From the NCBI GenBank assembly GCA_963718045.1, contig OY970350.1:330001-362000 (forward strand): a stretch of 32,000 bases of DNA. The letters are read 5' to 3'. The notes under the pieces are model-generated. The model saw nothing but the letters and a program-made list of their open reading frames with translations. It was not told where the DNA came from and searched no databases. A program made the position numbers and the translations under genes. Shown here piece by piece: positions 1 to 32,000 of this stretch (its first letter is position 1; the number at the start of each line of letters is the position of its first letter). The stretch comes from Candidatus Saccharimonadota bacterium. GTDB taxonomy: Bacteria > Patescibacteriota > Saccharimonadia > Saccharimonadales > UBA4665.

Positions 1-85
1 AGTGCATTTTAATGCACTCGGCAACTAAAAAGTACCATTTTTAAGCCGTGTCGTCAAAGTTTGTTAGTAGCTTGTGGAAAAGTGA

Positions 86-502
86 CTAAGCAAGTTCGAC
101 TGTTGCGCCAGCCTCTTCAAGGGCTTTCTTAGCGTTCTCAGCGTCTTCTTTCTTAGCCTTTTCTAGGATAGTTTTAGGAGCTGCGTCAACTAATGCCTTA
201 GCTTCACCCAGTCCTAGACCAGTGATGTCTTTAACAGCCTTAATTATGGCTACTTTCTGAGCACCGGGGTCTTTAAGAACAACGTCGAACTCTGCCTTTT
301 CTTCTTCAGCCGGAGCAGCGGCTTCGCCGCCATTAGCTGGAGCTACCATAGCTACAGCCGGTGCTGCCGCACTTACGCCCCAGTATTCCTCTAGGAATTT
401 AACAAATTTGCTAATTTCTAGAGCACTTAGTTTGTCTAATTCTTTGACTAAACTTTCAAATTCTTTAGGTACAGTTACCTTTCCTTTATCACTATCTGCC
501 AT
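86..502 (-). CDS. rplL: 50S ribosomal protein bL12 (L7/L12)
   Basis: 138-aa ORF with an Ala/Pro/Glu-rich hinge ([24 protein letters not shown]). The C-terminal domain ([24 protein letters not shown]...EEAGATVEL) is typical of bL12. It lies directly downstream of rplJ. Confidence 0.97.
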
Positions 503-513
503 TTTAATTCTCC

Positions 514-1050
514 TTAATTACTATTTAACTGCTCACTGCGAGCATTTAGGACGTTCAATATTCCGCGTACATTGCCGCTTAATACGCTCGCAAAACCACT
601 AAGCGGAGCGGCCAGCGTGCCAACCAGCATAGATCTTAACTGATCCTTTGACGGCAAGCTGGCTAGGACTTTAACGTCTTCTGATGGCAAGAAAATGCCA
701 TCGAACGTTAGTGCGCCGACAAATTCTATTGTCGGACTGGTTTTAGCGAAGTTTGCCAGTGTTTGGGCTGGGGCTACCTCATCTTCGTTGTTAAAGGCAT
801 ATAAGAGCATGTCGGAAAGTACCGAAGTGTCGACATCCTTAAATTTAGGGCTGTTTTTAAGAGCCTTTATTACCAGGCGGTTTTTAACAACCTTAATTAC
901 GGTGCCGTTATCCCGGCCATTTCGTCTTAGCTCCTGCATAGCCTTAACACTTGTGCCTGAGTATTTGGCAGCCACAGTTAGTTTAGAAGTATTCAGTAAA
1001 CCAGATACCTCTTCTACCACCTGGGCTTTCTTATCTTTAGTTAATGCCAT
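514..1050 (-). CDS. rplJ: 50S ribosomal protein uL10
   Basis: 178-aa ORF with an ATG start. The N-terminal KKAQVVEEV...[25 protein letters not shown] pattern is typical of L10. It sits 11 nt upstream of rplL in the conserved rplJL order. Confidence 0.95.
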
Positions 1051-1123
1051 TTATTCTCACTTTATTTAATTAGTTTAAAGGCAATGTATCGACCACTGTA
1101 CGTGCCTTAAAATATCGTTGCCT

Positions 1124-1157
1124 AAATAAAAAGCCTTTGGCTGTTTGCGCCAAAGAC
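1124..1157 (-). terminator. Intrinsic-terminator-like hairpin in the rplJ leader, downstream of tmk::thyX
   Basis: The minus strand reads GTCTTTGGC-GCAAACA-GCCAAAGGC followed by TTTTTATTT. That is a 9-bp stem (one G-U pair), a 7-nt loop and a U-tract. Confidence 0.6.
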
Positions 1158-1232
1158 TAAAATAGATCTTTACCTCGGCGACATTATCAAGGAAAGTTGA
1201 TTCCCGTCGCTGTCTCTGGCAACGCTCAATGT

Positions 1233-1261
1233 ATTATACTAAAAAACTTCCCTGAAGCCAA
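1233..1261 (-). promoter_or_regulatory. Putative sigma70-type promoter for rplJL
   Basis: The minus strand reads TTGGCT, a 17-nt spacer, then TATAAT. It lies between the tmk::thyX stop (1294) and the leader hairpin. Confidence 0.5.
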
Positions 1262-1293
1262 GTAATATTATGAAATAAATGTCGATCTACCGG

Positions 1294-3624
1294 CTATTTA
1301 AGATGTTTGAGCTTGAACTGAGTGTATCTTTCGGCTGCCAACCTGGTTAGTTCTGGATCTTCATCTTTGTTAACAAACTTCATTGATTCAGCAATTAAGG
1401 GGTGAACTTCGGCTAATTTGTCGTGCATTTGTTTGACAAGTTTTCTATATCCTGGGTGTCCCTGCGGGCTGGTTCGAAGTTCGTGTAGATGCATTGCTTC
1501 CCGGGCGTTATATGTTACCTTCCAGCGCATCTTGTGTCCTAGAAGCGTAGCGTATTGAGCTTCAAGGTCATAACCGGCTTTCTGCATCTTGCTAAATAAG
1601 CTAAGGCTTATATCAAAACAGGCGTCAAATTTGTCACCTAAGCCAGCCTGCTCGACGAGTTTTGGAGTTTCATAGCCGTATATAGGAGTTAATTGCTGCC
1701 ATTCAAGGTCGTCTACCATACGGTGTCTCTGTAGATCGCGGAAGATGCCGTAGTCACTAAGAAGGTCGAAAGAATAATGGGCTTTTTCCAGCGCTCTGCC
1801 CGGTCGGTGACGTCTGTTCAGCCTTTCGCCGATGTAAGTGTTAAATATCTCCAGCTTTTGCTCATAGGATAGCTTAAACAGCTCCTTTTTTATTTGTTCC
1901 AAGCTTAAAGCCGATGAGCTATAGAGCATATCGGCTATTAAATCCAGTTCGTTCTTAGGAAAGTAGTCGGTTAGAGTCACGTCTTCCAGTTCTTCTTCCA
2001 GGTAGAATTCCGGCAGGTATTTATCGGTTAGTTTTTTAACTGCTTGATTGGTGGTTGCCCGATAAGCTATAAAGGCACCGCCGCGTTCTGGCTTATCTGC
2101 CCGTTCCAGAAACATAGGGACTACTTTACGGGCTTCAATGAGCAGCTGCTCGCCCGTTAAACGGCATTCCGGCAGACTATCACTCATTAGGTGGTAAATA
2201 AGGCTTTCGAGCGACTGGCCTGAAGCGTAGATACCGACTGTTGATTTAGTTGCTGCCGGCAGAACTGGACGGATGGCGTCACAGGCTTGGGCTCTGGTTG
2301 CTCCCTGCCAGGCAATGTCCTGTTCTTCTTTAGGTACTTTCGAGTTCTTACGGACATAATCGGTTAACTTTCTGACCAGGAATGAATAGTTAGAAAAGAT
2401 GGTGTCCATGTCGGCTTTATACTGCTTTTTAATGGCCGGTTTTAGATGTTCCGGAGTGTAATATTTGTAGTTGCCTTCTTTATCTTTTTGGTCGTAATAA
2501 ATATATCTGGTAGATTGTTCTAGATAGGCAGCAAGCCGGCCCCATTCCAGCTTCTTTGTCAGCAGATTAGATGCATTTTCAATTACGAAGTGGATGCCGC
2601 TTAACTGTTGGACTGAATCATCGCCGTAAGCTGTTATTACTCTTTGCAGTAGCTTTTCATCCTTGCCTTCTGATGCGGCGAATTCATCTAGGATTGTAAT
2701 TCGCATGTCATCGCCGCGGCGGCTAAGTCTGGCCATGGCGGCAGCGATAGTCACCGGACTAAGCTTGCTGTTAAAGACGTAGACATTGCCGGTTGAATTA
2801 GTCAGGATAGAATCCAGATAATCCCGGCCGTCTTCGGTTATTTCTAGCCGGCCCTCACTATCCTTAGCTAAGAGTTGCTTTGGTACATGCTTTTCAATCT
2901 CTTCCTGAATTTGCGGTTCCTGAAAAACCTTTGTTTCAGAAATTATTTCTTTAACTGAAACCGGCTGGGAGGCGGAAGCAAGACTTCTGGAGCCTTTTAT
3001 GGCCAGTGTTTCAGCTACTAAGACCCATATCTTATCGGCTACCTTTTCCGTAGGCTCGGTGGCGAATACTACCGGCAGGCCTCTTTGCTTTGCTTCCCAA
3101 AGATAGCCTGATCTTATTCTTTCCAGCATGGCCAGGTCTAAGTTGTCGAAACGTTCACCCTGGTGGCGCTCGGCAGTTCTGGATTTTAAGACTGGTGCCG
3201 GGGCGTCTAAAACAACACAAAGGTCTGGCTCTACACTGCCGACCGCAAAACTGATAATGCTGTTCATGACGTTATAATCCGGAACATCACCCCGGCCGTA
3301 GTACTGGACAGCTAAAGTGGTTAGATAGTTTCTGTCAACAATACAAATAACACCTTGTTCTACACTGTTCTTAATAACCTGAAGACTTTGCGAACGGGCG
3401 GCGTTATATAGCAGAACTTCTGTTCTGGTGTTCATTGGGTAGCGCGGGTCTTGAGTAAGCTGCCTGATGGCCCTGGCTGTCAGGTCGCTCTGGCTGTCTG
3501 GCTCCCTTAAGACACGGCATGGTAAATTAGCGGCCGATAGGCGCCTAGAGAGCTCCAATATCTGAGTGGTTTTGCCTACTCCTTCCGGTCCTTCAATAAC
3601 AATGTATTTTCCTGGTCGGCTCAT
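1294..3624 (-). CDS. tmk-thyX: Fusion protein: thymidylate kinase (N-terminal ~210 aa) plus a long, double-domain-type flavin-dependent thymidylate synthase ThyX-like region (C-terminal ~520 aa)
   Basis: 776-aa ORF. The N-terminus IVIEGPEGVGKTTQ (P-loop) with DRNYLTT...YYG matches Tmk. ThyX signature elements are spread over the C-terminal part: LEQSTRYIYY, FRDLQRHRMVD and HELRTSPQGHPGYR. An AAGGAA Shine-Dalgarno precedes the ATG, which is 8 nt after the dcd stop. Confidence 0.8.
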   Translation of the reverse strand: MSRPGKYIVIEGPEGVGKTTQILELSRRLSAANLPCRVLREPDSQSDLTARAIRQLTQDPRYPMNTRTEVLLYNAARSQSLQVIKNSVEQGVICIVDRNYLTTLAVQYYGRGDVPDYNVMNSIISFAVGSVEPDLCVVLDAPAPVLKSRTAERHQGERFDNLDLAMLERIRSGYLWEAKQRGLPVVFATEPTEKVADKIWVLVAETLAIKGSRSLASASQPVSVKEIISETKVFQEPQIQEEIEKHVPKQLLAKDSEGRLEITEDGRDYLDSILTNSTGNVYVFNSKLSPVTIAAAMARLSRRGDDMRITILDEFAASEGKDEKLLQRVITAYGDDSVQQLSGIHFVIENASNLLTKKLEWGRLAAYLEQSTRYIYYDQKDKEGNYKYYTPEHLKPAIKKQYKADMDTIFSNYSFLVRKLTDYVRKNSKVPKEEQDIAWQGATRAQACDAIRPVLPAATKSTVGIYASGQSLESLIYHLMSDSLPECRLTGEQLLIEARKVVPMFLERADKPERGGAFIAYRATTNQAVKKLTDKYLPEFYLEEELEDVTLTDYFPKNELDLIADMLYSSSALSLEQIKKELFKLSYEQKLEIFNTYIGERLNRRHRPGRALEKAHYSFDLLSDYGIFRDLQRHRMVDDLEWQQLTPIYGYETPKLVEQAGLGDKFDACFDISLSLFSKMQKAGYDLEAQYATLLGHKMRWKVTYNAREAMHLHELRTSPQGHPGYRKLVKQMHDKLAEVHPLIAESMKFVNKDEDPELTRLAAERYTQFKLKHLK

Positions 3625-3632
3625 ATTATTCC

Positions 3633-4346
3633 TTAGTCGTAAGGCAATCCCTCGATTTTAACAGGCATTTGCCGGACATCTTTATATGCTATGGGCAGCA
3701 TCTTATCTGGTGACCAGGTCTTAATTATGGTCTCAAGATCCGTGCCCTGCTGGTATTTGCCGCTAATGCCGTTGTCCCGGCCTAATCCGTAGCTGCCTTC
3801 AACCTCGCCTGTTTCATGGAATACTGCCTGGGCAATTCGCTCACCGACCGGGATCAGGATTGATTCTGTTTCGTTCAGGTTATATATCTCAAGTGTCAGA
3901 CGGTTAATATACCCGGGGTCTACCCAGCCGGCATCAAAACAGACAGCGACACCATTTCTGCCCCAGCTGGATCGGGATTTAAGTTCGTAGGCGCCTGGCG
4001 GCAGGATGCCAAAGAATTCATGGGTGTGGGCGAGGATTCGTTCTCTTGGTTTTAAGACAATTATTGGATGTTCCGGCGGAATGCCCGTGACTAGTTTGTG
4101 GCCATTTAGATCACTCCACTGCTGGTGGGGCATAGCCTTATACGGGCCGTCAAAGTATCTTTCAACGTCTTCTCTGTCGAGGGGGTTATACATTGTCCGC
4201 TCGTTTTGCCTTTCAATCCGGTAGTAGTAATAACCAAGCGTAACATCCATTGAGGCGTGGGAGACGTTCTTCGGATTAAAGGGATGGCAAAGAATATGGC
4301 CCTCTTCCACAGCTTTTAATATTTGTGTGTTACTGTATACCGACAT
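3633..4346 (-). CDS. dcd: dCTP deaminase family protein (Dcd/dUTPase-fold)
   Basis: ILKAVEEGHILCHPFNPKNVSHASMDVTLG plus SRSSWGRNGV...DAGWVDPGY..LTLEIYN...IAQAVF matches Dcd family motifs. I chose the ATG at 4346, which has a GGAGGG Shine-Dalgarno 10 nt upstream. The ORF-track start at 4364 is a TTG that lies inside that Shine-Dalgarno. Confidence 0.85.
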   Translation of the reverse strand: MSVYSNTQILKAVEEGHILCHPFNPKNVSHASMDVTLGYYYYRIERQNERTMYNPLDREDVERYFDGPYKAMPHQQWSDLNGHKLVTGIPPEHPIIVLKPRERILAHTHEFFGILPPGAYELKSRSSWGRNGVAVCFDAGWVDPGYINRLTLEIYNLNETESILIPVGERIAQAVFHETGEVEGSYGLGRDNGISGKYQQGTDLETIIKTWSPDKMLPIAYKDVRQMPVKIEGLPYD

Positions 4347-4377
4347 TAGCCTGCCGCCCTCCAAAAGTAATATCTAT

Positions 4378-4407
4378 ATTGTAGTTGGCTGGCTTAAGCT
4401 TTGGCAA
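4378..4407 (-). promoter_or_regulatory. Putative promoter of the dcd-tmk::thyX operon
   Basis: The minus strand reads TTGCCA, an 18-nt spacer, then TACAAT, about 30 nt upstream of the dcd ATG. Confidence 0.45.
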
Positions 4408-4498
4408 GCATAAACATGATGTGTTTTTTTAGGCAAATTGATGTCTAAAGATTTTTTAGCCGCTAGAGGTAAGGTTTAGTACAATATTGAAAGACAAA

Positions 4499-6217
4499 AT
4501 GAGTAAAGAACTACCGTTCCGCCGCCGAGAAGGTATATTTGGACCTAGATTAGTGGCTCTAGCTGTTCTTTTAGACGGTATTTTAATTGTTATATTTACT
4601 CTTGCCAGCCAGCTGGTAGCACATAGGCATAGTTTATTGAACGATTTTTCAGTTGATCTGACGCTTGGTATCGGTCTGACCGTAATCTATTTAAGTGCAT
4701 TGCTTGCCAGAAGAAAAAGAACAGCTTTTATTGCTACCATGGTCGCCTACACCTTCTATCTCGGTACCAGCATAGAAGCTTTAACTGACGATTTCCAGGT
4801 TCACCACCATATTACCTGGTTTGCGCTTACTCGGACCATAATTCTGCCGGCCGTAATCTTAGTTCTTCTTTTCATAAACCGTAAAAAGTATGTCGTCAGA
4901 AGTGATTCCCAGGGTTTCCGAACAGCCGTTATTACCTCATTCATTATTCTTGCCTTAACCTTTGTTTATGGCACAATTGGTTTTTACTTTTTAGGCCGGA
5001 AAGGTTTCCATCACCAGCTGTCCATACCGGCTGCTATGCACTATACGGTCGACCAGCTAAACCTAACTACTAGGCCGATAGTGGCTTATACCAAACGGGC
5101 TAAACTATTTGCCGATTCCCTTTCCTTTATTACTATTTTTGCCATTTTATATGTCCTAATCGCCTTTTTCCACCCGCTTCGAGCCAGGTTTGGCGACCAG
5201 AGAACGGCTATTCTAAAGTTCAAAGACCTGCTTGACAATCAGCATGATGCAATTAGTGAAGACTTCTTTAAGATCTGGCCCCATGACAAACAGTATTTCT
5301 TTGATTCGAGCGAAAAAAGCGGCTTGGCTTTTCATGCCCACCGCGGTGTAGCTTTAGTCGTCGGCGGGCCGGCTGGTAAGAATGCCCGGTTCAGACAGCT
5401 TCTAAACGAGTTTGAATATGTCTGTTTCGGCAATGACTGGCAGCCGGCAATAATACACTGCGACGATTCGCTTAAGGACCTTTATGAGGACCTAGGCTTT
5501 AATATGCAAAAGATTGGCGAAGAAGCCGTCGTTGATCTATATAAATTTACTTCCGAGACTGTTTCAGATAAATACTTTAGGAACATTATTAACAGGTTTG
5601 ATAAGCAGGGATATAGCTTCGAGGTACTCCGGCCGCCCCATCATCCGGCTGTTATTTCCCGGCTCAAAGAAGTGTCTGAGCAGTGGATGGGCCGGGGCAA
5701 CCACGCGGAACGGGGCTATGCCATGGGCTATTTTACCGAGGGCTATATGGAAATATGCGATGTAGCGGTAGCCCGCGATGCGGCTGGTACCATCCAGGCT
5801 TTTTTGAACCTAGTGCCGGCCGATTTCGATAAAGAAGAAGCAACTTATGACCTTTTAAGGTCATCTAACAGCGCCTTGGGTAATATTAACGACTATCTGC
5901 TGGTTAATCTCTGTGAGAGCCTGATTGAAGAGGGATACAAGCGGATTAATCTGGGCCTTTGCCCGCTAGTCGGTATGGATAATGTTGAAGACGATAAAGG
6001 ACTTATTAGCAAGATCTTAAGCTTCGCCTACGCCAACGGTGACCGCTTTTACTCATTCAGCGGGCTTTATAGGTTTAAGAATAAGTATGAGCCTATTTGG
6101 AAGCCTAGATACGTCGCCTATAAGGGGGGTATCAGGAATTTCACTAAGGTTATGAACTCACTTATGCGGGTTATGAGCTTAACCGCTAAAAGAAGCTATC
6201 TAAGATCTGGAAAATAG
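4499..6217 (+). CDS. Aminoacyl-phosphatidylglycerol synthase-like membrane protein (MprF C-terminal/DUF2156 type, no flippase half)
   Basis: About six N-terminal hydrophobic helices are followed by a cytosolic domain with INLGLCPLVG and GLYRFKNKYEPIWKPRYVAY, which are characteristic of the MprF/LysX synthase domain. The ATG at 4499 is preferred over the ORF-track TTG at 4487. Confidence 0.72.
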   Translation: MSKELPFRRREGIFGPRLVALAVLLDGILIVIFTLASQLVAHRHSLLNDFSVDLTLGIGLTVIYLSALLARRKRTAFIATMVAYTFYLGTSIEALTDDFQVHHHITWFALTRTIILPAVILVLLFINRKKYVVRSDSQGFRTAVITSFIILALTFVYGTIGFYFLGRKGFHHQLSIPAAMHYTVDQLNLTTRPIVAYTKRAKLFADSLSFITIFAILYVLIAFFHPLRARFGDQRTAILKFKDLLDNQHDAISEDFFKIWPHDKQYFFDSSEKSGLAFHAHRGVALVVGGPAGKNARFRQLLNEFEYVCFGNDWQPAIIHCDDSLKDLYEDLGFNMQKIGEEAVVDLYKFTSETVSDKYFRNIINRFDKQGYSFEVLRPPHHPAVISRLKEVSEQWMGRGNHAERGYAMGYFTEGYMEICDVAVARDAAGTIQAFLNLVPADFDKEEATYDLLRSSNSALGNINDYLLVNLCESLIEEGYKRINLGLCPLVGMDNVEDDKGLISKILSFAYANGDRFYSFSGLYRFKNKYEPIWKPRYVAYKGGIRNFTKVMNSLMRVMSLTAKRSYLRSGK

Positions 6218-6222
6218 AAACT

Positions 6223-7197
6223 TTAAGAGACAGCGTTAATGTCGAAACTAACCGACGGGCCCATAGTGGTTGTAATGTAGGCCGATTTAATATAGTTGCT
6301 TTTAACACTTGACGGCTTATTGGCTTTAACTGAAGCAACTATAGCAGTAACATTATCTTCCAGTGCTTTAGCTTCGAAACTGACCTTACCAACGCTTAAA
6401 TGGACAATGCCGGCTGAATCAACCCGGTATTCTACCCGGCCAGCTTTTGCTTCGCTGACTGCTTTTTTAACATTTGTAGTAACCGTGCCGCTTTTAGGAT
6501 TAGGCATAAGACCTTTTGGTCCTAAGATTTTGGCGTATTTACCAAGTTTAGGCATGAACGAGGGCGTTGCTATTAAAATGTCAAAATCAAGGACTCCCTT
6601 TTCTATGCTTTGGATTAAATCATCGCCGCCAGCCACGTCGGCACCAGCAGATAATGCTTCCTCCGGGTTGTCTGTTAGGGCCGCAATTTTAAGTTTCTTA
6701 CCGCTGCCAGCCGGAAGCAGTACGTTATCCCGGATATTCTGATCAGCTTGTCTTGGGTCGACGCTTAGGTTAATGTGCAGCTCGACACTGGCATCAAACT
6801 TAACATCTGACGTGTCTTTAATAAGATCAATAGCTTCTTTTAGTTCATAAGTTTTCTTAGGTTCAATCTTAGCGGCGTTCTGCCTAAACCTTTTAGACTG
6901 TCTTTCAAGTCTGGTTCGGGGCGGCTTCTGGGTTTTAACGACTTTTTTAACCGGTTCAGCTTTTTCGGCCTTCTTTGCTTCTTGCTTTTCAGCTTCCCGG
7001 ACTGCTTTAGCACTTCTTTTGCCAGCCTTAGCAATTTCTCCAGCTTCTTTAGGCTTAACCTCTTTCTTAGTTTCTTTGGGCTTCTTTTTGGTTGCTTCCG
7101 CTATTAGAATGCGAAGATCGGCCATCTTAAGAGTAGAATCCGCCTTAAGGCCTAAGCCCTTGGCCTTATCTATGAGCTGCTGTTTAGTTTCAGCCAT
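6223..7197 (-). CDS. rplA: 50S ribosomal protein uL1 with a ~98-aa N-terminal extension
   Basis: From about aa 100 onward (SKRFRQNAAKIEPKKTYELKEAIDLIKD...VELHINLSVDPRQADQNIR...PKGLMPNPKSGTV) the protein matches L1. The ATG is 2 nt after the rplK stop, with GAAGG upstream. Confidence 0.93.
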   Translation of the reverse strand: MAETKQQLIDKAKGLGLKADSTLKMADLRILIAEATKKKPKETKKEVKPKEAGEIAKAGKRSAKAVREAEKQEAKKAEKAEPVKKVVKTQKPPRTRLERQSKRFRQNAAKIEPKKTYELKEAIDLIKDTSDVKFDASVELHINLSVDPRQADQNIRDNVLLPAGSGKKLKIAALTDNPEEALSAGADVAGGDDLIQSIEKGVLDFDILIATPSFMPKLGKYAKILGPKGLMPNPKSGTVTTNVKKAVSEAKAGRVEYRVDSAGIVHLSVGKVSFEAKALEDNVTAIVASVKANKPSSVKSNYIKSAYITTTMGPSVSFDINAVS

Positions 7198-7199
7198 CG

Positions 7200-7628
7200 T
7201 TAGCCTTCAACCTCAACACCCATGCTGCGGGCTGTGCCGGCGACAATCTTCTTAACTGCTTCAATATCTTCGGTATTCATATCCTTAGCTTTTGCTTCAG
7301 CAATTTCGCTCAGTGCTTTATCGGACAGTTTCTTACTAATTTTCTCGCTGTTAGGCTTACCCGAACCCTTGTCTATATTAAGTTTAGCCCGGATCAAATC
7401 ATCTGTCGGGGCACCAACAACACGAAAAGACATAGTTCTATCTTCATAAACAGCAATGTGAGCAGTTACAATTGCTCCCTGCATGCTTTTTGTGGCTTCG
7501 TTAAAGGGATTAACAAAGTCCATCATATTAACACCGTATTGGCCGAGCGTACTGCCTACCGGCGGTCCGGCATTGGCTTGTCCGGCCCTAATCTTCATTT
7601 TTAAATTAGCTACTACTTTCTTGGCCAC
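7200..7628 (-). CDS. rplK: 50S ribosomal protein uL11
   Basis: 142 aa. KMKIRAGQANAGPPVGSTLGQYGVNMMDFVNPFN is the canonical L11 N-terminal domain. GTG start with AAAGGAA upstream. Confidence 0.96.
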   Translation of the reverse strand: MAKKVVANLKMKIRAGQANAGPPVGSTLGQYGVNMMDFVNPFNEATKSMQGAIVTAHIAVYEDRTMSFRVVGAPTDDLIRAKLNIDKGSGKPNSEKISKKLSDKALSEIAEAKAKDMNTEDIEAVKKIVAGTARSMGVEVEG

Positions 7629-7680
7629 GTTATTCCTTTAAAGTTAGTCGATATAATATATCCTAAATTGCCCTGTTAGT

Positions 7681-8229
7681 CTAGACTCTCTTAACCTGTA
7701 ACGAGTCCAGCTCAACCGGGGTCTCACGTCCAAACATGTTAACAAGTACCTTAAGCTTGCCTTTTTGGACATCAATATCGTTAATTGAGCCGTCAAAGCC
7801 TTTAAATGGTCCGTCAATAATATTAACTACTTCGCCCAGCTTAAAGTCTATCTTGTGCTTAGGCTGCTCCAGACCCATTCGTCTCTGGATCTTTTCAATC
7901 TCTTCCGGGTCAATTGGTGTCGGGTCACTGCCGCTGCCGACAAAGCCGGTAACTGAAGGTGTGTTACGAACAATATACCAGGCATCTTCAGACAGCTTCA
8001 TTTCAACCAGAACGTACCCTTGGAAGATGCGTTTTTCGACAACCCGGCGCTTGCCGTTCTTGATTTCAATCATCTTCTCTTTAGGTACAAGCACTTCAAA
8101 TATCTTGTCGCCCATATCCAGCGATTCGGCTCTTTGGCGGATACTCTCAGCTACCTTCTCTTCATAACCTGAGTAAGTGTGAATGGCGTACCACTGTTTA
8201 GTTGTGTCGTAACGTTTAGTTACCGGCAT
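7681..8229 (-). CDS. nusG: Transcription termination/antitermination factor NusG
   Basis: 182 aa. WYAIHTYSGYEEKV (NGN domain) and the C-terminal KOW region GEVVNIIDGPFKGFDGSI. A GGAG Shine-Dalgarno precedes it. The secE-nusG-rplK order is conserved. Confidence 0.95.
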   Translation of the reverse strand: MPVTKRYDTTKQWYAIHTYSGYEEKVAESIRQRAESLDMGDKIFEVLVPKEKMIEIKNGKRRVVEKRIFQGYVLVEMKLSEDAWYIVRNTPSVTGFVGSGSDPTPIDPEEIEKIQRRMGLEQPKHKIDFKLGEVVNIIDGPFKGFDGSINDIDVQKGKLKVLVNMFGRETPVELDSLQVKRV

Positions 8230-8241
8230 GTTCTTATCTCC

Positions 8242-8679
8242 TTATTTTAAAAGTAATGGTCTAAATATCTTGCCCAGTCCCCAGTCGACAGCGGCAACTG
8301 ATATACCAAATATCAGGGCGAAGATAAGTACGGCGTAAGTTAGTCTCCGGCTCTGCTTAAAAGATGGCCAAGTTACCTTCTTTAGCTCCTCAAAACTGGT
8401 CCTAATGTACTTTGGGATGATTATCCGGCCGATGAAAGATAGGGCTATAAATAACGGCTTAAGCTGCTTGACGCCTTTAAGCTTTTGGTAGCCGGCTGCG
8501 ACTGGCCTAAAGATTCTCTTAAGAAAATTAATTGGCCACGTAACCTTAGTTCTGACTTTCTTGGGCTTAGACTTATCGTCTGAAGCCTTAGCTAACTTCT
8601 CCCTGAAGGATTCAGGGTCTTTTAGCCGGCGTTTAGGTTTAATTGGATTGTATAAGTCGTCCAAGGGAGTTATCTCCAA
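8242..8679 (-). CDS. secE: Preprotein translocase subunit SecE (with an N-terminal extension)
   Basis: The C-terminal EELKKVTWPSFKQSRRLTYAVLIFALIFGISVAAVDWGLGKIF is the SecE signature plus its TM helix. There is no ATG in the ORF. The start is TTG at 8679, or TTG at 8664, which has GGAG 9 nt upstream. Confidence 0.85.
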   Translation of the reverse strand: MEITPLDDLYNPIKPKRRLKDPESFREKLAKASDDKSKPKKVRTKVTWPINFLKRIFRPVAAGYQKLKGVKQLKPLFIALSFIGRIIIPKYIRTSFEELKKVTWPSFKQSRRLTYAVLIFALIFGISVAAVDWGLGKIFRPLLLK

Positions 8680-8682
8680 ATT

Positions 8683-8746
8683 AAAAAACCTACATGTTAA
8701 TGTAGGTCACTTAGTCAATAGTAGCAGGTGGGAGTATTTCAGTCAA
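8683..8746 (-). promoter_or_regulatory. Putative secE promoter plus a 5'-proximal hairpin and U-tract
   Basis: The minus strand reads TTGACT (8746..8741), a 17-nt spacer, then TACTAT (8723..8718). This is followed by ACCTACAT-TAAC-ATGTAGGT (8707..8688) and TTTTT immediately before the secE start. Confidence 0.35.
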
Positions 8747-8753
8747 TCAGGCT

Positions 8754-10310
8754 TTGAAGCACATCTTCAAACTACTATTAACTGCTATAGTTATAGCTAT
8801 GATTTGGCTAATTGGCCTGCTTCTCGTTATTGTTCTTGTTGAGCTTTTGGCTTGCTATTTGCCGGTTAACCAGTTTCAGAAAATATTAGCTGGATTGTGC
8901 CTTATTATTATTTCAGTTGACAGCCTGCTAATCTTTGGCTTAAGGCCGGCTATTTGGTCAGCTCTAGTAATTTATTTCTCTGTTTTTAGAGTTATTAACT
9001 TAATTAAACTGATTGATGCCCGTAAACAGAAGGACTATTTAAGGTCGTCATTTACAAGGAGTGCTTTAATGTTGGTTTTTATTCAGGCGGTAATTTTACT
9101 GCTTGGCTGGGTTAACAGCTGGCTGGCACTTGATCACCTGGAAGAGACGGGCTTATTGTCGGCAGTAACTGTTATTAGTTTAATAATAATGGCCTTATCT
9201 CTAAGAAGAAGTTTGTTAAAAACAAGGCCTAATCTAACTAGAACTTTCACTTCTGACGCCAAACTGCCAAGTTTAAGCGTTGCTATTCCTGCCAGGAATG
9301 AAACTGTTGACCTGGATGAATGTCTGACCAGCCTGATTGCTTCAGACTACCCTAAGTTAGAGGTTCTAGTGCTTGATGACTGTTCCCAGGAAAAACGGAC
9401 CCCGGAAATTATTAGGAAATACGCCCATGACAGCGTTAGGTTTTTAGCTGGCCGTGCACCGGATGAGTCATGGACACCTAAGAATTATGCTTATGAGCAG
9501 TTAGCCGCTGAAGTTAACGGCGAGATCATCCTATTTGTAGGTGTTGACACCCGTTTTGATTACCAGACTATTCGAAAGATGGTCGAACTCAAAATGTCTA
9601 AAAAGAAGACCATGATCAGCTTTATGCCCGTTAATAGCCTACCTAGAACCAAGTTTAAGAGCATCCTGCTTCAGCCGGTCAGATACCTATGGGAACTGGC
9701 TATTCCAAGGAGATCTTTTAACAGGCCGCCGGTTTTAAGTACTTGCTGGTTAATTGACAAAAAGGTGTTACTAGAAAACGGCAGCTTTAATGCTGTCAGC
9801 CGGAGTATATTGCCAGAAAGGTACTTCGCCCGTCAAGCGGCCCAAAAGAACGATGGCTATAGCTTTGTTTGCCTGGGTGAGAAGCTTGGTTTGCTAGCTA
9901 AAAAGAGCCTCAAAGATCAAAAAGAGACAGCCGTCAGGACCGGCTATCCGCTGTTAAAACAAAGAATTGAAAACGTATCCTTTATAGTTTTAAGCGAGCT
10001 AGTATTATTTATTTTCCCGATTCTTGAACTTATCTACGGTCTTATTAAAGGTAGCATATTTGTAGTTATTGTTAGCCTGATCAATATCTTAATTGCCAGC
10101 GTTGTCTTATTTGTTATTACTAGGCTGACGTATAACAAGGCTATCTTTTTGAGCGCTATATTCTATCCGTTTGTGATTGCCTACGACATCTTCATTATTT
10201 TTTATTCTATGTGGGCCTATGAATTTGGCGAAGTAGTTTGGAAAGGACGAAATGTCAGCGTACCGGTCATGCAGATTGTGACCCGCTTTTCTACTTTAAG
10301 TCCGGAATAG
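8754..10310 (+). CDS. Polytopic membrane glycosyltransferase, family 2
   Basis: 518 aa. N- and C-terminal clusters of hydrophobic helices flank a GT2 core: LSVAIPARNE, EVLVLDDCS, FVGVDTRF and LLQPVRYLW (a QxxRW-like motif). The start is uncertain: TTG at 8754 in the ORF track, with the next ATG at 8799. Confidence 0.75.
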   Translation: MKHIFKLLLTAIVIAMIWLIGLLLVIVLVELLACYLPVNQFQKILAGLCLIIISVDSLLIFGLRPAIWSALVIYFSVFRVINLIKLIDARKQKDYLRSSFTRSALMLVFIQAVILLLGWVNSWLALDHLEETGLLSAVTVISLIIMALSLRRSLLKTRPNLTRTFTSDAKLPSLSVAIPARNETVDLDECLTSLIASDYPKLEVLVLDDCSQEKRTPEIIRKYAHDSVRFLAGRAPDESWTPKNYAYEQLAAEVNGEIILFVGVDTRFDYQTIRKMVELKMSKKKTMISFMPVNSLPRTKFKSILLQPVRYLWELAIPRRSFNRPPVLSTCWLIDKKVLLENGSFNAVSRSILPERYFARQAAQKNDGYSFVCLGEKLGLLAKKSLKDQKETAVRTGYPLLKQRIENVSFIVLSELVLFIFPILELIYGLIKGSIFVVIVSLINILIASVVLFVITRLTYNKAIFLSAIFYPFVIAYDIFIIFYSMWAYEFGEVVWKGRNVSVPVMQIVTRFSTLSPE

Positions 10311-11397
10311 TAACCGTGAAGGCTGAGCCTTTATTAAGCTCACTTTTAAACTCAATTTGAGCGTGAATGAGTTTAGTCAGTTTCATGGTGACGTAAAGTC
10401 CCAGGCCGGTGCCTTTAGTTTGCTTGGTGCGGTAGTCTTCGCTTCTAAAGAACTTATCGAAGATTCTACCCTGGTCGCCCTTGCTGATACCGATGCCGGT
10501 GTCACTGACTTCAAATCTGACGCCTTTTTCAACCTTATTGGCGCTAATTGATATATGTCCTTCATTAGTATATTTAATGGCGTTGGTTATAAAGTTCTGC
10601 AGTATTTCCCTAACGTATAGTTTTGAAGATTTTAGAATCTCCAGATGAGGGTCAAGTTCAACTTTTAATTCAAGACCTTTAGTCTTGCAGTCTGGCCGGT
10701 AGTTATTAGCTAGTTCATTAACTAAATCAACAACGTTAATAGGTTCAATCTCGACTGTTAATTTACCCCTCTCTGCCCGGGAAAGGGTTGCCAGATCATT
10801 GATCATGTCGGCCAGGAATAAAGTTTGGGAATGGGCTTCTTTTAGGGCCTGTTTTACCTGTTTTAGATCACCTGTTTTATCGACTATAAACTCGGCATTG
10901 CCTATATTGCCTTCAGTGATAGCTATTGGCGTCCGGAGTTCATGGCTGACAACGCTAATAAACTCATCCCTTTCTTCTTCCAGGGATTTCTCACGGGTGA
11001 TATCTCTTAGCAGCAGCACAAAGCCTTCTGAGCCTTGCTGGCCGTAGCCTAGTCTAACAGGGGCAATTGAAGTGTAAAGGCTAATAATACTGCCGTCTTT
11101 ATACTTAAGGCGGTAATCGCGGTTTGAGGTTGGCAGTTTAGTCTCTCTAACAACATCATCAATTTCAATCGGCTGGTTATTTTTATCTATCGGGCTAAAT
11201 ATCTTATCTAGCCTTGCACCTGGCGTTATGGTGTTAATGTCTAGCAGGTTTAAGGCCGCGGCGTTATATGTTGCTATCCTAATATGCTCGTCAACCGTTA
11301 TTACGGCATCAGCCATGGAATTAATCAGTGTTTTTAGTCTCTGGTGGTCGAGATCTTCCTGCCTAAGGGATGGTTTTAGCGGTTTTAGTAGCTGCAT
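10291..11397 (-). CDS. Soluble PAS-domain sensor histidine kinase
   Basis: 368 aa with no TM segment. It has a PAS-like N-terminus (LINSMADAVITVDEHIRIATYNAAA), an H-box (SHELRTPIAIT), and the HATPase N/G boxes (NFITNAIKYT, DTGIGIS, GTGLGLY). Confidence 0.9.
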   Translation of the reverse strand: MQLLKPLKPSLRQEDLDHQRLKTLINSMADAVITVDEHIRIATYNAAALNLLDINTITPGARLDKIFSPIDKNNQPIEIDDVVRETKLPTSNRDYRLKYKDGSIISLYTSIAPVRLGYGQQGSEGFVLLLRDITREKSLEEERDEFISVVSHELRTPIAITEGNIGNAEFIVDKTGDLKQVKQALKEAHSQTLFLADMINDLATLSRAERGKLTVEIEPINVVDLVNELANNYRPDCKTKGLELKVELDPHLEILKSSKLYVREILQNFITNAIKYTNEGHISISANKVEKGVRFEVSDTGIGISKGDQGRIFDKFFRSEDYRTKQTKGTGLGLYVTMKLTKLIHAQIEFKSELNKGSAFTVTIPDLK

Positions 11398-11435
11398 ATT
11401 AAGATATTGTAATCAATTACCTTTAAGTCTAAAAG

Positions 11436-12128
11436 CTAAACAATGGTCGGATAGCTTTTAATCTGCTTTTTAAACTCCAAACATCTAGGCAGCCGGGCTT
11501 CAAGGGCCTGCCAGAACTTAGGTCCGTGCTGCATAATTTCAGTATGGTTTAGTTCGTGCATAATGACATAGTCTATTAGCTCCCACGGCAGTTCCATGAG
11601 ATAAAGATTTAAGGTTATGTTTTTAGAGCTGTCACAGCTGCCCCAGCGTGTTTTAAGGCTTTTTATTCTAAGCTCTTTATATTTAAAGCCGTGTCTACCG
11701 GCCAGTTCTTTAACCCTTATAGGCAGTAATCTGTTGGCCTGAGACGAAAGAGCTCTTTTTATTATTCTTCTGGCTGCTTCTTGGACTTTTGGGTTTGTAG
11801 TATCTAATTCTCTCGGGTAATAAACAACTGCCTCCAGCTCGCTAAGACGAGACGTGACGGTCTTTTTATCAGTCGGCTTAAAGATTAAACGGTGGTTTTT
11901 GCCAATTAGTCTGCCGGGGATCAGCAAAGTTCTTTCTGGTATCTTTTTTAGAATCCAATCCTGCTTGCTTTTAGCAAAGCTTATGGCCGCACTATACGGT
12001 ACCCACGTTGGAATAGACATCTTAACCAGACCTTCACCAGAAATACTTAATCTAATCTGGCGAGACGTTGATCTTTTAGAAACTGAAACATTAATCTGAT
12101 CGTCAAGGGCAAATTGTTTTGATTTCAT
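11436..12128 (-). CDS. YgjP-like (DUF45/M48-type) zinc metallopeptidase family protein
   Basis: 230 aa. RWGSCDSSKNITLN and the C-terminal HExxH region YVIMHELNHTEIMQHGPKFW are typical of DUF45. The ATG abuts the stop of the upstream kinase gene (TAAATG). Confidence 0.8.
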   Translation of the reverse strand: MKSKQFALDDQINVSVSKRSTSRQIRLSISGEGLVKMSIPTWVPYSAAISFAKSKQDWILKKIPERTLLIPGRLIGKNHRLIFKPTDKKTVTSRLSELEAVVYYPRELDTTNPKVQEAARRIIKRALSSQANRLLPIRVKELAGRHGFKYKELRIKSLKTRWGSCDSSKNITLNLYLMELPWELIDYVIMHELNHTEIMQHGPKFWQALEARLPRCLEFKKQIKSYPTIV

Positions 12129-12791
12129 TTAATGGATATAAATATTGCGGCGGGCGACGTCTTCCCGGTCGATGCTGCTCGGTGGTACTAAGTTGACCAT
12201 GCCAGGTTTAGCTAAGTTGCTGGCGTAGTCTTGGACCTGCAGTATGCCCTTATCTCGCATTTTGGACATAACAATGTTTCTTTGGGTTGAAAAATGGTGT
12301 TTACCGCTGGCCACAACCGGGTCTTCATGATAATCGGGGTTCTGCATGTAGGACAAAATGCTATCGAAAGTGGTTCTATCCCAACCGGCTGCATGACGGT
12401 CATCGGCCCGTCTTTTGTCTCTTTTAACATTTCTGGCAAAAGCGCTCTCAACATCAACCTGGAACCAAACAAGTATGGGGGTGGCACCGTGTTTCTTGGC
12501 TATTTCGGCTAAGGCTTTTCTCTGGACCATGCGCATGGCGTTAGTATCATAAATTACGCTCATTCCGGCCGTTAGGAATTCTTCTGTCATATAGTCCATT
12601 AGCTGGGCAACGACGTTATTTTCCTGCTGGTCATGACGGGGTTTTTCAAACAGTTCGCTTCTAACCCGGTCACTTTGTAAGTTGGCAGCCTGGACCTCTT
12701 CAGCAAATTGCCGGGCAAAATATGTCTTGCCTGAGCCAGGAGTACCATAAAATATCATCAGGAACGGTTTGTGCGGCGCTATCTTTGACAT
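12129..12791 (-). CDS. P-loop kinase/NTPase (AAA_33 / zeta-toxin-like fold)
   Basis: 220 aa with the Walker A motif FYGTPGSGKTYFARQF. Its size and layout resemble small-molecule or polynucleotide kinase-like ATPases. The substrate is unknown. Confidence 0.65.
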   Translation of the reverse strand: MSKIAPHKPFLMIFYGTPGSGKTYFARQFAEEVQAANLQSDRVRSELFEKPRHDQQENNVVAQLMDYMTEEFLTAGMSVIYDTNAMRMVQRKALAEIAKKHGATPILVWFQVDVESAFARNVKRDKRRADDRHAAGWDRTTFDSILSYMQNPDYHEDPVVASGKHHFSTQRNIVMSKMRDKGILQVQDYASNLAKPGMVNLVPPSSIDREDVARRNIYIH

Positions 12792-12901
12792 TATGATGAA
12801 TATTGTATATCAGATGTTAGGAGTTTTGAAGTAGTTTGTCAGATGTCAGCTATTAGGTTAGTATAAATGACTACAATTACAAGCTAATTCTAGTCTAGGG
12901 G
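12771..12901. repeat. Direct repeat copy A (131 bp), paired with 19444..19574
   Basis: It aligns base-for-base with 19444..19574 at a constant offset of 6673 bp. By eye I counted about 11 mismatches and no indels. It covers the first 21 nt of the kinase CDS plus the intergenic region. Confidence 0.9.
12802..12830 (-). promoter_or_regulatory. Putative promoter of the kinase operon (near-leaderless)
   Basis: The minus strand reads TTCAAA, a 17-nt spacer, then TACAAT. The -10 ends 10 nt before the ATG at 12791, and there is no Shine-Dalgarno. Confidence 0.4.
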
Positions 12902-12965
12902 CTTACCAAGTAGATCATTCCACAGACTTGCTTCCATCTCTAAGTTGCACATCTTGTCTTGAAAC

Positions 12966-12980
12966 TTGGATTCAATCCAA
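12966..12980 (-). terminator. Weak hairpin downstream of the giant gene
   Basis: TTGGAT-TCA-ATCCAA is a palindrome 28 nt past the stop codon. On the minus strand it is followed by GTTTCAAG, a poor U-tract. A second small hairpin (TTAAC-GTAG-GTTAA) lies next to it. Confidence 0.25.
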
Positions 12981-13007
12981 TCGGATTAACGTAGGTTAAC
13001 AGCCATA

Positions 13008-16000
13008 TCATGGTGGTGCATCTAAGGACTGTAAGCTGCCATTGCTAAATGTTGCCCCGCCGCGTAAGCGATAATTAGTGGCTGGGTGATAATACACTGT
13101 AAAATCGGCAATTGAAGTATGGTTGCCACTTTGGTCCGGGTATGTAGCAGTTTGAGAGTCGTCAAGTACGTAGCTAATCCACATATACCGGCCGATATTA
13201 GTGGTATTGCTACAGCCGTCCGTGGTAAAAACCAGCGGTTTTTTTACTCCGAGAAAACTCAGTCCGGTTGGCAAAGTAGTCAAACCGTTAAATTTTGTGC
13301 AGGCATTGCTGGCAAACCTATATTTAATAATGATGCCGCCCGGCCCGCTGATTCCACCAAGTCCCGGGTTAGTAGAGTTTGAATTGCAAACACCAGAGCT
13401 GCAATCACCACCATTTGTCACTATTTCAGTAGGGTTCGGGTCATCATTAGTAATGCCGGTAAAATCTATCAGACGTGAGTAAAAGCCGACTCGGGGTATG
13501 GACAGTAATCCGGCATAGTCAACCACTGCTGTAATAGTGGCTGAACCAATGGTACCGCCTATCTCATAAAGATAGCCATTATAGACTACAGCAGATGATT
13601 GCCAGGTTCCTGAGGCTAAACCATTAGTGATTGTCCAAGGACCAATAGCGCCGCTATTATTGATGGAGGCATAATAAATGTATGGGCTAATAGCACCACC
13701 AGTAAGATATCCGCCTATCTCATAAAGATAGCCGTTATAGGCGACAGAAGTAGCGGCCATAGTGCCAAATTGCAGACTAGTTGTAGCCGTCCAAGAACCG
13801 AAGGAACCATTACTGCCAATAGCAGCATAGTAAACAGCGGCGGAGGGAGCGCTGCCGACTTCTCCGCCTAATACATAAATATTACCGTTATAGGCGATAG
13901 ATGTAGCTTGTTCGGTGGCAGCCGGCAGATTGCCGGTGGCGGTAGAAGTTGAGCCGCACCAGTCACCGGTTATAGTGCCGGCACAGGTCGCGGGAGCAGC
14001 TAGGGAGCCATTACTATTGATAGCAGCATAGTCAACGGCAGCAGTAAAACCACCGCTGGTAGCTGGAGCACCGCCTATCTCATAAAGATAGCCGTTATAG
14101 GCAAGAGAGGTGGCGTAGTTGGTGGTAGACGGAAGATTACCGGTGGCAGTAGATGTCGAGGCACACCAGTCCCCGGTGATGGTGCCAGGGCAAGTTCCGG
14201 TAGCGGACAGCGAACCATTACTATTGATAGCAGCCCATTCAACAACAGCGGTAATAGTAGAGCCACCGCTAACAACCCCGCCTAGCACATAGATATAGCC
14301 ATTGTAGACAGCAGAACTGGCGGTGTAGTTGTTGATGGGCAGACTACCGTTGCTGGTAGAAGTTGAAGCACACCAGTCACCGGTTATAGTACCGGCGCAG
14401 GTCGTGGGGGCAGCCAGGGCACCGCCGGCGGTAATAACGGCATAACTTACAACAGCAGTAGCGGTACCGGTAGTATATCCCCCCATCTCGTAGATATAGC
14501 CATTGTAGGCGACGGAAGTAGTGTAGTTTGTAACAACAGGCAGGCTGCCGGTAGCAGCAGAAGACGAGGCTGTGACTGTCGTTATCGTACCTTGAATGCC
14601 GTTATTTATTGGGGCATAGTAAACATAGGAGGTAACGGTGGAAATAGCCCCGCCCAACTCATAGACATAGCCATTGTAGACTTGAGAGGTGGAGCCCCAG
14701 ATTCCGGTAGCCGGTATACTACCGTTGGCGGTAGAAGTCGAGACGCACCAGTCACCAGAAAGGTAGACAGGACAGCCGCCGGGAGGAGTCAGGGCGCCAG
14801 TGCTGGAGATAACAGAATAGTCAACAGCGGGGGTAGGGTCGCCGGCGCTGGCAGTCTCACCGCCTATCTCATAAATATAGCCATTATAGACAACTGCGGT
14901 GGCATAGAAATCGTAACTTGGCAAGTTGCCAGAGGCAGTAGAAGTTGAGGCGCACCAGTCACCGGTTATAGTACCGGCGCAGGTGCCGGGAGCGGTCAAG
15001 GCGCCATTGCTAGGATTAATAGTAGTATAGTCGACGATGGCGAGGGGAACATTACCGGTAGTTTCGCCACCTATAACATAGATATAGTTGTTATAAATAA
15101 CAGAGTTAGCACTGGACGTAGCAGCCGGCAGGCTGCCATTGGCAGTAGAAGTTGAGGCGCACCAGTCACCGGTTATAGTACCGGCGCAGGTGCCGGGAGC
15201 GGTCAAGGCGCCATTGCTAGGATTAATAGTAGTATAGTCGACGATGGCGAGGGGAACATTACCGGTAGTTTCGCCACCTATAACATAGATATAGTTGTTA
15301 TAAATAACAGAGTTAGCACTGGACGTAGCAGCCGGCAGGCTGCCATTGGCAGTAGAAGTTGAGGCGCACCAGTCACCGGTTATAGTACCGGCGCAGGTGC
15401 CGGGAGCGGTCAAGGCGCCATTGCTAGGATTAATAGTAGTATAGTCGACGATGGCGAGGGGAACATTACCGGTAGTTTCGCCACCTATAACATAGATATA
15501 GTTGTTATAAATAACAGAGTTAGCACTGGACGTAGCAGCCGGCAGGCTGCCATTGGCAGTAGAAGTTGAGGCACACCAGTCACCAGTAGTGCCGCCGGGG
15601 CAGCCACCGGGAGCGATTAGTGTACCGCCAGTGGGGTTAATACCGGCGTATTCAACGATAGGGGTAATACTGCTACTATTGCCGCCTATCACATAGACAT
15701 AGCCGTAATTGCCATTCGACGCATAAACGACAGAGGTGGAGTAGTCCAAAGCCACGGGCAGTGCTCCGGTAGTTCCCCAAGAACCAATAGCACCACTGGC
15801 ACTGATAGCAGCATAGTTAACGGTAGTGACATTAGCAGCGCTGTTATTGCCGCCTATTTCGTAGATATAATTATTATAGACAGCAGAAGAAGCATAGTAG
15901 GTGGCGGTAGGCAGGCCATTAGTGTTAGTTGTCCAGGAGCCAACCGTCCCGGCACCGGCAATTTGGGCATAGATAACACAATTGTTGTAAGAGCCAATTT

Positions 16001-19000
16001 GTTGCTCACCGCCTATCTCGTAGATATAGCCATTGTAGGCGACAGCGGTAGCACTATCGGTGGCAGCCGGCAGGCTGTCGCTGGCTGTCCAATAACCGAT
16101 ACTACCGTCGCTAGATATAGCCGTATAGTAAACTAAAGCGGTAATGCTAGCAGCAGTAGTATAGCCGCCTATCACATAGATATAGCCGTTAGAGATGACG
16201 ATGGAGGCTGAATTCTCAACAGAGTTCCCCAGGCTTCCCGTCAAGGCGCACCAGTCACCGGTAATGGTACCTCCTGGGCAGGTGGCGGGAGCGACCAGGG
16301 CGCCGGTGCTGGAATTGAGGGCGGCATAGTCAACGGCTCCACTACCAAATATCTCATAGACATAGCCATTATAAACGCCAGCAGAAGCATAGTAGGTAGC
16401 TGTCGGCAGATTACCGGTAGCGGTAGAAGTTGAGGCGCACCAGTCACCGGTAATGGTGCCAGCGCAGGTTCCGGGAGCAGCCAGGGCGCCGCTGCCGGTG
16501 ATGGCAGTATAGTCAACGACAGCAGTAGCGCCGCCACTATAGCCGCCTATTTCATAGATATAGCCATTGTAGGCGACGGAGGCAGAGCTACTGGTGGCAA
16601 CCGGTAGACTGCCTGTAGCTGTCCAAGAACTGATTGCGCCGGTGCTGGAATTGATAGCGGCATAGTCGACAGCGCTGCTAGATCCTCCTATTGCATAAAC
16701 ATAGCCATTATAAACTACAGCGGTTAGTACGTCGGTTGCAGTCGGCAGGTTGCCGTTGCTGGTGGAAGTTGAGGCGCACCAGTTACCGGTAATGGTGCCA
16801 TAGCAGAATGTGGGAGCGGCCAAGGCGCCGGTGCTGGGATTGATAGCGGCATAGGAAACGGTGGCCAGGGGGCCGGTGCTATTATCACCGCCTATCTCAT
16901 AGACATAGCTGTTGTAGGCGACGGAGGCGGCTGCTATGTCATTATAAGGCAGTTCGTCAGTCGCATTCCAAGGAGCAATACCTGCGTCAATTAGGGCGCC
17001 GGTGCTGGGATTGATAGCGGCATAGGAAACAACAGCGGTAGGAGTACCGGGGCCTTGGACAGAGCCACCCATCTCATAAACATAGCTGTTATATATAACG
17101 GAAGTGGCAGATCCGAGTCCATTCGTTAGGCTGCCGTAGTACACGCTAGCACCCTGAGAAGAAGCCGAGGTGCACCAGTCACCGGTAATGATGCCATAGC
17201 AGAATGTGGGAGCAGCCAAAGTGCCATTACTGTTGAGAGCTGCATAGTCAACTTCAGTACCAAGACCGCCAGATATTTCATAGACATAGCCGCTGTAGAC
17301 GACGGAAGTACCCCAGATGTCGGTAGTCGGTAGGCTGCCGTTGGTAGTAGAAGTCGAGGCGCACCAGTCACCGGTGATAGTGCCGGCACAGGTTCCGGGA
17401 GCAGACAGAGCGCCCGTACTGGAATTAAAAGCGGTATACTCAACAACAGCACTATTGCCACCACTATAACCGCCCATTACATAGTCATAACCGTTATAGA
17501 AGACAGAGGATGCTTCAGAGACAGCAGCCGATAGGCTGCCATTGGAGGTAGAAGTCGAGGCGCACCAGTCACCGGTAATAGTACCGGCGCATGTGCTAGG
17601 AGCGGCCAAGGCGCCAGTACTGGAACTGAGAGCGGCATAGTCAACAACGCCGGTAGAAGAACCGCTTATTTCATATACATAATTATTATTAATAACGGCG
17701 GCAGAGTAAGCATTGGTAGCCGGCAGGCTGCCATTGGCGGTAGAAGTCGAGGCGCACCAGTCACCGGTGATGGTGCCGGCACAGGCGCTAGGGGCGGCCA
17801 AGGCGCCAGTACTGGAACTAACGGCAGCATAGTTAACAACAGCAGTAGAAGAACCACCTATTACATAGACATAACCACTATAAGCAACAGAGGTAGCGCC
17901 ATAGGTGCTAGCCGGTAGGCTGCCGTTGGTAGTAGAAGTCGAGGCGCACCAGTCACCGGTGATGGTGCCGGCACAGGCGCTAGGGGTGACCAGGGTGCCA
18001 GTGCTGGAATTGATGGCTGCATAATCTACAACAGCGCCATTGTCATAGCCGCCTAGCTCATAGATATATCCATTATACATGGCAGAGGTAGACATGTAGT
18101 TGGCGGTCGGCAGGCTGCCTGTAGCGGCAGAAGATGAGTAACACCAAGCATATGCCAGGGTGCCAGTGCAGGTGGGGCCGGTAAGATTACCGCCAGTTAA
18201 TCCAGCTTCAATAATCTGGTTATTGGTGCTATTAAAGGTAATATCGCCTTCATTATTGCCATTGATCATAAAATTAGAAGCAGATGCCACAATTACACTG
18301 GGGTCGATCGATATCGGACCGAATATATCCCCTAGCCCACTGGCAGTAACAGTCACAATGTCTCCGGTTAGAGTTAATTTTATATGTTGAGTAGAATTAA
18401 CTGACATTTGCCCATCAGTAGTAATAATTTGCGGTGCTGGCAATACGAAAACTAAATTGTCTTTAACCGACTTTTGACGGGCTTCTAGGACTTTCTGCTC
18501 ATCAGTCGGGCTGCCATAACTAATATTGCCGAATAAAGCTGGGCTGGCCGAGTAGATACCAAGGTTCCCGCCAGACATCATCCGGGCCTGAAGTGTGCTG
18601 GGTAATTTCAATTTATACTGTAACTTAACGGTTCCCCTCGGAGCGCTTGCATAAATTATATCTTCTTGAACACCATTAGTTTTAACGGTATAAACAGCTT
18701 TGCTACCATTCAATCCCATTGGGTATACGGTGTGGCCTGAAATTTGCTTGCCAGGTAAAGTCGAAAATAATGGAATCATGGTAAAAGATAAACCACTGGT
18801 ATCATCATAAGTAGTAACGCCCAGATGAGAGTTAATCGGCAACTTCAAACTAAATTTTGCTTTATCTTTAGAACTGCCCCCTACGGTAACGCTATCTCTA
18901 GATGGTAGCGCTGAACCAGAGCTATTGATTGCCGATTTGCTCAAAAAATAAGTTTTGCTTTTGGCGTCATAAGTAAACTGTGACAAAAGACTCTTATCGG

Positions 19001-19340
19001 GCTGACCGATTAGGGCTTGTTCATTCACTGGCAGTTTGTAGCTGGCAGTAATTAAGCTGCGCATATAAAATACCGAGCCGATTGCCAAAACAAACACTGC
19101 CAGTATTACGATGCCAAAACAAGCCCACTTAATCCGGCGTTTCCCAAGACGGTTAATAGTAAGCCTTAACTTGTGTTTGATTATTCTAAATGGCAGTTTA
19201 AGCCTTTTAGTGAACGGGTTAACAATATAAGTAGCAGTCTGAAGAAACGGCTTAAGAATTCTACTAATTAAACCACTTACTGGATTAGATGGAGTCTGAG
19301 CCTTCTTTTTTTTAGCTGTTGTTATTATTTTATCTCTCAT
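13008..19340 (-). CDS. Giant (2110 aa) N-terminally membrane-anchored repeat protein with ~25 Kelch-like beta-propeller blades; putative surface protein
   Basis: A single uninterrupted ORF. It starts with a basic N-tail and one hydrophobic helix (IKWACFGIVILAVFVLAIGSVFYM). Repeated ~60-75-aa units end in YNGY[IVL]Y[EV][IML]GG, and many contain CAGTITGDWCASTST.NGSLP. Confidence 0.9.
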   Translation of the reverse strand: MRDKIITTAKKKKAQTPSNPVSGLISRILKPFLQTATYIVNPFTKRLKLPFRIIKHKLRLTINRLGKRRIKWACFGIVILAVFVLAIGSVFYMRSLITASYKLPVNEQALIGQPDKSLLSQFTYDAKSKTYFLSKSAINSSGSALPSRDSVTVGGSSKDKAKFSLKLPINSHLGVTTYDDTSGLSFTMIPLFSTLPGKQISGHTVYPMGLNGSKAVYTVKTNGVQEDIIYASAPRGTVKLQYKLKLPSTLQARMMSGGNLGIYSASPALFGNISYGSPTDEQKVLEARQKSVKDNLVFVLPAPQIITTDGQMSVNSTQHIKLTLTGDIVTVTASGLGDIFGPISIDPSVIVASASNFMINGNNEGDITFNSTNNQIIEAGLTGGNLTGPTCTGTLAYAWCYSSSAATGSLPTANYMSTSAMYNGYIYELGGYDNGAVVDYAAINSSTGTLVTPSACAGTITGDWCASTSTTNGSLPASTYGATSVAYSGYVYVIGGSSTAVVNYAAVSSSTGALAAPSACAGTITGDWCASTSTANGSLPATNAYSAAVINNNYVYEISGSSTGVVDYAALSSSTGALAAPSTCAGTITGDWCASTSTSNGSLSAAVSEASSVFYNGYDYVMGGYSGGNSAVVEYTAFNSSTGALSAPGTCAGTITGDWCASTSTTNGSLPTTDIWGTSVVYSGYVYEISGGLGTEVDYAALNSNGTLAAPTFCYGIITGDWCTSASSQGASVYYGSLTNGLGSATSVIYNSYVYEMGGSVQGPGTPTAVVSYAAINPSTGALIDAGIAPWNATDELPYNDIAAASVAYNSYVYEIGGDNSTGPLATVSYAAINPSTGALAAPTFCYGTITGNWCASTSTSNGNLPTATDVLTAVVYNGYVYAIGGSSSAVDYAAINSSTGAISSWTATGSLPVATSSSASVAYNGYIYEIGGYSGGATAVVDYTAITGSGALAAPGTCAGTITGDWCASTSTATGNLPTATYYASAGVYNGYVYEIFGSGAVDYAALNSSTGALVAPATCPGGTITGDWCALTGSLGNSVENSASIVISNGYIYVIGGYTTAASITALVYYTAISSDGSIGYWTASDSLPAATDSATAVAYNGYIYEIGGEQQIGSYNNCVIYAQIAGAGTVGSWTTNTNGLPTATYYASSAVYNNYIYEIGGNNSAANVTTVNYAAISASGAIGSWGTTGALPVALDYSTSVVYASNGNYGYVYVIGGNSSSITPIVEYAGINPTGGTLIAPGGCPGGTTGDWCASTSTANGSLPAATSSANSVIYNNYIYVIGGETTGNVPLAIVDYTTINPSNGALTAPGTCAGTITGDWCASTSTANGSLPAATSSANSVIYNNYIYVIGGETTGNVPLAIVDYTTINPSNGALTAPGTCAGTITGDWCASTSTANGSLPAATSSANSVIYNNYIYVIGGETTGNVPLAIVDYTTINPSNGALTAPGTCAGTITGDWCASTSTASGNLPSYDFYATAVVYNGYIYEIGGETASAGDPTPAVDYSVISSTGALTPPGGCPVYLSGDWCVSTSTANGSIPATGIWGSTSQVYNGYVYELGGAISTVTSYVYYAPINNGIQGTITTVTASSSAATGSLPVVTNYTTSVAYNGYIYEMGGYTTGTATAVVSYAVITAGGALAAPTTCAGTITGDWCASTSTSNGSLPINNYTASSAVYNGYIYVLGGVVSGGSTITAVVEWAAINSNGSLSATGTCPGTITGDWCASTSTATGNLPSTTNYATSLAYNGYLYEIGGAPATSGGFTAAVDYAAINSNGSLAAPATCAGTITGDWCGSTSTATGNLPAATEQATSIAYNGNIYVLGGEVGSAPSAAVYYAAIGSNGSFGSWTATTSLQFGTMAATSVAYNGYLYEIGGYLTGGAISPYIYYASINNSGAIGPWTITNGLASGTWQSSAVVYNGYLYEIGGTIGSATITAVVDYAGLLSIPRVGFYSRLIDFTGITNDDPNPTEIVTNGGDCSSGVCNSNSTNPGLGGISGPGGIIIKYRFASNACTKFNGLTTLPTGLSFLGVKKPLVFTTDGCSNTTNIGRYMWISYVLDDSQTATYPDQSGNHTSIADFTVYYHPATNYRLRGGATFSNGSLQSLDAPP
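14941..15561 (-). repeat. Three perfect in-frame 207-bp tandem repeats inside the giant gene
   Basis: Units at 14941, 15148 and 15355 are identical by direct comparison. Each encodes the 69-aa unit GTCAGTITGDWCASTSTANGSLPAATSSANSVIYNNYIYVIGGETTGNVPLAIVDYTTINPSNGALTAP. Confidence 0.95.
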
Positions 19341-19443
19341 TTTCCTATCTATTTTACATTAATAAGCGCTAGTGTTCGACATAACAATAGTACCCACATC
19401 AGTCGTGCCGCTGGTTGGCGCCGTAATTACGCTTATTCCGGCA

Positions 19444-19574
19444 GTGCGGCACCATCTTTGACACTATGATGAATATTGTATACCAGATGTTAGGAGTTTT
19501 GAAGTAGTTTGTCAGATGTCAGGCATTGGGTTAGTATAAATGACTAGAATTACAAGTTAATTCTAACCTAGGGG
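19444..19574. repeat. Direct repeat copy B (131 bp), paired with 12771..12901
   Basis: See copy A. This copy ends 5 nt into tRNA-Trp. It begins with a relic of the kinase 5' end in which the ATG has become GTG. Confidence 0.9.
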
Positions 19575-19643
19575 TGTCCGTTAATGGTAAGCGGCGACTC
19601 TCCAAAAGTCGTGCTGTCGGTTCAAGTCCGGCCACCCCTGCCA
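19570..19643 (+). tRNA. trnW: tRNA-Trp (anticodon CCA), with the 3' CCA encoded
   Basis: Hand-folded cloverleaf: acceptor AGGGGTG/CACCCCT, D stem CGTT/AGCG, anticodon stem CGACT/AGTCG with loop CTCCAAA, and T arm GTCGG-TTCAAGT-CCGGC. Confidence 0.9.
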
Positions 19644-19756
19644 AAATATGACAATAAGTATTAATTAACTACTTTTGACGAATATTTGTTGATTTTTGCT
19701 GTGTGGTATACTTTTTACAGATTATATAAGCTTTAACGTAATTTGAGGGAGTTATT

Positions 19757-20248
19757 ATGCCGAAAAAAATAAATAGAACTTTAATTATAACTATCTGTTT
19801 AATTATTGTAGTTATAGTGGTACTAGCTGTTGTTTTAATAGTTAGGAACAACAATAAGAATTCAAATACACTTAGTGCTAGCCAGCAGACTGCAGCCAAG
19901 CAGTTAATTGACACCAATTGGCAGCAATTCTTTGCCGCTTCAACTTCACTACAGGGGCGGGAAAACCTTCTACAAAAAGGCGGCAGCTACAGCCAATACG
20001 TCCAGGCTGAGTTTTTCGGACTAGCTGCTCAAAAATCCAGAGCTGTTATTAATAGCGTCATTTTTGTGAATAAGACTAAAGCCAATGTTGTTTACACTGT
20101 TTATCTTAATAGCCGACCTCTTTTAAGCGACGAAAAGGGCCAGGCACTATTTATAGATAATTCATGGAAAGTCAGCGATGGTACGCTTTGTCACCTATTA
20201 AACTTTGGCGCTAATACACCGGCTGTCTGCAAGAACTTACCATATTGA
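19757..20248 (+). CDS. Hypothetical membrane-anchored or secreted small protein
   Basis: 163 aa. A GAGGGAG Shine-Dalgarno lies 6 nt upstream of the ATG. An N-terminal hydrophobic helix (LIITICLIIVVIVVLAVVLIV) is followed by a ~120-aa soluble domain. A TGGTATACT extended -10 lies at 19704..19712. Confidence 0.6.
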   Translation: MPKKINRTLIITICLIIVVIVVLAVVLIVRNNNKNSNTLSASQQTAAKQLIDTNWQQFFAASTSLQGRENLLQKGGSYSQYVQAEFFGLAAQKSRAVINSVIFVNKTKANVVYTVYLNSRPLLSDEKGQALFIDNSWKVSDGTLCHLLNFGANTPAVCKNLPY

Positions 20249-20286
20249 CGATATATTAGTAATCTAAAGAGCAAGAAGACTAAATA

Positions 20287-22650
20287 TTATCTGCCAAGTT
20301 TCTCTTCTGTTTTTTTAATGTCTATGGTTGTTTTCACTACCGTATCGGGTGCAAGCGAGATACTGTCTATTCCCTCTTCAACCAAGAAGCGGGCAAATTC
20401 AGGGTAATCTGACGGCGCTTGGCCGCAAATTCCAATATGCACCTTCTTTTGTTTGCTGACTTTTATGACTCTCCTAATGAGTTCCTTCACGGCCTCGTTG
20501 TTTTCATCATATACATGAGCGACAGTCTGGTTGTCCCTGTCAACACCGAGTGTTAACTGGGTTAAATCGTTTGACCCGATCGAGAATCCGTCAAACAGAT
20601 CAGCAAATTGTTCGGCCAGGATAACATTTGACGGAATTTCACACATCACATAAACTTCAAATCCATTTTCACCTCGTTTAAGTCCGCATTTTTCCATAAT
20701 TGCTATAACTTTATGGGCCTCATCTAAATTGCGGCAGAAAGGGATCATAGCTTTTATGTTAGTAATGCCGATTTCGTTGCGGGCTTTTTTAAGGGCCTGG
20801 CATTCAAGTTCAAATGCCCCGCGATATGCTTCACTGTAGTAGCGGCTTGCGCCCCGCCAGCCAAGCATCGGGTTATCTTCAATCGGCTCAAACTGCTTGC
20901 CGCCAATAAGATTGGCATATTCATTTGTTTTAAAATCGCTGAATCTAATTATGACGTCATTGGGGTAAAAAGCGGCGCCAATTATGCCGACACCTTCGGC
21001 TAATTTGTCGACAAAATATTGTGATTTATTGGTATATCCGCGGGTCAGGTCATTAATTAGCACCCGTGTTTTTTTATCTGTAATTTTGTCAAAATGCAGC
21101 AGTGCTAGGGGGTGAATCTTAATGTGAGAATCAATAATGAATTCTTCCCTGGCTAGGCCGACGCCGTCATTTGGAATCAATGAATACTCAAAGGCAAGGT
21201 CCGGGGAACCTATATTCATCATTATTTTCGTTTTTGGCCGCTGGAGGTTTTTTATATCAGTCTTATCAACCTTAAATTTCAAAATGCCTTCGTATACCAG
21301 TCCTTCATCGCCGCCGGCGCAACTTACTGTAATAGAGCTGCCGTTGGCTATTTTCTGGGTGGCATTTCCTGTACCGACAACACAGGGTATTCCAAGCTCC
21401 CTCGAGACGATTGCGGCGTGGCACGTTCGTCCGCCTTTATCGGTAACGATGGCGCTTGACTGTTTCATTATGGGCACCCAATCTGGATCGGTCATCTCTG
21501 TTACGAGAACATCCCCATCTTTAAATAAGCCAATGTCTTTAACGTCCATAATTTTACAAACTTTGCCGGATCCAATCTTATCGCCAACACTAGTTCCTTT
21601 AGCGATGACCGTACCGCTTTCAAGCAGTTTGTATTCCTCGACAACGTTCAGATCTTTGCGTGATTCAACTGTCTCGGCTCTGGCCTGAACTATATAAAGT
21701 TTTTTGTCTTTGTCATCCAGGGCCCATTCTATATCCATTGGCTTGCCGTAGTGTTTTTCAACTTCCATGCCCCATTTGGCCATAGTTATAGCCTGCCCGT
21801 CAGAAATGGAATATTTAGCCTGATCAGATTTAGAAACAGAGATATTTTTAGTCCGGTTGCCAAAAGCAGTTATCATCCTAAGTTTTTTATTGCCGAGTTT
21901 TCTTTTAATGATAGTCATTGTTGGTTTGAAGACCGTAAACTCATCAGGATTTACCCGGCCTTGGACAATGTTTTCACCTAACCCATAAATTGAACTAACG
22001 ACAACTGCGTTTTTAAAGCCTGATTCGGTGTCAATAGTAAACATAACCCCTGCCGCCTTAGCGTTGACAGCTACCATTTGCTGAATGCCAACCGAAAGAG
22101 CAACCTTCATATGATCAAAGTGATTTTCTACACGGTAAACAATGGCCCGGTCTGTAAACAAAGATGCAATACATTTCCTGACTGCTGATAGTACGGCTTT
22201 CTCACCTTTTATATTTAGAAATGATTCTTGCTGTCCGGCAAAAGAAGCATTCGGTAAATCCTCAGCTGTTGCCGACGAACGTATAGCAACTACTAAATTA
22301 CGGCCACCACATATTTTGCTTAACTCCCGGTAGCCCTCAATTATTTCTTCTTCAAAATCTTTTGGCAGTTTTGAGTGAATTATTAGGGAGCGGATTTTTA
22401 CGCCGGCTTTTTCAAGCTCCTTAATGTTGGTTACGTCAAGGCCTTTAAAATTTTCAATTATTGCGTTTCTAATACCGGCATGTTCAATAAAGTAGTAATA
22501 ACTTTTGGAAGTGGTGGCAAATCCATTCGGCAAATTAATACCTTTAGGGGCTAATTTTTGGTACATTTCTCCCAGTGAAGCATTTTTCCCTCCGACCTCG
22601 GGAACGTCAGATAGAGAAATATCTTTGAAAAATTTTATATATTTGTACAT
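20287..22650 (-). CDS. ppsA: Phosphoenolpyruvate synthase (pyruvate, water dikinase)
   Basis: 787 aa. The N-terminal VPEVGGKNASLGEM, the phosphohistidine motif GGRTCHAAIVSRELGIPCVVG, and the C-terminal PEP-utilising domain (SIGSNDLTQL) all match PpsA. Confidence 0.93.
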   Translation of the reverse strand: MYKYIKFFKDISLSDVPEVGGKNASLGEMYQKLAPKGINLPNGFATTSKSYYYFIEHAGIRNAIIENFKGLDVTNIKELEKAGVKIRSLIIHSKLPKDFEEEIIEGYRELSKICGGRNLVVAIRSSATAEDLPNASFAGQQESFLNIKGEKAVLSAVRKCIASLFTDRAIVYRVENHFDHMKVALSVGIQQMVAVNAKAAGVMFTIDTESGFKNAVVVSSIYGLGENIVQGRVNPDEFTVFKPTMTIIKRKLGNKKLRMITAFGNRTKNISVSKSDQAKYSISDGQAITMAKWGMEVEKHYGKPMDIEWALDDKDKKLYIVQARAETVESRKDLNVVEEYKLLESGTVIAKGTSVGDKIGSGKVCKIMDVKDIGLFKDGDVLVTEMTDPDWVPIMKQSSAIVTDKGGRTCHAAIVSRELGIPCVVGTGNATQKIANGSSITVSCAGGDEGLVYEGILKFKVDKTDIKNLQRPKTKIMMNIGSPDLAFEYSLIPNDGVGLAREEFIIDSHIKIHPLALLHFDKITDKKTRVLINDLTRGYTNKSQYFVDKLAEGVGIIGAAFYPNDVIIRFSDFKTNEYANLIGGKQFEPIEDNPMLGWRGASRYYSEAYRGAFELECQALKKARNEIGITNIKAMIPFCRNLDEAHKVIAIMEKCGLKRGENGFEVYVMCEIPSNVILAEQFADLFDGFSIGSNDLTQLTLGVDRDNQTVAHVYDENNEAVKELIRRVIKVSKQKKVHIGICGQAPSDYPEFARFLVEEGIDSISLAPDTVVKTTIDIKKTEEKLGR

Positions 22651-22782
22651 TTTTTGTCCGTTTTTTAGTTAATTATTCAGGCCATATTATATCAGGTTTT
22701 TAGGAGCATAAGCATATTAATTTCCAGATATTCTATAACGGATAAAATATTAATAATCGGCCAAATTAAATGAAATCCAGGG

Positions 22783-22791
22783 TGGTATAAT
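22783..22791 (+). promoter_or_regulatory. Extended -10 promoter element (TGGTATAAT) for the adk-like gene
   Basis: TGnTATAAT is matched exactly and ends 8 nt before the ATG at 22800. There is no Shine-Dalgarno in between. Confidence 0.4.
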
Positions 22792-22799
22792 TGGCTTTA

Positions 22800-23453
22800 A
22801 TGGAAGAAGAAATAAAAACCATTTCTAAGTGGCTTGGTGCTGGTTCTATTGATATTTTCGGCTGTCCCTTTTCGGGGAAAGACACCCAGGGAGAAGTTTT
22901 AGCCAAGTTATTTGGCGGTGAAATGATATCCGGCGGAGATATACTGCGGAGCCATAAAGAACCAGCCAAAATTGATCAGGTTCTAGGCAGCGGCGGTCTT
23001 GTCCCGTCCGATTTTTACCTGGACTTAGTTTTACCCTACTTATCGCAAAGAAAGTACAGCGGCAAACCGTTAATATTAAGCGCGGTTGGCCGGTCTCATG
23101 GTGAAGAGCCGCAAGTTATTAAAGCGGCCGCTGATTCAGGGCATCCCATTAAGGCAGTAATACTCCTTGATTTAACTGAACAAGAGGTCTGGCGGCGGTT
23201 TGAAGAGTCTAAAGTTGAAGGCGACAGAGGCAAGCGGGCCGATGATAAGCGGGCCATAATTGAAAACAGGCTAAAGAAATATAATACAAGAACGGTGCCG
23301 GTTATCGATTACTACCGCAGTGCTGGTTTACTAATTGAAGTCAATGGAACATTGCCGCGCGAAGAAGTGACTGATGAAATCCTAAAAGGATTGGTTAATA
23401 AATCAAAAAACTTAGGCATTAGTCGGGGTGACGTCAATCTTGCTAACCGTTGA
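22800..23453 (+). CDS. adk: Adenylate kinase family (nucleoside monophosphate kinase), divergent
   Basis: FGCPFSGKDTQGEVLAKLFGGEMISGGDILR, GGLVPSD and RADDKRAIIENRLKKYNTRTVPVIDYY align with Adk motifs. It has the short-LID form. The ATG at 22800 is preferred over the ORF-track TTG at 22791. Confidence 0.72.
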   Translation: MEEEIKTISKWLGAGSIDIFGCPFSGKDTQGEVLAKLFGGEMISGGDILRSHKEPAKIDQVLGSGGLVPSDFYLDLVLPYLSQRKYSGKPLILSAVGRSHGEEPQVIKAAADSGHPIKAVILLDLTEQEVWRRFEESKVEGDRGKRADDKRAIIENRLKKYNTRTVPVIDYYRSAGLLIEVNGTLPREEVTDEILKGLVNKSKNLGISRGDVNLANR

Positions 23454-25070
23454 TCCGGCCGATAATCCATCAGTGTTTATTTCGTAGGTAATTATCTGTT
23501 CAAAAGGCATTTCAAAACTGGCGATATCTTCGTCACTAATAGATTCTAGGTATTTCGTAAGGGCCCTTAAACTGTTCCCGCTGGCGACAATTAGAATATT
23601 GTTGCCATTTTGAAGCTCAGGCAGTATGGTCTGTTTATAGAACGGTAAAACGCGGTCATAGACATTTTTGAGCGTTTCACCTCTCGGGATAGGTTCATCC
23701 CACCCCCGCCTTATATTATTAAATGCATCTTCGCCGAGGGAGTTTTTTATATCCCATTTGTTCTTTCCGGTGTATTCGCCGTAGTCTCTTTCGTCCATTG
23801 CGGCCGATGTTTTAACTTCCACTCCAAGTATTTGGGCAGTATCAAGCATTGCCTCTAGTGTTTCACGGGTTCTGATTTGCTCCGAACAGTAAGCCTTATC
23901 TATATGAATATCGAGTTTTTTTAGAGCTTGGCCCAAAGCCCTAGAGTCATTAAATCCTTTATCGCTTAGGTGCACATCGGTTCGTCCCGTCCATTTACCT
24001 TGTGCATTCCATTCCGATTCGGCATGTCTGGCAATTATCAGCCTACCGGCTGGCTTCTTGTCAATTTTAACCTTGTTTGGCGTACTGCCGGACCAATAGT
24101 CAATAATATTTTTGGCGGTTATCTGGTTAATCCTTAGAATTGCCTCTTCCGTGTTAAAGGCATTGTGCGGGCTGACAATTACATTAGGCATTTTTTCTAG
24201 GACGGATATCTCAACACCATGATGAAGCAAGTCCTCGGGGATAGTATCGCTTCTTAAAAGCGCTGTTTCCTCATGGTAATTGAGCAGTACTTCACCTTCT
24301 ATGACATCAATACAAGCACCTCCCAATTGACCGTTGCAAAGCAGTTCGGTTAATGCTTCGGTGTCTACCAGTTCTCCCCTGGCAGTATTTATTAATATAG
24401 CGCCAGGTTTCATTTTGTTAAGTTTTTCCTGGTTCATAATATGGTGGGTGGACGGTAAATAAGGTAAGTGCAGCGAAACAATATCTGATTGAGCAAGCAG
24501 ATCGTCTAATTCAACATACTTAAAATTAAGCTTGTCTTGAAGTTCGGGTTTTTGAAAACTATCAAAGGCAACTGTATTCATCGAGAAACCACCGGCAATT
24601 TTAAGTGCTTTCTGACCAATATGCCCAGTGCCAACTACCCCGAAGGTTAATCCCTCAAGGTCATGACCCATTAATTCCTTAGATGAGAACTCAGTATTCC
24701 CGGCTTTAAGTACGGCTGGCAGCTTGCGTTTCAGGGCCAGCAGCAATGCGAAAGCATATTCGGCAACTGTATTTTCGCCGTATGTTGGGACGTAGACAAC
24801 TGTTATACCGTGTTCCTCCGCCGCAACCAGATCAATATTATTAAATCCGGTTGACCGGCAGGCGATTAATTTAAGTTTGGGCAGTGCTTCAATAACTTGT
24901 CGGTTAATTACACTCGTTATAAATACCGAGATTACCTCAGTATCCGGATTGCAGTTTGACAGTTCGCATTTATCTGCTACAAATTCCCAATGATGGTCGG
25001 TACTAGAAAGAGCAGCGCTCAGCTGTTCTTTATCTAGATCAGTGGCATCGTAGAAATATATCAAAGCCAT
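23412..25070 (-). CDS. Fusion protein: D-isomer-specific 2-hydroxyacid dehydrogenase (LdhA/SerA-like, N-terminal ~330 aa) plus 2,3-BPG-dependent phosphoglycerate mutase/histidine phosphatase (C-terminal ~215 aa)
   Basis: 552 aa. GVVGTGHIGQ (NAD-binding), NTARGELVD and SPHNAFNT mark the dehydrogenase. LIIARHAESEWNAQGKWTGRTDVHLSDKG marks the dPGM (RHGESEWN-type motif). Confidence 0.82.
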   Translation of the reverse strand: MALIYFYDATDLDKEQLSAALSSTDHHWEFVADKCELSNCNPDTEVISVFITSVINRQVIEALPKLKLIACRSTGFNNIDLVAAEEHGITVVYVPTYGENTVAEYAFALLLALKRKLPAVLKAGNTEFSSKELMGHDLEGLTFGVVGTGHIGQKALKIAGGFSMNTVAFDSFQKPELQDKLNFKYVELDDLLAQSDIVSLHLPYLPSTHHIMNQEKLNKMKPGAILINTARGELVDTEALTELLCNGQLGGACIDVIEGEVLLNYHEETALLRSDTIPEDLLHHGVEISVLEKMPNVIVSPHNAFNTEEAILRINQITAKNIIDYWSGSTPNKVKIDKKPAGRLIIARHAESEWNAQGKWTGRTDVHLSDKGFNDSRALGQALKKLDIHIDKAYCSEQIRTRETLEAMLDTAQILGVEVKTSAAMDERDYGEYTGKNKWDIKNSLGEDAFNNIRRGWDEPIPRGETLKNVYDRVLPFYKQTILPELQNGNNILIVASGNSLRALTKYLESISDEDIASFEMPFEQIITYEINTDGLSAGSTVSKIDVTPTNA

Positions 25071-25112
25071 ATCAGTGTTTATTATACATAAGAATTATGA
25101 GAACATTAACAT

Positions 25113-26384
25113 ATGAAAATCTCGAGGATAAAAGCCAGGCAGATCCTTGATTCCAGGGGTGAACCTACAGTTGAAGCAGATGTCTGGCTTGATAATGGTA
25201 TTTTTGGCCGGGCAGCAGTTCCTGCCGGTGCCTCGACTGGTTCTCATGAAGCCCATGAACTTCGTGACGGCGGCAATGCATTTGACGGAAAAGGTGTTTT
25301 AAATGCAGTTGCCAATATTGAGGGCGAGATTGCTGACCACCTAAAAGGTGTAATGGCTGATGACCAGCTTATGGTTGACCAGAAAATGATAGACCTTGAC
25401 GGTACCCCAGATAAGTCAAGACTAGGCGCCAATGCTATTTTAGCCGTATCCTTAGCCTGTGCTCGTGCCGCAGCAAATGCCCGGCAAGTACTGCTATATG
25501 TACATATCAACGATATTGCCCATAATCCGCCAAGAACAATTCCGTTGCCAATGATGAATGTTTTAAATGGCGGTAAACATGCTACAAATTCTGCCGACTT
25601 CCAAGAGTACATGATAATACCCAGGCGTGTTTCAACTTATTCCCAGTGTGTTCAGGTCGGGGCTGAGATATTTCAATCCTTAAAACGCAAAATAGCTTCA
25701 CTTGGTGCCTCAACGGCGGTTGGTGATGAGGGTGGTTTTACTTACCCGGTAAAAAGCAATACGGAAATGCTCGATTTGTTAGGCAGTGCTATTAATGAGT
25801 CAAGTTTTAAACCGGGTGATGATGTTTATTACGCCCTAGATGTAGCTGCTTCAGAGTTTTTTAAAGACGGCATGTATACTTTAAAAACTGAGAATCGGCA
25901 GTTAGCTAGCAGTGAGATGATTGATTATCTGTCGACCATTTCTGATTCTTACCCGCTTATATCGATTGAGGATGGGTTAGACCAAGATGCCTGGGAAGCT
26001 TGGCCAGTCATGACATCACGGCTGGGAAGATTACAGATTGTCGGTGATGATTTACTGGTAACAAATTCTGAAAGACTAAAAAAAGCGATCGATATAAAAG
26101 CTGGCAATGCTATTCTTATCAAGCCAAATCAGATCGGGACGCTTAGTGAAACAATACACACCATAAAATTAGCCAAAGATCATGGCTGGCGTACTGTAGT
26201 TTCACACCGAAGCGGCGAAACGGAAGATGTGTCTATAGTCCATATCGCTATTGGTACAGGGGCAGACCAGATAAAGATCGGCAGTTTATCTAGAAGCGAA
26301 AGAAATGCTAAGCATAATGAAATTATGCGTATTGAGGAAATAGATAAGACATTAAAGTTGGCAAATCCTTTTAGCGCTAATTAA
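25113..26384 (+). CDS. eno: Enolase (phosphopyruvate hydratase)
   Basis: 423 aa. ARQILDSRGEPTVEADV, GASTGSHEAHELRD, IKPNQIGTLSET and SHRSGETEDV are canonical enolase motifs. Confidence 0.97.
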   Translation: MKISRIKARQILDSRGEPTVEADVWLDNGIFGRAAVPAGASTGSHEAHELRDGGNAFDGKGVLNAVANIEGEIADHLKGVMADDQLMVDQKMIDLDGTPDKSRLGANAILAVSLACARAAANARQVLLYVHINDIAHNPPRTIPLPMMNVLNGGKHATNSADFQEYMIIPRRVSTYSQCVQVGAEIFQSLKRKIASLGASTAVGDEGGFTYPVKSNTEMLDLLGSAINESSFKPGDDVYYALDVAASEFFKDGMYTLKTENRQLASSEMIDYLSTISDSYPLISIEDGLDQDAWEAWPVMTSRLGRLQIVGDDLLVTNSERLKKAIDIKAGNAILIKPNQIGTLSETIHTIKLAKDHGWRTVVSHRSGETEDVSIVHIAIGTGADQIKIGSLSRSERNAKHNEIMRIEEIDKTLKLANPFSAN

Positions 26385-26405
26385 GTTTATTACAAATACA
26401 AGGTG

Positions 26406-26434
26406 TTGTAATATGACAGCTAGTGTAATATACT
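26406..26434 (+). promoter_or_regulatory. Putative promoter/operator of the toxin-antitoxin operon
   Basis: TTGTAA, a 17-nt spacer, then TATACT. The -10 ends 6 nt before the ATG at 26441. The direct repeat TGTAATAT (26407..26414 and 26424..26431) overlaps both hexamers. Confidence 0.45.
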
Positions 26435-26440
26435 AACAGT

Positions 26441-26707
26441 ATGAGTGATAACCCTACAGCAATTCGTCTTACGCGTACTAGAGAGGTTGAGCACGTACTT
26501 AAGGTAGCACGCAAGCGTTATCCTGCTTTAAATGATCCTGAAATATTTAAGCTAGCACTTAGTCGTTTAGTATATGAGCCAAATACAGTAACCGACGAAA
26601 TTATGGAGCTAGAATCTACTGCATCCTATGCGGTGGGCATGGATTACTTGTCTGATCCGGCTGAAGATATATATCACGAAGGTATGGGCAGGAAAGTTAG
26701 TATTTAA
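26441..26707 (+). CDS. Putative antitoxin (ribbon-helix-helix-like N-terminus)
   Basis: 88 aa, located 2 nt upstream of a MazF/PemK-like toxin gene. The N-terminal pattern AIRLTRTREVEHVLKVARKRYPALNDPEIFKLALSRL is compatible with strand-helix-helix. The C-terminus is acidic. Confidence 0.55.
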   Translation: MSDNPTAIRLTRTREVEHVLKVARKRYPALNDPEIFKLALSRLVYEPNTVTDEIMELESTASYAVGMDYLSDPAEDIYHEGMGRKVSI

Positions 26708-26709
26708 CT

Positions 26710-27039
26710 ATGCCTATCGTGCTCTACGGTGTATATTTAGCTCGCTTCAGATTTATTGAGTCGGGGGCATACAAGCCTAGGCCAGTCGTTATTATTAGCC
26801 AGCCTAGAGGTGAGTATAAGATATTGCTTACTATCCCACTTTCTTCTAATCCGATTAAAGAAGATGTAGACGTGTCACTAGAAGCCTGGGAGTCTAGCGG
26901 TCTTATAAAACCAACGGTCGCCAGAGTTCATCGTCTAACAGCTGTGATAGGTAACAATATATTGGAGTTTGTCGGTCAACTTGAGCAAAAAGACATAGTT
27001 CGCATAAAGCAATCATTACAAAAGACATTTGAACTATAA
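26710..27039 (+). CDS. MazF/PemK-family toxin-like protein (type II TA endoribonuclease fold)
   Basis: 109 aa. GVYLARFRFIESGAYKPRPVVIIS...IPLSS...KPTVARVHRLTAV matches the PemK/MazF core pattern (K-x-RP-x-V-[IV]-[IV]-S). Confidence 0.7.
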   Translation: MPIVLYGVYLARFRFIESGAYKPRPVVIISQPRGEYKILLTIPLSSNPIKEDVDVSLEAWESSGLIKPTVARVHRLTAVIGNNILEFVGQLEQKDIVRIKQSLQKTFEL

Positions 27040-27162
27040 ATATCTCTTGACTGTGTCTGATAATAAGTTCGCCATACCTCCAATAGTTGACAGTAAAGCA
27101 ATTTACCGCCCCTGCTGTATAGATTGTATTTCGTAGTTTGTTTATAAAATATTAATTATCTC

Positions 27163-27192
27163 TTGACTCAAAAGTGATGGAACAGATATACT
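27163..27192 (+). promoter_or_regulatory. Putative promoter of the glycogen operon
   Basis: TTGACT, an 18-nt spacer, then TATACT, about 80 nt upstream of the ATG at 27271. Confidence 0.5.
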
Positions 27193-27270
27193 AAGCATAT
27201 CCGTAATAGGTAAATGGTACCCATACTATTTGGGTAACAAAAAGAGACAATAAAAAAAGAAAAATTACAG

Positions 27271-28476
27271 ATGAAAGTACTAATGTTAGGCTGGGAATTA
27301 CCCCCCCATAACAGTGGAGGATTGGGTACTGCCTGTTATGAGCTATGCAAGGGCCTAGCAAAAAATAACGTTGACATCGAGTTTATCCTGCCCTACAAAG
27401 CTGAACATAATATTGATTTCATGACGGTTACCGCAGCCATACCAATTGGCGTTGACGACATTCAGCGGCTGGGAATTGCCTACGACAGCAGTAAGTACAT
27501 TCTTGATAGCGGAAGTGAGGCTTGGCTTAATATTGCTGACCAGCACTTGCTTTATGAACGAGCTGTTCTTGAACTAGCTAAGACCCGTCAGTTTGATATT
27601 GTTCATGCCCATGACTGGCTGACTTTTAGAGCTGCTTTAAGATTAAAAGAACGCTTTGGCTGTCCGATTATACTGCATGTTCACTCGGTTGAATCTGATA
27701 GGGCTGGTGATAAGCCCGGTAATCCCTTGATCCACGAAATTGAGGATACAGCCCTTCATCTAGCCGACAGAGTTATTGCTGTCAGCGAACACACTAAAAA
27801 GATCATAATGCGGGATTATGGTTTGCCGCCGGAAGCAATTGAAATAGTTCATAACAGCCTGAATGTTAATGAGCTTGTACCTCTTGACAGCGAAAACGTT
27901 TATCGATACCTCAAAGTTATGAAGGAGAAGGGTTACAGGGTGGTAACCAGTGTCGGACGGCTGACCATCCAGAAAGGCTTGCCTAACCTGCTTGATGCCA
28001 TCCGTAAGGTAGTCGATAAAGTGCCCAAGACCTTGGTTTTGATAGTCGGCAGCGGTGATCAGATGTATGAGTTAATGGAAAAATCCGCTAAATTAGGCAT
28101 TGGCGCCAACATCTTATTTACAGATTTTCAGAGAGGTAAAAACTGGCGGGACGCCTATGCTATTGGCGATTTGTTTGTGTTACCGTCAATAACTGAGCCA
28201 TTTGGTTTAACACCTCTTGAATCAATCGGTTACGGAACACCAGCTCTTATTTCTAAGCAGTCCGGCGTAAGCGAAGTCTTAAATAATGTTCTTAAGGTAG
28301 ATTATTGGGATATTGATGAAATGGCTAATCAGATAGCCTCTGTTTTAATGAATGATCCTTTAAGGGACGAGCTGGAAGCAAATAGTTATAGGGAGCTTGA
28401 GAAGATGTCCTGGCAGCAGGCAACGGATAAAATGATAGGCATATATTCAGCCCATCTGTCAGGAGCAGGCGCATGA
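27271..28476 (+). CDS. Glycogen/starch-synthase-like glycosyltransferase (GT4/GT5, GT-B fold)
   Basis: 401 aa. The N-terminal MLGWELPPHNSGGLGTACYEL and the E-x7-E motif EPFGLTPLESIGYGTP match. It is translationally coupled (ATGA) to a GH57 gene. Confidence 0.8.
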   Translation: MKVLMLGWELPPHNSGGLGTACYELCKGLAKNNVDIEFILPYKAEHNIDFMTVTAAIPIGVDDIQRLGIAYDSSKYILDSGSEAWLNIADQHLLYERAVLELAKTRQFDIVHAHDWLTFRAALRLKERFGCPIILHVHSVESDRAGDKPGNPLIHEIEDTALHLADRVIAVSEHTKKIIMRDYGLPPEAIEIVHNSLNVNELVPLDSENVYRYLKVMKEKGYRVVTSVGRLTIQKGLPNLLDAIRKVVDKVPKTLVLIVGSGDQMYELMEKSAKLGIGANILFTDFQRGKNWRDAYAIGDLFVLPSITEPFGLTPLESIGYGTPALISKQSGVSEVLNNVLKVDYWDIDEMANQIASVLMNDPLRDELEANSYRELEKMSWQQATDKMIGIYSAHLSGAGA

Positions 28477-29684
28477 GTCAGAAAGCCATAGTTTTATACC
28501 TTCATGTTCACCAGCCCTATAGGATAAGGCATTACACAGTCTTTGACGCTGCCGTTAATCATAACTACTTCGATGCCCCTTATGACGATAACGCTTCAAA
28601 CGAGAGGGTCCTTAAGAAAGTGGCCGAGAAGTCCTATATGCCGACTAATGCCAGACTCCTTAAATTACTGGATGAAAATCCCGGGTTCAAACTAAGCCTT
28701 TCAATTACCGGTACAGTTATTGAGCAGTTAGAAAAATGGGCGCCTGAGTGCCTGGAGTCATTTAAAAAGTTGGCTGATTCCGGGCGGGTTGAGATTGTTG
28801 GCGAGACATATCACCATACCCTGGCCTACTTCTACTCCAAGAGTGAATTTGAGATACAGGTTGATATGCACAAACGAAAGATTGAAGAAGTCTTTGGCCA
28901 GTACCCGACTGTCTTTAGAAATACGGAGCTTAGTTATAACAATGAGATTGCCAAATGGGCTGATGAAGCCGGCTATAAGGGAATATTAGCTGAAGGCTGG
29001 GACCCTATCTTACAATGGCGCAGTCCAAACTACGTTTATCAGCCGGTCAATACGGAAAATATCAGGTTGCTTCTTAAAAACTACAAAATATCTGATGATA
29101 TTGCCTTTAGGTTCGGTGATCACGACTGGAGTGAATGGCCGCTGACTGCCGATAAGTTCATGCACTGGCTAAGTGAAGATATAAATGCCACTAACTTTGA
29201 CTTATTTATGGACTATGAGACCTTCGGTGAACACCAATGGGAAGACAGCGGTATCTTTGAATTCCTTGAACACATACCTAAAGAATGGCTTAAGACAGAA
29301 GGCCATTCGTTTATGACGGTGACCGAGGCGATAGATAGTTTTAAGCCGGTAGACAGGGTTGATGTGCCTAATACTATTACTTGGGCCGATACAGAAAGAG
29401 ATTTAAGTGCTTGGCTTGGTAATGCCCTTCAGGTCAGCTCAATCTCTAGTCTTTATTCGCTTGAAGATAAGATTATAGCGACTAACGATTTAGCGCTAAT
29501 AGACGACTGGCGGCGACTGCAAACTTCTGATCATTTCTACTATATGTGTACCAAATGGTTCAATGACGGCGACATTCATGCCTACTTTAGCCCCTATAAG
29601 ACACCTTATGAGGCCTATATGAACTTTATGAACAGTTATCATGATCTTCGCTACAGAATTAGCCAAGCTGGGGTAGAATTATAA
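28473..29684 (+). CDS. Glycoside hydrolase family 57 protein (alpha-amylase / glucanotransferase / branching-enzyme-like)
   Basis: 403 aa. LYLHVHQPYR, GRVEIVGETYHH and DYETFGEH resemble conserved GH57 regions. Confidence 0.78.
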   Translation: MSQKAIVLYLHVHQPYRIRHYTVFDAAVNHNYFDAPYDDNASNERVLKKVAEKSYMPTNARLLKLLDENPGFKLSLSITGTVIEQLEKWAPECLESFKKLADSGRVEIVGETYHHTLAYFYSKSEFEIQVDMHKRKIEEVFGQYPTVFRNTELSYNNEIAKWADEAGYKGILAEGWDPILQWRSPNYVYQPVNTENIRLLLKNYKISDDIAFRFGDHDWSEWPLTADKFMHWLSEDINATNFDLFMDYETFGEHQWEDSGIFEFLEHIPKEWLKTEGHSFMTVTEAIDSFKPVDRVDVPNTITWADTERDLSAWLGNALQVSSISSLYSLEDKIIATNDLALIDDWRRLQTSDHFYYMCTKWFNDGDIHAYFSPYKTPYEAYMNFMNSYHDLRYRISQAGVEL

Positions 29685-29702
29685 GCATGATAAGGGTGGA
29701 AA

Positions 29703-31634
29703 ATGGGTAGACCAGTTGTTTTAAGCAACGGCCAGTTATTTGTCGGTCTTGATGAGTCTGGCCTGGTTCATGATTTCTATTACCCTTACGTCGGGCTGGA
29801 GAATTTAACCAATGCCAGGTCTTCCCAGCATAAGATAGGCATTTGGGTAGACGGCAAGTTTAGCTGGACGAATGATGGCTCATGGGAAATTAAGGTCGAT
29901 TTTGAAGAAGACGCCTTAATTAGCTACATTGAGCTTAAAAATAATAATCTCGAGATTAATTTATTATTTCAGGACTTTGTCGATACTGATAGCAATACTT
30001 TTATCCGGCACATCACTATTGCCAATCCCTTGGACCGTGAACGAGACGTTCGGGTTTTTATGCACCAGGTATTCCAGATATCTAGAGCTGGCCGGGCTGA
30101 TACTGCCCTATACATTCCCGATGACAACTACATTTTGGACTACAAGGGCCGTTATTCACTGGCTATTTCAGGTAAATACAGTGACGGCGGTGAGAGCTTT
30201 GACCAGTACGCTGTTGGTAACTACGGCATTGAAGCTAAGGCTGGCACATTTGTTGACGCCGAAGACGGCCAGCTGTCCGGTAATGCCGTGGAGCATGGCG
30301 GTGTTGACAGCGTAATTAGATTTAAACGGGCGCTTGGTGCTCATAAGTCAGATTTTATTGACTACTGGATCATCGCTTCGTCCAGCCAGAGTGATGCCCA
30401 GGTTGTTGATGAATCCTTGAAAAAAGATGATATTGAGAAAAGATTAACAACTGTTCGGAAATATTGGCAGAAATGGCTTAAAGATAATCATGAACTGCCA
30501 GACTATCACCTTAGGAGCTTAAAGCATAGTTTGCTGGTTATTAAGGCTCATATTGATGAGAGGGGTTCTATCCTGGCTAGCGGTGACTCCAGTATCTTTA
30601 ATTACGGCCGGGACTACTACTGTTATTGCTGGCCAAGAGATGCAGCTTATGCTCTTTGGCCCCTCATCAGACTTGGCCACTACGAAGAAGCTAAGCAGTT
30701 CTTTGAATTTGCCCGTGATACGAAGCATAAAGACGGCTATTTAATGCATAAATACCAGCCAGATAGATCAATTGGTAGTACCTGGCATCCTCTTGTTCAT
30801 GGACGCAATAAAGAGCTGGCAATCCAGGAAGATGAAACAGCAACCGTTATATATATGATCGGCCAGTATTATGAAGCTTCCAAGGACAAGACTTTTGTTG
30901 AGAATATTTATCATAGCTTTGTAGTTGGAGCAGCTAATTTCATGGTTAGGTTTATTGACGAATCGACCGGCCTGCCGCATGCCAGTTATGACCTATGGGA
31001 GGAAAAGTTCCTAACCTCGACTTATACAGTATCAACTGTTATTGCCGGTCTGGATACCGCTTCTTACCTAGCTAAAGAGGTTGATTCGGCCGATGACTCT
31101 GTTAGATGGAAGAAAATGGCTGACCAGCTTAGAAATAACCTAGATAAGCTATTTGGTGAAGTAGATTACTTTACAAAGGGATTCCTGCTTCTAGATAACG
31201 GTGATCTTAGATATGACTATACATTGGATATATCCAGCCTCTATGGGCCATTTATGTTTGCCGGTCTTGAATCGACAGATAAGAGACTGGTTGCAACTGT
31301 TGACCAGATTGAAAAGCGTATTTTAAACTCCTCACCTTCCGGAGGTGTACTCCGTTACGAGAACGATAGCTACTTCTTGACTAAGAAGCAGTACAAAGGC
31401 AATCCATGGATAGTCAGTACATTATGGCTGGCCCAGTATTATCTGGCAGTCAGTCAGCACCAAAAGGCTAAAGATCTGCTCGAATGGTCAATTGCCCGTG
31501 AACTTCCCAGTGCAGTCTTATCTGAACAGTTTGATCCTGAAAATGCCTTACCGCTCGGAGTTACGCCGCTGGTATGGAGCCATGCCGAGCTGGTTAATAC
31601 ACTGCTGGATTTAAGTAAATATCAAAAAGACTAG
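29703..31634 (+). CDS. Glycoside hydrolase family 15 protein (glucoamylase/glucodextranase-like)
   Basis: 643 aa with an N-terminal beta-sandwich region and an (alpha/alpha)6 catalytic part. [20 protein letters not shown] and the C-terminal PLVWSHAE are typical of bacterial/archaeal GH15. An AGGGTGGA Shine-Dalgarno precedes it. Confidence 0.85.
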
Positions 31635-31837
31635 TGTTTACGGGGTTTAACTTCGTTCCTGCCTAAACTCTTTTTAGTTTCGGTGAATATAACGTGCTTG
31701 CGAAGTCTTGGGCTGTATTTCTTTAAAGATAACTTATCTGGTGTATTCATGGTGTTTTTAGTGGTGTAATAGATTCTTTCGCCACTTTCTTCACTAACCA
31801 TACCGATTATCTTTCTCTTATCGCCTTTTTTAGCCAT
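31631..31837 (-). CDS. rpmG: 50S ribosomal protein bL33 (cysteine-less form, C-terminally extended)
   Basis: 68 aa. [49 protein letters not shown] matches the L33 pattern (Y.T.KN....KL.LKKY.P..RKH). Confidence 0.85.
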
Positions 31838-31912
31838 AACTTATTGCCTTTAGACTTAAATATTATATATAGTTTAACAGATTAGAGTTAAGTTGTAAAA
31901 CCTGATTTAATC

Positions 31913-31988
31913 TGGAGCCGTGACCGAGATTTGAACTCGGGACCCCATCTCTACCATAGATGTGCTCTACCAACTGAGCTATCACGGC
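31913..31988 (-). tRNA. trnT: tRNA-Thr (anticodon GGT), with the 3' CCA encoded
   Basis: Hand-folded from the reverse complement: GCCGTGA-TA-GCTC-AGTTGGTA-GAGC-A-CATCT-ATGGTAG-AGATG-GGGTC-CCGAG-TTCAAAT-CTCGG-TCACGGC-T-CCA. Confidence 0.9.
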
Positions 31989-32000
31989 GTTTTCTGCTAG

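Follow-up and report, generated by a model that had tools for sequence, protein, structure and literature searches.

A fragment of about 6.5 kb carrying one gene was probably joined, illegitimately, into the junction between a P-loop kinase gene and tRNA-Trp in the genome of a Candidatus Saccharimonadota bacterium, with the target duplicated on both sides of the insert. The window, the whole stretch of DNA that was analysed, covers 32,000 nt of assembly GCA_963718045.1 (contig OY970350.1, positions 330,001 to 362,000), and the features of the locus are collected in Table 1.

Table 1. Features of the kinase/tRNA-Trp locus, in window coordinates.
Feature	Position	Strand	Basis or remark
P-loop kinase gene (AAA_33/KTI12-like), intact	12129..12791	-	ORF; Pfam AAA_33 E = 6e-20
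Repeat copy A	12771..12901		Kinase codons 1-7, 105-nt intergenic region, 5 nt of tRNA-Trp 5' end
Kinase promoter-like hexamers TTCAAA-17-TACAAT	12802..12830	-	Overlap extended -10 TGnTATAC
Orphan tRNA-ward promoter-like site TTGTCA-17-TAGTAT	12836..12864	+	Antisense into giant-gene 3' end
Giant-gene 3' flank	12902..13007	-	In the window allele, replaces the pseudo-tRNA body kept by L104
Giant gene, 2110 aa	13008..19340	-	ORF; Pfam Kelch_KLHDC2 E = 1e-28
Putative giant-gene leader, arrived with the gene	19341..19423	-	Homologous to LVIVD-repeat gene end and short spacer in L111
Relic reading frame of kinase start	19399..19464	-	GTG, 20 further codons and TGA, from sequence
Second kinase relic	19424..19443	-	Beyond copy B; codons ~75-80
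Repeat copy B	19444..19574		Native upstream region of tRNA-Trp, with kinase-start relic (ATG to GTG)
Duplicated kinase promoter, hexamers intact	19475..19503	-	Faces giant gene, ~128 nt upstream of its ATG
tRNA-Trp (CCA), functional	19570..19643	+	ARAGORN; Rfam tRNA 51.1 bits

The direct repeats that flank the insert, 12771-12901 and 19444-19574, are identical at 120 of 131 positions (92%) in a gap-free alignment at a constant offset of 6673 (BLAST E = 1e-46), in agreement with the first-pass annotation, which had counted about 11 mismatches and no indels. The giant gene's internal repeats aside, this is the sole long two-copy direct repeat that a repeat search found in the window. Copy A had been described as carrying the kinase 5' end through seven codons and copy B as entering tRNA-Trp by 5 nt, and both edges agree with the kinase ORF and with the ARAGORN and Rfam placement of the tRNA. 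The kinase start in copy B indeed reads GTG, and its frame, put earlier at about 22 codons, closes after 21 sense codons. An exact stretch of 39 nt is common to the two copies; taken as a sign of gene conversion or constraint, a run of this length is not significant (P ~0.2 among 11 differences, by our own estimate). An Rfam scan of 12000-20500 at E <= 1 returned the real tRNA alone, and the repeat matches no known RNA element.

We examined whether the repeat might be a product of assembly. Four long contigs obtained independently from different samples (L103, L104, L105 and L115) have the same structure, as does an NCBI assembly contig (L106). Short-read contigs from at least five samples end at window positions 12840, 19493 and 19484, exactly where breaks are predicted, because the 39-nt run common to both copies forces a branch in a k=31 graph. 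An assembly artefact or chimeric contig could be suspected from the general risk of metagenome assembly and from the length of the repeat-rich giant gene, which differs between assemblies; since the copies differ at 11 sites and the junctions are identical in at least five independent assemblies, both long-read and short-read, we regard this explanation as extremely improbable.

The kinase gene is a conserved divergent neighbour of tRNA-Trp in Saccharimonadales: in 69 of 90 informative loci the two lie directly side by side and divergent, with 86-250 nt between them. The giant gene is missing from every kinase/tRNA-Trp neighbour locus examined, and it was found here only in the window's own species, in contigs that encode a kinase protein 100% identical to that of the window. 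The site is empty in the closest two relatives, L059 (kinase 97% identical, on a 280-kb contig) and L001 (85%), and also in L060 (86%), in which tRNA-Trp lies upstream of the kinase and is divergent from it. These loci supply the ancestral empty site that had been predicted for related genomes. About 100 other lineages are all empty at the site, none with a relic of the insert. Extra DNA lies between tRNA-Trp and the kinase in seven other lineages (L004, L005, L033, L039, L082, L085 and L098), none of which has flanking repeats, and we therefore see no recurrent mechanism. We propose that the ancestor had the clade-wide order of tRNA-Trp, a divergent promoter region of about 105 nt and the kinase gene.

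Copies A and B each align with the single-copy junction of L059 and L001, as expected of an insertion-duplication. When these two relatives were used to polarise the 11 differences, four were derived in A, five in B and none in both, and most of the derived states sit in the half that is redundant for that copy. Because the derived states are split between the copies with none shared, A and B go back to a single ancestral intergenic region. The genes on the outside are intact, with tRNA-Trp beside copy B and the kinase beside copy A, and the inner ends are broken gene pieces: a kinase relic in copy B and, in copy A, a 5-nt tRNA relic in the window.

At the inner end of copy A, the conspecific strain L104 retains a decayed but whole pseudo-tRNA-Trp, inside a stretch of 196 nt that matches window 19639..19444. 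The Rfam tRNA model gives the pseudo-tRNA 31.6 bits, versus 51.1 for the real gene, and its four changes in 72 nt amount to the decay rate seen in the remainder of the repeat. The 3' end of the tRNA coincides with the right boundary of the original duplication. In the window, positions 12902-12911 ('CTTACCAAGT' vs 'CTGCCAAAAT') were considered as a relic of the pseudo-tRNA 3' end and are too short to call. On the other side, the second kinase relic matches the kinase gene at 17 of 18 positions (19442..19425 against 12569..12552; chance ~1e-4, our own estimate), so that the kinase part of the duplication must have measured at least 243 nt before it lost about 200 nt internally. The 131 nt are what is left of a duplication that once covered at least ~420 bp. 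The first-pass annotation had the whole intergenic region duplicated, and this stands; its extent was set too short, since the original target took in the tRNA-Trp body as well as the intergenic region and at least 243 nt of the kinase.

Between the copies lie 6542 nt with a single ORF, in keeping with the earlier description of a ~6.5-kb segment holding the giant gene alone. The encoded protein has an N-terminal membrane anchor, a domain of ~350 aa, about 25 Kelch-type repeats with a period of 64-69 aa, and a C-terminal domain of 240 aa, and is predicted to be a membrane-anchored Kelch-repeat surface protein. A literature search turned up no account of this locus, nor of Kelch-repeat giant genes in Saccharibacteria. 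The gene family has paralogues in the same genome, and homologues elsewhere follow LVIVD giant genes or precede parA/parB. Those in L110 and L111 begin 18-54 nt past the preceding gene and are therefore operonic there. The leader of the giant gene in the window corresponds to the last ~20 codons of the LVIVD-repeat gene plus the spacer that precede the homologue in L111. The left edge of the insert thus cuts into the final codons of the LVIVD-repeat gene, and the giant gene therefore came without a promoter of its own. The donor fragment would have been excised from an operon of giant-protein genes, with its left cut within the 3' end of the LVIVD-repeat gene.

At the other edge, the 3' flank of the giant gene is common to the window and L104 only in the 18-21 nt beside the stop codon. 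The flank has no terminator-like site, its fold is indistinguishable from shuffled sequences (z = -0.13), and a BLAST search of its 106 nt against all loci gave no source. Composition, which had been put forward as a check, did not mark the insert as foreign: high GC is confined to the Gly/Ala/Thr-rich repeat part of the giant gene, and in the non-repeat domains GC and GC3 are like those of the genome (GC3 0.39).

The direct repeats, the tRNA gene at one end and the existence of empty sites would all suit a site-specific integrative element, such as a genomic island or prophage remnant, bounded by true attL and attR sites. Integrase islands at tRNA genes are flanked by direct repeats of a short core sequence, in most cases taken from the 3' part of the tRNA, and share with this locus a border tRNA gene, flanking direct repeats and presence/absence polymorphism among relatives. 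Unlike them, the insert here has no integrase, and its cargo is one gene cut from an operon. According to the ORF list and Pfam, 12902-19443 holds no further ORF, integrase/recombinase or transposase. The repeat comprises the tRNA 5' end or whole body, the region upstream and a piece of a protein gene, originally at least ~420 bp, rather than a 3'-end core; the left edge of the insert cuts a coding region; and the 39-nt core had no match among 2.9 million viral contigs. An integrative element, already contradicted on its defining features, is therefore very improbable, and of the first-pass wording 'attL/attR-like' the geometry holds while the recombinase and the tRNA 3'-end att core are missing. 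Transposons and insertion sequences have a transposase, terminal inverted repeats and a target-site duplication of 2-14 bp; here there is no transposase ORF, the repeat search found no inverted repeats in the window, and the duplication is 131 nt now and was originally at least ~420 nt. Given the lack of an integrase, a transposase and inverted repeats, we read the event as an illegitimate insertion-duplication, not as site-specific attL/attR integration.

The single-gene fragment would accordingly have entered the junction by illegitimate recombination, without a mobile-element enzyme, and the event would have duplicated at least ~420 bp of target, leaving one copy on each side of the insert. 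Two routes may be considered for the duplication. One is a Campbell-type single crossover with a circularised fragment that also bore a piece of the target. In laboratory insertion-duplication mutagenesis, a circular DNA with an internal fragment of the target integrates by such a crossover. The locus resembles that outcome in that the repeats on either side of the insert duplicate the target locus itself, the copies are truncated at their inner ends with the outer genes intact, and recombination between them restores a single-copy site; it differs in lacking a known vector or circular donor, in the make-up of the duplicated piece, which includes a tRNA, a promoter region and the start of a gene, and in being natural and ancient (8% copy divergence, later deletions). 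The other possible route is a replicative template switch. Segmental or tandem duplications and template-switch insertions likewise give 'target duplications' of hundreds of base pairs, with illegitimate junctions within coding regions and no element-encoded enzymes. Unlike in microhomology-mediated template switching, the sole reconstructable junction here (19423/19424) has a 2-nt filler, 'AC', and no clear microhomology. Saccharibacteria are naturally competent (PMC10633639, PMC10187176), which offers a possible entry route for DNA fragments.

A two-step origin would place the giant gene first at the 3' side of tRNA-Trp, convergent with it, in a variable island; tandem duplication of the block giant gene, tRNA, intergenic region and kinase 5' part, followed by loss of the first copy of the gene, would then give tRNA-intergenic region-kinase', the giant gene, and pseudo-tRNA-intergenic region-kinase. 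This sequence of events would fit the inner end of the original duplication in L104, which coincides with the tRNA 3' end, and the variable 3' side of tRNA-Trp, where L059 carries a glycosyltransferase and a PIN toxin/antitoxin pair on a 2.4-kb insert and L001 has a different neighbour. Yet none of the genomes sampled carries a gene of the giant-gene family beside tRNA-Trp, and two extra events are required, one of them a precise deletion; we consider such an origin unlikely. We favour insertion and duplication in one step, a step that we infer. Afterwards the outer halves, tRNA-Trp on the B side and the kinase on the A side, would have stayed functional, and the inner halves would have decayed because they were redundant: the kinase relic would have lost its ATG and about 200 nt, and the second tRNA would have become a pseudogene, kept by L104 and mostly lost in the window, leaving the 131-nt core.

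The favoured timing, after the split from L059, leaves one observation unexplained. In the 3' (C-terminal) block of the giant gene, L104 and the window differ by a dS of 0.35, above the 0.20-0.26 between window and L059 housekeeping genes, in a strain that is otherwise 99.96% identical in background. Such a block may point to carriers of the gene that are more divergent and so far unsampled, or to conversion from another member of the family. It could also be taken to mean that the same kind of event predates the L059 split, with a different timing and polarity, and that the nearest relatives became empty at the site later, through recombination between the repeats; an A x B deletion rejoins the constrained halves and hence would look 'ancestral', as in the contig L107 described below. 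Against an older insertion stand the ~100 other lineages, empty and without relics, the lack in L059 of any A-derived or B-derived state, and the decay of the redundant halves and pseudo-tRNA, which at ~0.05 per site falls short of half the value predicted from the window-L059 dS. We judge an older insertion to be improbable, slightly more so than the two-step origin. Positive selection on the giant gene between strains was also considered and rejected (dN/dS ~0.15-0.2).

The short-read contig L107 has the copy B state at the seven tRNA-side sites and then the copy A state at the four kinase-side sites, with the switch point inside the 39-nt exact run and the giant gene deleted, precisely as in an A x B recombinant. 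It is otherwise identical to the window save for its last ~150 nt, which are chimeric with an L059-like haplotype. L107 could be a real deletion or an assembly collapse in a k=31 de Bruijn graph; unlike L107, five other short-read samples break at the repeat. The 39-nt run would permit a RecA-type deletion of the giant gene, of which L107 is a candidate product. The earlier prediction that recombination between the repeats would delete the giant gene is matched by the structure of L107, with excision in nature so far surmised.

The kinase promoter hexamers overlap an extended -10 motif that is conserved across ~46 related intergenic regions. In copy B the only change near the -10 is at the free N of TGn, and the TGnTATAC motif is intact. 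The hexamers are also unchanged there (19503..19475) and face the giant gene, as the first-pass annotation had noted, although their survival in both copies would occur by chance in ~12% of cases at 8.4% divergence (our own estimate) and is not statistically remarkable. Judging from these motifs, the giant gene is most likely transcribed from the duplicated kinase promoter with a leader of ~128 nt. The locus would then resemble promoter capture by relocated genes, with a promoterless gene downstream of a duplicated resident promoter that it presumably uses; unlike in promoter capture elsewhere, the promoter duplicate was made by the insertion itself and the resident kinase keeps its own copy. 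The tRNA-ward site orphaned in copy A is also found upstream of the real tRNA-Trp (19509-19537).

We regard the giant gene as a clear-cut but unremarkable instance of gene insertion, probably accompanied by promoter capture, that reveals no new kind of system. A more elaborate reading, which we think unlikely, is that the duplicated junction is a working module, a 'gene cassette' with homology arms and no enzyme of its own, by which an epibiotic CPR bacterium would vary its surface. If so, the 39-nt core would let lineages shed a costly giant gene, L107 would be a real deletion variant, and the conserved tRNA, intergenic and kinase arms would allow the cassette or blocks of it to be re-imported between species by natural transformation, which would explain the divergent block of L104.

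As an ordinary insertion, the locus is a natural, reconstructed example of a promoterless 6.3-kb surface-protein gene placed in a deeply conserved housekeeping junction of a streamlined CPR genome. No essential function was lost because the target was duplicated, and the same event would also have supplied the newcomer with a promoter. The steps of later decay are recorded at the locus as a pseudo-tRNA, a truncated gene start and internal deletions. Giant surface proteins are thought to mediate host attachment in this group, and the repeat pair offers a directly testable route for the loss of a giant surface-protein gene.

The first-pass annotation described direct repeats on either side of the giant gene, which encodes a Kelch-repeat, membrane-anchored predicted surface protein, each repeat carrying pieces of the adjoining kinase and tRNA-Trp genes. 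Alignment, BLAST, and ORF reading verified this description in all its details: coordinates, offset, about 11 mismatches, the contents of both copies, and the GTG relic. The two copies form a gapless alignment, 6673 nt apart throughout, in which 120 of 131 positions are identical (BLAST E = 1e-46), and the relic of the kinase start in copy B reads GTG, 20 more codons, and TGA.

Features of the duplicated junction and apparent gene fusions elsewhere in the window (window positions)
Feature	Position	Strand	Content
P-loop kinase	12129..12791	-	AAA_33/KTI12-like
Copy A	12771-12901		kinase codons 1-7, 105-nt upstream region, AGGGG
Giant gene	13008..19340	-	single 2110-aa ORF filling the space between the copies
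Copy B	19444-19574		region upstream of tRNA-Trp, first 5 nt of the tRNA, kinase-start relic
tRNA-Trp(CCA)	19570-19643	+	
776-aa ORF	1294-3624	-	apparent fusion, thymidylate kinase and Thy1 (ThyX) domains
552-aa ORF	23412-25070	-	apparent fusion, 2-hydroxyacid dehydrogenase and His_Phos_1 phosphatase/mutase domain

An assembly duplication, which the annotation had named as an outcome that would overturn its reading, was ruled out. The copies differ from each other at 11 sites, and the same junctions recur in five further contigs, of which L103, L104, L105, and L115 are long and come from four other samples, and L106 belongs to an NCBI assembly. In five samples, short-read contigs (k=31) break off at window 12840, 19493, or 19484, exactly the branch points that a de Bruijn graph requires at the 39-nt exact run common to both copies. 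The length of the giant ORF itself varies among conspecific assemblies (window, 2110 aa; L104, 2041 aa; L105, 1977 aa; L103, split into 348+1684 aa). The assemblies differ by entire repeat units of 207 or 192 nt, especially in window 14920-15633, which belong to a run of 91-100% identical units; these length differences reflect either repeat-number polymorphism or long-read collapse.

To look for the empty site, we used the kinase as a probe and gathered 102 loci, all of Saccharibacteria/Saccharimonadales, from collections of genomes and metagenomes; tRNA-Trp lies upstream of the kinase in 90 of them. It adjoins the kinase divergently at 86-250 nt in 69 of the 90, the empty arrangement that the annotation had proposed to search for, and at 339-395 nt in 2. 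Another 9 loci have tRNA-Trp in the opposite orientation, and in 10 the two genes are separated by other DNA (0.85-7.5 kb), at none of which did we find flanking repeats. The nearest relatives are all empty: L059 (kinase 97% identical, flanks ~93% at the nucleotide level, 280-kb contig), L060 (86%), and L001 (85%) each have one tRNA-kinase intergenic region, 103-106 nt long, that can be aligned with copy A and copy B alike. When three parts of the giant protein were compared with the fetched loci by tblastn, matches were confined to contigs of the window's own species. These results together bear out the central claim of the annotation, that a segment with the giant gene as its sole cargo broke up an ancestral kinase/intergenic/tRNA-Trp junction.

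The surroundings of the junction differ among relatives in other ways. Directly 3' of tRNA-Trp, L059 carries a 2.4-kb insert (L059 7399-9810, corresponding to window 19655-19675, where the window has 21 nt) that encodes a 455-aa PMT-like membrane glycosyltransferase and a PIN-domain toxin paired with an antitoxin. L001 passes directly from tRNA-Trp to the homologue of window ~27151 onward, and the 7.5-kb block at 19676-27151 (Mtb12_C-like, PPDK, adenylate kinase, dehydrogenase-mutase, and enolase genes) is missing from that position. Two short-read contigs (L118 and L121) end at window 19615, 30 nt inside the 3' end of tRNA-Trp, as expected if their samples also hold a relative with an identical tRNA and a different 3' flank, as in L059, which means that sister lineages co-occur within single samples. 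An 88-aa ORF and a 109-aa PemK-type toxin (26441-27039) occupy window 26399-27128, where L059 has about 63 nt, a toxin-antitoxin presence/absence difference between sister species. The two apparent fusions in the table rest on Pfam hits listed for identical genes in L104/L112.

We polarised the 11 differences between the copies with L059 and L001. Derived states number 4 in copy A and 5 in copy B. In A, 3 of the 4 fall in the tRNA-proximal half, which is redundant there; in B, 3 of the 5 fall in the kinase-proximal half, redundant in that copy, and one of these is the ATG-to-GTG change. At no site are both copies derived, and the remaining two sites are ambiguous. This is the pattern expected from one duplicated sequence, each copy decaying where it is redundant. 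The duplication was much longer at first. In the conspecific strain L104, which matches the window at 99.96% identity on the kinase side, copy A extends through an almost entire tRNA-Trp, matching window 19639..19444 over 196 nt. This pseudo-tRNA scores 31.6 bits against the Rfam tRNA model, with broken pairs (51.1 for the real tRNA-Trp), and ARAGORN made no call for it in L104. With 4 changes in 72 nt, the pseudo-tRNA has decayed as far as the redundant half of copy A and therefore dates from the duplication itself. Where L104 has this pseudo-tRNA, the window allele has about 85-88 nt of unrelated sequence, and the two alleles have only 18-21 nt in common after the giant-gene stop codon. On the other side, one base past copy B, a second kinase fragment (19442..19425 versus kinase 12569..12552, 17/18, in the same order and orientation) has a chance of about 1e-4 by our own estimate, and shows that the duplicated piece of the kinase once extended to codon ~80 or beyond, about 200 nt of it being lost afterwards. 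The unit first duplicated thus measured at least about 420 bp: 72 nt of tRNA body, 105 nt of intergenic region, and at least 243 nt of kinase.

The redundant halves and the pseudo-tRNA have decayed by about 0.05 per site. Synonymous divergence between the window and L059 (dS 0.20-0.26) predicts over twice this decay, so the observed value fits an insertion later than the L059 split. The L104 giant allele does not fit this timing as well. Compared with the window, its N-terminal domain has dS 0.098 and its last 720 nt dS 0.35 (76 differences), with a nearly identical middle; the adjacent PPDK gene has dS 0.004, and the kinase side differs by 4 nt in 10.8 kb. Import from a much more divergent carrier, or conversion from another member of the family, must account for the dS 0.35 block together with the different pseudo-tRNA junction; a search for the source found none. 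With dN/dS at about 0.15-0.2 over the gene (L104 3676-9801 versus window 13008-19340), we rejected positive selection between strains and attribute the mosaic divergence to recombination imports.

Homologues of the N-terminal domain occur in other Saccharibacteria contigs at 39-56% identity, one of them a paralogue in L104's genome. Full-length relatives of about 54% identity are found in L110 and L111, starting 18-54 nt after a preceding LVIVD-repeat gene, and parA/parB follow a homologue in L122; none of the homologues in these or the other contigs lies near tRNA-Trp or the kinase. In L110 (from L104's genome) and L111 (ERZ25039473 contig_17178), the relatives cluster behind giant LVIVD-repeat genes of >2400 and >3100 aa, with Replic_Relax, AAA_14/DUF4143, and ParA genes coming after the cluster in L111. 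The final ~20 codons of the L111 LVIVD gene and the short spacer behind them have their homologous counterpart in window 19341-19423, with one run identical at 24/24 positions. This places the left edge of the insert at an illegitimate cut within a coding region, and the giant gene therefore arrived without a promoter of its own. The composition check proposed in the annotation found genome-like GC/GC3 in the non-repeat domains (0.42/0.39 and 0.45/0.39), with raised GC limited to the Gly/Ala/Thr-rich repeats, supporting relocation within the lineage's gene pool rather than acquisition of foreign DNA.

Across about 46 aligned single-copy intergenic regions, the kinase is preceded by a TTCAAA-like -35 that is conserved and by an extended -10, TGnTATAC, that is strongly so. 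Copy B retains both intact (19503..19475), as the annotation had claimed for the hexamers; the single nearby B-specific change falls on the free N of TGn, and hexamer identity between the copies is statistically unremarkable. Since the imported leader, the tail of a coding region, contains no other plausible sigma-70 site, the giant gene is most likely transcribed from the duplicated kinase promoter, with a predicted leader of ~128 nt containing the 21-codon relic frame. A promoter-like site facing the tRNA side (12836-12864, +) persists as an orphan in copy A, where it points into the 3' end of the giant gene in the antisense direction; the pseudo-tRNA of L104 would be driven by this site.

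The annotation had called the arrangement attL/attR-like, which holds for its geometry and fails as a mechanism. Unlike tRNA attL/attR islands, the repeat is not a tRNA 3'-end core, and we found no recombinase or transposase in the insert, no inverted repeats in the window, and no match to the 39-nt core among viral contigs. The structure fits an insertion-duplication, with the target duplicated on both sides, inner ends truncated, and outer genes intact, and we favour duplication and insertion as a single inferred event. It might have proceeded by a Campbell-type crossover of a circularised fragment also carrying a piece of the target, or by a replicative template switch; uptake of such a fragment is plausible because Saccharibacteria are naturally competent (PMC10633639). 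The sole reconstructable junction has a 2-nt filler and no microhomology. Alternatively, the giant gene may first have lain 3' of tRNA-Trp, with a tandem duplication then followed by loss of the first copy. This would agree with an original duplication boundary at the tRNA-Trp 3' end and with the variability of that side, where L059 bears its insert, but the intermediate arrangement appears in no genome examined.

Recombination between the copies, if it occurs, would delete the giant gene, and one contig matches this outcome. In L107, a 10.2-kb Logan contig (SRR31840417), tRNA-Trp is joined directly to the kinase, with 7/7 B states on the tRNA side, 4/4 A states on the kinase side, and the switch within the 39-nt exact run; the rest is identical to the window, save an L059-like chimeric last ~150 nt. 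Because it holds derived states of both copies, L107 is not the ancestral allele, and its sequence is exactly what A x B recombination would be expected to produce. We give about equal weight to a real deletion variant and a k=31 collapse; contigs from five other short-read samples break at the repeat without reading through, a mild argument for a real variant. The locus, from an uncultivated Saccharimonadales species, is a well-documented case of natural insertion-duplication in which a promoter was probably captured and for which a candidate deletion derivative exists; it adds a new example of an already known kind of event.

Follow-up and report, generated by a model that had tools for sequence, protein, structure and literature searches.

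A membrane-anchored Kelch protein and its flanks

The window analysed here, a stretch of 32,000 nucleotides from a Candidatus Saccharimonadota bacterium, contains a minus-strand ORF with an ATG start (13008..19340) that encodes a protein of 2110 aa, as the initial annotation of this DNA had it. The identical 2110-aa protein (P0249) is found on the NCBI/ENA record, on a 764-kb contig. In order, the protein comprises a basic tail, a transmembrane (TM) helix, an N-terminal domain (N-domain) of ~280 aa, 25 Kelch blades and a C-terminal domain (C-domain) of ~166 aa. The gene is flanked on both sides by 131-nt direct repeats, the copies of which are 92% identical. The downstream copy (12771..12901) comprises the promoter of an AAA_33 kinase-like gene together with its first 21 nt. 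The upstream copy (19444..19574) has a promoter-like TTCAAA-17-TACAAT, includes a remnant of the start of this downstream AAA_33 gene and adjoins a tRNA-Trp (CCA) gene (19570..19643, plus strand) that borders the insertion.

The basic tail (aa 1-68; 19137..19340, minus strand) has 11 Lys and 7 Arg, with a net charge of +17, and by the positive-inside rule would be cytoplasmic. It is followed by a single TM anchor helix (aa 72-93, WACFGIVILAVFVLAIGSVFYM; 19062..19127, minus strand), the only hydrophobic segment in the protein. Both the tail and the lone anchor helix had been annotated before, and an N-in/C-out topology is supported, in line with the earlier prediction that the blades lie outside the cell. 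Further pointers to a probable extracellular location are the Cys pairs of 17 blades, the paired Cys of the C-domain and the Cys staples of relatives. The protein is not a sortase-anchored (LPXTG) surface protein, as the C-terminus (...SLQSLDAPP) has no hydrophobic segment.

The N-domain (aa 95-372; 18225..19058, minus strand) is family-specific and mostly beta with one 13-residue helix (AF2 pLDDT 80-94), and is found directly after the TM helix in 114 of 120 homologues (phmmer). Its invariant acidic residues are E226 and D227, which form part of an NG-x-x-ED motif, D280 and D346. The initial annotation had likened this region to Rhs/wall-associated modules on the strength of a string that lies at aa 203-230. 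This is not supported: no known family was matched in Pfam, in NCBIfam, in a profile search of the PDB or by tblastn against plasmids, and nothing akin to RHS, DUF6531 or TcdB was detected at E<=1 in Pfam with the whole protein or at E<=10 with the N-region. With no Rhs core, RHS/YD repeats or recognised shared module, the protein does not qualify as an Rhs/YD-repeat or WapA-like protein.

The C-domain (aa 1945-2110; 13011..13508, minus strand) is beta-rich, with about 9 strands in the model, and ends in ...RLRGGATFSNGSLQSLDAPP. It is present in 91/120 homologues (HMM), nearly always at the extreme C-terminus. It contains four Cys; Cys of the domain are paired, and in the alignment the pairing pattern switches between subclades. 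That this domain resembles nothing recognisable had been remarked upon before, and we likewise obtained no match in Pfam, NCBIfam or PDB; its extent is ~166 aa rather than ~185 aa, with the strings quoted earlier at aa 1977-1993 and 2040-2057. The N- and C-domains thus appear to be two previously undescribed domains without known relatives.

Kelch blades, cysteine hairpins and propeller layout

Both a regular expression and a blade HMM identified 25 units ending in Y[EVA][IMLV][GSF]G, in agreement with the ~25 Kelch-like blades of the initial annotation. Kelch repeats are recognised by a signature of a hydrophobic strand with a Gly doublet, a Tyr strand and a Trp strand at a spacing of 44-56 aa. 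The array carries this signature: each of the 25 units ends in Y-x-h-[GSF]G, the Trp is present in 24/25, and the preceding strand is V-x-Y in 23/24 and V-E-W in 1/24. Pfam Kelch models scored above their cut-offs, namely Kelch_KLHDC2_KLHL20_DRC7 (PF24681; 100.6 bits, cut-off 50), Kelch_1 (PF01344; 65.9 bits, cut-off 20.1) and PF13964 (40.4 bits, cut-off 25.3), and phmmer matched the PDB sequences of SAKe6 and KLHL3. The AF2 model of aa 1165-2110 (pLDDT 79.7; about 85-94 in blades 20-25) has a quartet of strands per unit by DSSP. Moreover, every one of the best 50 PDB matches in a Foldseek search with the modelled C-terminal half is a six-bladed Kelch domain (TM about 0.8, rmsd 2.5-3.9 A). Profile searches and structure prediction therefore both identify the units as Kelch blades.

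The same signature of hydrophobic strand plus GG, VDY strand and Trp strand is found in the six-bladed Kelch domains of KEAP1/KLHL proteins and in the designed SAKe6, and the modelled propeller superposes on KLHL12, KEAP1, NS1-BP and SAKe6 (TM about 0.8). Unlike KEAP1/KLHL, however, the protein described here is predicted to be extracellular and membrane-anchored, has no BTB/BACK domains and has two flanking domains without known relatives. It would also carry four tandem propellers on one chain, as well as a 15-residue, putatively disulfide-bonded Cys hairpin in 17 blades. A further difference is that the conserved Kelch Arg and all other basic residues are missing from the blades: there are zero Lys, Arg and His in the 1572-aa blade region (aa 373-1944), which has a net charge of -71.

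The Cys hairpin is inserted in the C-D loop, such that Cys blades are 60-70 aa long and plain blades 47-59 aa. The 17 Cys blades counted previously are all present, with the refinement that 16 have C-x8-C and one has C-x9-C (C1021/C1031). The remaining eight are plain, also as counted, and seven of these have the Trp ascribed to them all, which is absent from unit 20. Relatives carry Cys staples at other blade loop positions. The Cys loop to which the initial annotation drew attention is thus real in this protein but is not a family-wide feature: it is one of several lineage-specific, probable disulfide staples at differing blade positions. Within the blade the hairpin is the conserved part and is under purifying selection, with 202 synonymous versus 9 non-synonymous codon differences between blades, whereas the variation is in the top-face loops. 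When blades are compared with one another, non-synonymous differences rise to 70-93% in the B-C and D-A loops but only to 0-37% in the hairpin. In KEAP1, the B-C and D-A loops constitute the binding face, and the variable residues here fall in the same loops.

Several tandem propellers are supported, most likely four, the upper end of the three to four first suggested. Marker blades are found at positions 7 and 13 in relatives with 17 to 19 blades, and at 7 and 20 here. Across the family, marker blades return at intervals of six, which makes 6/6/7/6 the likely layout; for the last propeller the six-blade form comes from a model, and it would apply to propellers 1-3 by the periodicity of the marker blades. 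The propeller coordinates given next are on the minus strand. Putative propeller 1 (blades 1-6, aa 373-759; 17064..18224) has a Cys loop in every blade; the AF2 model is poor there and the grouping of its blades therefore relies on the period-6 markers. Putative propeller 2 (blades 7-12, aa 760-1111; 16008..17063) begins with the 'IDAG' marker blade. A putative extra propeller 3 (blades 13-19, aa 1112-1564; 14649..16007) would have seven units because blade 16 is identical to blade 17, a perfect 207-bp duplicate. Propeller 4 (blades 20-25, aa 1565-1944; 13509..14648) begins with the 'INNG' marker blade and is the one covered by AF2 and Foldseek; blade 25 is succeeded by one further closing strand, VDYAGL, and then by the C-domain.

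Family distribution and variation between strains

We define the family by an N-terminal TM helix, an N-domain of ~280 aa, at least 18 Kelch blades and a C-domain of ~150-166 aa at the C-terminus, all four of which are present in the 2110-aa protein. An exhaustive N-domain profile search yielded at least 665 clusters. In the best 150 of the 665, the N-domain is at aa ~30-440 of proteins that are mostly 1400-1600 aa long, and by this position and length these 150 relatives appear to fit the Kelch family, which also speaks against the domain being an Rhs module. Every relative with a name belongs to Candidatus Saccharibacteria or Saccharimonadales, which supports the suspicion that the host is a CPR bacterium, and the family, large and unstudied, is seen only in Saccharibacteria. 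Among the relatives searched, none came from cultivated, host-associated Saccharibacteria, including cultivated oral strains. The 135 full-length relatives with both N- and C-domains have a modal blade count of 18-19, and Saccharibacteria relatives usually have 18 blades compared with 25 here. Some append a ConA-like lectin domain (Laminin_G_3, 87 bits) after the C-domain, others beta-rich non-toxin modules of no assigned family; these extensions are 200-530 aa long. Each small genome carries one to three copies, gene positions are non-syntenic in relatives, and tandem paralogues are present.

An orthologue in a sister species has 24 collinear blades, and conspecific assemblies have 25, 24, 23 or 22, counts that come from metagenome assemblies in which repeat errors are possible. 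Repeat arrays far beyond chance were detected by TRF (periods 192 and 207 bp). In the 207-bp tandem array (14920..15584; 3.2 copies, 98% identical), the copy at 15127-15333 is identical to that at 15334-15540, and assemblies have gained or lost blades there relative to one another. The second place at which conspecific assemblies have whole blades deleted is the 192-bp-period array in blades 2-5 (17324..18035).

In a comparison with L043, a near-identical genome, the 3 kb upstream of the gene contained 0 mismatches and the 2.8 kb downstream contained 1. Differences are found only within and just 3′ of the gene, where divergence is 6-18% in the tracts 12750-13749, 17500-17749 and 18500-19249. 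These are recombination tracts with sharp limits, and divergence is highest in the C-domain (pS = 0.36). The pN/pS of the divergent tracts is about 0.18, giving no direct sign of positive selection in this comparison. The mosaic pattern shows recombination, not adaptation, and the mechanism is presumably homologous recombination after natural transformation.

A predicted surface ligand-binding protein

On balance, we lean towards this Kelch protein of an environmental Saccharibacterium being a surface ligand-binding protein, most likely an adhesin or one used in host recognition. A binding function is suggested by the variable B-C and D-A loops set against the conserved hairpin, and by the lectin add-ons in relatives. 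The adhesin or host-recognition role initially proposed is unproven, and is strengthened by the architecture, the lectin add-on, the locus-restricted recombination and the blade copy-number variation. Moreover, the gene is a good candidate for host recognition because it is the only locus that differs between otherwise identical genomes. We envisage that the basic tail would remain in the cytoplasm while one helix holds the chain in the membrane, with the N-domain located beside the envelope. The four propellers may then form a beaded stalk with the C-domain at its far end, in which the C-x8-C hairpin of the C-D loop would act as a disulfide-stapled structural element. A ligand would be contacted by the variable top-face B-C/D-A loops, the C-terminal tip, or both.

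There are precedents for such a role in Saccharibacteria. In Nanosynbacter lyticus TM7x, the surface protein PilX2, a lectin-like minor pilin, mediates host binding that was sugar-inhibitable in that study and in which its propeller is implicated (PMC11623550). It thereby offers a functional analogy for an epibiont that binds its host through a propeller. The one propeller of PilX2 is seven-bladed, of the RCC1 type, and borne by a pilin that is displayed on a type IV pilus (PMC11623550), whereas the protein described here has its own TM helix, and the two have no sequence relation. In Southlakia epibionticum, large envelope-associated proteins of other domain content (VCBS, dockerin, FN3) are proposed to target host-cell glycans; these glycan-binding surface proteins are essential in that species, so that life as an epibiont can depend on proteins of this kind (PMC10633639). 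Since no relatives are seen among cultivated, host-associated Saccharibacteria, these precedents are analogies.

Much of the same evidence could be read as that of a structural protein of the envelope, comparable to an S-layer or fibrillar coat, whose task would be to shield a tiny cell and not to recognise a host. Strongly acidic, disulfide-stapled propellers free of Lys, Arg and His would present a protease-resistant, non-sticky surface, the variation of which evades phages or host defences; phage-receptor and antigen genes typically show mosaic variation too. The invariant hairpin, the strong conservation of the N- and C-domains over 665 clusters and the one to three copies per genome would also suit such a role. 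However, neither SLH nor S-layer family matches were obtained, nor was any other domain for lattice formation or anchoring detected, although S-layer proteins often cannot be recognised by sequence. Moreover, the protein is anchored by a single helix, its variable positions cluster in the loops by which Kelch domains bind, and relatives have added a lectin domain. We regard a coat as unlikely. The assembly could instead have produced a chimeric or mis-collapsed repeat ORF, as the two identical 207-bp copies, the differing blade numbers among assemblies and a total of 25, not a multiple of 6, might suggest. Yet the identical protein was independently deposited, every variant is in frame and differs by whole blades, the sister-species orthologue is collinear and hundreds of relatives have the same architecture. 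An artefact is thus very improbable, and doubt concerns the exact blade copy number only, not the existence of the gene.

Two further readings concern what the protein might do to its target. It is improbable that it is an extracellular enzyme, with a Kelch-type site like that of NanM or galactose/glyoxal oxidase, or with an N- or C-domain that acts on host wall polymers and propellers as carriers. JGI labels several relatives 'N-acetylneuraminic acid mutarotase', there is a weak match to the Pfam NANM model, and the N-domain has its invariant acidic residues. Galactose oxidase, a radical copper oxidase, is a seven-bladed propeller in which His and Tyr bind the copper and Tyr-Cys forms a cofactor, while NanM binds its carboxylate via Arg. 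The blades are devoid of His, Arg and Lys, which excludes His copper ligation and Arg carboxylate binding, and the flanking domains match no enzyme family. An identity as galactose/glyoxal oxidase is rejected, also in that no galactose-oxidase structure is among the best 50 fold matches. NanM is likewise rejected: PF24996 scores 34.6 bits against a cut-off of 45 and there are no K, R or H in aa 373-1944 to bind sialic acid or act in catalysis. NanM/YjhT (COG3055, periplasmic) does share a bacterial exported Kelch propeller, but it has one propeller only and is about 350 aa long, and its name on the relatives is a repeat-driven misannotation. A polymorphic toxin or contact-dependent delivery protein would have a conserved pre-toxin C-domain ahead of toxic tips that vary. 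The 2110-aa protein is indeed a large repeat protein with a recombinogenic C-terminus, and its conserved C-terminal motif RLRGG...LDAPP is followed by variable extensions in some relatives. No toxin domain was matched by these extensions, however, which are Laminin_G_3 or beta-rich modules of other kinds; the 2110-aa protein stops at its C-domain, no immunity-like small gene is conserved downstream, and motifs such as RHS or PT-VENN are absent. Membership of the CDI/Rhs-like class is rejected on the terminal C-domain and the absence of a conserved small downstream gene, and we consider this reading highly unlikely.

Returning to a surface ligand-binding protein, the blade-number variants, the divergent tracts relative to L043, the non-syntenic positions and the tandem paralogues suggest a variable surface determinant. 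Saccharibacteria are naturally competent (PMC10633639), and we tentatively suggest, as a possibility, that the gene is a fast-evolving determinant of host range (or of phage or defence evasion), shuffled by recombination in such cells and by blade gain and loss. Whole-blade gain or loss may shift specificity, as may recombination between strains that swaps the C-domain, the segment of TM helix plus early N-domain and some blades; both kinds of sequence variation are observed. If true, a multivalent, Lys/Arg/His-free and disulfide-stapled Kelch stalk could be re-tuned to new host surfaces. Cellular epibionts would then have a diversification strategy like phage tail-fibre mosaicism, on two folds without known relatives. 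Unlike mosaic receptor-binding genes, there are no silent cassettes, DGR or invertase seen in the window and pN/pS is low. What is alike are the sharp-bordered tracts that peak at the distal domain and the in-frame changes in repeat copy number, and, as with phage tail-fibre tips and neisserial pilin/opa loci, the variation is confined to one surface gene in otherwise identical genomes.

Architecture of the Kelch protein

The ORF at 13008-19340 on the reverse strand opens with an ATG and runs for 2110 codons, as the initial annotation stated, and an identical protein (P0249) is deposited at NCBI and ENA on a 764-kb contig. Its sole hydrophobic segment (aa 72-93) fits the single anchor that had been claimed; the tail before this segment, with 11 Lys and 7 Arg, has a net charge of +17. 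Whether counted by regular expression or by an HMM trained on the protein's own blades, the units ending in Y-x-h-[GSF]-G number 25, as originally counted. The division into 17 Cys-loop and 8 plain units likewise stood: 16 of the former hold C-x8-C around the Kelch Trp and one holds C-x9-C (C1021/C1031), and the plain unit 20 has no Trp. Past blade 25 comes one further VDYAGL strand, which we take to be a closing strand, and then ~166 residues.

Three Pfam Kelch models exceed their curated cut-offs on the window protein, namely PF24681 (100.6 versus 50), PF01344 (65.9 versus 20.1) and PF13964 (40.4 versus 25.3), which bears out the Kelch identity proposed for the units. The only sequence relatives in the PDB are SAKe6 (designed six-bladed Kelch proteins) and KLHL3. 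An AlphaFold2 model of aa 1165-2110 has a mean pLDDT of 79.7, with about 85-94 for blades 20-25 and most of the C-domain. Every one of its best 50 PDB fold matches is a six-bladed Kelch domain (SAKe6, KLHL12, KEAP1, NS1-BP, LZTR1), with a target-normalised TM of about 0.8 and rmsd down to 2.5 A. Independent support for a period of six comes from marker blades in relatives with 17-19 blades, where position 7 holds an 'IDPAG'-type blade in 20/29 cases and an 'INNGG'-type blade occupies position 13 in 64 cases and position 14 in 15 more. In the window protein the IDPAG-type marker is blade 7 and the INNGG-type marker is blade 20, six blades before the end. Moreover, the window protein consists of the 24 collinear blades seen in P0003, its sister-species orthologue, plus an extra copy of a 69-aa blade. 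From the six-bladed model, the period-six markers and this collinearity we infer a layout of 6 / 6 / 7 / 6, in which the third propeller would be extra relative to the usual family plan. A second model (aa 95-1235) is poor at blades 2-6, so the grouping of propellers 1-3 is a putative one. The several tandem propellers originally predicted are probably four, the last being six-bladed in the model and the others presumed. Fold matches to the Kelch propellers in BFVD included proteins of uncultured Caudovirales and several 'virion structural proteins' of jumbo phages (PhiPA3, Noxifer, Phabio, PS119XW), so phage particles use Kelch propellers too.

The blade region (aa 373-1944; window 13509-18224) spans 1572 residues with zero Lys, Arg or His. 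Its acidic residues are 41 Asp and 30 Glu, for a net charge of -71, and Gly, Ala, Ser and Thr make up 53%. K+R in this region has a family median of 2.6% and is 0-0.2% in a close subclade. As guesses, basic-residue-free blades might confer protease resistance, easier translocation or less sticking to anionic walls. The best-conserved stretch of the blade is the Cys hairpin, C[AP]GTITGDWCASTST, which the AlphaFold2 model renders as a small beta-hairpin (TIT-GD-WCA). Among ten canonical copies (675 comparisons) the hairpin codons show 202 synonymous versus 9 non-synonymous differences, which argues that its amino acid sequence is kept by selection and is not merely the trace of recent duplication. 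Non-synonymous differences between blades climb to 70-93% in two loops, B-C (following GG) and D-A (following 'LP'); in KEAP1-type Kelch domains the B-C and D-A loops make up the ligand-binding top face. A disulfide in the hairpin is plausible. In other members of the family, Cys pairs stand elsewhere in the blade, namely immediately past GG, past the Tyr strand, or in place of the Ala and Trp, so putative disulfide stapling of blade loops appears to be a recurrent family theme, with C-x8-C as one lineage's version. The Cys pairing of the C-domain also changes between subclades, and the paired Cys of blades and C-domain would be consistent with an extracellular location.

Terminal domains and extent of the family

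A whole-protein search recovered 124 relatives, named only 'hypothetical protein' or 'N-acetylneuraminic acid mutarotase'. Where their taxonomy is informative it reads Candidatus Saccharibacteria, Saccharimonadales or Patescibacteria, apart from two weak Kelch-level matches bearing Planctomycetes and Polyangia names. The best-conserved part of the protein is the ~280-aa N-domain after the TM segment, matched by phmmer in 114/120 relatives and always directly after the anchor; the C-domain (last ~150-166 residues) is present in 91/120, nearly always at the extreme C-terminus. An exhaustive search of 1.84 billion cluster representatives with an N-domain profile returned 665 clusters at E<=1e-3 (468 at E<=1e-30), placing the family at no fewer than 665 clusters at 50% identity. 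In the best 150 of these 665 the N-domain lies at about aa 30-440 of proteins mostly 1400-1600 aa long.

The initial annotation had pointed to CPR/Saccharibacteria genomes for orthologues and to blade number for comparison. Scanning one genome per GTDB species with a 6-sequence N-domain alignment located 38 loci (a single N-domain query gave zero matches). Most titles are Saccharibacteria or Saccharimonadales MAGs, a few are just 'bacterium', and none names another phylum; some genomes hold two loci or tandem paralogues. Estimated blade number in the family is most often 18-19, with extremes of 14 and 29, versus 25 here, and the window protein appears to be an expanded member.

Each searched alone against Pfam at E<=10, the N- and C-domain gave chance-level matches only, as they did against NCBIfam, in a member-by-member Pfam scan of their alignments, and as profiles against all PDB sequences. 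In tblastn, the N-domain had zero matches among plasmids and the C-domain zero among phages, word-indexed homologue searches with both profiles returned only fragments of the same family, and hhalign found the two domains unrelated. The original failure to recognise the C-domain was thus reproduced across Pfam, NCBIfam, PDB profiles and phage tblastn. Conversely, the suggestion of an Rhs or wall-associated module in the N-region is unsupported, because no RHS or related family matched anywhere in the protein and because the N-domain is met, in the best 150 of 665 clusters, only at the N-terminus of family-sized proteins. The N-domain model (pLDDT 80-94) is mostly beta with one 13-residue helix, and the C-domain model has about nine strands. 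A minority of relatives extend beyond the C-domain; one type adds Laminin_G_3 (concanavalin-A-like lectin; 87 bits), and the remaining extensions are beta-rich modules without an assigned family. A family-wide C-terminal motif, Y-RLRGG-x-TF...LQ-x-LD-[AT]-PP (window 13011-13075; aa 2090-2110), holds a ubiquitin-like 'RLRGG', a likeness that is probably coincidental. Distant members end LDTCGP, and that Cys pairs with a conserved internal Cys.

Literature searches on Kelch proteins of Saccharibacteria/Patescibacteria and on CPR beta-propeller surface proteins nowhere returned a description of the family. Neither Kelch propellers nor giant repeat adhesins are new as kinds of protein. As far as these searches show, the family architecture, its two orphan domains, the regular hairpin (a putative disulfide staple), the total lack of basic residues and the locus-restricted mosaicism are undescribed; the earlier impression that a regular Cys-loop insertion in a Kelch blade was new agrees with the literature searched. 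By these searches the family is large, entirely unannotated and Saccharibacteria-specific.

Variation between assemblies and proposed function

Across conspecific assemblies this protein varies in frame by whole blades, giving 2110 aa (25 blades), 2041 (24), 1977 (23) and 1910 (22), all counts being taken from metagenome assemblies. The indels are located in a 207-bp array (14920-15584) and a 192-bp array (17324-18035). Two copies in the 207-bp array are 100% identical, the extra blade corresponds to an exact 207-bp duplication, and 25 is not a multiple of six. Over the 26 kb common to the window and L001, a locus of another assembly, the gene differs by two blade indels and one SNP. Against L043, a locus from a third assembly, the flanks show 0 mismatches in 19250-22340 and 1 in 9991-12749, and sharply bounded tracts of 6-18% divergence lie within the gene and just 3′ of it. 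The TM and the beginning of the N-domain (18500-19249) account for 44 mismatches, blades 2-4 (17500-17749) for 23, and the C-domain with the 3′ flank (12750-13749, up to 18%) for 112. Such sharp tracts in nearly identical surroundings (1 mismatch in 6 kb) indicate an exchange of alleles by recombination, centred on the C-domain. Synonymous divergence is 0.36 in the C-domain and 0.03 in the blades, with pN/pS about 0.18, a signature that points to recombinational import of divergent alleles and not to local positive selection. In this species the gene is the single locus to recombine and vary in repeat count among genomes that otherwise match.

A central question is how Patescibacteria that have not been cultivated locate and attach to their hosts; to our knowledge, outside a few oral strains the molecules implicated are limited to type IV pili and a small set of glycan-binding proteins. 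The anchor, Kelch blades, family-specific terminal domains, paired Cys, loop-focused variation, mosaicism and restriction to Saccharibacteria lead us to favour, at slightly better than even chances, a role in ligand binding at the cell surface. The protein would be oriented N-in/C-out on its single N-terminal anchor, with four propellers as a stalk holding the C-domain distally. Its ligand would most plausibly be a glycan or protein of the host envelope, bound at the top faces of the propellers, at the C-terminal tip or at both sites, and specificity could be re-tuned through recombination. Saccharibacteria are naturally competent (PMC10633639). Two precedents exist for such a role. S. epibionticum depends on surface proteins that bind glycans, which are essential to it (PMC10633639). 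In TM7x, a propeller-bearing minor pilin with a lectin-like fold is required for host binding, and this binding is inhibited by added sugars (PMC11623550).

A protective coat protein would fit well with the acidic surface devoid of basic residues and the invariant hairpin, and we consider it unlikely yet credible. An enzyme seems improbable: the NanM label fails because its score is below threshold and the blades contain no Arg or His, and a copper oxidase is excluded because His is absent; the N-domain, without known relatives, keeps the idea alive. Toxin delivery is very doubtful, toxin domains giving zero matches in the C-terminal extensions of relatives, most of which match no family. We give just as little credence to an assembly artefact, for which the doubt is limited to the exact blade number. 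Concrete targets are the C-domain, propeller 4 and the Cys hairpin in studies of binding and, in metagenomes, the co-occurrence of alleles with hosts. The family has a clear predicted surface topology and two domains without known relatives, each member taking about 0.5-0.8% of a ~0.8-Mb genome. Moreover, 1572 aa without basic residues and a regular hairpin insertion in the Kelch blade (a putative disulfide staple) are of interest to protein design and beta-propeller evolution.

Genomic surroundings

A 131-nt direct repeat lies on either side of the gene; its downstream copy (12771-12901) is 92% identical to the upstream copy (19444-19574), the latter touching tRNA-Trp (19570-19643). Within the repeat are a promoter-like TTCAAA-17-TACAAT and the opening 21 nt of the AAA_33 gene that lies downstream. 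Together, the bracketing repeats and the tRNA contact suggest a 6.7-kb cassette inserted beside tRNA-Trp and run from a duplicated promoter; more broadly, the arrangement looks like cassette insertion or promoter duplication beside a tRNA gene. In the sister species the orthologue stands at another location, adjoining a paralogue and a 3888-aa LVIVD-repeat protein, and another relative's gene stands among housekeeping genes. Gene neighbourhoods vary among relatives, with no conserved operon partners, and we therefore do not link the protein functionally to the neighbouring AAA_33 kinase-like, YgjP, HisK and Mtb12_C-like genes. GC is 0.50-0.55 in the blades versus 0.41-0.44 in the flanks. A foreign origin on this basis was rejected because the parts encoding the N- and C-domain are near flank GC and because of the Gly/Ala/Ser/Thr content of the blades.

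On the sister-species contig L040 (1-7733; JGI 3300035696), P0003 directly follows a 1788-aa paralogous Kelch protein and the LVIVD-repeat protein, forming a cluster of giant surface proteins, and a LAGLIDADG endonuclease gene lies 2 kb downstream. Elsewhere in the window, a PemK-family toxin gene (26710-27039; 109 aa) and an adjoining upstream 88-aa ORF (L001 2302-2900) are probably a toxin-antitoxin pair. A 552-aa fusion of 2-Hacid_dh (D-2-hydroxyacid dehydrogenase) and His_Phos_1 (histidine phosphatase, phosphoglycerate-mutase-like) is encoded at 23412-25070 on the reverse strand, adjoining enolase and a PEP-utilising enzyme. Ribosomal protein L1 (6223-7197, reverse strand) is called at 324 aa, with equal length in L001, and its L1 domain covers only aa 127-314; this represents either an N-terminal extension of ~125 aa or an over-extended start. 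Lastly, a second small recombination tract relative to L001 (16 mismatches in 440 bp, 28889-29330; 3 mismatches in the remaining 26-kb comparison) falls inside the ORF at 28473-29684, which is GH57/polysaccharide-deacetylase-like in L001.
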